From Macrostomum hystrix (lineage: Eukaryota > Animalia > Platyhelminthes), in the NCBI GenBank assembly GCA_950097015.1, contig CATNEN010000012.1:2170001-2234000 (forward strand): a stretch of 64,000 nt of DNA, in the 5' to 3' direction. Of this stretch, positions 1 to 64,000 are shown piece after piece. Both the position numbers and the translations under genes were made by a program. Under the pieces are notes generated by a model. It was not told where the DNA came from. It did not search any database and worked only from the letters and a program-made list of their open reading frames with translations. Every line of letters begins with the position of its first letter. The first letter of the stretch is position 1.

Positions 1-1483
1 TTGTGTCCCACAGTCTGAAACTGGACCGCATCATTGTGTCCCACAGTCTGAAACTGGACCGCATCATTGTGTCCCACAGTCTGAAACTGGACCGCATCAT
101 TGTGTCCCACAGTCTGAAACTGGACCGCATCATTGTGTCCCACAGTCTGAAACTGGACCGCATCATTGTGTCCCACAGTCTGAAACTGGACCGCATCATT
201 GTGTCCCACAGTCTGAAACTGGACCGCATCATTGTGTCCCACAGTCTGAAACTGGACCGCATCATTGTGTCCCACAGTCTGAAACTGGACCGCATCATTG
301 TGTCCCACAGTCTGAAACTGGACCGCATCATTGTGTCCCACAGTCTGAAACTGGACCGCATCATTGTGTCCCACAGAATGAAACTGGACCGCATCATTGT
401 GTCCCACAGTCTGAAACTGGACCGCATCATTGTGTCCCACAGTCTGAAACTGGACCGCATCATTGTGTCCCACAGTCTGAAACTGGACCGCATCATTGTG
501 TCCCACAGTCTGAAACTGGACCGCATCATTGTGTCCCACAGTCTGAAACTGGACCGCATCATTGTGTCCCACAGTCTGAAACTGGACCGCATCATTGTGT
601 CCCACAGTCTGAAACTGGACCGCATCATTGTGTCCCACAGTCTGAAACTGGACCGCATCATTGTGTCCCACAGTCTGAAACTGGACCGCATCATTGTGTC
701 CCACAGTCTGAAACTGGACCGCATCATTGTGTCCCACAGTCTGAAACTGGACCGCATCATTGTGTCCCACAGTCTGAAACTGGACCGCATCATTGTGTCC
801 CACAGTCTGAAACTGGACCGCATCATTGTGTCCCACAGTCTGAAACTGGACCGCATCATTGTGTCCCACAGTCTGAAACTGGACCGCATCATTGTGTCCC
901 ACAGTCTGAAACTGGACCGCATCATTGTGTCCCACAGAATGAAACTGGACCGCATCATTGTGTCCCACAGTCTGAAACTGGACCGCATCATTGTGTCCCA
1001 CAGTCTGAAACTGGACCGCATCATTGTGTCCCACAGAATGAAACTGGACCGCATCATTTTGTCCCACAGTCTGAAACTGGACCGCATCATTGTGTCCCAC
1101 AGTCTGAAACTGGACCGCATCATTGTGTCCCACAGTCTGAAACTGGACCGCATCATTGTGTCCCACAGTCTGAAACTGGACCGCATCATTGTGTCCCACA
1201 GTCTGAAACTGGACCGCATCATTGTGTCCCACAGTCTGAAACTGGACCGCATCATTGTGTCCCACAGAATGAAACTGGACCGCATCATTGTGTCCCACAG
1301 TCTGAAACTGGACCGCATCATTGTGTCCCACAGTCTGAAACTGGACCGCATCATTGTGTCCCACAGTCTGAAACTGGACCGCATCATTGTGTCCCACAGT
1401 CTGAAACTGGACCGCATCATTGTGTCCCACAGTCTGAAACTGGACCGCATCATTGTGTCCCACAGGCTGAAACTGGACCGCAT
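1..1483. repeat. 33-bp tandem array (TTGTGTCCCACAGTCTGAAACTGGACCGCATCA), runs off the window start
   Basis: Direct reading; about 45 near-identical units. Confidence 0.97.
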
Positions 1484-1981
1484 GACAGTCTTTTTGACCA
1501 ATGCTTGCTTCTATCCATAAATTAAATGTATCTATCATGTATATCTACTAACAGTTATATTACGCAAGCAAAATTGATGCCAAATAGAAAGATGGAAGGC
1601 AATACTTTAATGCACGAGCATTCATTTCTGATCCCTCAAAAGAAAAATTTGTATCAATAAGAAAATACGATTACGTTGATTATCTGAATATAATTAAACT
1701 ATAAAGTTCGCATACCGGGCTGTTTTAAACTTGCATGCAACATTTTCATTGAAAGCATGAGAAAATAGTGAAGAAACGACACGCCCGAGTAGCAATCAGC
1801 TTTTTGCTTATTATATTCAATTTTTATAACGTGAGCAACTAACTTTGAGGCTAAACTCATTTTTTGTTAAAATTACAAGATTAAGAAACAACAGTAAATG
1901 AAAAAATTCTTACACTGTACTTAAAGTAGATAATTAGGAAATCAAAGCTTTGATTTGCAGAAGAAAACTTCATTTTTGCAT

Positions 1982-3654
1982 CTAATGACGCTAGCTAATA
2001 TCCAGCTAATGACGCTAGCTAATATCCAGCTAATGACGCTAGCTAATATCCAGCTAATGACGCTAGCTAATATCCAGCTAATGACGCTAGCTAATATCCA
2101 GCTAATGACGCTAGCCAATATCCAGTTAATGACGCTAGCCAATATCCAGTTAATGACGCTAGCCAATATCCAGTTAATGACGCTAGCCAATATCCAGCTA
2201 ATGACGCTAGCTAATATCCAGTTAATGACGCTAGCCAATATCCAGTTAATGACGCTAGCTAATATCCAGCTAATGACGCTAGCTAATATCCAGCTAATGA
2301 CGCTAGCCAATATCCAGCTAATGACGTTAGCTAATGTCCAGCTAATGACGCTAGCTAATATCCAGTTAATGACGCTAGCCAATATCCAGTTAATGACACT
2401 AGCTAATATCCAGCTAATGACGCTAGCTAATATCCAGCTAATGACGCTAGCTAATATCCAGCTAATGACGCTAGCCAATATCCAGCTAATGACGTTAGCT
2501 AATGTCCAGCTATTGACGCTAGCTAATATCCAGTTAATGACGCTAGCCAATATCCAGTTAATGACGCTAGCCAATATCCAGTTAATGACACTAGCTAATA
2601 TCCAGCTAATGACGCTAGCCAATATCCAGTTAATGACGCTAGCTAATATCCAGCTAATGACGCTAGCTAATATCCAGCTAATGACGCTAGCTAATATCCA
2701 GCTAATGACGCTAGCTAATATCCAGCTAATGACGCTAGCTAATATCCAGCTAATGACGCTAGCCAATATCCAGCTAATGACGCTAGCTAATATCCAGCTA
2801 ATGACGCTAGCTAATATCCAGCTAATGACGCTAGCTAATATCCAGCTAATGACGCTAGCTAATATCCAGCTAATGACGCTAGCCAATATCCAGCTAATGA
2901 CGCTAGCTAATATCCAGCTAATGACGCTAGCTAATATCCAGCTAATGACGCTAGCTAATATCCAGCTAATGACGCTAGCTAATATCCAGCTAATGACGCT
3001 AGCTAATATCCAGCTTATGACGCTAGCTAATGTCCAGCTAATGACGCTAGCTAATATCCAGCTAATGACGCTAGCTAATATCCAGCTAATGACGCTAGCT
3101 AATATCCAGCTAATGACGCTAGCTAATATCCAGCTAATGACGCTAGCTAATATCCAGCTTATGACGCTAGCTAATGTCCAGCTAATGACGCTAGCTAATA
3201 TCCAGCTAATGACGCTAGCTAATATCCAGCTAATGACGCTAGCTAATATCCAGCTAATGACGCTAGCTAATATCCAGCTAATGACGCTAGCTAATATCCA
3301 GCTAATGACGCTAGCTAATATCCAGCTAATGACGCTAGCTAATATCCAGCTAATGACGCTAGCTAATATCCAGCTTATGACGCTAGCTAATGTCCAGCTA
3401 ATGACGCTAGCTAATATCCAGCTAATGACGCTAGCTAATATCCAGCTAATGACGCTAGCTAATATCCAGCTAATGACGCTAGCTAATATCCAGCTAATGA
3501 CGCTAGCTAATATCCAGCTAATGACGCTAGCTAATATCCAGCTAATGACGCTAGCTAATATCCAGCTAATGACGCTAGCTAATATCCAGCTAATGACGCT
3601 AGCTAATATCCAGCTAATGACGCTAGCTAATATCCAGCTAATGACGCTAGCTAA
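1982..3654. repeat. 24-bp tandem array (GCTAATGACGCTAGCTAATATCCA)
   Basis: Direct reading; about 70 units. Confidence 0.97.
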
Positions 3655-3949
3655 CAGATTGTACTTTTTAGAAACAAGAATATTCAAAAAATGCCTGGTC
3701 GCAAAAACTGAAGCAAATACAAACAAGTAAATAATAAACAAATCAATACGAACAAAAACTTTTTGTTTGCCATTTGAAATGGAGGAAAACAAAAAAAAGT
3801 TGTCAATGCATAAAATAACATAGCGTGGCTGAATCCTAGCCAGAAAATTTTTTTTTCGAGTAAGTTTAACAAAAATCTCTACTGAAATATTTGAACGCGA
3901 GCCCGCAAAGGACAAAGGCGGAGTCGAAGGCTTACCAACCAGAAGTTCG

Positions 3950-4460
3950 CACAGTCGCGCGGCGCAGGCAGGGCCGGATGACCGGAAGTCAAACCCGTAT
4001 ATTGTTAGTCAGTCGAGTAGTGTGACTCAGGCAGGGCAGCGTTCCCGTGGAGGGGGGCCAGGCAGTCGTGATTTTAGGTGTCGTACGTAGTTGTCTTGAG
4101 TGGGGCCGGCGGTGGCAGAGGCCAGGGTCCAGCGCTCCACAATAAATAGCACCGCGGCGGGGGGGAGAGCCCGGGGCTAAAGCCCCACCCCCGAGGGGCC
4201 AGGGCAGACCCAAGACCCCCAAAAAACACGGCCCGCCAATCAGCGCAGCGCACGGCATAAATAACTAGGGGGGAGGGAGGGTACATCAACCGGTGTAAGC
4301 CGGCCGAGTGAACAACAACAGGGGGAGAGGCGCAGGGTCGAAATGGCCCAGCCAATCAGCGCGGCGCAGGCCGAGATAAAGAATAAACAGCCAAGTGCGG
4401 GGGGGTGCAGCGCACTCACACAAGGTGCACTGGGCACTTTCATTCAACCCAGTCACCACA
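3950..4460. repeat. GC-rich interspersed element of unknown class
   Basis: Sharp GC island in AT-rich flank; two CCAATCAGCG motifs shared with islands at 8913 and 53732. Confidence 0.4.
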
Positions 4461-4588
4461 CTTCAAACTATTTATAGAATTTATAGATATTCATAGTTTT
4501 GAAACAGTTTGAAATCCGATTTCCTTCAAGAGAATGTAACGATTTGTTTATAAATTTGTTAGTGCTGATTGGGGCATTTCTAAACGGC

Positions 4589-4760
4589 TTACAGGACAGT
4601 GCTAAAAGTGTCATGAGCGTACAGGTCTGTGAGGCTGGCATTGGTGTCATTAGCGCTGGCTGTATCAACAACAGCGTCTAGGAGGCTGTTGTCATTGATG
4701 ATGGTAGGCTTCATTGGAAACGAGGGACCGTCTGTGTAACTCTCGTTTAGATGTGAATTT
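4589..4760 (-). CDS. Cadherin terminal exon 38 (NSHLNESY...HDTFSTVL*)
   Basis: tttcag| acceptor; ends in class I PDZ-binding T-x-L then TAA; followed by AT-rich 3' UTR. Confidence 0.68.
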
Positions 4761-7700
4761 CTGAAATTCGGAGAAATTTTGTTGAAATAAAGTTTCCCAA
4801 TATAAATTTGGAAATATAATTAAATAAATGAGTATTAATAAGTTTGTTAAAAATACACAATCAACACGATGAGTTTAAATTTAAACAGTTTCAAGACGGG
4901 TAATTAAGCAACGATTGCATAATAGTAATAGTAAATATAAATATTCACTAAGGTTTCAGAAGTAGTAATGGCAGTAGTAGTGGTATTAGTAGAATTAGAA
5001 TTTCTGAGATTAGTTACAGTAGTATATAATAATATAGTAATGTTAGTAGTATTAGTAGTGTTAGTAGTAGTATATAGTAGTAGAAGTATTAGTACTCAAA
5101 GTGCTGGGGGTAGTATTCGTACTAAAAATATAATTCTCTCCACAAAGCAATCCCAATAGGAGTCATAGTCATCAATCTAAGTTGTGCGTCAAAATGAAAG
5201 CGCAGGTGCGTATTAGTAGGTGGTGGGTGATCTAGTGCTAAAAGTGTGAAAATTGATCAGTCGAATCACTCAGAACACTAGATAACTGAGTGAGGCATAT
5301 TATAAAATGCAGCATTGTACGAGCCCCTAGAAGTGTGGCAACAGGCAGCCAGCAACCTGACAAGTCCCACGCTTGGCTGTCGGCCCCTGAAGACAGCTGA
5401 CTGGACAAAACTAGCGGCGACGGAGGCGGCCTGGGCGGACGGGGCAGCGGCGGCAGCGGCGTCGACCTGTTGCCGTTGGCGCCGAAGCCAGCTGACTGCG
5501 GCGGCGAGTTTGTGCGCCTTCTAACAGAGCTGATTTAGTTGAGCATTTGAGCGGACAGAGGGGAGAGGGAAAGAGGGAGTTGTGAAATTCGTGCTCGCAT
5601 TATTTTGGGCATGTGAATTTGCGATTTGTAACTTTGCATGCAAAATGCCTAAAAATTCATCATGCACAATGAAATAGTTAAAAAGTGCTGTATACGCCGT
5701 AAAACACTTTGATAAATACCCATTTGACATCATTTCTACTGCGGCTCTGCATTATTAGGTAAGTAAAACACTTTTTTGGTTCTAGAAAATGAGGTGGTGG
5801 ATGTAGGAGGATAGAAAATGGGGTGGTGGATGCAGGAGGATAGAGAAATGACGTGGTGGATGTAGGAGGATAGAGAAATGAGGGGGTGGATGTAGGAGGA
5901 TAGAGAAATGAGGGGTGGATGTAGGAGGATAGAGAAATGGGGGGTGGGTGCAGGAGGATAGAAAAAATAAGTGGTGGATGCAGGAGGATAGAGAAATGAG
6001 GGGGTGGATGTAGGAGGATAGAAAATGGGGTGGTGGATGCAGGAGGATAGAGAAATGAGGGGTGGATGTAGGAGGATAGAGAAATGGGGTGGTGGATGCA
6101 GGAGGATAGAGAAATGAGGGGGTGGATGTAGGAGGATAGAGAAATGGGGGGTGGGTGCAGGAGGATAGAAAAAATGGGTGGTGGATGCAGGAGGATAGAG
6201 AAATGAAGAGGTGGGTGCAGGAGGATAGAAAAAATGGGTGGTGAATGCAGGAGGATAGTGAAATGGGGTGGTGGATTCAGGTGGATAAAGAATTGAGATG
6301 GTCGTTGCAAGAGGGCAGAGAAATGAGGTGGTGCATGGGTACAGAAGGGTAGAGAAAAGGAGGTTGTTGGTGAAGGAGGATGGCGAAATTAGGTGTTTGG
6401 TGCAGGAGAATAAAGAAATGAGGGGTTGGGTGCAGGTAGTTTGAAAAACAGCCTCGTGTGCCCCTCTGCTATTAGGCAAGAAAAAACTTTGGAAATACAT
6501 TGAGAGATTTAAACACGCTATATTTAAGCTATATTTAAGCATCTCGTAAAGTGTTGCAGCATTAAAATAGCCCATAGCCGAATCAAATGACAACATATTT
6601 ATTTGAACTTTTAATACCATCAACCAACTGAAACCAAAGGTCTAATCTTTCGTGTTGAAACGAGTTGTGTACATTCAATGTACATTTTAGTGCCTAGAAT
6701 ATAAATTTAGTGCATAATAGTAATAAAAACTGTCTATAGTTACTGACTGAAGCTTACAGCTTTTGACGAAAAATCCTGGCTCATTGCTTAGGCAATTTCA
6801 GTTCTGCAAGCGCGTTTCAGTAATTTAATTTTTACTAAGATTAATAATGACCTCTATAGGTTGAAGCAATAAGAATTAGGGAAGTAGGTTGTCAAAACAT
6901 AGCAACGTATGTTTACCTTAGCAACCGCGGAAACTACCACTAGCCTATGTTAACAATTCTTTTCACAACCGAAATCCTTGCAACAGGAAACTCCAAATAA
7001 CCGAAATAAAACTTTGAATGTCATTTTCACTAAAATAGTGACGAGGTACATGAAATTTACCTGCAGCACTCAGTGAACTCAAGCCAAGCTACAATAACTG
7101 CTCCCTATCGTCCAGGCTAGTAACCTGGGGCCCGCCGAGTGAGGATATTCTCATGATGAGATCATTCCTGATCGCCGGTTCAGCACGATGGCATTACGTG
7201 TTATCAGTAAAAATTACACAAAATGAGTTTTTTCGATTCAGTGAAATCATGCAAGTGAGACACGTGAATGCAATATTTATTTTTACATGCGAATGTAAAA
7301 ATATGGAACTCATTGAAATACATTCCATATAATACCATCCGAAATACTTAAAGTAAATACAGACATCTTTGTAAGATTAGCGGAAGCTCAGAAAATAAAT
7401 TCGTTTGAAAATGAATGAATTTGGGGCGTCTGGTGGAGTGAAATGGCTGGGCTGCGGATTGAGGTGGCTGGGCTGCGGATTGAGGTGGCTGGGCTGCGGA
7501 TTGAGGTGGCTGGGCTGCGGATTGAGGTGGCTGGGCTGCGGATTGAGGTGGCTGGGCTGCGGATTGAGGTGGCTGGGCTGCGGATTGAGGTGGCTGGGCT
7601 ACGGATTGAGGTGGCTGGGCTGCGGATTGAGGTGGCTGGGCTGCGGATTGAGGTGGCTGGGCTGCGGATTGAGGTGGCTGGGCTGCAGAGTGATTGGTGG

Positions 7701-10700
7701 CTGTGCTGGAGAGTGAGGTGGCTCGGAGAGAGGTGGCTTGGGGGAGGTCGGGGGAAGGTATTGAAGAAGCTGTCAAAAGGTCTGACTTGTAATCATATGA
7801 CATTGCATTGGATTGTCATAGAATACTACTTTCATAACAACTAGTAAGGCAGAACTCACATTTGCATCGCCGGCGTGTCACCGTGCCTTGCTGTTGAGAC
7901 ATCGATCGGTGAGGTCATCGATGCCGCAGACGCAGGCTGCCCTCCCCGATTTGTAGCCGCAGCCAGCCAGGCGTCCTCCAGCATCTCGTCCTGCTGCTGG
8001 CCGCTGTTCACGATGATGATGGGGTTGCCGTCTTCATCCCTGCAAGAGAATCGGTTCGGGATTCCGAATTTCAGAGGCTGAGCTGAACTTTTATATTACT
8101 AACACATAAATTGTGGGGATGCAGTATGAAAACATGTCATCTGAGCGCAGCAGCTCATTCATGAAGCGCTTTGAGGGCTCATAAATGCCTAATTAAAAAA
8201 AGTTAATTTGTACAATGAGGCACAACAAATTTAGCATTCGAGGCTTTGAATTTGAGCAAACAGGTCGGAGCAAGCACCAGAAAGCCAGGTGGAGATTTGA
8301 TCACTCAGTTTACTGCACTGGCCACGAATTACTAGAATTTCGTGCTTATAGCTAAAAATAGACTTCATCTTCTCTAACCCTTTGCAACACCCACCACCTC
8401 ATTTTCTCTACCCCTTTTCAGCATCCACCACCTCATTTTTTCTACACTCTTTGCTGCACCCACCACCTCATTTTCTCTAACCCTTTGCAGCAGCCACCAC
8501 CTCATTCTCTCTAGCCCATTTGCAGCATCTCATTTTCATATTCTCTAGCCCCTACAATCTACAGCACCCACCTTATCTTAATCCTGTGCAGCATCCACCA
8601 CCTTAATCCAGCATTGCATTCTCATTAATTGTAATTAATATATTTTTTGAGGTTCGTGTATCGTTTTTCACGTAAAGGTATATAAAATTAACGGGAGCAT
8701 GCAGACATGGAAGTAATAAGGAAAACGTAAACCGTACTTAAAACCTGCCAATAACCAATTGTACTTTAGCCATGCACTTTTATGATTTAGCGGGTATGCC
8801 TAGGCACTTTTTAAATAGTCATTTAATTTACGTCAATCCGATATCAATGCCCTGAGACGGGTCGATGTACATCAGGCCGGGCTGGAACTGGTCCCAGTTG
8901 CGGCTGCAAGAACCAATCAGCGATTTGCGCAGCTATAAATAGTATCTTACAAAGTGGCGCGGGTTTTGTTACAGCATCACGTGCCTATCGGTATTAGATG
9001 CTAAAAATAGAATTTTTTAAAAGTCCGACGAAAGATTTCTTGCCTTTGATAGACATGGCCAAAACAAATAATAGGATAGATTAGTACAAGAAGATAATAT
9101 ATATAATATATTGATACACACGAAGAAAGTGCAATAAAACAACTTAGAAACGGTCACTATTGACTGTACTTCAAACTGCTAGCAGGAAATGCAAATTAAG
9201 TGTGGAACGATCTAATCAAGTTTAGGTAGGGCACAGTCTATGCAATTAAATTTCTTTTGTAGAGATTTGTAGCCAGTACTTTAGAAAGGACTAGGACTGT
9301 TGCAAAGGAAGCGGAAGATTAATAATCTGTTAGCGTGGAAGTGGCACTGGCATTGGATACAAAAGCATAGAGCCGCTAAAAATTACTTGTCGTCAAAGTA
9401 GAAATCCGTAAAGTGAAATCGAGTCCTGAAAATGGCAGACAATTATGTTGAAGAGCACGTCAGGGAAAAATAAATTTGGAATGTATTTTCCCTAGTAAAA
9501 ACACAATTCACACTAATTTACAGTAAACACGTAGCTCGTAAAGGCAGCTTTCAAGTTTAGTTACATCAAATGGTATGATTCTATTCAGTTTTAAGAAATA
9601 TTTCTAAAAAAATATATACTTGTAGACCCAGAAAACTAGTCATTTTTAGAAAACTTTCTGTTAACCTGGTACGCTGTTCCTATGACGTGATTCAGCCCAG
9701 TTCCTATAGAAATGATTTTGGAAACCCCAAATGCTGTTGCTATTTTTAGAAAAGTTTTTGTCAATGCTGTTGCTATTTTTAGAAAACTTTTTGCTACCCA
9801 TAAAATTAGTGCTATTTTTAGATGTCAAACACTAACGCTGTTGCTATTCTTAAAATGTGGTTTACTCCCGATTCGCCGAATCCCGATTCGCCGATTCCCG
9901 ATTCGCCGAAATTCCCGATTCGCCGAAATTCCCGATTCGCCGAAATTCCCGATTCGCCGAATTCCCTATTTGCCGAAAAAATTGCTAAGAACATTTTTGC
10001 TGAGCTACCGTACCTCATTACACTTTTACTTTCGGCTCTACAAGGATGTCCAGCAAGTTTTGCTTTTTCCGAAGTACGTGTGATGTTCTAATTTGCTCAC
10101 TCAATCTACGTTCCAGAAAGTTAAAGTTTAGAAGCAAGTTTACACGTTAATAAATGAAGAAAGTGCATTTCATTTAAGTTAGTTTTTTAATTAATTTCAA
10201 TACAATAGAAAATAGTTCCAATGTTTGACCAACACTCAAAGAGGACAATGGTTATGTGGTTTAATTTTTATTTATGATAAAGTAAGATGTATTGAATCAG
10301 GATTCGGCGAATCAGGATTCGAGTCAGGAATTTCGGCGAATCGGGAATCGGCGAATCGGGAATCGTTGAATCGGGATTCGGCGAATCGGGAGTAAACCTT
10401 AAAATGTAAGGAAAGACCATTTATAGATCGTACACCCCAAAAAGACTATAAATGGTCTTTATCTTACAGCCTTTTCTAAGAATAGCAACAGCATCTAAAA
10501 AATTGCTTACACATTGTCGCCACTGCGCAAAGAATCTGTGGTACTTGGAGCCGACTGGTAAAGGCCGTGAATCTCCTTCTTGGCAACCAGACGCTCGCGG
10601 CTGTTGCCTAGGACGCTATCTGCACCGTCCCTATAAACCGGGTTGTTAGCCTGGTACATGGCCGCCAGAGGACCGGGCGCGGCGGCGGTTGCCTCGGTCA

Positions 10701-13700
10701 ACCCGGCGGCGCCGTTAGCCTTGAAGCCGCCGGCGCCGTTGACGATGCCTTCGCGATCACCCCCGGAGGCCAGGATTCTCTTGCGTCGCTGCGCCTTGCG
10801 CTTGCACAGCCAGCAGAGCACAATTAGGCAGGCGAGCGCGGCCAGGAACAGCAGAATGCCTAGCACAATGAGAGCCACCTCGGCCGAGCTGAGAGTGCCG
10901 CCGCTAGACGATACTATCGGCGTGGCCGTTGTCGCCGCTGTGCCGTTGACGCCGGCGTCCGACGGCGAGCGAACCCCATCGAGAGTGGCGCCCAGCGAGG
11001 CGAAGTAGCTGACGATTTCGGATCGCTTGGCCTCAATTCTGGCACGCAGGTCGGCCTGAGTGAGCAATGCACCTGTGCTAGGGCTGTACGCGTACAGGTA
11101 GGCATCTGTCTTTGTGGGGTCTACCTGAAAATGAGGAGAGGAATCGTATACTTAAAAGAACTAAAATACTCGATAACAATAACTCCTATCCTCTCCTAGA
11201 CCCCCACCTCACTCCTGCCAATTGAAACATCCACCTCACTCCTGCTAATTAGAACATCCACCTCACTCCTGCCAATCGGAACACCCACCTCACTCCTGCT
11301 AATTAGAACATCCACCTCACTCCTGCTAATTAGAACACCCGCCTCACTCCTGCCAATTGGAACATCCACCTCACTCCTGCTAATTAGAACATCCACCTCA
11401 CTCCTGCCAATCGGAACACCCACCTCACTCCTGCTAATTAGAACATCCACCTCACTCCTGCTAATTAGAACACCCGCCTCACTCCTGCCAATTGGAACAT
11501 CCACCTCACTCCTGCCAATCGGAACACCCGCCTCACTCCTGCTAATTAGAACACCCGCCTCACTCCTGCCAATTGGAACATCCACCTCACTCCTGCCAAT
11601 CGGAACACCCACCTCACTCCTGCCAATTGGAACACCCGCCTCACTCCTGCTAATTAGAACACCCGCCTCACTCCTCCAAATTGGAACATCCACCTCACTC
11701 CTGCCAATCATAACACCCACCTCACACCTGCCAATCATAACACCCATCTCATTCCTGATCATCCAATAACACTGCAAAACCGGCCCATCTGAGCTTACTT
11801 TCGTTGAGCTGCCTGTTCCAGTCACTGCGCTCTCAAACTTTTCAATCCGTACGTCGGCACCCAGCAGAGCGGACAGGTTGGCCCGAATCTGGCTCTGGTA
11901 CAAGCCGAACTTGTCCGGCGCAATGCCGGCAGTCAGGACCAGTCGGCTGGCATCGGCCAGCAGACTGATGATCAGGTCCAGGCTGGTTGTGAAGACACCG
12001 TCGGTAGCCTGAGCACGCACTATTAAAGTGGCCACCGATGAAAAGGTGACCTTTGTGCGCACCTGTCCGCTAATTGAGTCCGCATAGAAGCTGTCGGTGC
12101 CATTGGTCAGCGAATAGCGAATTGTCGAATTCTCATCCTTATCAGTTGCCTGCAGTGAGGTTGTCGCGTTGTTTTTTTGCTTAAAGCTCAAGCTGCCATA
12201 TTCCAAAGCTCACATTTCGAGCTTAAGATTGTCGCCAATTTCTCCTCCTTCTGCCCCTTCCCTTTCGCGGGTTAGTTATCTGCACTTTTCTTTTCCTAAC
12301 CTCTCCCTGCTCGGTGATTGGTCATTCTAATATTGTTCTCTCTCTCGTGTCCAACCCTCGTGTTTCAAGCCGAAAAGACGGTCTCTTACTGCGTAGACTC
12401 AATTTATTGCATAAGTAACAAAAAAGGTCACCCAAATTGGCCATCTACCTGCAAGGTATATACCAGGCTGCTAACTGGCGCGCTGAAAGCCAACCCGACC
12501 AAATACGGACTTGACACCGCGAATATCGGCGGATTGTCGTTAACGTCGCCAACAGACAGCGCCAGTGTTGTCGTATCGCTGGTTGGAAGGGCCACAGCCG
12601 CGCGACGTCTTCGACCGCTGGCTGGCGCTGAGGCGGGCAGTGTTGCCTTGACAACCAGGCTGTAGGCGGGCACTGTCTCTCTGTCAAGGCTGTTTCGCAA
12701 GTACAGCTGACCGCTAGCGCTGTCCAGATCGAAAACAGTTGGACATGAGGCGATTGTGCAGGACTCTAGCGAGTATTGCACGGTGCGGCCCATGGCCTCA
12801 TCCGTGGTGCCAAAGTCGTAGATCAGAGTCCGACCACCGCCGCCGCTGTTCTCTGGCCAGAACAGGCTGAGGCTAGTCTGGGGAAACACAGCTTTGGTTG
12901 GCGCCACCAACCACAGCTGAAGGCTGGCCGAGGCCGAGTTGCCGACTGAATCCCTGGCAGTCACTGGCAGAGTGTAGACTCTCGTTGGCAGATCGCCGAG
13001 CAGACGACTCGTGCTCACTCTGCCCTGGCTATTGATTGAGAAGGCGCTGTTCAAGTTTCCAGTGGATGCCAGGGTATAGTTGAAGGCCGCCCCAGAGACT
13101 CCGGCAGGGATGTCAAACACTGGCGTGCCCGGAGCCAGGTTGTCAGGCAGGCTGGCATTGTAGAATGCCGAGTCGAATCTTGGAATCGAGCGGTCCAATC
13201 GCTGCACAGTGACAGACAGTGTGGCTGTGGATGACAGGGGCGGATTACCCAGATCAAAGGCCACGAGGATGAGGCTGTAGGCACTCTTGATGGCGAAGTC
13301 CAGTTTGCCCAGAGTCCTCAGCGACACATTCCCGGCTCCTGTGAGAACAGTTTTTTACAGGATAATTGTACTACTAATTAGTAGCACATTTAGTATGCGT
13401 CAAAAAGGAACGGTGCGAAAAAAAACTCAGGTGAACGCAAGCGTGAAAAAAGCAGTGGATGCACAATTTGTGAATACGGAAAATACAAGGACCACTAGAA
13501 GAAGAAGGATGGGACACTTCGTTTCTTGGAAATTTTTTTAAAGACAGATTTTCACGAAAAATGCTGCATCGGATCTGCTTCCGATAAAAAGTTATACATT
13601 TTTTAATCAGAAAAACGTGACAAGTTTCTATCTCGCTTTTGCATTTTTTAGTAAAAATCTGCCTTTAATACATTTTCCAAGAAAAGAAGTGTCCCTTCTT

Positions 13701-16700
13701 TCTTTTTCTAGTGATCCTTGCGAAAATAACGGATTTTAAATGAGTAATCTTTCTGCTCTCACGAATTCTCACCAACTGGGGCATTGTCTGTAAGTGGTTA
13801 AAAATTGGAAATACTGTTTGTCACGAGTATGTTCTCAACTGAATTCATATTTCAGGCTTAGGTTTCTAAGTTCTTGATAAGTTCGCTAGCTAAAATTTAG
13901 CTAATCAATTAATCAACTAAGTAATTGATTGATAATTCAATCAGTCACGAAATCTATCAACCGGCAAGCGCATCAGCATGTTATTAATCCAGCAAATGCA
14001 TCAGGTAATTCAACGAAAATATCAATCAATCAGTAAATAATAGGTAAATGAATCTCAGAGATCAATAAATTATTGAACCAACAATCGATATACTTTTTAA
14101 TCAATCAAACAATAAAATAATCAATCAAGCCATCAGCCCCTCACCGTCTGGCTGCAGGTAGAACATCGGCGGCACCTCCAGCTGACTGAGCCTGAAGCCA
14201 ACGGTGGCATTGAGTCCCCAGTCCGGGTCAGTGGCGCTCACCACAGTCACCAGAGTGTCAGCTGGAAGGTCCTCGGTGACATTGGCCGAGACGATCGCTG
14301 GCATCCTCGGCTGATTGTCGTTGATGTCCTCCAGGCTAACAGCGACGCTCACCGTGGTCGATAGAGACGGCAAGCCGCCGTCAGCTGCCACCACTCGGAA
14401 AGCGTAGCGACTTTGGGCTTCTCGATCGAGCGGTCTCACGGCAGTTATCTCGCCAGTTCCCGAGCTGACAGCGAACAATCCGCTGGCGTCGCCCAGGATA
14501 GAGTAGGTGACGCGGGCGTTGACACCGACGTCAGCGTCTCTGGCGGCCACGCTGCCGATGACGCCAGACGGTGTGGTCGAGCTTTCGACAGTCGAGAATG
14601 CGTAGGCAGCGGAAGCGAATTGCGGAGGGTTGTCATTGACGTCAGTGAGAGTCACCAGGACCTGCGGCGAGGCGAGGCGAGGCTTCACTAAGGACAGTCT
14701 CTGAATTGGGAACAGTGTCTACTTTAGGGGATCAGAGTCTATTTTATTGAGATCAAAGTATATTTAATTAGGATCAGTCCCAATTTTACGGGGATCAGTG
14801 TCTGCTTTATGGGGATCAGTGCTAACTTTGTGGGATCAGTGTCTGCTTTATGGGGATCAGTGCTAACTTTGTGGGATCAGTGTCTGCTTTATGGGGATCA
14901 GTGCTAACTTTGTGGGATCAGTGTCTGCTTTATGGGGATCAGTGCTAACTTTGTGGGATCAGTGTCTGCTATATGGGGATCAGTGGTTACTTTGTTGGGA
15001 TCAGAGTCTATTTTATGAGGATCGGTGTCTACTTTGTGGGATCATTGAATTGGGATCAAGGTCTAAAGAAATTGGTAAGTGTAATTCTAGTGTCTAAAAG
15101 TCTAGTGTAATTGTTGGGATTTTAAACTTCAATATACCAAATAAATAGAATTATATAATTAATGAGAGATGTTTCATTGGCAATCAATATTTTTGCCGTG
15201 CAATTATAAGTAGTAGATTAGTAGATAAGATAAGTAGATTGTAGTTATAGATAATAATAATTATAAGATGCAGTATTAAATGGATATGATAAAAGCTTAG
15301 GATATTTTTTGATAAATATATTCTTACCAGACACTGAAATAGGAAAAAATGGTGATTTCATGATTTTCGTGCGGAAAAAATATGAATTTAATATTACTTT
15401 AAGTAACATTTAAAGCTTTCAATGCCATAAAAAACGCACCACACTGAAAGCCTGGTTTGACGGTGAGGCATCGGTGAATGCCATCACGGTGATGACGAGG
15501 AATGGCGTCTGACTTGTGTTCTCTCGATCTGGTTGAGCACCTGGTCGGACCGTGATGCTGTTGTTGTTGCCCTGCCGAGACAAATTGAGTTTGAGCAATA
15601 ATTCAATTCTTGATCCCGATCGAATACTTCTTAATCCAAGTCTTATACTTAAAATACCAATCTTATAATCCCTAATCCCAACCATATTTCCTAACCCAAT
15701 ACTATGCTTACAAATCCCAATGTTTTTCCTACTAATACCAATATTTTAGTTACCAATCCCGATTTGTTACTTAATAATCCCTATATTGTACTCACTAATC
15801 CCAATATTTTAATTCCTAATCCCAATCTTTAACTAACTTATCCAATTTTACTTCCTAATCGAATACTTTACATAAAAATCCCAATATTGTACTTATTAAT
15901 CCGAATTATTTACTTACTAATCCCCATGTTATACTTCCTAATCCAACATTTTGCTTACAAATCCCAATAGTTTTCGTACTAACAAAAATAATAAGCTTTG
16001 AAATCCAATCGAATTGTAAAATCCTATGCACCGGATCAATCCAGTTGTCAATCGTTTCCCAGAAAAAATCCCAACCTGTCTTTTAGCAGGCAGCAATGAA
16101 CTGACTCCAAATCCCACTTTCTCACCTTGGCCTGGTCAATCTGGAACAGTGGATTATCATTCAGTAGTCGGTATTTGACATTGAACGCCGAGCCGGCGGG
16201 CAAAGTGGCCGATACTGCGCCGACAAAGGTGCCAGGAGCTGAATTTTCCGCCAGACTGAACTCGTAGTTGACCTGGCCGAATCTTGGCACCTGGTCCGAT
16301 AGCTGATTGAAGATAATCAGCAGGGCTGCTTTGCCGCTGCGCTGGACTTGACTCGGGTCTGTCGGGTTGTCGTACGCCCAAAGCTGCGGCGCAGACAGAT
16401 AGTGGGAGTAAATGTTTGCTGGTCTGTTTGATTTTCCTTCAAACAGGGAAACTTTGGTCGAAAATCCCATATTTCAAATTTAAATCCCATATTTCAAATC
16501 TAAATCCAATATTTCAAATCTAAATCCCATATTTCAAATCTAAATCCCAGATTTCAAATCTAAATCCGATATTTTAAATCTAAATGATAGATCAAGAACT
16601 TAACTCCTAGATTTTGAATCTAAATCCCAGATTTTGAATCTAAATCACAGAATTTGAATCTAAATCCCAGATTTTGAATCTAAATCACAGAATTTGAATC

Positions 16701-19700
16701 TAAATCCTAGATCTAGAATTTAAATCACAGAATTTGAATCTAAATCCCAGATTTTGAATCTAAATCCCAGATTTTGAATCTAAATCCTAGATCTAGAATT
16801 TAAATCCCAGAATTTGAATCTAAATCCTAGAATTTGAATCTAAATCCCAGATTTTGAATCTAAATCCCAGATTTTGAATCTAAATCCCAGAATTTGAATC
16901 TAAATCCCAGAATTAGAATCTAAATCCCAGATTTTGAATCTAAATCCTAGATCTAGAATTTAAATCCCAGAATTTGAATCTAAATCCCAGAATTTGAATC
17001 TAAATCCCAGATTTTGAATCTAAATCCCAGATTTTGAATCTAAATCCTAGATCTAGAATTTAAATCCCAGAATTTGAATCTAAATCCTAGATCTAAAAAA
17101 CTAAATCCCAGATTTCGAATCTAAACCAGTGATTTTAAATCTAAATTCCGGGTTTTTAATCAGATTGCCAGTTTTAAATGCCAGATTTCGAATCTTAATC
17201 TCATATTGCAGTGGGAAATTTAAATTACGTATACAAAGTTTTCAATAAAAGTGCAATTTTTGTTTCACACAATTTCCAGATTCCGAATATAAAGAACTTA
17301 AACTACGACAGACTCTCGCTTCTCAAAAAAAGCAATTTGTATTTGAATGCAGATTTTAAGCTATAAATTTTAAGGTTAATTTCAGATTGTTTAAAAACCC
17401 AACTTATTAATTTGAGCCACGCGAGACAGCCTATGGTTGGTGATTCAGTATGTGATGTACTTGAGTTAGTGCTTTGGATTTACAAAATCATTTCTATCAC
17501 CTATATCACCTAGTTTCTCTCACCTCCAATGCCAGCGGGGTGTAGTTGGTGTCATTTCCGGTGCCATTTCGCGTGACGAGCCCGCGGTTCAGCAGGTCGC
17601 TGATTGTCATCAGTTTCGCCAGCCGTACAAAACCAGTCAGCGGATCCACTGACACATAGTCCGACCCATTGCCCCTGACAAAATAGGTCAAGTTGGCATT
17701 GGCTCCTTCGTCTCTGTCTGTTGCTATGGCAACTAACAGGATGGAATTTGTTGGAGTATTTTCCAGAGTGTAGGCCCGGTACTCGATCTCGGAGAACGTC
17801 GGGCTCCAGTCGTTGATGTCCGCTAGCCGGATCGTCACCTGGGCGGTGCCCGTCAGGGACAGCGGTGACCCGGCGTCTCTGGCGAAAGCGCTGAATCGAA
17901 TCGCTGGCGTGGACTCGCGGTCAAGCCTGAGGGCGTGACTGTCATTTCTCAATGGCTTGATCCAATTGGGATCTGGATAGACACAACTGGGATCTGATTA
18001 GAGATTACTGGGATCTGGATAGAGACAACTGGGATCTGGATAGAGACAACTGGGATCGGGATAGAGACAACTGGGATCTGGATAGAGACAACTGGGATCT
18101 GGATAGAGACAACTGGGATCTGATTAGAGATTACTGGGATCTGATTAGAGATTACTGGGATCTGGGTAGAGACAACTGGATAGAGACAACTGGGATCTGG
18201 ATAGAGACAACTGGGATCTGGATAGAGATTACTGGGATCTGGGTAGAGACAACTGGATAGAGACAACTGGGATCTGGATAGAGACAACTGGGATCGGGAT
18301 AGAGACAACTGGGATCTGGATAGAGACAACTGGGATCTGGATAGAGACAACTGGGATCTGGATAGAGACAACTGGGATCTGATTAGAGATTACTGGGATC
18401 TGATTAGAGATTACTGGGATCTGATTAGAGATTACTGGGATCTGGGTAGAGACAACTGGATAGAGACAACTGGGATCTGGATAGAGACAACTGGGATCTG
18501 GATAGAGACAACTGGGATTTGGATAGAGACAACTGGGATCTGAATAGAGACTACTGGGATCTGGATAGAGACAACTGGATAGAGACAACTGGGATCTGGA
18601 TAGAGACAACTGGGATCTGGATAGAGACAACTGGGATTTGGATAGAGACAACTGGGATCTGAATAGAGACTACTGGGATCTGGATAGAGACAACTGGATA
18701 GAGACAACTGGGATCTGGATAGAGACAACTGGGATTTGGATAGAGACAACTGGGATCTGGGTAGAGACAACTGGATAGAGACAACTGGGATCTGGATAGA
18801 GACAACTGGGATCTGGATAGAGACAACTGGGATTTGGATAGAGACAACTGGGATCTGAATAGAGACTACTGGGATCTGGATAGAGACAACTGGATAGAGA
18901 CAACTGGGATCTGGATAGAGACAACTGGGATTTGGATAGAGACAACTGGGATCTGGATAGAGACAACTGGGATCTGGATAAAGACAACTGGGATCTGTAT
19001 AGAGACAAATGAAGTCTTGATAGAGACAAATGAAATCTGGATAGAGACAACTGGGATCTGGATAGAGACAACTGGGATCTGGATACAGACACCTAGGATC
19101 TTGATATAGACAATATATAATAAATCTAGCTGAGATTTGGGGTAGACGACGGTGATTTGGATGCCCACCGAGTCATTGAATTGGTTGTCAGCAGTCCGTC
19201 TGTTGCATTCAGATTGAACATTGCCATAGCTACTGGATCTGTGAGGAAGTAGGTGATCTGGGCATTATTTTCCAGGTCGGCATCGCTGGCATTCAGCTTG
19301 CCAACTGTCCTGACCCCGGATGTCTCCTCGGTCAGGACGAATGTCGACCCCGATGACGGACTAAACGTCGGAGTACAATCGTTGACATCGAGAATGATGA
19401 TTCTGACGCTGGCGAAAGTGCTCATGGCTGGACTGCCTCGATCAACCGCTGACACACTCAACAGATAGGCATCTTTGACCTCCCGGTCCACCGGGTACAG
19501 CAGCTGCAGCTCCCCGGAGGTGATGTTGATGATAAACCGGCTGTCCCCGCCGGACACTATAAAGTACATCACGGTGCTGTTGTCCCCGGCGTCTGGATCG
19601 CTTGCGGTCAATCGGCCGACGCTGGTAAACTGGACGGCGCCCTCGGACACAGAGAAGTTGTAGGAGCTGTTGGTCGCTGGCAAAAATGTTGGCGCGTTGT

Positions 19701-22700
19701 CGTTGACATCGGCCAGGTGGACAACGACGCCAACCAGGGTGCGACTGAGGGTTGTCGGATGGCCCCGGCTGTTGAATGCGGCAACTGTGAAGGAGTAGGT
19801 TTGCCCGCCGGTTGACGACTCGCGATCCAGTACGGCGCCTGGCGCGACAGTAAGCCGGCCAGTGACAGCGTTGATGACAAATGGAAGGCTGGGTGAGCCA
19901 GCCGCAGGCGGTACGATAGAATACTCGATGAAGCTATTGTTGCCGACGTCACGATCGGTAGCTTGAATGCTGGGCATCTGCGGGTGGATGGAAATCGGGT
20001 TAAATCACACAATCCTTTCTTCGCGCAGGCTAAGTCATGCAGAAGTACACCCTGCACTTACAAAGTACACCTCAGTATTGCTAGGCGAGTTTTCAGGCAC
20101 GGAGCCTGTGTACTGTGCGGCTGTGAACACAGGCGTGTTGTCGTTCACATCCAGTATGGTGAGACGCAGTTCTGCGGTTGTCTGCGGGATTAACGGGCCG
20201 ATTGTCTGTGGCCCATTCCGATGCACGAGGAAATAAGCCTACTGTGCTCACCGGAGTATCCTTATACTTCCCTGTGTACATTCCGACACTTGCCTACGTA
20301 CATTCCGATACTTTCATGTGTAAATTTTAATACTTGACTTGCCTGTTCACAATCTCTATACTCCTCTGTGTACACTCCCTGTACTCCTCTGTGTACATTC
20401 CCTGTACTCCTCTGTGTACACTCCCTATACTCCTCTGTGTACACTCCCTATACTCCTCTGTGTACACTCCCTATACTCCTCTGTGTACACTCCCTATACT
20501 CCTCTGTGTACACTCCCTATACTCCTCTGTGTACATTCCCTATACTCCTCTGTGTACACTCCCTATACTCCTCTGTGTACACTCCCTATACTCCTCTGTG
20601 TACATTCCCTATACTCCTCTGTGTACATTCCCTATACTCCTCTGTGTACATTCCCTATACTCCTCTGTGTACACTCCCTGTACTCCTCTGTGTACATTCC
20701 CTATACTCCTCTGTGTACATTTTTGCTAGAGAACTCTCGTTGACTCTGAGTGACGAGTGACTCTCGTTGTGCAATGCAACCCCAATATGCCCCACCGAAC
20801 AATCTAGTTTTTTTGTTTTGTGAAGCATACATGCCTTAAAACAAATTGTTTTCCTCGAATAAACAGAACTGTTGAATACTGTTGAGTGATGACAGTGTTA
20901 TTTTCAAACAGCAAAAATTTTTTGAAATTTGACCGTTTAATAAAAATTAAATAAGATATTTGATTTCGAAGTTGCTGGAAAAAAATAATTTAATTCAGTG
21001 AGAACAGAAAAAGAAGAAAATTTTAATTCCGTGGCCTCTTACGTTCTGTCAATTGATTAGCAAAGATTGTGTAAAGAATGATGATAATATCACATGATAC
21101 TCGTAGTTGGTATAACTTCAATGAGATCAGCTTCAGCACCAATCAACTGAACTCACATAGCGAGGTGACACTCCCATGTCCGAGGCCACAATGGTGAATG
21201 TCAGCTGTGCGTTTGTCTCCCTGTCGACTGTGCCGTTTAGTGTGACCGTGCCATTCTGCGAATCGTTCAGTCAGCGCATTATTGACAGGTAAAAACTGTG
21301 TTGATTCAGACAGGCAGACAATTGATCAAACTACCAATAAAACTATCAATCACGATTTAAATCAACAGGATTTGAATCGAAATGTCAATTTAACCGCTTA
21401 TCAAAATTTTAATCAAACTGGTAATGAAACTGCCAATCACACTGTCAATCACACCATCAATCAAACCATTAATCAAACTATCCATCACACCATCAATCAC
21501 AGCATCAATCACAGCATCAATCACACCGTCAATCACACCATCAATCACAGCATCAATCACACCGTCAATCAAACCACCAATCAAACCATCAATCAACCCA
21601 TCAATCAAACCATCAATCAAACCACCAATCAAACCATTAATCAAACCATCAATCAAACCATTAATCACACCGTCAATCAAAACTGCCAATATGAAAACCA
21701 AACATTTAAAAAGCTAATCTAAAAATCCATGAAAATGACAATCAAAGCTGTAAATACAACAGTAAAACACAAAGCATTGTTTATGTGCGGCTCACCTCGC
21801 TAATTGCCAGCAGGTATCTGAGGTTGCTAGGCGAGCCAACAGAGTAGACAACCTTGCCGTTGAGTCCCGTGTCCGCATCATCCGCCCACACCTGGCCAAT
21901 TATCTGGCCGGTCACGCCAGGTGTTTGGTCGTTCTCAGCTACGCTGAACTGATACAGCGGACTAGTGAACACCGGACTGTTGTTGTTACTGTCCATTACT
22001 ATTATGCTGACAAAGGTCTGCAATTTCAGTAACAACAAGGCGTAAAAGTAAACAAAGCTTACCTTGAAACAAAATGTTTCTTATTAACTGACGCAAAGTA
22101 CATACAGAGGTGTTGAACACTCCGTCCGTCAGCTGGATGCTGAGGTTGAATCGAGCTCTGGCAGACCTAGACAGCTGCCTGTTGAGCTGCAGACTGCCGC
22201 CCGAAGTCAGCCGAAATGTGTCTGGCGTTTAGGAAGGGTCTGGATGTTATAAACATGTGTTATAAAGGTCCGAGTGATTTCAAGGTCAAATCAGATTTCA
22301 AGGTCAAATCAGATTTCAAGGTCAAATCTGATTTCAAGGTCAAATCTAATTTCAAGGTTAAATCTGATTTCAAGGTCAAATCTGATTTCAAGGTCAAATC
22401 TGATTTCAAGGTCAAATCAGATTTCAAGGTCAAATCTGATTTCAAGGTCAAATCTAATTTCAAGGTTAAATCTGATTTTAAGGTCAAATCTGATTTCAAG
22501 GTCAAATCAGATTTCAAGGTCAAATCTGATTCCAAAATCAATTCTGATTTCAAGGAAAATTTATTATTTCAAAGTCAATGTTATTTCCAAATCAACGTCA
22601 ATCGAATTCCAAAGTCAACCTGATTTCAAGGTCACTAGGATGTCAAGGTCAAGGTCAATGTGATTTCAAGGCTCATGTTATCAGCTTTTGAGTTTTCTAC

Positions 22701-24886
22701 AGTTGCAAGGTCAACTTTTTGGGATTTTAAAGGCTTTGAAGGTCATTCATGGGAATAATTTCTGGGTCATTACAGTATTCAGCAAAGCTTCAAAAGCCGT
22801 TCTCATTAAAACAGCTAACCGTTGAAGTTTCCTTCGGCGCCGAGACTATAGAAAAACGCATTCGATGAGGCCAAGTCGTCATCCATAATGTCGAATCCGG
22901 GCACAACCACAGAGCCGACCGGGGTGCTTTCAGCCACCTGGAACTGTCGATTCACCGTGCCGGCTGCGAAACGCGGCGGCGAGTCATTGATGTCGCTGAT
23001 AAGGATCGTTAGCGAGCCGCTAGAGCTCAAAGGGCTGGGCGTACCGGAGTCGGTCGCCATGACAACCAATGTGACGACGCCGTTCCCGGCTGAGTCATAG
23101 CTGAGACCTGGCGCTTCTCGATCTGTGACACGCGCCACGGTCAGCTGGAAGCCGTTCACAATGCTGAACCAGCCGCGCTCGTTTCCAGCGGCAATCGTCA
23201 GGCTGACGTTGGCGTTCTGGCCCGCGTCCAAGTCCTGCACCGTCAGGTTGAAGGCCCAGCCGACGCTGCTGGAGTTCTCCGGAATGCGCCAGCTGGCCGG
23301 CAAGTTGGTGATGTTTGGCGCGTGGTTGTTGACGTCGGTGATGTCAACAGTTACCAGGGCGACAGCCTGTCCAAGGAGGCGATGAGTTAGATTTCAGAGG
23401 AACGCCAAACAAAAAATTGGTTAAATTATGATTATCGAATTTTGAGTCGTACAGAATTCCCAGCTGTATCCACGCAAGTGACATTGAAGGTCGCGCGGCT
23501 GATCTCCAGCCTAGAAAAAGTCGTCAACGTGGACACAACTCCGCTGCTTGAGTCGACGGCGAAGCTTCCGCTGGATCCGGACGGAGGGCCGAGTCGGTAG
23601 ACGAGCCGCGAAGGCCCGCCGTTGACGCCTCCGCCGTCGGCTGTGTCTGGATCGGTGGCCGAAACTCGGCCGATGACGACAGGCGGCGAAAGTTCGGCTA
23701 CGGCGAAGTTGTATGAAGCAGGGACGAACGTTGGCGGGTTGTCGTTGACGTCGCCAATGCGAACAATTAAATTGTAGTTGCTGGCATAGGTGCCGTCGCT
23801 TGCTTGGATCTGATTGGTTGGGGGTGGGGTGGGTTTCGTTTTGAATCGATTGGTTGGGGTGGGGTGGGTGTCGCTTTGAATGGATTGGTTGGAGTTGGGG
23901 TGGGTGTCGCTTTGAATCGATTGGTTGGTGTTGGGGTGGGTGTCGCTTTGAATCGATTGGTTGGGGTTGGGGTGGGTGTCGCTTTGAATCGATTGGTTGG
24001 GGTTGGGGTGGGTGTGGTTAGATGTAGAGCAACGGAGTGGAGCGAAAACTGCCCATTATACTACTTATACGCGTAACACTGCATAGTAGTGGACCATGCG
24101 CATGAAGGCAATAATACGGTAATCCAACTGATACCAAGTACAAACCTGTTTTAAACCAACGGTCACTCACAGATTCAAAGATCAAAGAAACTCGTCGACT
24201 ACAATTAGGGCACTCGTCATGGGAAAGGGGCCTGTGACCTTACTTAAAGCTATGAATTGATATTAGCAGTACTGCTACCGACTTACAACAAGGTTATACC
24301 GGTACGCCATGGCTGCCATTGTATCATAGTCCAGTGGCGAATTCAGCAGGACCTGCAGCGCGCTGCCTGGGCCTTGTTGAAGTCGGAACTTTCCAGCCGA
24401 GCTGTCAGCAATCAGGCTGTAGGTTGGCTGCAGATCGAGGCGGTGCGTGAGTTAGTGTCATTTCCACTGAACTTAGTTATCTTCCCAATGTCCAGCTTAC
24501 CACACTAGCCGTGACATCCGGATCTACAGCCAGAGCAGTGGCCACCGAGGCATTTATGGAAGCATTTTCATGCACCAGGCAGTCACCGCCGGGGAACTGA
24601 AATCTCGGCGCATTGTCGTTGATGTCAGTCAGGGGGACGCTGATGAGCAAGGAGGCTGAGTAGGTCGGCTCAGCGGCGTTGACGGCAACGATTACTGCGG
24701 ACACTTCGCTGCCAGTCTCGCGGTCCAGAGTGCGAGGGAGTGCCATTAGTAGGCCCTGTTGGGTTTAATTTCTCAACGATATAGGAAACACTATCACCAT
24801 TGCGCTCGCTATATTGGTAACAGGTAACAAAGATATTTAAAGATTTACGAGTACAACCAGAGACACTGCATAGATTTACAGCCACA

Positions 24887-24943
<57 letters not shown>

Positions 24944-27900
24944 GACTACTACCACTACTCACAGTATCGGCTGAGATATTGAACTTGTCTGCACCAGCCG
25001 CCAGTCTGTAAAGCACTCCGACATCAGGCGCGCCAGAATTAATTCTGGCGTCAAAGTTGGCCACAAGAAGCAGTCTGGTGTCGTTTTCCAGCACCGCTGA
25101 CACATTTGGCGCTGACAGAGCTGGCACTTTAGCGTAGAAGTCAAGATGCCGTACAACCATCAGTGAGATATTTGCCGAGCTCTTTAATTCGGCGGCGTCG
25201 GTTGCGAAGACCGTGACCGTGTGGTTGTTGCCTATGGACGGAGCGGCACCGGCCAGACTCAGCCAGCCGGTGGTCGAGTTGACTCGAGCGAAGCCGCCAG
25301 TTCCGATGGAATAAGTGATTGGCTGAGGCCGAGTAGCAGGATAATCGGGATCGATGGCGGACACGAAGCCGAACCGCCAGCCGGCAGTGGCGTTGTCAGG
25401 CGCCATGAAGCTGTACTGAGCCGGGTCGAATTTCGGCGGTGTATCGTCAGCGTTCAGCACCGCCACATAGACTGGCGCGGTTGCCGAGCGAGGCATCGCT
25501 CCCGAATCCGTTGCTATGACAACAAATGAGGACGACTGAGCAGTCTCGTAGTCCAGCGCCAGTTTCAGGCGGAGAGCGCCGCTGAACGGATCGATTTCAA
25601 AGTGCGCATCGGTCGGGGTCTGCAGACGGTAGGTCAACCGGCCGTTGACCGACGGATAGTCGGCATCGGTTGCTAGGACGGTTGCTATGACATTACCAAC
25701 CGGTGTAGTCTCGTTCACGGGTGTTGTGTACACTGCCGGATTGAACACGGGTGAGTGAGCGTTGGTGGCGTTCACGTACACGGTTACGTTCGCCGAGGCG
25801 GAGAGCGATGGCGAGCCCTGGTCGCGCGCTGTCACTCCCAGGCGGTGAATGGACTTCCTGCTGATGTTGAGCCCGGCTGTCAGGCTGAGCTCGCCGCTGC
25901 GGAAGTCCAATCTGAAGTTCGGGGTGGGTGGCATAGCGGTTTAACGTGCCTGAGCTCGATTCCGCGGCGAGGCCACATTCATTTGGGGCGCAGTTGCGGA
26001 GAGAAGGCTTTGGGATGTCAAAGGTACAGTGAAAGGTTCCACTGCCTGACGATGAGAAAGTCAGGCCAGATGTACAAGCCTGTGTGTGTATGCCTGCGTA
26101 CAGTATTTGAGTCAGGATGTGCTTAGGAGTCAGTGGAATGGGCAGCATTGCCTCCTCGCTGACTGCGGGTCTAGTGTCATCAAAAATAATTGCGCCAATG
26201 CTCACAGCCCTCCTGCAAATATGATGAATGCTAACCTGAAGTTCTCTTCGCCGCCAGACAGGAAGTACACCAGCTGGGCGTTCACGCCCGCGTCCGCATC
26301 GGTGGCGACCACCTTACCGATCACGGTGCCCACCGGGGCGAGCTCGTCAGCGAAGAAGACGTACTCAGTGTTGCCAAACAGAGGCGAATTGTCGTTGACG
26401 TCCCCGACGGTAACATTCACTACGCAGTAGTCGAAGAAGCGACCGTCGGTAACTTGCAGTCGGACAGAGTAGAAGTCACGCGCTTCCCGATCCAACGGGC
26501 CATTCGTCATCAGGCTGGCCGACTTGCTGTTATAGTCTGCCGTCAGAGTGAAGTTGGCAGCGTCTATGGCCAGATTCGCCAGACTGAAATTGAAGCCGGT
26601 GGCTGGGACTGTGTCCGGATCGCTAGCGAAGACTCGGACAACCTGCTGACCGGCTGGCAGGTTCTCCAGAACCGTGGCCGAGTAGGCGCTTGGGCTGAAG
26701 GTCACCGGCTTGTCATTGGTGTCGATGACGCGAATGCGCAGAGTCAGCAAGCTGGTCTGCGCCGGGCTGCCCTGATCCGACGCTGCCACAATCAGCAGCT
26801 GCTCCTGCTGCTTCTGATAGTCGATCTCGTTACTATTGGCAACCGTGATGCTGCCGGTCAGGGCATTGATGGAGAATGCGTTGCTTCCGCTTGAGAGGAT
26901 GGCGAAAGTGACGTTGGCATTCTGCCCAGCGTCGCGGTCCGTGGCATTCAACTGGGCAAGGAGGACAGGCATTTAAGAGATCGAAAGAGACCTAGATTAA
27001 GTTATTGATACTGCTGGACCAAGCAAATTAGTTGCAGTAATTTATTTCTAGGGCCTTAAGCTGTGCCCTGCACCACGTCATTTTCTCCAGCCTGCTCCGT
27101 ACCAGACCGTATCCAGTCTGTTCTTTACCATCATTTTCCCCAGCCTGCTCTGTACCCACAACCTCATTTTCCCCAGCCTGCTCTGTGCCCACCACCTCAT
27201 TTTATCCAGCCTGCTCTGTACCCACAACCTCATTTTATCCAGCCTGCTCTGTAGCCACCACCTCATTTTCTCCAGCCTACTCTGTACCCACAACCTCATT
27301 TTCTCCAGCTTGCTCATTACCCAACTCATTTTCTCCAGCCTGCTCATTACCCAACTCATTTTCTCCAGCCTGCTCATTACCCAACTCATTTTCTCCAGCC
27401 TGCTCTTTACCCAACTCATTTTCTCCAGCCTGCTCTTTACCCAACTCATTTTCTCCAGCCTGCTCATTACCCAACTCATTTTCTCCAGCCTGCTCTGTAC
27501 CCACCACCTCATTTTCTCCAGCCTGCTGCAGCTCCCATGCCAACCTGTTTTCTCAACCTGCAGCACTTGCTAAAACCTCCCGAGTCTCCTCACCTTCAAA
27601 ACTTGACTGCTATTCGGGGCTGCCTCCATCACACTGACAGCAGGGATTGGTGAAAACATTGGCGCATTGTCATTGACGTCAGCAACTTCCACGCGCACAC
27701 TGGCAGTGCTGACGTGGATAGAATCGTTAGCTTGTACGGTGAACGCTACAGGATTTGTTAGCAAGCTCTCCCGATCGATGACTGACCGAGTGACTATCAG
27801 GCCGTCTGTCTGTACCGAGAACAAATCTGCAAGATTGATTCGCTTTAGTTGTAAATTTGCTATACATACTACTGGAAAGTAGGATATCAGCTGGAAAGCC

Positions 27901-30900
27901 ATAGATTGCGGAATGCGACTCACCAGTCCCCTGCACCGAGTAGGCGAGCGAGTCTCCGTCCCGATCAGTCGCCGTCACCGCGCCAACGGTGGTGCCCGCC
28001 GGCAGGTTCTCGCTGACGCTGAAATTGTAGCCAGCGCCGACAAACACCGGCGCATTGTTGTTGACGCCGAGAACGCGAACCGTGACGCTGACAACGGCGG
28101 AGAGCTGCGGACTGGCCCGACGATTGACAGCGGCCGCTTGGAACGCGTAGACGGCTGGTTTGCCGGCGTCTCGACTAACGGAGGCCGTCACCACCAGCTC
28201 GCCTGTGCTGCTGTTTGACACGCCGAATGGCAGCCCGATGGAGGAGCGGATCTCGTACGCGATGTCGGCGTTGTCGATTGACGAGTCGTTGTCGTAGGTG
28301 CGTAGAGGCGCGCCCAAGGAGGAGCCGACTGTGAGGGTCTCGTTGATGACGTACTCGTAGGAGTCTAGGAAGGCAGATTTCATCGTAAGGGGTTGAGTGT
28401 ACTGGAGTGAGTGGACACATGGGGATTCAGTGAGTGGACACATGGGGATTCAGTGAGTGGACACATGGGGATTCAGTGAGTGGACACATGGGGATTCAGT
28501 GAGTGGACACATGGGGATTCAGTGTGTGGACACATGGGGATTCAGTGAGTGGACACATGGGGATTCAGTGAGTGGACACATTGGGATTCAGTGTGTGGAC
28601 ACATGGGGATTCAGTGAGTGGACACATAGGGATTCAGTGAGTGGACACATGGGGATTCAGTGAGTGGACATATGGGGATTCAGTGTGTGGACACATGGGG
28701 ATTCAGTGTGTGGACATATGGGGATTCAGTGAGTGGACACATAGGGATTCAGTGAGTGGACACATGGGGATTCAGTGAGTGGACATATGGGGATTCAGTG
28801 TGTGGACACATGGGGATTCAGTGAGTGGACATATGGGGATTCAGTGTGTGGACACATGGGGATTCAGTGTGTGGACATATGGGGATTCAGTGTGTGGACA
28901 CATAGGGATTCAGTGAGTGGACACATGGGGATTCAGTGTGTGGACACATGGGGATTCAGTGAGTGGACACATGGGGATTCAGTGAGTGGACACATGGGGA
29001 TTCAGTGAGTGGACACATGGGGATTCAGTGAGTGGACACATGGGGATTCAGTGAGTGGACACATGAGGATTCAGTGAGTGGACACATGGGGATTCAGTGA
29101 GTGGACACATGAGGATTCAGTGAGTGGACACATGGGGATTCAGTGAGTGGACACATGGGGATTCAGTGAGTGGACACATGGGGATTCAGTGAGTGGACAC
29201 ATGGGGATTCAGTGAGTGGACACATGGGGATTCAGTGAGTGGACACATGGGGATTCAGTGAGTGGACACAGAGTAATACTAAATGCTGACCTTGCAGAAA
29301 TACAGGCGCGTTGTCGTTAACATCTGTGACGCTGATCCACACATGGGCTGTGTCGTTCAGCACAGAGCCGCTCACGGGGTCGAAGACCGGGTTGTAGGCC
29401 ATCACCTGGTGAGAAATTATTTATAATTACTAAATACAAAATGGCGTTAATTTTATATAACTTTGAATATTAGAATCTGATGAATAAGCTAACAAGGACC
29501 TCTGAATACAGCATCTGATAAATAAGCTAACAAGGACCTCTGAATATAGCATCGGATAAGTTAGCTAACAAGGACCTCTGAATATAGCATCAGATAAGTT
29601 AGCTAACAAGGACCTCTGAATATAGCATCTGATGAATAAGCTAACAAGGACCTCTGAATACAGCATCTGATAAATAAGCTAACAAGGACCTCTGAATATA
29701 GCATCGGATAAGTTAGCTAACAAGGACCTCTGAATATAGCATCAGATAAGTTAGCTAACAAGGACCTCTGAATATAGCATCTGATAAATAAGCTAACAAG
29801 GACCTCTGAATACAGCATCTGATAAATAAGCTAACAAGGACCTCTGAATATAGCATCGGATAAGTTAGCTAACAAGGACCTCTGAATATAGCATCAGATA
29901 AGTTAGCTAACAAGGACCTCTGAATATAGCATCTGATAAATAAGCTAACAAGGACCTCTGAATACAGCATCTGATAAATAAGCTAACAAGGACCTCTGAA
30001 TATAGCATCGGATAAATAAGCTAACAAGGACCTCTGAATATAGCATCTGATAAGTTAGCTAACAAGGACCTCTGAATATAGCATCTGATAAATAAGCTAA
30101 CAAGGACCTCTGAATATAGCATCAGATAAGTTAGCTAACAAGGACCTCTGAATATAGCATCTGATAAATAAGCTAACAAGGACCTCTGAATATAGCATCT
30201 GATAAGTTAGCTAACATGGACCTCTGAATATAGCATCGGATAAATAAGGATAAGGACCCAAATTTATTGCCTTGGGCTGAGATTCGAACTTCGGAACTCT
30301 CGATTACGTAGAACTCCGTAGCTCAAACCACTGGGCAACAAGCTCATACACGCTATGAGCACTTTGACTGTGACAATGGCTAGCGTGAGATTTCTCCCAC
30401 TTTCCTTATAGCAAAGCCAGCAAATTCGCCTGCATTGTTGTTAAACAAGGCGATTATTTTTCCCATTCGTTTGGCCCACAGCTTAGGGATTTAATTGCCA
30501 CAATCAATGTGATTTTTCGTTGGGAACTGTGTTGTTCAGCTCCAAATCCCTGCCAGCTGACGCCAAGGACGTTTCACTTTTTTATGAGCAGTTAAGGCTT
30601 TGAGTCCGAAAATATACCAATGCATTTTGAATAAATACACGCGTTAGTCTTGTTTAAACCAGATTAAACCACATTTTGGCACCAATTTGATACTTTTGTT
30701 GCTTCGAAGTTTCCCTAAAAAGTCCCGTTCTTGACTGAGTGGCTAACTTTTGATTTGCACTAATCTTGCGTGACTTCATAGCACCGGCTGTGCACACACA
30801 TAAAAAATAACGAACGGATTTCTTATAAGCTTTTTGGAGAAAGGTTTTGTAAATGGTTTCGGAAAAAGTGGTTTGCTCAAAGCAAGTCTATGAAATCTGT

Positions 30901-33900
30901 TGCACAATGAAAACATTTTGTCCAAAAAACTGGCCACTGTGTCTCATGGATCTAAAACAATGTTATATAATTAAACCAGTGAGTCGAAGCCAGGCGGTTG
31001 GCACGGCGGGCGCAAGTTCGAACCTGGCCATCAGTAAAATCAATAAGCCTCTCGGAGAGACGCCACCGGTGCACAGCGCGCCACCCTAAATAGGGCTGGA
31101 AAAGGCCGAACCAAGGGGGGCGGCGGCCCCGCGACCAGGCAACGTACATGCACCCCCGCACCAATGCACAAGCCCCCAACCCCCCCCCCCCGGTTTAACC
31201 TCCAACCAAGCTACGCTCGGTCGGACCACTAAACTGACGACCAAAACTACATATCCGAAACTGTAATCTTCACACCTCATATTCTAAGCTGTACACTTCA
31301 CACCTCATATTCTAAGCTGTACATTTCACACCTCATATTCCAAGCTGTACATTTCACACCTCATATTCTAAGCTGTACATTTCACACCTCATATTCTAAG
31401 CTGTACACTTCACACCTCATATTCTAAGCTGTACACTTCACACCTCATATTCTAAGCTGTACACATCACACCTCATTTTCTAAGCTGTACATTTCACACC
31501 TCATATTCTAAGCTGTACATTTCACACCTCATATTCTAAGCTGTACATTTCACACCTCATATTCTAAGCTGTACACTTCACACCTCATATTCTAAGCTGT
31601 ACACTTCACACCTCATATTCTAAGCTGTACATTTCACACCTCATATTCTAAGCTGTACACTTCACACCTCATATTCTAAGCTGTACATTTCACACCTCAT
31701 ATTGTAAGCTGTACACTTCACACCTCATATTCTAAGCTGTACATTTCACACCTCATATTCTAAGCTGTACATTTCACACCTCATATTCTAAGCTAAATAC
31801 TTCACAACTCATATTCTAAGCTGTACACTTCACACCTCATATTCTAAGCTGTACACATCACACCTCATATTCTAAGCTGTACATTTCACACCTCATATTC
31901 TAAGCTGTACATTTCACACCTCATATTCTAAGCTGTACACTTCACACCTCATATTCTAAGCTGTACACTTCACACCTCATATTCTAAGCTGTACATTTCA
32001 CACCTCATATTCTAAGCTGTACACTTCACACCTCATATTCTAAGCTGTACATTTCACACCTCATATTGTAAGCTGTACACTTCACACCTCATATTCTAAG
32101 CTGTACATTTCACACCTCATATTCTAAGCTGTACATTTCACACCTCATATTCTAAGCTAAATACTTCACAACTCATATTCTAAGCTGTACACTTCACACC
32201 TCATATTCTAAGCTGTACACATCACACCTCATATTCTAAGCTGTACATTTCACACCTCATATTCTAAGCTGTACATTTCACACCTCATATTCTAAGCTGT
32301 ACATTTCACACCTCATATTCTAAGCTGTACACTTCACACCTCATATTCTAAGCTGTACATTTCACACCTCATATTCTAAGCTGTACATTTCACACCTCAT
32401 ATTCTAAGCTGTACATTTCACACCTCATATTCTAAGCTGTACACTTCACACCTCATATTCTAAGCTGTACACTTCACACCTCATATTCTAAGCTGTACAT
32501 TTCACACCTCATATTCTAAGCTGTACACTTCACACCTCATATTCTAAGCTGTACATTTCACACCTCATATTGTAAGCTGTACACTTCACACCTCATATTC
32601 TAAGCTGTACACTTCACACCTCATATTCTAAGCTGTACATTTCACACCTCATATTCTAAGCTGTACATTTCACACCTCATATTCTAAGCTGTACAATTCA
32701 CACCTCATATTCTAAGCTGTACATTTCACACCTCATATTCCAAGCTGTACATTTCACACCTCATATTCTAAGCTGTACACATCACACCTCATATTCTAAG
32801 CTGTACATTTCACACCTCATATTCTAAGCTAAATACTTCACAACTCATATTCTAAGCTGTACACTTCACACCTCATATTCTAAGCTGTACACTTCACACC
32901 TCACACTCACATTCCAAGCGTCAAATATCGAAACTCAAAAAGATCTAATATTGTATCTCGCTTCAGTTGAACACTAAAGAGCTCAAATAAAAGTTTCACC
33001 TGAATGGAGAAGTTTCTATTGAAATCCGGCGAATCGTAATTCAGTCCTTGTCCGAGGATCAGCGATCCGGTGCTCGAGTCCAATTTAAACTTGCCCAAAC
33101 CGTTGCCCCCGGTGATGTTATAAATCACTGTTGAGTAGGGCGCCGCGGTGTCCTTGTCGTAAGCCAAAACTTTGACAATCTCGCGACCCACCGGCAGATC
33201 CTCCGACACCGTCTTGGCGAACGAATTCGGCGAAAACAGAGGCCGATTATCGTTAGTATCCAACAATGTGACGGTCACAACTCTAGTCCGATTGGCTACG
33301 GTAGCAGCTGGGCTTACAAGTGGCTGAACATTGTACACAATAACTGTCACATTGTGCTTGCTGGTGTTGCCGAAGGAAGCTCTTGTGAGCTCCTTCGTGC
33401 TGGACAAGAAGCCTGTGGTGGAGTTCACAATGAACAGGCCTGACAGATCGCTGGGTGCCACCAGTCCAAATCGGCTCTCGCGGTTGGGATCCAGGTCGGG
33501 ATCCGTGAACTGCGAATGCGGAGTTAGAAAAATTATTTCATGCAATCGGCATATCAAAGATTCACTCCCTAAGCTCAAATACCTATAAACTTTGTGACCC
33601 AAAAACTTCCCCTTCCTAATCACAGATCCCAATCAACTTTGTGACTCAAAAACTTCCCCTTCCCAATCCCAGATCCCAATGAACTTTGTGACTCAAAAAC
33701 TTCCCCTTCCCAATCCCAGATCCCAATGAACTTTGTGACCCAAAAACTTCCCCTTCCTAATCCCAGATCCCAATGAACTTTGTGACCCAAAAACTTCCCC
33801 TTCCTAATCACAGATCCCAATGAACTTTGTGACTCAAAAACTTCCCCTTCCCAATCCCAGATCCCAATGAACTTTGTGACTCAAAAACTTCCCCTTCCCA

Positions 33901-36900
33901 ATCCCAGATCCCAATGAACTTTGTGACTCAAAAACTTCCCCTTCCCAATCCCAGATCCCAATGAACTTTGTGACCCAAAAACTTCCCCTTCCCAATCCCA
34001 GATCCCAATGAACTTTGTGACTCAAAAACTTCCCTTTCCAATCCCAGATCCCAATGAACTTTGTGACCCAAAAACTTCCCCTTCCTAATCCCAGATCCCA
34101 ATGAACTTTGTGACTCAAAAACTTCCCCTTCCTAATCCCAGATCCCAATCAACTTTGTGACTCAAAAACTTCCCCTTCCTAATCCCAGATCCCAATCAAC
34201 TTTGTGACTCAAAAACTTCCCTTTCCAATCCCAGATCCCAATGAACTTTGTGACTCAAAAACTTCCCCTTCCTAATCCCAGATCCCAATCACCTTTGTGA
34301 GTCAAAAACTTCCCCTCCCGAATCCCAGATCCCAAATGAACTTTGTGACTCAGAAACTTCCCCTTCCCAATCCCAGATCCCAATGAACTTTGTGACTCAA
34401 AAACTTCCCCTTCCTAATCCCAGATCCCAATCAACTTTGTGACTCAAAAACTTCCCTTTCCAATCCCAGATCCCAATCAACTTTGTGAGTCAAAAACTTC
34501 CCCTCCCGAATCCCAGATCCCAAATGAACTTTGTGACTCAGAAACTTCCCCTTCCCAATCCCAGATCCCAATGAAATTCGCACCTTCATCTGAAGGAAGT
34601 CCGAATAGCGGCCCTTCTCAGGCAGTGACACGGCGGTGGCCCCGGCCGGGTCAAAGTCGGGCGCATTGTCGTTAACATCCAGCACCTGGACAAAGACGTC
34701 GGCGGTGCTGGAGAGCTGCGGGCTGCCGCCGTCGGCTACCAACACTGGGAAGCTGAAGGTGCCGTCGGTCTCGCGGTCGATGCTTCTGATTGTGGAAATT
34801 TCTCCCGTACTGGGGCTGACATTGAAGAAGGCGGCTGCCTGGGCGCCCAGCAGGCTGAACTGCAGCGCCGAGTTCGCCGTGCCCGGTTCGTCGGCGTCCG
34901 TGGCAACCAACCGGCCAACTGAGGCTCGAGGCGCCAGATTTTCTTGCACAGTAAAATTGAATCTACTCTGATTGAAGCGGGGCGGGTTGTCGTTGTAGTC
35001 CAGTAGACGGATTCGCACCTGCGCTGTCGCAGTCTGAGTGCGGCAGTTGAGGTTGGTGTGGACAGTTTTTAGTGCCAATTGAATTTCGAAATTTTTCTTT
35101 CCCACTAATTATCATATTAATTTTTTGATTGAGTATTTCTGTCACGATAACACGGATCTTGTACCCAATCAGATATCAATATCCACCTCAGTCTCAAACA
35201 CCGTCCCCATCCCCATCCCAGCCCAATCTCAATCCTGATCCCTATCAGAATCCTAGCTAGTAGCCGTCCACATTCAAATCCCAATCCCAATCCCAATCCC
35301 AATCCCAATCCCAATCCCAATCCCAATCCCAATCCCAATCCCAATCCCAATCCTAATCCCAATCCCAAACCCAATCCCAATCCCATTCCCATTCCCAATC
35401 CCAATCCCAATCCCATTCCCAATCCCATTCCGACTCCCATTCCCGATCCCAATCCCAATCCCAAAAGCTATCCCCACCGCAATATCGATCCCGATCCTAG
35501 TAGCTATCCCGATCCGAATCCCAGTAGATTTCCCCATCCTGATATCATTCCCGATTCCTGTATCAACCCTCATCCCAATATCAGTTCCTATCTCGAAAAA
35601 CTCAATCTAGAATTTATTATCTCCATCCGCAGCTTACCTTGAAGCCGTCCGTTACAGTTGCTGTTAGATTGTAGAAATCAATAAACTCTCGGTCCAAGAT
35701 GCCAGCACTGCGGATCAGGCCTCTGCAATCGTTAGATTTTTTATAGCGACTAGTGGATGACTTCATATTTAATCACATCAGAATTTTGGTGTTCTTACTC
35801 GTTGCCAGTAGTCACAACTGAGAATTTTTCGCTTCCAAGACTGGCTAGTATTGAGTAGGTCAGGATGGCATTTGGGTCGCGGGCGATCGCCTTGACAACG
35901 GCAAGTAAAGTAATTTTTGTGTTGAGGAACAACATCCCAGATAGCAGATCCCAGATCGCAGATCCCAGATCGCAGATCCCAGATCGCAGATCCCAGATCG
36001 CAGATCCCAGATCGCAGATCCCAGATCGCAGATCCCAGATCGCAGATCCCAGATCGCAGATCCCAGATCGCAGATCCCAGATCGCAGATCCCAGATCGCA
36101 GATCCCAGATCGCAGATCCCAGATCGCAGATCCCAGATCGCAGATCCCAGATCGCAGATCCCAGATCGCAGATCCCAGATCGCAGATCCCAGATCGCAGA
36201 TCCCAGATCGCAGATCCCAGATCGCAGATCCCAGATCGCAGATCCCAGATCGCAGATCCCAGATCGCAGATCCCAGATCGCAGATCCCAGATCGCAGATC
36301 CCAGATCGCAGATCCCAGATCGCAGATCCCAGATCGCAGATCCCAGATCGCAGATCCCAGATCGCAGATCCCAGATCGCAGATCCCAGATCGCAGATCCC
36401 AGATCGCAGATCCCAGATCGCAGATCCCAGATCGCAGATCCCAGATCGCAGATCCCAGATCGCAGATCCCAGATCGCAGATCCCAGATCGCAGATCCCAG
36501 ATCGCAGATCCCAGATCGCAGATCCCAGATCGCAGATCCCAGATCGCAGATCCCAGATCGCAGATCCCAGATCGCAGATCCCAGATCGCAGATCCCAGAT
36601 CGCAGATCCCAGATCGCAGATCCCAGATCGCAGATCCCAGATCGCAGATCCCAGATCGCAGATCCCAGATCGCAGATCCCAGATCGCAGATCCCAGATCG
36701 CAGATCCCAGATCGCAGATCCCAGATCGCAGATCCCAGATCGCAGATCCCAGATCGCAGATCCCAGATCGCAGTTCCCAGAAGTCTTACCGTCAACCGAA
36801 GCACTTCAGACCCCACAGGTGTAGCTTCGGTCACGTTGACGGAAAACACAGAACGGGTGAAGGCGGGTGGCCACAGCCGCGAGTTGTTCACCGTCACCTG

Positions 36901-39900
36901 GATGATGACTGACGTCATACGGCGGTCCCTAACTTCGACAGCCTGATCAGTTGCGGTGGCCACCAGCTGATAAGAAGGCACAAATGTTGGATTAGCAGTG
37001 GACAAATTGGCAGATAGGGTGAGAACTCCTGTGTCCGGGTTGAGGCTTATCACAGTGAGTCCGTTGCTGGACGAGTGAGTCAAACTGTACTTCACCAGAC
37101 CGTTGTGTCCTGCGTCTGTGTCTGTAGCATTCACCTAGGAGAGAGGGGTGGTTGGCTGATTTTACTCCGACCATACCACCTCACTCCATACATCCACCTC
37201 ACTCCATACATCCACCTCACTCCACACACCCACCTCACTCCATACATCCACCTCAATCCATACATCCACCTCACTCCATACACCAACCTCACACCATACA
37301 TCCACCTCACACCATACATCCACCTCACTCCATACATCCACCTCAGACCATACATCCACCTCAGACCATACATCCACATCAGACCATACGTCCACCTCAC
37401 TCCAAACATCCACCTCACGCCATACGTCCACCTCACTCCATACTCCATAAATCCACCTCACTCCATACATCCACCTCGATCTAAAACAGTTGATTCGCAC
37501 ATCTTGCTCTGCACAGGCACCTGTGTCAGCTCATCCGGATCCCTAAATCTGGATTAGGCAATTTTTTTCGCTTCCAGTTATTACAGGAAGCTCAGAACCA
37601 GTCTTTAAACATAGTTTTTTACAATCAGGTGCTACACCCGCCATTTAAACGCTCAGCCTCAACATCGGCAGTCTTTTGCCCGTCAACTTTCAAGTCAGGC
37701 AGCCTCTTCTTCTTCCTGCATCTCTTCCTCATCTCTTTTTGGCCTCCGCCGCTCCCAATTTTATGGTTGCTATGCGCCAGTGCTCCCAATCCTGACTGGG
37801 ATATTTCGCCATTATTTAGCAGCGTGAAAAGGGGGGCTAAGCAATCCCCCCACAATTTCTTTCCCAGTTTTACAATTGCTCTTTTTACCACAGCCAACCT
37901 CAGCCCGTTTGCACTTTAGTCTGCCGCGTGGCATTTCAAATTATACCTAGTTTACTAAGGGAATAGCTAGTGACTTCAGGAAATAACTAGATCTTTCAGG
38001 GAATAGCTAGTGACTTCAGGAAATAACTAGATCTTTCAGGGAATAGCTAGTGACTTCAGGAAATAACTAGATCTTTCAGAGAATAGCTAGATCATCCAGG
38101 GAATAGCTAGATCATCCAGGGAATAAATAAATCTTTCAGGAAATAGCTAGATCATCCAGGGAATAGCTAGATCATTCAGGGAATAACTAGATCCTTCAGG
38201 GAATAGCTAGATCATTCAGGGAATAACTAGATCATTCAGGGAATAGCTAGATCATTCAGGGAATAGCTAGATCCATCAAAGGAATAGCTAGATCATTCAT
38301 GGAATAGCTAGATCATTCAGGGAATGCTAGATCATTCAGGGTATAGCTAGATCATTCAGGGAATAGCTAGATCATTCAGGGAATAGCTAGATCATTCAGG
38401 GAATAGCTAGATCATTCATGGAATAACTAGATCATTCAGGGAATAGCTAGATCATTCAGGGAATAGCTAGATCATTCAGGGAATAGCTAGATCATTCAGG
38501 AAATAGCTAGATCATTCAGGGAATAGCTAGATCATTCAGGGAATAGCTAGATCATTCAGGGAATAGCTAGATCATTCAGGGAATAGCTAGATCATTCAGG
38601 GAATAGCTAGAGCATTCAGGGAATAGCTAGATCATTCAGGGAATAGCTAGATCATTCAGGGAATAGCTAGATCCATCAAAGGAATAGCTAGATCTATGTA
38701 CTAGTCTTACCTGTCCAATCAAGCTACCTATGCTGGCAGCTTCAGAAACGCTGAAGTTGTACTGCGCCAAATCGAACAGCGGACTATTGTCGTTAACATC
38801 AGTGAGCGAGACCAGAATGTTGCAGTTGTCGCTGCTATACCTCTCGGTTGTGTTGATCTCTCTGGCGAAAACCTGCGGCGTGTCGCATTGTAAATCATTT
38901 TTTGTAAATATGGAAGCAAAAAATACGGGGCAATACCCGGAAGACCACATTTGACTCATCCCAGTAAATCCCAGTACAATGGCATTTCTCACCGCTAACT
39001 AGCTTATACAGTACTGAAAAGCGCTGAAACTTGAAGACTTGCATTCTGGTAGTCACGCATAAGATCACTCAATATACTCTCTGAGTCGCCTTAATCCAGT
39101 ACCTCACTGAAGCATTCCTACTCAATCTGGTCAGCAATATTTATTATGCATGACTCTGGCTTGGCATTCACTGTGTACTGCCTTCGCCATGCGAAATTCT
39201 ATCAGGGGGTCCTGATTTTATTGTTTAAACTAATCTGAGTAATCTGACCGTTGTTCAGTATAGAGGAGATTGAGCACATGACTCACATTTTTGCAGTTGC
39301 TTCTTATGGCACTAATAAACTACTTTAGCTCGCGATTTCAAAAAGGTAATGCGCAGCATTCAACAGGATTCGAACTTGGGACCTTCGGAAATAAGTCAAG
39401 AAAAAAGCAATTAGAGCTGGCAGACCTACATGTTAATAGAGTTATTGAGACTGCTGTAGATATTTTTTAATTACTTTTTGTAAGGGCGTGTCCATTGGTT
39501 TCCATGGTGACAGCACGCGTTGAAATTTAACCTCAAGCCTCACTTTCACTATTTTCTCTCTCGTTATTTCTCTCTAAAAGGTTGACCACTTCTCAAAGTC
39601 TCATGCCATTGTACTAATGAGCTGTGTGTGTGTGTTTGAGCACAGTGTTTATAAATCTGGCTGCAAGTATGGGTAGCAGTTAAATTTGAAAACTAATTTG
39701 AGCTCACACACGCGGAGTAGAGTGAAGTAAGGATGGAGTATGTTTTAGTTGGTGTTGCCTTGACAACCAAACCACTGGAATTAGTTCCGTTTGCATCCCC
39801 GCTCCAGCTAGTACTTCTCGTTTCCCAACCCAGAGTGGAAGTCTGAGCTGCTCAAGATGGGTACTCATTTACTCCTCTGAGTGGGTATAATAGCCTGATG

Positions 39901-42900
39901 GGTGGAGAGAAAACTCAGGTTGCAAAAAACACTATTCCAAGCTTGACTTGATTGTCAAGCCAAATGATGCCTTGAAACTGCGAGAGCTGATGTCTAGGGA
40001 TAAAGTTGTGGTCAAAATGATTAAATTGGATTAACTGAAACTGCTAAATTGTACTGCACTGTAACTTACCTGTAACTTATAGTCCATTAATAAACTGGCT
40101 ATAAGTTAGCCAGGAGTTCAGCCAGGAGGCAATTCTGCCCATTCCGCTGACTCCTGAGCACACACGCACACAGATACCGTAAGCAGGCACACACTCACAC
40201 TTGTGTGTACATCAGCCCTGACTTTCTCATCGACAGGCAGTTTAAAATTTAAATGTGCCTTGGAGGTTGGAGGTAAATTGCACGACAAGCTCCCAAAGCC
40301 TTCTCTACGTGGCTGCGCCCCAAATGAATATGGCCTCGCCGCGGAATCGAGCTCAGGGACCTCGGTCAATAAGTAAGATTTTAGCTCGATTACTTAAAAA
40401 TCAAATATTCTATGGTCATGAGTGAGGGGTATTCCATGGACTTCTCTAGAATATAAAATCCGATTGCTTATTTTATTGACAGTTATTGGGCTCATTCTTT
40501 GCCAGGAACGCCTAGTCTATGGTTTAAAGTGCTATAATTCCAGGACCATCAAATCAAATGTAGCCGACTATCGCTCAAGATAAAAGTTGAGACCGTTGCC
40601 ATGGAAACCAGCCCACCGGGCTATCCTTGACTCGAGATTTCCCCAGTCTTTAAAACGCTCACAGGCAGCTGTGGAGAATTGGGAATAAACATTGGGAGAG
40701 AAACAGAATGAGCGAGTGTGAGCCTGACAGGTGAGCAAACATCCCTCACTCTGCTCAGGCCTTCTCACTCTAGCTCAGGCAAAATCCGGCCGTCATCAAC
40801 GGGAAAAGCAAAGAAAGCAATAGGGTGGGGGGAGATCGAAGCGAGCATTGTGTGGAACAAGTCCAATCCACATTTCTCCCCTCTATCCGAAAGAGCACTC
40901 TAGGATTTTAACAAAAAGTATATGTGCTAATTTCCGTTCCATTTGCAACATTGATTTCCCTTAATTTCTACTCACCATGGCACTCAAATATTGTATAACT
41001 AAGTGCTGCGAGTGTTAGCAGACTCGAATCCCGTATTCTGAATCTAAAACCCCGCATTCTGAATCTAAAATCCCGTATTCTGAATCTAAAATCCCGTATC
41101 CTGAATCTGAAATCCCCTATCCTGAATCTAAAATCCCGTATCCTGAATCTAAAATCCCGTATCCTGAATCTAAAATCCCGTATTCTGAATCTAAAATCCC
41201 GTATTCTGAATCTAAAATCCCGTATTCTGAATCTAAAATCCCGTATCCTGAATCTGAAATCCCGTATTCTGAATCTAAAATCCCGTATCCTGAATCTGAA
41301 ATCCCCTATCCTGAATCTAAAATCCCGTATCCTGAATCTAAAATCCCGTATCCTGAATCTAAAATCCCGTATTCTGAATCTAAAATCCCGTATCCTGAAT
41401 CTGAAATCCCCTATCCTGAATCTAAAATCCCGTATCCTGAATCTAAAATCCCGTATTCTGAATCTAAAATCCCGTATCCTGAATCTGAAATCCCCTATCC
41501 TGAATCTAAAATCCCCTATCCTGAATCTAAAATCCCCTATCCTGAATCTAAAATCCCGTATTCTGAATCTAAAATCCCGTATTCTGAATCTAAAATCCCG
41601 TATTCTGAATCTAAAATCCCGTATTCTGAATCTAAAATCCCGTATTCTGAATCTAAAATCCCGTATTCTGAATCTAAAATCCCGTATTCTGAATCTAAAA
41701 TCCCGTATTCTGAATCTAAAATCCCGTATTCTGAATCTAAAATCCAGTATTCTGAATCTAAAATCCCGTATTCTGAATCTAAAATCCCGTATTCTGAATC
41801 TAAAATCCCGTATTCTGAATCTAAAATCCCGTATTCTGAATCTAAAATCCCGTATTCTGAATCTAAAATCCCCTATCCTGAATCTAAAATCCCGTATTCT
41901 GAATCTAAAATCCCGTATTCTGAATCTAAAATCCCGTATTCTGAATCTAAAATCCCCTATCCTGAATCTAAAATCCCGTATTCTGAATCTAAAATCCCGT
42001 ATTCTGAATCTAAAATCCCGTATCCTGAATCTGAAATCCCGTATTCTGAATCTAAAATCCCGTATTCTGAATCTAAAATCCCGTATTCTGAATCTAAAAT
42101 CCCGTATTCTGAATCTAAAATCCCGTATTCTGAATCTAAAATCCCGTATTCTGAATCTAAAATCCCGTATTCTGAATCTAAAATCCCGTATTCTGAATCT
42201 AAAATCCCGTATTCTGAATCTAAAATCCCGTATTCTGAATCTAAAATCCCGTATCATGAATCTAAAATCCCGTATTCTGAATCTAAAATCCCGTATTCTG
42301 AATCTAAAATCCCGTATTCTGAATCTAAAATCCCGTATTCTGAATCTAAAATCCCGTATTCTGAATCTAAAATCCCGTATTCTGAATCTAAAATCCCGTA
42401 TTCTGAATCTAAAATCCCGTATTCTGAATCTAAAATCCCGTATTCTGAATCTAAAATCCCGTATTCTGAATCTAAAATCCCGTATTCTGAATCTAAAATC
42501 CCGTATTCTGAATCTAAAATCCCGTATTCTGAATCTAAAATCCCGTATCCTGAATCTAAAATCCCGTATTCTGAATCTAAAATCCCGTATCCTGAATCTG
42601 AAATCCCGTATTCTGAATCTAAAATCCCCTATCCTGAATCTAAAATCTCGTATTCTGAATCTAAAATCCCGTATCCTGAATCTGAAATCCCGTATCCTGA
42701 ATCTGAAATCCCGTATTCTGAATCTAAAATCTCGTATTCTGAATCTAAAATCCCGTATTCTGAATCTAAAATCCCGTATTCTGAATCTAAAATCCCGTAT
42801 TCTGAATCTAAAATCCCGTATTCTGAATCTAAAATCCCGTATCCTGAATCTAAAATCCCGTATTCTGAATCTAAAATCCCGTATTCTGAATCTAAAATCC

Positions 42901-45900
42901 CGTATTCTGAATCTAAAATCCCGTATCCTGAATCTGAAATCCCGTATCCTGAATCTAAAATCCCGTATTCTGAATCTAAAATCCCGTATTCTGAATCTAA
43001 AATCCCGTATTCTGAATCTAAAATCCCGTATCCTGAATCTAAAATCCAGTATTCTGAATCTAAAATCCCGTATCCTGAATCTAAAATCCCGTATTCTGAA
43101 TCTAAAATCCAGTATTCTGAATCTAAAATCCCGTATTCTGAATCTAAAATCCCGTATTCTGAATCTAAAATCCCGTATTCTGAATCTAAAATCCCGTATT
43201 CTGAATCTAAAATCCCGTATTCTGAATCTAAAATCCCCTATCCTGAATCTAAAATCCCGTATTCTGAATCTAAAATCCCGTATTCTGAATCTAAAATCCC
43301 GTATTCTGAATCTAAAATCCCCTATCCTGAATCTAAAATCCCGTATTCTGAATCTAAAATCCCGTATTCTGAATCTAAAATCCCGTATTCTGAATCTAAA
43401 ATCCCCTATCCTGAATCTAAAATCCCGTATTCTGAATCTAAAATCCCGTATTCTGAATCTAAAATCCCGTATTCTGAATCTAAAATCCCCTATCCTGAAT
43501 CTAAAATCCCGTATCCTGAATCTAAAATCCCCGATTCTGAATGAAAAATCTTAAATCTAAAATCTGAATCTGAATTATCGATTTCTGAGGTCGAGATCCC
43601 AATCCCGAATTCGAATCCCAAAACTGACTTTCATATCCATGACTTAAATCGTAAACTGATTGTATACCTATAGTCTCTTTATCTAGCTCATATTTACCGT
43701 TCATAATTATCCAACCAAACAACTGAATTCCCGAAAGTACACAGTTTTCAGTTCATGGGGCCGTGGTGCACTCACAATTAGGCGCAAGCTTTGCACAGTC
43801 TCCCTGTCCAGCAGGCCGGAATCGCGCACTGTGACGACTCCGGAGGCGGCGTCGATTTGAAAAGCGCCACTAGCGTCAATTAGGATGAACTCTTGCTTGG
43901 AGTTCTGCGAATGCATTTGAGCCGATATGTATAGAAAATCATGAAAACTAGACAGCAACATCTTTATAAAAATTGGTAATGAAAGCTTTTTCTAATCGCT
44001 GACCAGATCCAGATCTGAAGCGCTCAGGCGAGTCACGTAGGTGCCGACAGCCGAATTCTCAGCGATGCTGGCGTTTATAGCTGGCGGCGAAATCACTGGC
44101 CGATTGTCATTCTTGTCCAGCACTGTGACAATTACGGTCGCCAGGGCTATACGCGTGTCCGGCTTGTCCGTTTGGTAGGCCTACGGGCGGATGAAATGAT
44201 TTTAGGGTCACCCGAGACTCACTGGGGTAACCCGAGACTCACTGGGGTAACCCGAGACTCACTGGGGTCACCAGAGACTCACTGGGGTAACCCGAGACTC
44301 ACTGGGGTCACCTGCAGAGACTCACTAGGGTCACCAGAGACTCACTGGGGTCACCCGAGACTCACTGGGGTCACCCGAGACTCACTGGGGTCACCAGAGA
44401 CTCACTGGGGTCACCAGAGACTCACTGGGGTAACCCGAGACTCACTGGGGTCACCAGAGACTCACTGGGGTCACCCGAGACTCACTGGGGTCACCCGAGA
44501 CTCACTGGGGTCACCAGAGACTCACTAGGGTCACCAGAGACTCACTGGGGTCACCCGAGACTCACTAGGGTCACCAGAGACTCACTGGGGTCACCCGAGA
44601 CTCACTGGGGTCACCAGAGACTCACTAGGGTCACCAGAGACTCACTGGGGTCACCCGAGACTCACTAGGGTCACCAGAGACTCACTGGGGTAACCCGAGA
44701 CTCACTGGGGTCACCAGAGACTCACTGGGGTCACCAGAGACTCACTGGGGTAACCCGAGACTCACTGGGGTCACCAGAGACTCACTGAGGTCACCAGAGA
44801 CTCACTGAGGTCATCTATACTCTAACTCACGCGTACTACACTGTATCACACCTGAACTACACTGTATCACACCTGAGCTACACTGTATCACACCTGAACT
44901 ACACTGTATCACACCTGAACTTCACTGTATCACACCTGAGCTACACTGTATCACACCTGAACTACACTGTATCACACCTGAACTACACTGTATCACACCT
45001 GAACTACACTGTATCACACCTGAACTACACTGTATCAGTCTCCTCCATCGTGACAGCGCCTTACAAAAAGAACTTTCCTGATGAGAAGGAGGGTACAGAG
45101 GGTGGGGGTGGTTTCACTGTCAACTTTCTCACATCTCAAACTTATTTTATTGGCACTTCGGAGGAGGAGCATTTGGCTGAGTGACACTGAGTGATCTAGT
45201 TGAAGACAGTTTTTCCACTCATTCCTGCCTGAGTCAGCTGCAGGCCACTACAGTATCGCCCATTTCACTCATTGCTGGTCACAGCTGACTCAGAGCACCA
45301 GAGGTCTGTGTCAATTTCGCATTCTCTTTCAGCTCAGACACTAAAACTCCTGTCCCCCGGGAGAGGCAAGCAAACATATCATTGCAATATTGTATCTAGG
45401 CTTGAGTTTCTTTGCATACTATACAATGAGAAGGAAATTTTCACAAGAGACAGAAGGCTGGCAAACACCCAGCTAGTACAACTGACAGGCTTTGAAGGAC
45501 AGAAAAAATGACACATGATAGACTTAAACTTATACAGTAACCTACAGTAACATACAGTAACCTACAGTAACCTACAGTAACCTACAGTAACCTATACAGT
45601 AACCTACAGTAACCTACAGTAACCGACAGTAACCTACAGTAACCTACAGTAACCTACAGTAACCTACAGTAACCTATACAGTAACCTACAGTAACCTACA
45701 GTAACCTATACAGTAACCTACAGTAACCTACAGTAACCAACAGTAACCTACAGTAACCTACAGTAACCTATAGTAGCCTATACAGTAACCTACAGTAACC
45801 TACAGTCACCTACAGTAACCTACAGTAACCTACAGTAACCTACAGTAACCTATAGTAGCCTATACAGTAACCTTGCTGAGAATTTTACGTTAAACTTAAC

Positions 45901-48900
45901 AGATGGGCCAGAGAGACAAAACGGACAAACTGACAGACAACTGACTGATTTTACTGACAAAGCTGACCGTTTTACAGACAGAACTGACAGTTTTACAGAC
46001 AGGACTGACAGTTTTACAGACAAAAAAGACATCTGAGAGGTCTCATGACGGAAATCACAAAGCAGACTCACCTTGACTTGCAGCAGGATTTCGTTAGAAG
46101 TTAGAGCCTCTCGGTCAATTAGCCGAGTCACCTTGAACTCTCCCGTCGCCTCGTCGATTGTCAGAAACGTTTGGCCAGACAGACTTGCACCTGCACGATG
46201 TGGTTTCCGTATTTGAAATTTTCAAAATGTCTGTTTCAGTGAATTACGTGAAAGTGTAGCTAGGGATATGGAAGTGGCAAGGGGATATGGAAGTGGCAAG
46301 GGGATATGGAAGTGGCAAGGGGATATGGAAGTGGCAAGGGGATATGGAAGTGGCAAGGGGATATGGAAGTGGCAAGGGGATATGGAAGTGGCAAGGGGAT
46401 AAGGAAGTAGCAAGGGGATATGGAAGTGGCAAGGGGATAAGGAAGTAGCAAGGGGATAAGGAAGTAGCAAGGGGATATGGAAGTAGCAAGGGGATATGGA
46501 AGTGGCAAGGGGATAAGGAAGTAGCAAGGGGATATGGAAGTGGCAGGGGGATAAGGAAGTAGCAAGGGGATATGGAAGTAGCAAGGGGATATGGAAGTGG
46601 CAAGGGGATAAGGAAGTAGCAAGGGGATATGGAAGTGGCAGGGGGATAAGGAAGTAGCAAGGGGATATGGAAGTAGCAAGGGGATAAGGAAGTAGCAAGG
46701 GGATATGGAAGTGGCAAGGGGATATGGAAGTGGCAAGGGGATATGGAAGTAGCAAGGGGATATGGAAGTGGCAAGGGGATATGGAAGTGGCAAGTGGATA
46801 TGGAAGTGGCAACGGGATATTGGGATAAGGAGAATAGACTAAATGAAACAAATTAAGTATTGTTCAAAATAGGCAATGCACGGAGATCAAGTTATGTAGC
46901 ATTAGCCATTGCTAGCACTGTTAAGGCATAGAATAATTCAGAAACTGAGTTAAACCAAGCTTTCACCATAGTGGAACAAGATTTAGTAATAACAAAACAA
47001 AACAACATACGACAAAAGAGAACAATAGCCGTGTGGGAACAAGCGCCAGCTGCTAAGACTAACAACTATTCACCTGGATCAGAGTTTCATTAAAAGAAGC
47101 ATAAAAGAAACAAAAGAATTTTTTCCGCTATGATGAAAGAAAGCTTATGAAGATCAGGGCAATGTGCCATACTCGGCTGGCCAGAAATGCTCAAATCTTC
47201 AATAAATGAGAAGATAGCTTGTCAATCAAATTTAGAGAACTAGTTTTTTGTTGCTACTCGTAGGATTATACATTCGTAAGATATATACACTCGTATATAT
47301 CACTGGCAGTATGTATTCCACGCTTAAAACAAACTATCACAATTTTAAACTAGCGGCTTTACCAGTAGATCGGAATGTGTCTAAAATAGCGTGATGTTTT
47401 GCTTTGAAATCGTTTTTTAAAATCAAATCTGGATAGGCGATTTAGATGTGGCATAGTCCTACCTGATTGAATTTTGTAATTCACGGTCTGATTGATGCCG
47501 AGGTCCATGTCTCTAGCCCAAAGCTTTGGAATTGTTGACAGGGAAGCGTTGATGATGCTGCTGTCCTGAAATCATGAGTTTTAATCATCATGCCATGATT
47601 ATTTAACTCAAACTGGAGTTCGGATACGACTCAAACTGGAGTTCAGATACGACTCAAACTGGAGTTCGGATACGACTCAAACTGGAGTTCAGATACGACT
47701 CAAACTGGAGTTCGGATACGACTCAAACTGGAGTTCAGATACGACTCAAACTGGAGTTCAGATATGACTCAAACTGGAGTTCAGATATGACTCAAACTGG
47801 AGTTCAGATATGACTCAAACTGGAGTTCAGATGCGACTCAAACTAGAGTTCAGATGCGACTCAAACTGGAGTTCAGATACGACTCAAACTGGAGTTCAGA
47901 TATGACTCAAACTGGAGTTCAGATATGACTCAAACTGGAGTTCAGATGCGACTCAAACTGGAGTTCAGATACGACTCAAACTGGAGTTCAGATACGACTC
48001 AAACTGGAGTTCAGATACGACTCAAACAATCAGGTGATGGCTCACATTTTCCATGAACTGCAGTCGATAAGTGTCCGCCGAGAACTCCGGGCTCAAGTCA
48101 TCAAAATCAATAATGTTAATCTGCACAGTTGTGTAAGCCACAAAACCCGTCGTGGAGGCGAGCGGAGTGGCGGATATGTTCAACTGAAACAGGCGATACT
48201 GCGGCCCGGCGTCGTAGTCAAGGATCTGGTTCACTCTGAGATTACCGGATGTGCGACCGTCCTTTTCCATGGTGAAAAAGCTGGGGGCTCCGCTCTGGCG
48301 AGTGATTCGGAGGTTTCGCGATAAATACCCCAAACTAAACTAAACTGAGATCAGCCTTCTCAACTAAACTGAGATCAGCCTTCTAAACTAAACTGAGATC
48401 AGCCTTCTAAACTAAACTGAGATCAGCCTTCTAAACTAAACTGAGATCAGCCTTCTAAACTAAACTGAGATCAGCCTTCTCAACTAAACTGACAACAGCC
48501 TTCTAAACTAAACTGAGATCAGCCTTCTCAACTAAACTGAGAACAGCCTTCTAAACTAAACTGAGATCAGCCTTCTAAACTAAACTGAGATCAGACTTCT
48601 AAACTAAACTGAGATCAGCCTTCTAAACTAAACTGAGATCAGCCTTCTCAACTAAACTGAGATCAGCCTTCTAAACTAAACTGAGATCAGCCTTCTAAAC
48701 TAAACTGAGATCAGCCTTCTAAACTAAACTGAGAACAGCCTTCTCAACTAAACTGAGAACAGCCTTCTCAACTAAACTGAGATCAGCCTTCTAAACTAAA
48801 CTGAGATCAGCCTTCTAAACTAAACTGAGATCAGCCTTCTAAACTAAACTGAGATCAGCCTTCTAAACTAAACTGAGATCAGACTTCTCAACTAAACTGA

Positions 48901-51900
48901 GATCAGACTTCTAAACTAAACTGAGATCAGCCTTCTAAACTAAACTGAGATCAGACTTCTCAACTAAACTGAGATCAGCCTTCTAAACTAAACTGAGATC
49001 AGACTTCTCAACTAAACTGAGATCAGCCTTCTAAACTAAACTGAGATCAGCCTTCTAAACTAAACTGAGATCAGCCTTCTAAACTAAACTGAGATCAGCC
49101 TTCTAAACTAAACTGAGATCAGCCTTCTCAACTAAACTGAGAACAGCCTTCTAAACTAAACTGAGATCAGCCTTCTCAACTAAACTGAGAACAGCCTTCT
49201 AAACTAAACTGAGATCAGCCTTCTAAACTAAACTGAGATCAGACTTCTAAACTAAACTGAGATCAGCCTTCTAAACTAAACTGAGATCAGCCTTCTCAAC
49301 TAAACTGAGATCAGCCTTCTAAACTAAACTGAGATCAGCCTTCTAAACTAAACTGAGATCAGCCTTCTAAACTAAACTGAGAACAGCCTTCTCAACTAAA
49401 CTGAGAACAGCCTTCTCAACTAAACTGAGATCAGCCTTCTAAACTAAACTGAGATCAGCCTTCTAAACTAAACTGAGATCAGCCTTCTAAACTAAACTGA
49501 GATCAGCCTTCTAAACTAAACTGAGATCAGACTTCTCAACTAAACTGAGATCAGACTTCTAAACTAAACTGAGATCAGCCTTCTAAACTAAACTGAGATC
49601 AGACTTCTCAACTAAACTGAGATCAGCCTTCTAAACTAAACTGAGATCAGACTTCTCAACTAAACTGAGATCAGCCTTCTAAACTAAACTGAGATCAGCC
49701 TTCTCAACTAAACTGAGATCAGCCTTCTAAACTAAACTGAGATCAGCCTTCTAAACTAAACTGAGATCAGCCTTCTAAACTAAACTGAGAACAGCCTTCT
49801 AAACTAAACTGAGAACAGCCTTCTAAACTAAACTGAGATCAGCCTTCTAAACTAAACTGAGATCAGCCTTCTAAACTAAACTGAGAACAGCCTTCTAAAC
49901 TAAACTGAGATCAGCCTTCTAAACTAAACTGAGAACAGCCTTCTCAACTAAACTGAGAACAGCCTTCTAAACTAAACTGAGATCAGACTTCTAAACTAAA
50001 CTGAGATCAGCCTTCTAAACTAAACTGAGATCAGCCTTCTCAACTAAACTGAGAACAGCCTTCTAAACTAAACTGAGATCAGCCTTCTAAACTAAACTGA
50101 GATCAGCCTTCTCAACTAAACTGAGATCAGACTTCTAAACTAAACTGAGATCAGCCTTCTAAACTAAACTGAGATCAGACTTCTCAACTAAACTGAGATC
50201 AGCCTTCTAAACTAAACTGAGATCAGACTTCTCAACTAAACTGAGATCAGCCTTCTAAACTAAACTGAGATCAGCCTTCTAAACTAAACTGAGATCAGCC
50301 TTCTAAACTAAACTGAGATCAGCCTTCTAAACTAAACTGAGATCAGCCTTCTCAACTAAACTGAGATCAGCCTTCTCAACTAAACTGAGATCAGCCTTCT
50401 CAACTAAACTGAGATCAGCCTTCTCAACTAAACTGAGATCAGCCTTCTAAACTAAACTGAGATCAGCCTTCTAAACTAAACTGAGATCAGCCTTCTCAAC
50501 TAAACTGAGATCAGACTTCTAAACTAAACTGAGATCAGCCTTCTAAACTAAACTGAGATCAGCCTTCTAAACTAAACTGAGATCAGACTTCTCAACTAAA
50601 CTGAGATCAGACTTCTAAACTAAACTGAGATCAGCCTTCTAAACTAAACTGAGATCAGACTTCTCAACTAAACTGAGATCAGCCTTCTAAACTAAACTGA
50701 GATCAGACTTCTAAACTAAACTGAGATCAGCCTTCTCAACTAAACTGAGAACAGCCTTCTAAACTAAACTGAGATCAGACTTCTAAACTAAACTGAGATC
50801 AGCCTTCTAAACTAAACTGAGATCAGCCTTCTCAACTAAACTGAGAACAGCCTTCTAAACTAAACTGAGATCAGCCTTCTAAACTAAACTGAGATCAGAC
50901 TTCTAAACTAAACTGAGAACAGCCTTCTCAACTAAACTGAGAACAGCCTTCTAAACTAAACTGAGATCAGACTTCTAAACTAAACTGAGATCAGCCTTCT
51001 AAACTAAACTGAGATCAGCCTTCTCAACTAAACTGAGAACAGCCTTCTAAACTAAACTGAGATCAGCCTTCTAAACTAAACTGAGATCAGACTTCTCAAC
51101 TAAACTGAGATCAGCCTTCTAAACTAAACTGAGATCAGCCTTCTCAACTAAACTGAGATCAGCCTTCTAAACTAAACTGAGATCAGCCTTCTAAACTAAA
51201 CTGAGATCAGCCTTCTAAACTAAACTGAGAACAGCCTTCTAAACTAAACTGAGAACAGCCTTCTAAACTAAACTGAGATCAGCCTTCTAAACTAAACTGA
51301 GATCAGCCTTCTAAACTAAACTGAGAACAGCCTTCTAAACTAAACTGAGATCAGCCTTCTAAACTAAACTGAGAACAGCCTTCTCAACTAAACTGAGAAC
51401 AGCCTTCTAAACTAAACTGAGATCAGACTTCTAAACTAAACTGAGATCAGCCTTCTAAACTAAACTGAGATCAGCCTTCTCAACTAAACTGAGAACAGCC
51501 TTCTAAACTAAACTGAGATCAGCCTTCTAAACTAAACTGAGATCAGCCTTCTCAACTAAACTGAGATCAGACTTCTAAACTAAACTGAGATCAGCCTTCT
51601 AAACTAAACTGAGATCAGACTTCTCAACTAAACTGAGATCAGCCTTCTAAACTAAACTGAGATCAGACTTCTCAACTAAACTGAGATCAGCCTTCTAAAC
51701 TAAACTGAGATCAGCCTTCTAAACTAAACTGAGATCAGCCTTCTAAACTAAACTGAGATCAGCCTTCTAAACTAAACTGAGATCAGCCTTCTCAACTAAA
51801 CTGAGATCAGCCTTCTCAACTAAACTGAGATCAGCCTTCTCAACTAAACTGAGATCAGCCTTCTCAACTAAACTGAGATCAGCCTTCTAAACTAAACTGA

Positions 51901-54900
51901 GATCAGCCTTCTAAACTAAACTGAGATCAGCCTTCTCAACTAAACTGAGATCAGACTTCTAAACTAAACTGAGATCAGCCTTCTAAACTAAACTGAGATC
52001 AGCCTTCTAAACTAAACTGAGATCAGACTTCTCAACTAAACTGAGATCAGACTTCTAAACTAAACTGAGATCAGCCTTCTAAACTAAACTGAGATCAGCC
52101 TTCTAAACTAAACTGAGATCAGCCTTCTAAACTAAACTGAGATCAGACTTCTCAACTAAACTGAGATCAGCCTTCTCAACTAAACTGAGAACAGCCTTCT
52201 AAACTAAACTGAGATCAGACTTCTAAACTAAACTGAGATCAGCCTTCTAAACTAAACTGAGATCAGCCTTCTCAACTAAACTGAGAACAGCCTTCTAAAC
52301 TAAACTGAGATCAGCCTTCTAAACTAAACTGAGATCAGACTTCTAAACTAAACTGAGAACAGCCTTCTCAACTAAACTGAGAACAGCCTTCTAAACTAAA
52401 CTGAGATCAGACTTCTAAACTAAACTGAGATCAGCCTTCTAAACTAAACTGAGATCAGCCTTCTCAACTAAACTGAGAACAGCCTTCTAAACTAAACTGA
52501 GATCAGCCTTCTAAACTAAACTGAGATCAGCCTTCTCAACTAAACTGAGATCAGACTTCTAAACTAAACTGAGATCAGCCTTCTAAACTAAACTGAGATC
52601 AGACTTCTCAACTAAACTGAGATCAGCCTTCTAAACTAAACTGAGATCAGACTTCTCAACTAAACTGAGATCAGCCTTCTAAACTAAACTGAGATCAGCC
52701 TTCTAAACTAAACTGAGATCAGCCTTCTAAACTAAACTGAGATCAGCCTTCTAAACTAAACTGAGATCAGCCTTCTAAACTAAACTGAGATCAGACTTCT
52801 CAACTAAACTGAGATCAGCCTTCTAAACTAAACTGAGATCAGCCTTCTAAACTAAACTGAGATCAGCCTTCTAAACTAAACTGAGATCAGCCTTCTCAAC
52901 TAAACTGAGATCAGCCTTCTAAACTAAACTGAGATCAGCCTTCTAAACTAAACTGAGATCAGCCTTCTCAACTAAACTGAGATCAGCCTTCTCAACTAAA
53001 CTGAGAACAGCCTTCTAAACTAAACTGAGATCAGCCTTCTCAACTAAACTGAGAACAGCCTTCTAAACTAAACTGAGATCAGCCTTCTCAACTAAACTGA
53101 GATCAGCCTTCTAAACTAAACTGAGATCAGCCTTCTCAACTAAACTGAGATCAGCCATCTCAACTAAACAGAGATCAGCCTTCTAAACTAAACTGAGATC
53201 AGCCTTCTCAACTAAACTGAGATCAGCCTTCTAAACTAAACTGAGATCAGCCTTCTCAACTAAACTGAGATCAGCCTTCTAAACTGGATTTACTTGCTGT
53301 GTACAGTCACGTGACCTAGATTGAGAATGGTTTGGGCGATTTAAGCCTATCGCTTTGTAATCGAAAACATATTTTGAAGGCTGATTTCAATCAAATGAGA
53401 TGATTTAAATTGTTCAAACTGTACTAATATCATTTTTGCTTAGAAAAGGTCGAAATATAAGGCATGAATTGTTATGCTTATAGCACCGGCTAGCATATAG
53501 ATAGATTAAATAAACAGACAATAGAAAAAAAAGATCATAGGCACAATAAAAAGGCGAAGACTCTTTAGAAACTGGGTCATTTCACACCACGTTTCAATGT
53601 AGAAAAACATTTCACACCACGCAGCGCGAAGAGACAAGGCTGGGCAGCACGGGGGTGCCGGCTGAAATACAACCCAGCTAAAAGCGGAGGGGTGGGTGCC
53701 TGGGGTGGGTGCCTGGGGTGGGTGTTTACACCCAATCAGCGAGCGCCGATTGGACACGTTAGTACCACAGAAATAAATAGACAATAAGAAGTTAAAAATG
53801 AAACAAGCCTTGATCTACACCATTTTACATTCGATTTGAACAAATACGTCACCATGATTTGTCAATAAATAGATTTTTTCAACTTACGATTACGGACTAA
53901 AAAACAATGTGAAGCGAAAGTATTTGTTATGTTTGCTAATTAAAAAACGTATTTAAACTTAATTGAAATTTATCGACTACTTTCGGTTGCTAACTTACAT
54001 AAATGGCAAAGTTGAAGTCTTTGTCTTCGCGAACGTCCTTGTCATCAACTTGACCCTTGAGCGACAGAACCAGCGTGTTCACTGGGGTCGACTGAAATAT
54101 GATAAAGCAAAGATTTGTGAAGCTGTAGATGCTGGTGAGCTGAGAAATACGTTATTTAACGATTTCCCTGATTCAGAGATGTCTTAAATTTAACGATTTC
54201 CAAAGTTAGGCGATATCCCAAAATTAGCTATATCCCGAATTCTACGATATCCCGAATTCAACGATATCCCGAATTCAACTATATCCGAAATTTAGCGATA
54301 TCCAAAATTCAACGATATCCCAAATTCAACGATATCCGAAATTTAACGATATCCAAATTTCAACGATATCCGAAATTTAACGATATCCAAAATTCAACGA
54401 TATCCCAAATTCAACGATATCCCAAATTTAACGATATCACAAATTTAACGATATCACAAATTTAACGATATCACAAATTTAACGATATCACAAATTTAAC
54501 GATATCCCAAATTCAACGATGTCCCAAATTCAACGATGTCCCAAATTTAACGATATCACAAATTTAACGATATCACAAATTTAACGATATCCCAAATTCA
54601 ACGATATCCCAAATTCAACGATGTCCCAAATTCAACGATGTCCCAAATTTAACGATATCCCAAATTTAGCGACACCCGAAAGTTTCAAACGGGCTGATCT
54701 AAACTAACCTCGGAAATATTTATTGAATACAGCGAATTAATAAAGAAGGGCGGAAACTCGTCCACAGGCGTGAAGAGAACAATGAGCATGGCGGACAGGC
54801 TTGAACTGCACTGCACAGTCAGGTACACCAGCCGCATGTCTGTGATATTTCCTCCGGAGCAGGCTGTTGGCATCTCCAAGTCCACCAGTCGGTTCACGTA

Positions 54901-55744
54901 CACCCCGGTGCTATTAGCGAAAAAGTAGCAGCTGAACTGTGCGGACGTTGTAGAGTCCGAGTAGCTGATGCTGGGACTGAAACCGCCCTGAGCTGGCGGG
55001 CTGATGGCGGACACCAGCGAGTTGAGACGCGTGTTCTCCGGCACGCTAGCCGACGTCTGAACACAGGCGGCGTCGACTGCGTCCGAGGTGAGAGGATTAG
55101 GGGCGAAATTTGTCGACGGGAAAGCGAGGGCCCCCGATACTAAGATAAATATCTATAAGCATCATGACAATGATGACACTGGAAATGGCATGGATTTGGG
55201 AATGATGACACTGGAAATGGCATGGATTTGGGAATGATGACACTGGAAATGGCATGGATTTGGGAATGATGACACTGGAAATGGCATGGATTTGGGAATG
55301 CTGACACTGGAAATGGCATGGATTTGGGAATGATGACACTGGAAATGGCATGGATTTGGGAATGATGACATTGGAAATGGCATGGATTTGGGAATGATGA
55401 CACTGGAAATGGCATGGATTTGGGAATGTTGACACTGGAAATGGCATGGATTTGGGAATGATGACATTGGAAATGGCATGGATTTGGGAATGATAACACT
55501 GGAAACAGAATGGAGTTGGGAATGATGACACTGGAAATGGCATGGATTTGGGAATGATGTCATTGGAAATGGCATGGATTTGGGAATGTTGAGATTGGAA
55601 ATGGCATGGATTTGGGAATGATGACATTGTGACATGACAAGGGAAATGATGACAAGGGAAAACTTTGTTAAATTGAGAAATCTTACCTAAATTCTGCCGA
55701 GAAGCGGCAATCATTAACGCAGCCAGCACCTGAAGCTGCAGCAT
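4589..55744 (-). CDS. Giant non-classical cadherin gene (about 32 EC repeats + membrane-adjacent domain + TM + PDZ-binding tail); CDH23/PCDH15-like architecture, might be auto-annotated 'protocadherin Fat-like'; 38 exons, about 3,908 aa
   Basis: Recurrent cadherin motifs (PEN, DxD, LDRE/LDYE, DxNDNxP) across the exons listed below. All junctions are GT..AG and intron phases are consistent from ATG 55744 to TAA 4589 (summed CDS 11,727 nt). Orthology not tested. Confidence 0.92.
5371..5520 (-). CDS. Cadherin exon 37 (Pro-rich RRTNSPPQ...PLPPLPRPPRPPPSP...DSQ)
   Basis: Acceptor gttag| in the correct phase. Donor |gtggga chosen as the phase-compatible one; the frame stays open to TAG at 5238, so the 3' boundary is uncertain. 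Confidence 0.6.
5789..6430. repeat. About 29-30-bp G-rich minisatellite (GAGGTGGTGGATGCAGGAGGATAGAGAAAT)
   Basis: Direct reading; degenerates at the right end. Confidence 0.9.
7443..7690. repeat. 21-bp array (GAGGTGGCTGGGCTGCGGATT)
   Basis: Direct reading. Confidence 0.95.
7860..8039 (-). CDS. Cadherin exon 36 (cytoplasmic DEDGNPIIIV...PAMQ)
   Basis: tgcag| and |gtgagt; 180 nt, phase 2-2, in frame with exon 35 (SGDNV-DEDG). Confidence 0.8.
8385..8610. repeat. Degenerate CCACCACCTCATTTTCTCTA array (reverse-complement relative of 5789-6430)
   Basis: Direct reading. Confidence 0.75.
9859..10398. mobile_element. MITE, Mutator/foldback-like, 540 bp
   Basis: TIR GGTTTACTCCCGATTCGCCGAATCCCGATTC with subterminal tandem repeats; 9-bp TSD TTAAAATGT (9850-9858, 10399-10407). 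Confidence 0.85.
10511..11124 (-). CDS. Cadherin exon 35 (end of membrane-adjacent domain, TM helix VALIVLGILLFLAALACLIVLCWLC, basic stop-transfer, NPVY)
   Basis: ORF 10507..11067 extended upstream; ttcag| and |gtaagc. Confidence 0.9.
11198..11755. repeat. 27-bp array (CCACCTCACTCCTGCTAATTAGAACAT)
   Basis: Direct reading; intron 34. Confidence 0.93.
11799..12149 (-). CDS. Cadherin exon 34 (last EC + start of membrane-adjacent domain SRLVLTAGIAP...SSTK)
   Basis: 5' part of ORF 11196..12206; tgcag| and |gtaagc. Confidence 0.9.
12449..13338 (-). CDS. Cadherin exon 33 (GAGNVSLRT...GRRRRAA...DVNDNPP...VYTLQ)
   Basis: ORF 12428..13327; cacag| and |gtagat. Confidence 0.93.
13486..13720. mobile_element. 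Degenerate palindromic MITE (possibly hAT-like), about 235 bp
   Basis: Ends CAAGGACCACTAGAA / TTCTAGTGATCCTTG with long imperfect inverted arms; flanks ggaaaata / cgaaaata (8 bp, 1 mismatch). Confidence 0.6.
14145..14661 (-). CDS. Cadherin exon 32 (VLVTLTDVNDNPP...DINDNQP...LQPD)
   Basis: ORF 14125..14688; cgcag| and |gtgagg. Confidence 0.93.
14790..15045. repeat. 41-bp array of GGGATCAGTG subunits
   Basis: Direct reading; intron 31. Confidence 0.85.
15440..15571 (-). CDS. Cadherin exon 31 (GNNNSITVRPGAQPDRE...AFSV)
   Basis: ORF 15419..15685; ggcag| and |gtgcgt. Confidence 0.85.
16126..16383 (-). CDS. Cadherin exon 30 (LWAYDNPTD...AENSAPG...DQAK)
   Basis: ORF 16048..16470; cgcag| and |gtgaga. 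Confidence 0.88.
16465..17130. repeat. 20-bp array (AGATTTTGAATCTAAATCCC)
   Basis: Direct reading; intron 29. Confidence 0.92.
17524..17926 (-). CDS. Cadherin exon 29 (LDREST...DINDWSP...LALE)
   Basis: ORF 17506..17952; ctcag| and |gtgaga. Confidence 0.92.
17965..19085. repeat. 21-bp array (CTGGGATCTGGATAGAGACAA) with interspersed shorter variant units
   Basis: Direct reading; fills intron 28. Confidence 0.95.
19169..19977 (-). CDS. Cadherin exon 28 (MPSIQATDRD...DVNDNAP...DVNDCTP...NSMT)
   Basis: ORF 19126..19977; cgcag| and |gtgggc. Confidence 0.92.
20062..20181 (-). CDS. Cadherin exon 27 (TTAELRLTILDVNDNTP...NTEVYF)
   Basis: ORF 20035..20226; cgcag| and |gtaagt. Confidence 0.88.
20355..20720. 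repeat. 23-bp array (CTATACTCCTCTGTGTACACTCC)
   Basis: Direct reading; intron 26. Confidence 0.93.
21157..21255 (-). CDS. Cadherin exon 26 (NGTVTLNGTVDRETNAQLTFTIVASDMGVSPRY)
   Basis: cgcag| and |gtgagt; VDRE and DxGxxP motifs. Confidence 0.88.
21430..21680. repeat. 12-bp array (AATCAAACCATC)
   Basis: Direct reading; intron 25. Confidence 0.9.
21796..22017 (-). CDS. Cadherin exon 25 (TFVSIIVMDSNNNSP...LAISE)
   Basis: ORF 21781..22038; tgcag| and |gtgagc. Confidence 0.9.
22106..22221 (-). CDS. Cadherin exon 24 (DTFRLTSGG...DGVFNTS)
   Basis: gccag| and |gtatgt. Confidence 0.85.
22275..22530. repeat. 18-bp array (GATTTCAAGGTCAAATCT)
   Basis: Direct reading; intron 23. Confidence 0.93.
22820..23366 (-). 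CDS. Cadherin exon 23 (AVALVTVDITDVNNHAP...DINDSPP...GNFN)
   Basis: ORF 22815..23303 extended upstream; gacag| and |gttagc. Confidence 0.92.
23453..23809 (-). CDS. Cadherin exon 22 (IQASDG...GDVNDNPP...CVDTAGNS)
   Basis: atcag| and |gtacga; absent from ORF track. Confidence 0.88.
23812..24015. repeat. 36-bp G-rich array (GGTTGGGGTTGGGGTGGGTGTCGCTTTGAATCGATT)
   Basis: Direct reading; abuts the exon 22 acceptor. Confidence 0.9.
24287..24427 (-). CDS. Cadherin exon 21 (PTYSLIADSS...PLDYD...YRYNLV)
   Basis: tgcag| and |gtaagt; absent from ORF track. Confidence 0.87.
24501..24755 (-). CDS. Cadherin exon 20 (GLLMALPRTLDRE...DINDNAP...DVTASV)
   Basis: ORF 24477..24746; aacag| and |gtaagc. Confidence 0.9.
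24888..24958. repeat. (CTA)n microsatellite
   Basis: Direct reading; intron 19. Confidence 0.92.
24963..25911 (-). CDS. Cadherin exon 19 (LDFRSGEL...LDYE...ISADT)
   Basis: ORF 24876..25934; ttcag| and |gtgagt. Confidence 0.93.
25921..26235 (+). mobile_element. tRNA-derived SINE-like element occupying cadherin intron 18
   Basis: Head TGGCATAGCGG...CTCGATTCC; flanked by 9-bp direct repeat CTGAAGTTC; second homologous copy at about 40110-40360. Confidence 0.8.
26236..26951 (-). CDS. Cadherin exon 18 (LNATDRDAG...DVNDNSP...EENF)
   Basis: ORF 26202..26972; cccag| and |gttagc. Confidence 0.93.
27060..27530. repeat. About 30-bp array (CCAGCCTGCTCATTACCCAACTCATTTTCT)
   Basis: Direct reading; intron 17. 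Confidence 0.92.
27594..27826 (-). CDS. Cadherin exon 17 (DLFSVQTDG...DVNDNAP...SQVLK)
   Basis: ORF 27570..27923; tgcag| and |gtgagg. Confidence 0.9.
27924..28364 (-). CDS. Cadherin exon 16 (DSYEYVINE...GVNNNAP...SVQGT)
   Basis: ORF 27727..28443; cctag| and |gtgagt. Confidence 0.9.
28407..29270. repeat. 23-bp array (GTGAGTGGACACATGGGGATTCA)
   Basis: Direct reading; fills intron 15. Confidence 0.96.
29291..29405 (-). CDS. Cadherin exon 15 (VMAYNPVFD...TDVNDNAPVFLQ)
   Basis: accag| and |gtcagc; DxNDN linker. Confidence 0.88.
29470..30245. repeat. 38-bp array (GCATCTGATAAATAAGCTAACAAGGACCTCTGAATATA)
   Basis: Direct reading; intron 14. Confidence 0.95.
30271..30341 (-). other. tRNA-like SINE head / tRNA-derived relic
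   Basis: Reverse strand: A box TTGCCCAGTGG and B box GTTCGAATC; no convincing full cloverleaf. Confidence 0.45.
31272..32905. repeat. 28-bp array (CACCTCATATTCTAAGCTGTACATTTCA)
   Basis: Direct reading; intron 14. Confidence 0.97.
33000..33509 (-). CDS. Cadherin exon 14 (FTDPDLD...DTNDNRP...NFSIQ)
   Basis: ORF 32907..33632; cgcag| and |gtgaaa. Confidence 0.92.
33588..34572. repeat. 47-bp array (CCCAGATCCCAATGAACTTTGTGACTCAAAAACTTCCCCTTCCCAAT)
   Basis: Direct reading; fills intron 13. Confidence 0.95.
34584..35033 (-). CDS. Cadherin exon 13 (TATAQV...DYNDNPP...DVNDNAP...FLQMK)
   Basis: ORF 34431..35105; ctcag| and |gtgcga. Confidence 0.92.
35275..35465. repeat. (CCCAAT)n hexamer array with degenerate flanks
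   Basis: Direct reading; intron 12. Confidence 0.92.
35638..35722 (-). CDS. Cadherin exon 12 (GLIRSAGILDREFIDFYNLTATVTDGFK)
   Basis: tgcag| and |gtaagc; LDRE motif. Confidence 0.88.
35799..35890 (-). CDS. Cadherin exon 11 (AIARDPNAILTYSILASLGSEKFSVVTTGN)
   Basis: Uncommon AAG acceptor (gtcaag|); donor |gtaaga in phase 2. Confidence 0.8.
35935..36779. repeat. 14-bp near-perfect array (CAGATCCCAGATCG)
   Basis: Direct reading; fills intron 10. Confidence 0.97.
36790..37134 (-). CDS. Cadherin exon 10 (VNATDTDAGHNG...VLRLT)
   Basis: Start of ORF 35860..37134; cctag| and |gtaaga. Confidence 0.9.
37170..37475. repeat. 18-bp array (CCACCTCACTCCATACAT)
   Basis: Direct reading; intron 9. Confidence 0.92.
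37960..38692. repeat. 20-bp array (GGGAATAGCTAGATCATTCA)
   Basis: Direct reading; intron 9. Confidence 0.95.
38711..38872 (-). CDS. Cadherin exon 9 (VFAREINT...TDVNDNSPLF...LIGQ)
   Basis: ORF 38636..38992; cgcag| and |gtaaga. Confidence 0.9.
40110..40360 (-). mobile_element. Second copy of the intron-18 SINE family (in intron 8)
   Basis: Reverse complement shares CCTGAGCTCGATTCCGCGGCGAGGCCA..TTCATTTGGGGCGCAG..GAGAAGGCTTTGGGA..GATGAGAAAGTCAGG..AGGAGTCAG.GGAATGGGCAG with 25945-26160. Confidence 0.82.
41025..43545. repeat. 21-bp array (TATTCTGAATCTAAAATCCCG)
   Basis: Direct reading; intron 8; about 120 units. Confidence 0.97.
43776..43904 (-). CDS. Cadherin exon 8 (NSKQEF...LLDRETVQSLRLI)
   Basis: ORF 43707..43961; cgcag| and |gtgagt. 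Confidence 0.88.
44004..44180 (-). CDS. Cadherin exon 7 (AYQTDKPDTR...LDKNDNRP...SASDLDL)
   Basis: cgtag| and |gtcagc; DxNDN linker. Confidence 0.88.
44205..44812. repeat. 20-bp array (GGGGTCACCCGAGACTCACT)
   Basis: Direct reading; intron 6. Confidence 0.95.
44838..45035. repeat. 21-bp array (ACACTGTATCACACCTGAACT)
   Basis: Direct reading; intron 6. Confidence 0.93.
45530..45872. repeat. 10-bp array (ACAGTAACCT)
   Basis: Direct reading; intron 6. Confidence 0.93.
46072..46190 (-). CDS. Cadherin exon 6 (...IDEATGEFKVTRLIDREALTSNEILLQVK)
   Basis: tgcag| and |gtgagt; IDRE motif. Confidence 0.88.
46262..46820. repeat. 19-bp array (GGGGATATGGAAGTGGCAA)
   Basis: Direct reading; intron 5. Confidence 0.95.
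47463..47565 (-). CDS. Cadherin exon 5 (DSSIINASLSTIPKLWARDMDLGINQTVNYKIQS)
   Basis: ttcag| and |gtagga; DxDxGxN motif. Confidence 0.88.
47625..48027. repeat. 23-bp array (AACTGGAGTTCAGATACGACTCA)
   Basis: Direct reading; intron 4. Confidence 0.95.
48046..48294 (-). CDS. Cadherin exon 4 (SGAPSFF...LDYD...IDFDDLSPEF...FMEN)
   Basis: ORF 48022..48333; gccag| and |gtgagc. Confidence 0.88.
48335..53285. repeat. 24-bp array (AAACTAAACTGAGATCAGCCTTCT), about 205 units
   Basis: Direct reading; intron 3. Confidence 0.98.
53999..54091 (-). CDS. Cadherin exon 3 (STPVNTLVLSLKGQVDDKDVREDKDFNFAIY)
   Basis: tttcag| and |gtaagt; completes ISE-STPVNT; DxD motif; absent from ORF track. Confidence 0.85.
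54200..54670. repeat. 17-bp array (AACGATATCCCAAATTC)
   Basis: Direct reading; intron 2. Confidence 0.92.
54709..55076 (-). CDS. Cadherin exon 2 (EC1: VDAACVQTSASVPEN...TPVDEFPPFF...ISE)
   Basis: ORF 54685..55044; acceptor cgcag|, donor |gttag. Confidence 0.85.
55165..55630. repeat. 32-bp array (TGACACTGGAAATGGCATGGATTTGGGAATGA)
   Basis: Direct reading; fills intron 1. Confidence 0.95.
55687..55744 (-). CDS. Cadherin exon 1 (signal peptide MLQLQVLAALMIAASRQNL)
   Basis: ATG at 55744, hydrophobic stretch, donor G|gtaaga in phase 1, matching exon 2. An upstream start or exon cannot be excluded. Confidence 0.6.
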
Positions 55745-56149
55745 TTTTAGCCAATCAACTGCAATCGTGTCAACTGGCGGCTGAAACACTTTGAAGGTGC
55801 AATCGCATGCCGGCAGCCAAATGTTAAACTATTGTTTCAGTTTGAGTTCTTGGATTTCTATGGGGTCTGTGTCACCAAAACTGCCTATATAGAAGCTTTG
55901 TACAGTCTATACTAGCATATTAATGTTGCTTGCAGCCACCTCCACCTCCCTCCTTCCTTCCCATTTTTCCTACTCTCGCGGTGACGACAATACCGAACAA
56001 TGGCTTGGCTAGGCAGTCGTGTTGGTTGGCTGGTTGGCTGCAACCGTCTGCCAAATGGGTCATTGTGCTGGGGACGAATTTTGTTGTAAACTTCTGCTCC
56101 ATGGCTATATTTGACTGGTCAATCAGTCAGCCCAGTTGTCACTCCCAAT

Positions 56150-56327
56150 CTAAGACTGTCACTCCCAATCTGAGACTGTCACTCCCAATATAAAACTGTC
56201 ACTTCAAATATAAAACTGTCACTCCCAATATAAAACTGTCACTCCCAATATAAAACTGTCACTCCCAATATAAAACTGTCACTCCCAATATAAAACTGTC
56301 ACTCCCAATATAAAACTGTCACTCCCA
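56150..56327. repeat. 20-bp array (ACTGTCACTCCCAATATAAA)
   Basis: Direct reading; intergenic. Confidence 0.9.
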
Positions 56328-56884
56328 CTGGTGACCACCTACAAACTCCATTCATTTAAGACATTCTACCCTGCGTCTGCCATCAACTCATCTTCAGCTG
56401 GGGTAGACAGCCGGAAGAACAGCCGAATTCAGGAGGGCCTGACAGCAACACCAGTCCAGTCAGGCCACTCCTCCCTGCTGCTTATATTATTATAATAGCG
56501 TGTTAGTTTAGGTGCTGATTTTTTATTTACAATTTTAAACATCGAAAAATAATCTTCAACGAAATCTCCAACGAAATTGTAAGGAATTAAAGGAATAATC
56601 ATAGCGAAGCAAAACAGCTGACAACAATAACTCTTACAAAAAACTTATAAAACTCTAATAAACTCTTAGCTATATGAGCCATGCTTCATTTATGTACCTG
56701 GCTACTAATAGTAACACTATTTGTCTGTTTCTAATGCTACTAAACTATTTATTTTTAAATAAATATATTATATGTATTTAGTCGAATGCAAATATTGCCA
56801 ATTTTGTATGATTCCATACAAAAGCTTTGATGCAAAGCTTGAGCTTGAGGTGTAGCCAAACTATTATTCGCAGAACTGGCCTGT

Positions 56885-57646
56885 TTAAAATGGACCAAGG
56901 CCACGTTCAAGCCTTCCAGCCCGGCTGCAAAGGCCTGAGCAGCACTCAGAGTTGCTGTTGCAGGGCGACGCGAACCTCAGGCAGCTGACGCACCTGCCGT
57001 AGGCCGTGTTGAAATTGTCTAATTGACACACTTTGGCACCGCAGCAGGGCTGCAATTTGGAGCACCACGAACTGCTGGCTGCTGACATGTACCGAGCTGC
57101 AGGATGCTTTGCAGGAACTGCTGGCTGCTGACATGCACCGAGCTGCAGGATGCTTTGCAGGAACTGCTGGCTGCTGACATGCACCGAGCTGCAGGATGCT
57201 TTGCAGGAACTGCTGGCTGCTGACATGCACCGAGCTGCAGGATGCTTTGCAGGAACTGCTGGCTGCTGACATGCACCGAGCTGCAGGATGCTTTGCAGGA
57301 ACTGCTGGCTGCTGACATGCACCGAGCTGCAGGATGCTTTGCAGGAACTGCTGGCTGCTGACATGCACCGAGCTGCAGGATGCTTTGCAGGAACTGCTGG
57401 CTGCTGACATGCACCGAGCTGCAGGATGCTTTGCAGGAACTGCTGGCTGCTGACATGCACCGAGCTGCAGGATGCTTTGCAGGAACTGCTGGCTGCTGAC
57501 ATGCACCGAGCTGCAGGATGCTTTGCAGGAACTGCTGGCTGCTGACATGCACCGAGCTGCAGGATGCTTTGCAGGAACTGCTGGCTGCTGACATGCACCG
57601 AGCTGCAGGATGGTTTGCGCAGGAACTGCTGTCCCTGCTGCTTACA
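56885..57646 (-). pseudogene. Cys-rich knottin-like paralogue 1, interrupted by a 46-bp tandem array; probably degenerate; signal exon not found
   Basis: Open frame CKQQGQ-[array]-WCSKLQPCCGAKVC...RCVSC...CNSNSECCSGLC...*. Cys spacing matches the two intact paralogues, but the last Cys is missing. Confidence 0.6.
57068..57631. repeat. 46-bp array, 12 units, inside knottin paralogue 1
   Basis: GCACCGAGCTGCAGGATGCTTTGCAGGAACTGCTGGCTGCTGACAT. Confidence 0.95.
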
Positions 57647-57699
57647 CTATAGATTGAGTAGCTGCTCATAATGCTATCAATGTGTGATACACACTTACA

Positions 57700-57746
<47 letters not shown>

Positions 57747-57835
57747 TACTCACACTCACCCACACACTCTCAAACAAACACACTATACTCACACTCACAC
57801 ACTCTCAAACACACAACTCACACTCACAACTCACA

Positions 57836-58060
57836 ATGACAGTATGCTCTGCTGAGTCTACAGGCCGCATGTTAGTTAAAACAAATTAGGAATTGCTCAA
57901 TGCTCAATATCCATTAGCAACATGACCGAGCAGCATGCTCTGCTGAGTCTACAGGCCGCATGTTGGTTAAAACAGATTAGGAATTGCTCAATGCTCAATA
58001 TCCATTAGCAACATGACCGAGCAGCATGCTCTGCTGAGTCTACAGGCCGCATGTTGGTTA
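57836..58060. repeat. 91-bp tandem repeat, about 2.5 copies
   Basis: ATGCTCTGCTGAGTCTACAGGCCGCATGTT recurs at 57844, 57935 and 58026. Confidence 0.88.
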
Positions 58061-58183
58061 ATAAAGCTGATCAAGAGTTGCTCAAAGCCTAGTCACTTGC
58101 AACACTGACCAGAGCAGGCCGTGCAAGTCTCACAGGTGTTTCCAACATGCGGTCCGGGGCGCTGCCTTCGCATCTCCAAGCCC

Positions 58184-58189
58184 TATAAA
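58184..58189 (+). promoter_or_regulatory. TATA box of knottin gene 2
   Basis: cTATAAAg, 88 nt upstream of ATG 58272. Confidence 0.55.
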
Positions 58190-58271
58190 GCCGCTAGTCG
58201 ACTAAAGCAGATCTAGTCAGTCCACAAGCAAAGTCTGCAACCTAGCTCGTACAAACTACAGGTGAGAAATC

Positions 58272-58621
58272 ATGAAGCCAACTCTGCTGTGCTTTGCCGT
58301 GCTGTCTGTCCTGCTCATCTACAGCTCAGGTACGTGAGTCAACTGGAGAATATTCTCAACAGAAGCATTGCAGTTTCAATGGGATTTCCATTGATTCGCC
58401 ATGATCCCCAACCGGTTTCAGAGGCCTGCCGTCAGAAGGACGATCGCTGCGATGCCATCCGACCGTGGCGAAGCTGTTGCGGCGGTCTGGAGTGCCGCTC
58501 GGGTCGCTGCGTCGCCACCTGCCTGAAGCATCGCGCGAGCTGCCGACGCGACAAGGAATGCTGCTCCGGCAACTGCGAGTGGTCGCGCTGGCAGATGCAG
58601 CGAGTCTGCAAGCGGAACTGA
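58272..58621 (+). CDS. Secreted double-knot (tandem ICK-like) 12-Cys peptide, gene 2, 85 aa; exons 58272-58329 and 58422-58621
   Basis: MKPTLLCFAVLSVLLIYSSEA + CRQKDDRCDAIRPWRSCCGGLECRSGRCVATCLKHRASCRRDKECCSGNCEWSRWQMQRVCKRN*; phase-1 intron gtacgt..tttcag; ATTAAA at 58761. Confidence 0.9.
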
Positions 58622-59088
58622 CGATGCTGATCCCCGCATCTGCTGCGGTGGCGCTGGCTAGAGACTGCGCTACATGGTGTCTGTGGACTGCTGAATTTAT
58701 CTCTCAGTGTCCCTCCCCAGTGGCACTCAAATGTACTTTTATACTGTTCCTTGGCATTCAATTAAATATATTGCACAGAGAGTCACTACAGGAATGCCTG
58801 CAGTTTGTGCAAGCACCAAACCTCTGAGCTGATGTTGCGGCTTGAGTACCATGAGAGTCACTACAGTATTGTGGAAAAAAAGACTATTAATAAGGCAATT
58901 CTACATTTTTATTAAATGATCCAAAGAATTCATTTAAAAAGTTTTTAAACGATTTATTGATTTATTATTGAATATATTTTCCGTCAGAGTTGGCTGCGCA
59001 GTAATACTGTAAAATTTATTGCGCTTCACTTCTAGCTTTCTGTGAATTTTAAAACAGATAAAACTCGACAGTCATTGAAGCCACCATT

Positions 59089-61269
59089 TCACCACCACAG
59101 CCTGCAAACTCGCTGCTTCCGCCAGCGCGACCACATGCAGATGCCGGAGCAGCATTCGTTGTCGCGCCTGCAAAGTGCGCGATGCTTCAGGCAGGCGGCG
59201 ACGCAGCGACCCGAGCGGCACTCCAGACCGCCGCAACACCGGCGCGAACGTGGGTAGTAGGCACGGCAGCGATCGTACTTTTGACGGCAGCTATGAAATC
59301 CCTCTGAAAAAACAGGCGGGTAGACGGGTGTTGTTGCATTGAATTTAATACTCGCATAGAGAATGCCGCATTGAATGTTCGATAAAATTATTTTCTGGAA
59401 TTGGCATCTACTAGATACAGGATTGGCATCTACTAGGTACAGGATTGGCATCTACTAGATACAGGATTGGCATCTACTAGATACAGGATTGGCATCTACT
59501 AGATACAGGATTGGCATCTACTAGATACAGGATTGGCATCTACTAGATACAGGATTGGCATCTACTGGATACAGAATTGACATCTACTAGATACAGGATT
59601 GGCATCTACTAGATACAGGATTGGCATCTACTAGATACAGAATTGGCATCTACTAGATACCGGATTGGCATCTACTAGATACAGGATTGGCATCTACTAG
59701 ATACAGAATTGGCATCTACTAGATACCGGATTGGCATCTACTAGATACAGGATTGGCATCTACTAGATACAGGATTGGCATCTACTAGATACAGAATTGG
59801 CATCTACTAGATACAGGATTGGCATCTACTAGATACAGGATTGGCATCTACTAGATACAGAATTGGCATCTACTAGATACAGGATTGGCATCTACTAGAT
59901 ACAGGATTGGCATCTACTAGATACAGGATTGGCATCTACTAGATACAGGATTGGCATCTACTAGATACAGGATTGGCATCTACTAGATACAGGATTGGCA
60001 TCTACTAGATACAGGATTGGCATCTACTAGATACAGAATTGGCATCTACTAGATACAGGATTGGCATCTACTAGATACAGGATTGGCATCTACTAGGTAC
60101 AGGATTGGCATCTACTAGATACAGGATTGGCATCTACTAGATACAGGATTGGCATCTACTAGATACAGAATTGGCATCTACTAGATACAGGATTGGCATC
60201 TACTAGATACAGGATTGGCATCTACTAGATACAGGATTGGCATCTACTAGATACAGGATTGGCATCTACTAGATACAGGATTGACATCTACTAGATACAG
60301 GATTGGCATCTACTAGATACAGGATTGGCATCGACTAGATACAGGATTGGCATCTACTAGATACAGGATTGACATCTACTAGATACAGGATTGGCATCTA
60401 CTAGATACAGGATTGGCATCTACTAGATACAGGATTGACATCTACTAGATACAGGATCGGCATCTACTAGATACAGGATTCGCATCGACTAGATACAGGA
60501 TTGGCATCGACTAGGTACAGGATTGGCATCTACTAGATACAGGATTGGCATCTACTAGATACAGGATTGGCATCTACTAGATACAGGATTGGCATCTACT
60601 AGATACAGGATTGGCATCTACTAGATACAGAATTGGCATCTACTAGATACAGGATTGGCATCTACTAGATACAGGATTGGCATCTACTAGATACAGGATT
60701 GGCATCTACTAGATACAGGATTGGCATCTACTAGATACAGGATTGACATCTACTAGATACAGGATTGGCATCTACTAGATACAGGATTGGCATCTACTAG
60801 ATACAGAATTGGCATCTACTAGATACAGAATTGGCATCTACTAGATACAGGATTGGCATCTACTAGATACAGGATTGGCATCTACTAGATACAGGATTGG
60901 CATCTACTAGATACAGGATTGGCATCTACTAGATACAGGATTGGCATCTACTAGATACAGGATTGACATCTACTAGATACAGGATCGGCATCTACTAGAT
61001 ACAGGATTCGCATCGACTAGATACAGGATTGGCATCGACTAGGTACAGGATTGGCATCTACTAGATACAGGATTGGCATCTACTAGATACAGGATTGGCA
61101 TCTACTAGATACAGGATTGGCATCTACTAGATACAGGATTGGCCAGACAATAAATTGAGGCTTATAGATCTTCAAGATGTCGAAGTGTTTTAATCAGCAA
61201 TTTCGATTCACCTGAGCAGGAGATGAGCACAGCGGCCAGGCCAATAAGGCAGATCAGGGTCAACTTCAT
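59089..61269 (-). CDS. Secreted double-knot (tandem ICK-like) 12-Cys peptide, gene 3, 90 aa; exons 61212-61269 and 59089-59303
   Basis: MKLTLICLIGLAAVLISCSEG + FHSCRQKYDRCRAYYPRSRRCCGGLECRSGRCVAACLKHRALCRRDNECCSGICMWSRWRKQRVCRLWW*; phase-1 intron gtgaat..tttcag; AATAAA (minus strand) at 58953-58958. Confidence 0.9.
59397..61143. repeat. 22-bp array (GATACAGGATTGGCATCTACTA) filling the intron of knottin gene 3
   Basis: Direct reading; about 79 units. Confidence 0.97.
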
Positions 61270-61326
61270 GTTTGCGTTTATCGCAGTGCCGGCTTCTCGG
61301 AAATCTTCACAATTACTATTGAAGTA

Positions 61327-62102
61327 CGAGGGGTGTTGCAAAAGTTTCCGGACTAATGCTAATCCTGGTGACAACTCGTGCTTGATTTGGCTGAAAATAG
61401 ATGTCTATGGTATTCAGCCGTAGAAAATACTTTTCCTAAAATTTTATGCAGCTCAGTCAACCACAGCATACATGAGGGCCAAAATAGGTTGCAACCCTTG
61501 AAGCTGTTGACACGATTTTTCACAAACCAAAAGTGAGCGAAAATGAGTCGACCGAAGAATCCATCGGAGTTCGGGTCTAAGGAAAGCCAGCGCCACTTTA
61601 TCATGGCATGCCAACGACAGGGCAAAACTGCCGATTTCCGATTTCCACCAATTTTCACCTCTTTGGCCCAATGAAGATGCCAATGCGGGGCGAGATCTTC
61701 ACAACGCGCGAGGAGGCCCTCGAAGCAGCCAACAAGTCTCTACGTCAGTTCGATGCCAGCTTCTGGGGGTCTGGCTTCGACAAGCTGATTGAGCGCTACC
61801 GAAAGTGCATCTCCTTAAATGGCGAATACGTGGATCGAGCCAGCAACCCACCTGTGGACGCATCCGGCGATAGAAGCGACAGTGACAGTGATTGGTAGCT
61901 GTAACTCGGAAGTCGTATTTCATGACTATAATAATCTAGTGTACAATCGCTTGTTACTTTGGATCATCAACTCCAAACTTTCTAAAACTTAATATTATTT
62001 TAAAATACAGTTGCCTGTTCGTCTGTTTAAATTTTTTGCTGAATCTGATTAAAAGTATCACCATGACGAGCATTAGTCCGGAAACTTTTGCAACACCCCT
62101 CG
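61327..62102 (+). mobile_element. Internally deleted non-autonomous mariner (Tc1/mariner) element, 776 bp
   Basis: Perfect 34-bp TIRs (CGAGGGGTGTTGCAAAAGTTTCCGGACTAATGCT), TA target duplication (61325-6, 62103-4), mariner transposase C-terminal remnant FHLFGPMK..RGEIF...KLIERYRKCISLNGEYV (61608-61898). Confidence 0.93.
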
Positions 62103-62187
62103 TATTAAGGCAGGACAATTTGCCACAATGACTGTTTCAGTTGCTATTATGTAGGTTGCCAAATCGGCCTTATTGATCGCGGCAATC

Positions 62188-62785
62188 GAGGGGCGAGTGG
62201 GTCAGCGGCTAACGTCGCTGCCTCGCACTCCAAAGGACGCTAGTTCGATTCACCCTTCAAGTCACGATTAATTTCGGGACTTGTTGGGGGGTTTGGACAG
62301 TAGCGACCGGCGGAGGTGCACCATATTTCGTGCAATCAAAGCTTGAAATAATAGCTTCGCTCCTACCTTCTGTGTGCCTGTTCTGCGTTTTAGGAGTTTG
62401 TGCGTTGGCGCTGGGGCGTTAGACCTTGCGGGGGGTGGCTGGAGGGCGGGTGTACACCGCCGCGCGCTCCCTGGAATTCCGTCAGCGCGATTGGATAAGT
62501 GTACACTCATCACCCGCCCCCCCCTGAGGACTGATTTCTTATCAGCCTTATCAGCCTATCAGGCTTGGTCTGCTCTGTGCGTGTGGGGCGGGGGTGGGGG
62601 ACACTGCTTCCTATTCTGGGTGCCTCCTGCCCTCCCCGGCTGGTCTGTGCTGCTGTATGTGGTGCCTGCTCAGGGGAGGCGGCGCGATGGGCGCTAAAGC
62701 GCCTAGTTCGCCGGTCTGGGGGCGTGCCGCTCCGTCGCTTGTGCGACAAGTGCCCCGGGCCCCCCTGCAAATAGATAGAGAGATA
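62188..62785 (+). mobile_element. tRNA-derived SINE-like element, about 600 bp
   Basis: 13-bp direct repeats GATCGCGGCAATC at 62175-62187 and 62786-62798; A-box-like TGGGTCAGCGG and B-box GTTCGATTC in the head; simple-repeat tail ATAGATAGAGAGATA. Confidence 0.75.
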
Positions 62786-63374
62786 GATCGCGGCAATCAA
62801 AACATCTGATTACGTAATCACTTTTGTCATCTTACGTACACAGCGCCTTAATTTGATTGGTCAAGCGGAGTACACACTGCCCAATGAGCACGCAGAAAGG
62901 CTTGAGACGATGGCTTGAGCCTAATTCCAATTTTCGACGAATTTAAAGAATGATGGCAAAAATCGATAAAAGAATTAGTTGATTTACCGCTAATGACTTG
63001 CACTAGGTGACAGTAAGTAGGGCACTCACTGAATGCCCAAAAAATTAATTATTGATGTACAAACGTGGCTCTAAAAATAGGCTATATCATAGTGATAGGA
63101 CAGCTTTAAATAGGATGACATAATGGTATTTAAATAAATATTAGACTTCAAAATAACTTCAACTAAGTGTACTGTAAATTGCATTTCCATTTGTCCCATA
63201 TATTTACTCGTACTTGAGCCTCATAATTTCCAGTTTGTTAAAACTAAACAAAATAATAAAGTCATTTTTAGGAAATTATTATAAGAGTGCTCCAACAGTG
63301 ACTCGTAGTTGAGCGTCATACTTTCAAATTTGTTATTCTATACATTTTGTGAGTGACTCACAAAACATCTAGGA

Positions 63375-63706
63375 GCGACTTACTCTGGGAGTGACTTACT
63401 CTTGGAGTGACTTACTCTTGGAGTGACTTACTCTGGGAGTGACTCATTCTGTGAGTGACTCATTCTGTGAGTGACTCATTCTGTGAGCGACTCATTCTGT
63501 GAGTGACTCATTCTGTGAGTGACTCATTCTGTGAGTGACTCATTCTGTGAGTGACTCATTCTGTGAGTGACTCATTCTGTGAGTGACTCATTCTGTGAGT
63601 GACTCATTCTGTGAGTGACTCATTCTGTGAGTGACTCATTCTGTGAGTGACTCATTCTGTGAGTGACTCATTCTGTGAGTGACTCAATCTGTGAGTGACT
63701 CATTCT
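63375..63706. repeat. 16-bp array (GTGAGTGACTCATTCT)
   Basis: Direct reading. Confidence 0.93.
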
Positions 63707-64000
63707 TTGAAATTGCCGCGCAAAAGCTACATCTGGACCGAATAACTTTGGTGTTAATTCAATTTATCTACATCGAAGGCTGCTACAGTTTTTGCATATT
63801 AGCTTACAAGTATTGTTGAAGCCAACGGAACCGGCGGTAGAAAGGATTGATTCTTCCACAAGAAAACTTTTAAGCGAATGATTCAAAAAAGAGAGAGGAC
63901 ACGACCGTTTTAAAATAGAAGGCCTTTGAGCAAGAATTCAGTCGATAAATGTGTGCGCATGCTTATATGCGTGCATTCTTCTCCTGCAGGGCAATCTCTG

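What the first reader, a model, noticed from the sequence alone, without database searches (positions are those of the whole stretch)
25912..26244. A spliceosomal intron apparently created by a SINE insertion (retroposon acting as an 'introner')
Seen: intron 18 (324 nt) consists of a tRNA-derived SINE-like element plus one copy of a 9-bp direct repeat. On the coding strand the exon ends GAACTTCAG|gttagc and the intron ends ...cacccc GAACTTCAG|A. Splicing removes the element and one repeat copy exactly, restoring EENFR-LDFRSGE in mid-EC domain. The duplicated CAG supplies the 3' splice site. The antisense of the G-rich SINE head supplies the pyrimidine tract, and the antisense tail supplies GT. 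None of the other 36 introns shows such a match. A second family member sits passively in intron 8 (40110-40360). Known: TSD-dependent intron gain is documented mainly for DNA-transposon introners; SINE-made introns are rarely reported. Inference: recent intron gain, and possibly an intron-generating SINE family.
Basis: partly seen in the sequence, partly recalled or inferred. Interest (0 to 1): 0.85.

Follow-up and report, generated by a model that had tools for sequence, protein, structure and literature searches.

The report
SINE insertion spliced out as intron
A short jumping-DNA element (a SINE) landed inside a coding exon of a giant cadherin gene of a Macrostomum flatworm and is now cut out of the RNA exactly as an intron; this is a clean animal example of a known but rarely documented way to gain an intron, and the insertion is old rather than recent.

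Summary
The intron is 25912-26235 (324 nt, minus-strand gene). It consists of one full-length SINE (25921-26235, antisense to the gene) plus one copy of a perfect 9-bp target-site duplication.

- **Element ends.** Both ends of the family consensus abut the two repeat copies exactly.
- **Splicing.** Transcript contigs from three runs of one study skip exactly these 324 nt, with GT..AG ends. The fourth run is compatible.
- **Gain, not loss.** Three paralogous units in the same genome, and the M. lignano counterpart of that paralogue, are uninterrupted at this codon. The two flanking intron positions are shared with the paralogue.

- **Not recent.** This copy is 13.7% from the consensus, against 1-5% for young copies, and no close sister copy exists.
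- **The GT does not come from the family tail.** The antisense tail is (AAT)n. The GT most likely arose by one A>G change, possibly inside a 12-bp duplication.

The family has about 5,600 copies. None of about 45 other copies I tested splits an open reading frame.

The scan has flagged the same phenomenon at six or more other places in this genome, three of them followed up. I could not verify those. The true orthologue in a sister species was not found.

The parts
26236..26951 (-). It encodes cadherin repeats and the N-terminal half of the split EC domain.
   Evidence: RNA contig joints 26951/27594 and 25911/26236; Pfam PF00028 E=3.7e-35.
26236..26244 (-). Exonic copy of the target-site duplication (GAACTTCAG on the coding strand).
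   Evidence: It lies directly after the end of the SINE tail on the element's strand.
25912..26235 (-). The intron: 324 nt, phase 2, GT..AG ends, 5' splice site GTTAGC.
   Evidence: Joint 25911->26236 skipping 324 nt, ends CT..AC on the plus strand, 9 ambiguous letters, in runs X1, X2 and X3. The neighbouring introns use GTGAGT or GTAAGT.
25921..26235 (+). Full-length but diverged SINE copy (315 nt), antisense to the gene. It has a head with A- and B-box-like motifs, a 21-nt deletion in the head, and a degenerate (ATT)n tail.
   Evidence: Own-genome search, alignment to 29 copies, 13.7% divergence from the consensus.
25912..25920 (-). Intronic copy of the target-site duplication. Its last three bases, CAG, are the 3' splice site.
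25921..25955 (-). Antisense SINE head acting as the 3' splice region: a C-rich pyrimidine tract (ccgctatgccacccacccc) preceded by a TTAAAC branch-point-like motif.
   Evidence: Sequence. The family consensus in antisense reads GTTAACCGCTCTGCCACCGACCCCCC. The function is inferred.
24963..25911 (-). It encodes the C-terminal half of the split EC domain and further cadherin repeats.
   Evidence: RNA contigs; Pfam PF00028 E=6.6e-27; donor context.
40119..40366 (-). Second copy of the same SINE family, truncated at both ends (consensus positions 42-297, 87% identity), in sense orientation inside an ordinary intron.
   Evidence: BLAST of the consensus against the window; sequence.

Best explanation
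A SINE of an abundant family retroposed, antisense, into the middle of a long cadherin exon of about 1,665 nt. The family has a consensus of about 362 nt, a head with Pol III A- and B-box-like motifs, an (ATT)n tail and about 5,600 copies. The insertion duplicated 9 bp of target sequence, or possibly 12 bp.

The spliceosome now removes the element plus one duplication copy exactly. The 3' splice site is the CAG of the duplicated target. It is preceded by the C-rich antisense SINE head as pyrimidine tract and by a TTAAC-like branch motif that is also present in the family consensus. The 5' splice site, CAG|GTTAGC, sits at the junction of the exonic duplication copy and the antisense tail. It is not part of the family consensus, so it arose by mutation.

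The simplest route to the GT is one A>G change in a 12-bp duplication, GAACTTCAGATT, turning CAG|ATT into CAG|GTT. The mRNA is restored codon for codon.

Shown: the anatomy, the splicing, the empty paralogous sites and the old age of the copy. Inferred: the order of events at the 5' splice site, the roles of branch point and pyrimidine tract, and LINE-mediated insertion.
For: 1. The intron equals the SINE plus one duplication copy, and the family consensus ends abut the two copies.

2. Other full-length copies carry their own duplications of 9-17 bp at the same boundaries. This shows ordinary retroposition.

3. Transcript contigs of X1, X2 and X3 join 25911 to 26236. The same contigs skip five other GT..AG introns. 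The X4 contig ends 9 letters into the repeat, which is compatible with the spliced form.

4. Read-through meets a stop after 10 codons. Excision restores open frames of 242 and 347 codons and a complete EC domain.

5. The C5 paralogue carries the two exons as one 656-codon open frame. It is colinear residue for residue across the site and has the same flanking intron positions. Two further C5 units, and the M. lignano locus L056, are also uninterrupted there.

6. The 5' splice site GTTAGC is atypical beside its GTGAGT and GTAAGT neighbours, as expected for a secondarily made site.

7. The duplication is still perfect, while equally diverged copies of the family have lost theirs.
Against: - No orthologue of this gene from a sister species, and no population sample, was obtained. 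The empty state is shown only in paralogues that are 46-54% identical.
- The runs are Logan contigs of unrecorded library type from a single study. Contigs cannot show unspliced precursors or rare isoforms.
- A 9-bp duplication is at the short end for this family. The 12-bp reading needs one mismatch.
- How the gene worked before a GT existed is unknown.
Confidence: 0.9

Rival explanations
1. Insertion polymorphism rather than splicing. The sequenced reference individual carries a SINE that disrupts the gene, the animals used for RNA lack it, and so their transcripts simply reflect an empty site.
For: The 9 shared letters make a spliced RNA and an empty-site RNA indistinguishable. All four runs come from one study, and contigs cannot show precursors.
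Against: The copy is old: 13.7% from the consensus, with private deletions and no sister copy above 82% identity. That is hard to reconcile with a segregating null allele. Canonical GT and AG sit exactly at the boundaries although the family tail has no GT.
Confidence: 0.04
2. An older intron already existed at this position, and the SINE inserted into it and later replaced all of its sequence.
For: SINE copies of this family do sit inside ordinary introns (window 40119-40366; L049 and L055).
Against: No non-SINE base is left in the intron. The duplication includes the last 9 coding bases of the exon. Four homologous sites lack any intron while the flanking intron positions are conserved.
Confidence: 0.03
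3. The SINE family is a dedicated 'introner' whose consensus carries both splice sites, so that any exonic copy is spliced at once.
For: The antisense head consensus offers a branch-like motif plus a pyrimidine tract next to the target. Other notes of this scan report further SINE-made introns in this genome.
Against: The antisense tail (AAT)n has no GT. None of about 45 other copies splits an ORF. The 5' splice site here is weak and private to this copy.
Confidence: 0.03

Closest known systems
[quoted passage not shown] 2007, PMC2394776)
   Same: A SINE inserted in coding sequence is removed as a spliceosomal intron. It is a single-locus event.
   Different: That case is in a plant. Here the host is an animal, a flatworm, and the evidence includes an exact target-site duplication, RNA support, and paralogous empty sites.
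Alu 'intronization' in human 3' UTRs (Sela et al. 2007, PMC2394776)
   Same: A SINE inserted into an exon activates splice sites, and in one case mutations within the element made the 5' splice site. Antisense SINE sequence serves as the pyrimidine tract.
   Different: Those introns lie in untranslated last exons and are alternative (retained or spliced). This one lies in coding sequence and must be removed to keep the frame.
Introners: TE families that generate many introns (Gozashti et al. 2022, PMC9860276; 2025, PMC12130899)
   Same: The intron equals the element plus a target-site duplication that supplies splice-site bases.
   Different: Introners are defined by many similar introns in one genome. 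They are mostly DNA transposons, with about 5% non-LTR retroelements. [quoted passage not shown] Recurrence for this family was not shown here, and the element does not carry a 5' splice site.
Intron gain by duplication of an AGGT-containing segment (cited in PMC2394776; potato example in PMC4974935)
   Same: A short direct repeat provides both splice junctions, so that excision restores the original coding sequence.
   Different: Here the repeat is a retroposition target-site duplication around a mobile element, not a tandem genomic duplication.

Membership tests
SINE (short non-autonomous Pol III retroposon) | Short, non-coding, very high copy number | tested here: met
   The consensus is about 362 nt. 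A conserved 18-mer with at most 1 mismatch occurs 2,802 + 2,798 times in the genome, and the reversed control occurs 0 times.
SINE (short non-autonomous Pol III retroposon) | Variable target-site duplications directly flanking full-length copies | tested here: met
   Unrelated duplications of 9-17 bp at the GGGG head and after the tail in L002, L003, L005, L007, L008, L012, L013, L016, L023, L025 and L027.
SINE (short non-autonomous Pol III retroposon) | Internal Pol III A and B boxes, tRNA-related head | tested here: inconclusive
   A-box-like TGGCAGAGCGG and B-box-like GTTCGATTCC are seen by eye. ARAGORN and the Rfam tRNA model do not recognise the head, either in this copy or in young copies.
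SINE (short non-autonomous Pol III retroposon) | Simple-repeat 3' tail, and a 3' end shared with a partner LINE | tested here: inconclusive
   The (ATT)n tail is shown. A LINE partner was not searched for.
Transposon-created spliceosomal intron | Intron boundaries equal the element plus one target-site duplication, and excision restores the reading frame | tested here: met
Transposon-created spliceosomal intron | Spliced in vivo at those boundaries | tested here: met
   Joint 25911->26236 in contigs of three runs. Caveat: these are contigs, from one study, with the library type not on record.
Transposon-created spliceosomal intron | Homologous site intron-less in relatives | tested here: inconclusive
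   Met for three paralogous units and for the M. lignano counterpart of the paralogue. The true orthologue was not found.
Introner family (sensu Gozashti et al.) | Many introns of one genome derive from the same element family | tested here: inconclusive
   0 of about 45 other copies. Two intronic SINE copies at RasGAP loci lie inside ordinary introns. The scan notes that list other cases were not verified.
Introner family (sensu Gozashti et al.) | Splice signals supplied by the element and its duplication at the time of insertion | tested here: not met
   The 3' side is supplied (antisense head plus duplicated CAG). The 5' GT is absent from the consensus antisense tail (AAT)n.
Intronization of former coding sequence | The intron is derived from sequence that used to be exon | tested here: not met
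   The paralogue aligns residue for residue across the junction with nothing missing. The intron is a repeat-family member.

The most novel reading that the evidence does not exclude
This SINE family of about 5,600 copies may be a recurrent intron maker in Macrostomum, a retroposon 'half-introner'. Inserted antisense, its head delivers a ready-made branch motif and pyrimidine tract next to the target. Any exonic target holding AG, or AG|GT or AG|AT one mutation away, can then be spliced out exactly. Several coding introns of this genome would have arisen this way, as six other notes of this scan suggest. That would be the first retroposon-driven, multi-locus intron gain described in an animal.
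Probability: 0.35. Interest if true: 0.75.

Novelty: new member of a known kind. Interest (0 to 1): 0.55.

Why it matters
Cases where the origin of a spliceosomal intron can be read base by base are few, and in animal coding sequence they are very rare. This one shows each ingredient:
- the target duplication gives the AG;
- the antisense SINE head gives the pyrimidine tract;
- a private mutation gives the GT.

It also comes with paralogous empty sites and RNA support.

If the same family has done this repeatedly in this genome, Macrostomum would become an animal model for transposon-driven intron gain. Surveys so far found such gain among animals in only two groups (PMC9860276).

Tried and rejected
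**Search for the orthologue**
- An exhaustive representative search with the exon 19 peptide ranked giant cadherins by summed repeat scores. All hits were at most 41% identical.
- P0005 is not colinear with the two exons.
- Three homologous-protein searches were run: exon 19, the C5 paralogue, and alignment A1. The only Macrostomum hit was P0164, which is the counterpart of the C5 paralogue (67% identical to it, 57% to this gene).
Exons were searched apart or as separate rows of an alignment.

**tRNA origin of the head**
- ARAGORN and Rfam gave nothing.

**Verifying the scan's 'RASA1' SINE intron**
- Eight RasGAP loci were located, and none has an SH2 hit nearby.
- The SINE copies at two of these loci lie inside ordinary, larger introns.

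**Genome-wide census**
- The pattern search lists only the first 100 of 5,600 places, so no census was possible.

**Organism identity from the mitochondrion**
- No COX1 match was found in the assembly. The Macrostomum identity rests on the 67% hit to M. lignano and on other notes.

**False leads from the window scan**
- Two apparent extra hits (44410-44789 and 45542-45871) are minisatellites.

Full report
**Observation.** On the minus strand the upstream exon ends ...GAAGAGAACTTCAG and is followed by gttagc. The intron ends ...cacccacccc gaacttcag and the next exon starts ATTGGAC. Counting on the ruler, the intron is 25912-26235 (324 nt). The exonic repeat copy is 26236-26244 and the intronic copy is 25912-25920, so the finding's range is the intron plus the exonic copy. 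Joining the exons in silico gives ...LVYFLSGGEENF-R-LDFRSGELSL.... In-frame read-through stops after 10 codons. Both exon peptides are cadherin repeats, and the junction lies in the middle of one EC domain.

**The element.** A search of the window's own genome (220 Mb, 42 contigs) with the stretch gave 2,853 first-look candidates. Forty were scored, at 74-82% identity.

I aligned 30 copies with their flanks. This defines a family of about 362 nt with these features:
- It begins GGGGGGTCGGTGGCAGAGCGG.
- It carries A-box-like and B-box-like motifs.
- It ends ...CCCTCCTGCA followed by (ATT)n.

The copy in the intron starts with GGGGTGGGTGGCATAGCGG directly after CTGAAGTTC. It ends with a degenerate tail (...AATATGATGAATGCTAAC) directly before the second CTGAAGTTC.

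Other full-length copies carry unrelated direct repeats of 9-17 bp, mostly 12-15 bp, at the same two boundaries. That is the signature of retroposition.

A conserved 18-mer of the family occurs 5,600 times in the genome with at most one mismatch, and its reversed control occurs 0 times.

ARAGORN and Rfam do not recognise a tRNA in this copy or in young copies. 'tRNA-derived' therefore rests only on the two promoter-box-like motifs.

**Splicing.** Four runs of one study hold the stretch. Their library type is not on record. Their contigs skip six intervals of the 5.7-kb stretch, each with CT..AC ends on the plus strand, which is GT..AG for the minus-strand gene. They are therefore transcript contigs.
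- The joint 25911->26236 (324 nt skipped, 9 letters fitting either side) is present in X1, X2 and X3.
- The X4 contig ends 9 letters into the repeat, with 9 further letters unplaced. That fits the spliced form.
- The other five joints share only 0-2 letters across their boundaries.

Depth inside the intron is very high, but it comes from other copies of the family. Contigs cannot show precursors or intron retention.

**Gain rather than loss.** I searched the genome in six frames with each exon peptide separately. A paralogue on contig C5 matches the exon 18 peptide at 1974435-1975142 (54% identity) and the exon 19 peptide at 1975149-1976093 (46% identity), both inside one open frame of 656 codons.
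- The alignment is colinear residue for residue across the junction...SGGQDKF-L-INYQTG... against ...SGGEENF-R-LDFRSG....
- The paralogue's open frame is bounded by an acceptor and a donor at the same positions as the start of exon 18 and the end of exon 19.
- Two further units on C5 (1979811-1980941 and 1988274-1989407) are also uninterrupted at the site.
- The only Macrostomum protein found, M. lignano BOX15_Mlig004619g2, is the counterpart of the C5 paralogue: 67% identical to it against 57% to this gene. Its genomic locus is uninterrupted at the site too.

The flanking introns therefore predate the gene duplication, and the SINE intron is specific to this gene.

I did not find the true orthologue in a sister species. 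The date of the insertion relative to speciation remains open.

**Age.** The copy differs from the family consensus at 13.7% of aligned positions. Young copies differ at 1-5%. Its best relative in the genome is 82% identical. It has a private 21-nt deletion in the head, and its tail has decayed. The differences are private, so they accumulated in place, and the insertion is old. Copies of similar divergence have mostly lost recognisable duplications, yet this one is perfect. One copy is coding sequence and the other carries the acceptor.

**Where the splice signals come from.**
- **3' side.** The acceptor CAG is the end of the duplicated target. It is preceded by the antisense head ccgctatgccacccacccc and by a TTAAAC motif. 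The consensus antisense head reads GTTAACCGCTCTGCCACCGACCCCCC. A branch-like motif plus a pyrimidine tract is therefore a family property. Their function is inferred.
- **5' side.** The donor is CAG|GTTAGC, whereas all neighbouring introns use GTGAGT or GTAAGT. The family tail in antisense is (AAT)n and has no GT.
- **A possible 12-bp duplication.** The three bases next to the 9-bp repeat are AAT on one side and AAC on the other. A 12-bp duplication with one mismatch fits the family's usual duplication length better than 9 bp. On the coding strand that mismatch is ATT against GTT. A single A>G change would then have created the donor.

This step is inferred. How the gene functioned before a GT existed is unknown.

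Only this copy restores a long frame, with 242 and 347 codons. In the window, no other GT..AG interval combines a boundary repeat of 8 nt or more with open flanks, apart from minisatellites.

Other notes of this scan describe six further candidate SINE-made or transposon-made introns in the same genome. Three were followed up: a cubilin-like gene, a RasGAP gene and an enzyme gene. I tried to find the RasGAP case and failed. Whether those cases involve this same family is unknown.

**Comparison with what is known.** The rice catalase A intron and Alu insertions in human 3' UTRs are the documented SINE-made introns (PMC2394776). Introner families are mostly DNA transposons, with about 5% non-LTR retroelements (PMC12130899). 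[quoted passage not shown] Neither survey mentions SINEs or flatworms. This locus is a new, well-documented member of a known but rare kind. It is not a recent gain and not a demonstrated introner.

Noticed in passing
window 45540-45880 and 44300-44860: Two long minisatellites inside the cadherin gene region: about 33 copies of a 10-mer (GGTTACTGTA, minus strand) and about 27 copies of a 20-mer (GGTGACCCCAGTGAGTCTCT-like). Both contain GT and AG dinucleotides and mimic repeat-bounded introns in a naive scan.
   Followed up: partly
window 24878-24963: A (GTA)n microsatellite fills much of the 207-nt intron that follows the exon ending at 24963. Read laying skipped it as a repeat.
   Followed up: no
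window 7569-7673, 11370-11727, 22339-22500: In-frame tandem repeats (periods of 21, 27 and 18 nt) inside long open frames on either strand. They may be repetitive coding sequence.
   Followed up: no
G000:C5:1974210-1994974 (L032, L033, L038-L040): A paralogous cadherin locus with at least three tandem units homologous to exons 18-19 of the window gene. Two of the units are nearly identical to each other, which suggests a recent internal duplication.
   Followed up: partly
L056:13829-13844 (M. lignano NIVC01002323.1): The M. lignano gene model BOX15_Mlig004619g2 ends in an odd C-terminus. The homology continues in another frame, so a frameshift in the assembly or the gene truncates the model.
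   Followed up: partly
window 25874-26255 (read laying depth): Word depth in the RNA contigs is 100-200 times higher over the SINE than over the exons. Members of this SINE family are therefore abundant in the transcriptome, either as own transcripts or embedded in other RNAs.
   Followed up: no

Follow-up and report, generated by a model that had tools for sequence, protein, structure and literature searches.

Cationic double-knot peptide genes assigned to the flatworm UPF0506 family at a Macrostomum hystrix locus

The 64-kb window, by which we mean the entire 64,000-nt stretch of Macrostomum hystrix DNA analysed here, carries a small cluster of two intact genes (g1 and g2) and one decayed copy (g3), in convergent and divergent arrangement. 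Both intact genes were modelled by reading the sequence and translating it exon by exon; g3 was recognised by translation, Pfam and tblastn, and the candidate promoter and polyadenylation signals are pattern matches only. The features of the cluster are as follows:

58272-58621, + strand: g1, whole gene
58272-58329, + strand: g1 exon 1, 58 nt (19 codons plus one base)
58330-58421, + strand: g1 intron, 92 nt, GT..AG, phase 1
58422-58621, + strand: g1 exon 2, entire mature 12-Cys peptide, TGA stop
58427-58510, + strand: g1 knot 1 (Cys1-Cys6)
58520-58609, + strand: g1 knot 2 (Cys7-Cys12)
58184..58189, + strand: candidate core promoter TATAAA, 88 nt 5' of the g1 start codon
58761..58766, + strand: candidate polyadenylation signal ATTAAA, 140 nt 3' of the g1 stop
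61269-59089, - strand: g2, whole gene
61269-61212, - strand: g2 exon 1, 58 nt, signal-peptide-like
61211-59304, - strand: g2 intron, 1908 nt, GT..AG, phase 1
59303-59089, - strand: g2 exon 2, entire mature 12-Cys peptide and stop codon
59289-59203, - strand: g2 knot 1
59193-59104, - strand: g2 knot 2
59015..59020, - strand: candidate polyadenylation signal AATAAA, 69 nt 3' of the g2 stop
57064-56885, - strand: g3, diverged partial UPF0506 copy
57069..57631, no strand: 46-bp tandem array (TRF, 12.2 copies, 99% matches)
59400-61143, within the g2 intron: 22-bp x 79 tandem array, a satellite (TRF)
61325..62104, no strand: 780-bp terminal-inverted-repeat element, a neighbour outside the genes

Exon 1 of both g1 and g2 encodes Met-Lys followed by an uncharged hydrophobic core in which 11 of 14 residues are hydrophobic by a composition heuristic, and for this reason exon 1 of g1 is likewise described as signal-peptide-like. 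The codon split by the phase-1 intron encodes Glu in either gene, and reading through the g1 intron unspliced leads to a stop in the exon-1 frame within three codons. Neither g1 nor g2 has a stop or a frameshift, and both keep their splice sites and phase. A T-rich tract precedes the AG of the g2 intron, and GC3, at 0.75-0.82, equals or exceeds the value for the cadherin exons nearby. When the two strands of the 64-kb stretch were scanned for hydrophobic exons that begin with ATG, end at a GT and have phase 1, the two signal exons were recovered with only one further match, a poor one within the 91-bp repeat. Translation thus bears out the preliminary description of two intact genes, in each of which a GT-AG intron of phase 1 separates a 58-nt signal-like exon from a 12-Cys exon. 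The lesson for annotation is that genes of this type are overlooked unless the 58-nt signal exon is spliced on.

The encoded peptides, of ~66-72 residues, have Cys spacings of 6,8,0,4,4,3,6,5,0,3,10 (g1) and 6,9,0,4,4,3,6,5,0,3,10 (g2), which reproduce exactly the pattern previously described, including its 3-residue linker. Each half of each peptide contains six Cys arranged as C-C-CC-C-C, with loop lengths permitted for knottins. Net charge, calculated as K+R-D-E with the split-codon Glu included, is about +8 for g1 and about +13 for g2, compared with about +9 and +14 as estimated earlier; the cationic character claimed earlier stands. Trp occurs three times in g1 and four times in g2.

The diverged third copy that had been placed alongside these genes is real, though partial. 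It matches g1 and g2 with a tblastn E of 1e-7, retains 10 of 12 Cys, has a net charge of +4 and zero Trp, and is free of internal stops across the aligned 59 codons. Its 5' side, which the 46-bp array adjoins, is truncated, the final Cys at its 3' end is missing, and the scan of both strands of the 64-kb window found no signal exon for it. Long ORFs across the 46-bp array were rejected as genes, being reading-frame artefacts of the repeat, and extra copies considered at 28010-28168 and 38815-38889 were rejected because they lie inside cadherin-coding exons or on the opposite strand. Neither Rfam nor tRNA scanning of the window gave a match, nor did a bacterial promoter/terminator scan, a method unsuited to a eukaryote.

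To which family do these peptides belong? Judged by profile comparison, g1, g2 and g3 are members of the known flatworm knottin family UPF0506 (PF11703) and not a new toxin family; we hold this assignment, together with the double-knot architecture set out below, with high confidence. The Pfam model has 59 positions that cover both knots and a gathering cut-off of 23.2 bits. This cut-off is exceeded by g3 (33.2 bits, E 6.7e-8, profile 8-55 of 59) and by g2 (24.3 bits, profile 1-56 of 59), while g1 lies 0.7 bits under it (22.5 bits, profile 1-56 of 59). Alignment of the three copies against the Trichobilharzia/P0004 UPF0506 proteins with hhalign gave a probability of 96.7% and an E of 3.6e-10 over 52 columns spanning both knots. 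With a profile built from outside UPF0506 proteins only, none of 2000 full shuffles, and none of 2000 in which the Cys stayed fixed, reached the real scores of g1, g2 and g3. The closest proteins in a search of 1.8 billion representatives were likewise Trichobilharzia UPF0506 proteins; this search, run exhaustively, yielded 6 matches only, the best no better than E 4e-8. A word-indexed protein search with g1 exon 2 gave no matches, its mixed-alignment form adds distant multi-knot proteins only, and among about 15 billion catalogued proteins there was neither an exact copy of the peptides nor a match scoring better than E 1e-10. The earlier suggestion of a lineage-specific family is not supported, since the existing Pfam UPF0506 model matches and bona fide members occur in schistosomatids; UPF0506 proteins are also on report from cestodes, liver flukes and mosquitoes.

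The UPF0506 proteins of Trichobilharzia szidati and T. regenti (CAH8851311.1, A0AA85JCN7) have the 12-Cys unit in common with g1 and g2, at ~33% identity to the window peptides. The motifs G-x-C-V, C-L and E-C-C-S are conserved between them, and in both the halves are joined by 2-3 residues. Gene structure is shared as well, in that a signal exon is followed by a phase-1 intron and a single exon for each 12-Cys unit; in one T. szidati gene, a 73-nt signal exon and a phase-1 intron precede a 201-nt exon encoding one 12-Cys unit, after which comes a further phase-1 intron, and this gene sits in a cluster of at least four genes in both orientations. The window genes differ in encoding one unit per protein where Trichobilharzia has two, in a fourth loop of knot 1 of 4 residues rather than 8-9, in a last loop of knot 2 of 10 residues rather than 4, and in the presence of Trp. 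They also differ in charge, with +8/+13 on about 66-71 residues compared with +3 on 160. Cationic character is known from further UPF0506 proteins, namely P0003 (+23), on record only as a Logan contig of run ERR4592243, and P0004 (+21).

From the Cys framework and the matches of each half, we infer that the 12-Cys unit consists of two different inhibitor-cystine-knot (ICK)-type modules with a 3-residue linker. Knot 1 aligns without gaps with the tarantula toxin PcFK1, Cys matched to Cys at all six positions (E 0.0014-0.004, about 6 of 25 non-Cys residues identical), and the single-domain tarantula ICK U1-TRTX-Sp1a likewise aligns with it gaplessly or nearly so. Knot 2 aligns in the same way, its six Cys in register, with the scorpion calcins maurocalcin (profile E 0.0035, about 4 of 25 non-Cys residues identical) and imperacalcin (profile E 0.08), and shares with calcins the loop lengths 6,5,0,3,10 and a basic character. 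Yet the calcin family Toxin_27 (PF08099) has no match in g1 or g2 at E <= 10, and only one of E 4.9 in g3. The calcin likeness of knot 2, seen in profile matches and identical loop lengths, is therefore confined to the level of the framework. The likeness of the two knots to PcFK1 and calcins may represent convergence on a common scaffold.

An AlphaFold model (pLDDT 80.4) returned 41 Foldseek matches, nearly all of them knottins and including spider toxins, every one with E >= 0.6; the top match, SOTI-III, is weak by the same measure and superimposes with a TM of 0.76-0.78 and an rmsd of 1.3 Å over 34 columns. The sequence matches to single-domain ICKs in the PDB are weak too (E 0.001-0.2), and the PDB sequence searches found no solved UPF0506 structure. 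Statistics this weak, in structural and PDB searches, are usual for 30-residue domains. The likeness of both halves to ICK toxins, as first proposed, is supported. Two other readings of the 12-Cys unit gave way to that of two ICK modules: for Dickkopf_N the Pfam score is under the cut-off and the Dkk1 fold match has an rmsd of 7-8 Å, and the colipase-type fold match, also poor, spans only 29 columns. The modules are not detectable repeats of one another, the BLASTP comparison of knot 1 with knot 2 of g1 giving E 0.26 over 6-7 residues.

Comparison of g1 with g2 indicates how the pair has changed since duplication. In exon 2, DNA identity is 83% and protein identity 74%; no similarity was detected in the intron and flanks, and exon 1 is identical at 39 of 58 nt and 9 of 19 amino acids. 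The dN/dS is 0.71 overall and 0.85 without the Cys codons, and for the whole exon no significant departure below 1 was seen (Fisher p = 0.37), but all 12 of 12 Cys codons are unchanged (P = 0.0005 at the loop rate). This substitution pattern shows a Cys scaffold retained after duplication while the loops drifted almost neutrally. The mature region is also better conserved than the signal exon (83% vs 67% nt). In venom peptides the usual pattern is the reverse, with the signal exon more conserved than the mature region.

What, then, would such peptides do? The best overall explanation, and one that we consider reasonably probable, is that g1 and g2 encode cationic secreted UPF0506 double-knot peptides with a defence role. 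The peptide would enter the secretory pathway via a predicted cleavable signal peptide, would form six disulfides, three per knot, and would leave the cell as a compact, strongly cationic molecule, resistant to proteases and rich in Arg and Trp. Once released, it could act in extracellular defence by binding to anionic surfaces, for instance those of microbial envelopes, or to further polyanions. This specific role is our leading but tentative suggestion, made by inference only, and what we count in its favour is the charge of g1 and g2 and the precedent of the cationic P0003 and P0004. Counted against defence is the parenchyma of Schistosoma mansoni, the sole published tissue localisation for UPF0506. 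A further precedent in favour is the presence of a UPF0506 protein in the secretomes of Schistocephalus solidus (PMC8400842). The published S. mansoni parenchyma and S. solidus secretion data are compatible with a toxin, defence or seminal role and require none of them.

An alternative hypothesis, which we judge unlikely, is that the peptides are bivalent neurotoxins, with two knots that would engage a pair of sites on a prey or predator ion channel in the manner of DkTx, Hi1a and Xt3a, or, as a variant, calcin-like polycationic ligands. The tarantula-toxin-like knot 1, and the calcin Cys framework and weak calcin match of knot 2, would fit this hypothesis, as would the tandem duplication of the genes. 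Tandem ICK architecture is common to the window peptides and to DkTx and Hi1a (SCREPs), and the double ICKs Xt3a, DkTx and U21-Hi1a are among the Foldseek matches. In the remipede phi-Xibalbin3-Xt3a (PDB 7RZ3), as in the window peptides, a short linker joins two ICK modules of a single chain, and the second module has a calcin-like framework; the linker of Hi1a is short as well (PMC9950431). Moreover, a single exon, preceded by the signal exon and a phase-1 intron, encodes both knots, and the whole bivalent peptide is encoded in this manner by the spider ICK genes for Hc1a and U21-Hc1a of the Hi1a subfamily (PMC13172734); a propeptide exon of their own sets the spider genes apart from the window genes. 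However, PDB sequence searches gave no match to DkTx, Hi1a or Xt3a at E <= 10, and full-length superposition is poor (rmsd 7.2 Å and E 3 for Xt3a, 12-14 Å for DkTx, with E 3-6 across the two). The domains of Xt3a arose by duplication and are mutually similar, and those of spider bivalent toxins are evidently homologous repeats, joined by 6-12 linker residues (PMC9950431), whereas the window knots are dissimilar. For these reasons the kinship with spider bivalent toxins that had been proposed is not supported. The missing Toxin_27 match in g1 and g2 and the greater conservation of the mature region over the signal exon also argue against a neurotoxin. A further difference is that Xt3a comes from a venom gland; the expression of schistosome relatives in parenchyma does not imply a venom apparatus.

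Equally improbable in our estimation is an endogenous extracellular protein which, like UPF0506 of schistosomes, would be made by parenchymal or secretory cells, would bind the worm's own matrix or signalling molecules and would be no weapon. The family is old and widespread in flatworms, upf0506 marks the parenchyma specifically in S. mansoni (10.1101/2020.02.03.932004), and a receptor screen recorded binding of IGFBP1 by a UPF0506 protein of S. mansoni (10.64898/2026.06.27.734962), all of which favour such a function. However, near-neutral loops, copy-number turnover and one decaying copy are less typical of a conserved housekeeping ligand, and g1 and g2 are derived relative to the Trichobilharzia members, being strongly cationic with altered loop lengths.

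Could the genes instead be unexpressed relics, with frames that are intact merely because the duplication was recent? The decay of g3, the invasion of the locus by satellites and the inverted-repeat element, the whole-exon dN/dS and the absence of a matching transcript-derived protein from large protein collections point in this direction. Against it stand the retention of every Cys codon, the undamaged frames, splice sites and phase, an exon 2 that is conserved where intron and flanks have diverged beyond detection, and a high, coding-like GC3; we regard this possibility as very unlikely. Least probable of all are reproductive (seminal-fluid or prostate) peptides evolving rapidly under sexual selection, which would suit small, secreted, duplicated products with near-neutral loops, but the published UPF0506 reports that were found give no link between the family and reproductive glands.

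More broadly, g1, g2 and g3 extend UPF0506, a catalogued family of no known function secreted by parasitic flatworms, to a Macrostomum flatworm that is probably free-living. The evidence points to the 12-Cys domain of the family being two fused, non-identical cystine knots in one exon. This would give knottin and bivalent-peptide research a second, non-venom source of double-knot scaffolds, and would give parasitologists a tractable relative in which to probe UPF0506 protein function. A more far-reaching proposal, which we advance as a long shot, is that UPF0506 is an ancient heterologous double-ICK module, held in a single exon between same-phase introns, and that a polycationic offshoot arose in this lineage, its second knot coming to resemble the scorpion-calcin framework by convergence. 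If this is true, fused double knots would be widespread in flatworms, well beyond the few recognised spider and remipede venoms, and the offshoot might serve, outside any venom, as a membrane-crossing or membrane-active peptide.

A minor observation concerns the surroundings of g2. The 780-bp element has 47-nt terminal inverted repeats that are 94% complementary, with TA at each outer end, and its ORFs have no Pfam match; judging by the TA ends, it may be mariner-like. Because this element begins 56 nt upstream of the g2 ATG and the 22-bp satellite makes up most of the 1.9-kb intron, g2 may be poorly expressed.

The gene models, searched exon by exon, comprise two intact genes for 12-Cys peptides, g1 and g2, and a decayed third copy, g3, with the following parts.

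Features of the peptide-gene cluster, with positions in the window
58272-58329, plus strand: g1 exon 1, 58 nt (sequence and exon-wise translation)
58330-58421, plus strand: g1 intron, 92 nt, GT..AG, phase 1 (sequence)
58422-58621, plus strand: g1 exon 2 (sequence and exon-wise translation)
61269-61212, minus strand: g2 exon 1, 58 nt (sequence and exon-wise translation)
61211-59304, minus strand: g2 intron, 1908 nt, GT..AG, T-rich tract before AG, phase 1 (sequence)
59303-59089, minus strand: g2 exon 2 (sequence and exon-wise translation)
57064-56885, minus strand: g3, partial copy (translation)
88 nt upstream of the g1 start codon, plus strand: TATAAA, candidate promoter (pattern match)
140 nt past the g1 stop, plus strand: ATTAAA, candidate polyadenylation signal (pattern match)
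69 nt past the g2 stop, minus strand: AATAAA, candidate polyadenylation signal (pattern match)

The sequence and the exon-wise translations bear out the gene models of the preliminary description, and its cysteine spacing is matched exactly by exon 2 of both genes (6,8,0,4,4,3,6,5,0,3,10 in g1 and 6,9,0,4,4,3,6,5,0,3,10 in g2). The codon split at the phase-1 junction encodes Glu in each, and the exon-1 frame of g1, if left unspliced, reaches a stop within three codons. Both exon-1 peptides start with Met-Lys, followed by an uncharged core in which 11 of 14 residues are hydrophobic. A scan of all 64 kb, on both strands, for ATG-started, phase-1, GT-ended hydrophobic exons returned these two exons and one poor match within a 91-bp repeat, and no signal exon for g3 was found in it. 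The net charge (K+R-D-E, including the split-codon Glu) is approximately +8 for g1 and +13 for g2, with three and four Trp, respectively. The diverged third copy is genuine but only a partial relative of g1 and g2, with 59 aligned codons free of internal stops and 10 Cys, the final Cys being missing and the copy truncated where it meets a 46-bp array.

To which family do these peptides belong? All three copies match Pfam UPF0506 (PF11703), a catalogued flatworm knottin family, over profile positions 1-56 or 8-55 of 59, so this model already covers both knots (knot 1, Cys1-Cys6; knot 2, Cys7-Cys12); g2 and g3 score above the curated cut-off and g1 falls 0.7 bits short of it. When 1.8 billion representatives were searched exhaustively with HMMER, only six proteins had E <= 0.001; the best come from two bird schistosomes, Trichobilharzia szidati and T. 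regenti, and are annotated as 'UPF0506 domain-containing proteins', and Pfam confirmed UPF0506 in the outside proteins P0001, P0003, P0004 and P0010. Compared profile against profile, the window peptides and these outside members match with a probability of 96.7% (E 3.6e-10), the 52 aligned columns extending across both knots. Against a profile HMM derived from natural outside UPF0506 proteins only (alignment A4), the real window peptides scored 21.5, 25.2 and 27.4 bits, values reached by 0 of 2000 full shuffles; the match goes beyond the cysteines, and none of a further 2000 shuffles with Cys held in place attained the real scores either. The reading of the cluster as a lineage-specific family of bivalent toxin, defence or seminal peptides is supported in part: the Pfam matches, the Trichobilharzia relatives and the profile-profile result speak against a new family, and kinship with spider bivalent toxins is not demonstrable. 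The three copies are new members of the known, uncharacterised UPF0506 family and form a derived, cationic variant with a calcin framework.

Gene structure in Trichobilharzia follows a similar plan. A UPF0506 gene of T. szidati opens with a signal exon of 73 nt; after a phase-1 intron comes an exon of 201 nt encoding one 12-Cys unit, and a further phase-1 intron separates this from the exon of a second unit. The borders are the GT/AG pairs that reproduce the deposited protein P0007 from three annotated exons. The window genes thus have in common with their relatives a phase-1 intron placed a few residues ahead of Cys1, which supports the splice model in the window. What sets g1 and g2 apart from their Trichobilharzia counterparts is that the fourth loop of knot 1 is short and the last loop of knot 2 long, that they contain Trp and that they are much more highly charged. 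In g3 the knot-1 loop is still the longer one and closer to the canonical form. Cationic relatives occur elsewhere in UPF0506 (P0003, +23; P0004, +21). In the T. szidati locus (OX235273.1, 140116284-140179409), three-exon UPF0506 genes, at least four in number, lie on both strands together with several orphan signal-type exons, and the deposited model of P0001, which spans 57 kb, seems to combine a signal exon with unit exons that belong to a different gene. Multi-knot Cys-rich proteins were also seen outside animals, in JGI metagenome contigs (P0005, P0006) and the foraminifer Bolivina argentea (P0002), with weak Pfam matches to UPF0506 or spider toxins; the N-termini of two of these resemble twin-arginine signals, which would suggest bacteria as their origin.

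Individually, the two halves resemble different knottins. Knot 1 gives a gapless alignment with PcFK1, an ICK peptide from a tarantula, all six Cys being in register, and also matches U1-TRTX-Sp1a (E 0.0014-0.006 over the two). Knot 2 has loop lengths of 6,5,0,3,10 in common with the calcins and matches maurocalcin (E 0.17 alone, 0.0035 with a three-sequence profile) and imperacalcin (E 0.08). AlphaFold2 models reached a pLDDT of 76 when built from one sequence and of 80 when eight aligned sequences were supplied. Nearly all of the 41 matches at E <= 10 in a Foldseek search of the PDB are knottins, led by spinach SOTI-III (TM 0.76-0.78, 34 columns superposed at rmsd 1.3 A) and continuing with spider, cone-snail, sea-anemone and antifungal knottins; all are statistically weak, none having E below 0.6. 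A search of the PDB found no solved UPF0506 structure. Kinship with spider bivalent toxins is not supported: known double-knot toxins were never among the sequence-search matches, and whole-chain superposition on the model was poor for the remipede toxin Xt3a (rmsd 7.2 A) and the spider toxin DkTx (rmsd 12-14 A). Moreover, the domains of spider and remipede double-knot toxins are recognisable duplicates (PMC6262176, PMC9950431, PMC13172734), whereas knots 1 and 2 of g1 show no significant mutual similarity.

Within the cluster, g1 and g2 point towards each other, 467 nt separating their stop codons; g3 is on the opposite strand to g1 and upstream of it. DNA identity between g1 and g2 is 83% in exon 2 and 67% in the signal exons, and similarity is undetectable in the intron and flanks. 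The Cys scaffold is constrained while the loops drift, because all 12 Cys codons are unchanged between g1 and g2 (probability 0.0005 at the loop rate) and dN/dS, 0.71 over the exon, is 0.85 outside Cys codons. GC3 is 0.75-0.82 in the UPF0506 genes versus 0.62-0.74 in neighbouring cadherin exons.

What might such a peptide do? UPF0506 has been described as a knottin fold occurring chiefly in Schistosoma, with a member detected in Schistocephalus solidus secretomes (PMC8400842), and UPF0506-domain genes are annotated in Opisthorchis and Anopheles as well. In S. mansoni it serves as a marker specific to the parenchyma (10.1101/2020.02.03.932004), and in S. japonicum it is cercaria-enriched (PMC5223471). 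From its anatomy, the product would be a secreted, disulfide-locked, polycationic ligand, and we hypothesize, tentatively, that its single likeliest role is extracellular defence via binding of anionic surfaces. An ion-channel toxin, to be set beside the matches to a tarantula peptide and calcins, is rather unlikely. The same holds for an endogenous extracellular ligand; human IGFBP1 was bound by an S. mansoni member in a screen (10.64898/2026.06.27.734962). Unexpressed relics and a reproductive peptide are both highly improbable.

Other features of the window are as follows.

Neighbouring features in the window
About 11200-38990, minus strand: many cadherin-repeat exons
1-1483, 1982-3654, 28406-29270, 31250-32903, 41027-43550, 48335-53285 and 59400-61143: examples of minisatellite arrays
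57689-57828: (AC)n tract, adjoining the 91-bp repeat
57840-58061: 91-bp unit, 2.4 copies
61325-62104: inverted-repeat element, 780 bp; terminal inverted repeats of 47 nt, 94% complementary; each end carries TA

The cadherin-repeat exons belong to a very large multi-exon gene, Fat- or protocadherin-like, of which a 352-residue exon best matches a Macrostomum lignano protein (47% identical residues, with 83% of the query covered), while no other match exceeds 36% identity. The window is eukaryotic and not human, and this match suggests a Macrostomum-like flatworm as its source. Approximately 30 different minisatellite arrays (periods of 10-47 bp, up to 5 kb each, 85-99% homogeneous), many of them intronic, occupy the window, and most of its long ORFs are artefacts of read-through across such arrays. 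The 780-bp element, whose ORFs gave no Pfam match, may be an internally deleted Tc1/mariner-type element; its near end is 56 nt upstream of the g2 ATG. Between the end of the 91-bp repeat and the g1 TATA box downstream of it, the distance is about 120 nt.
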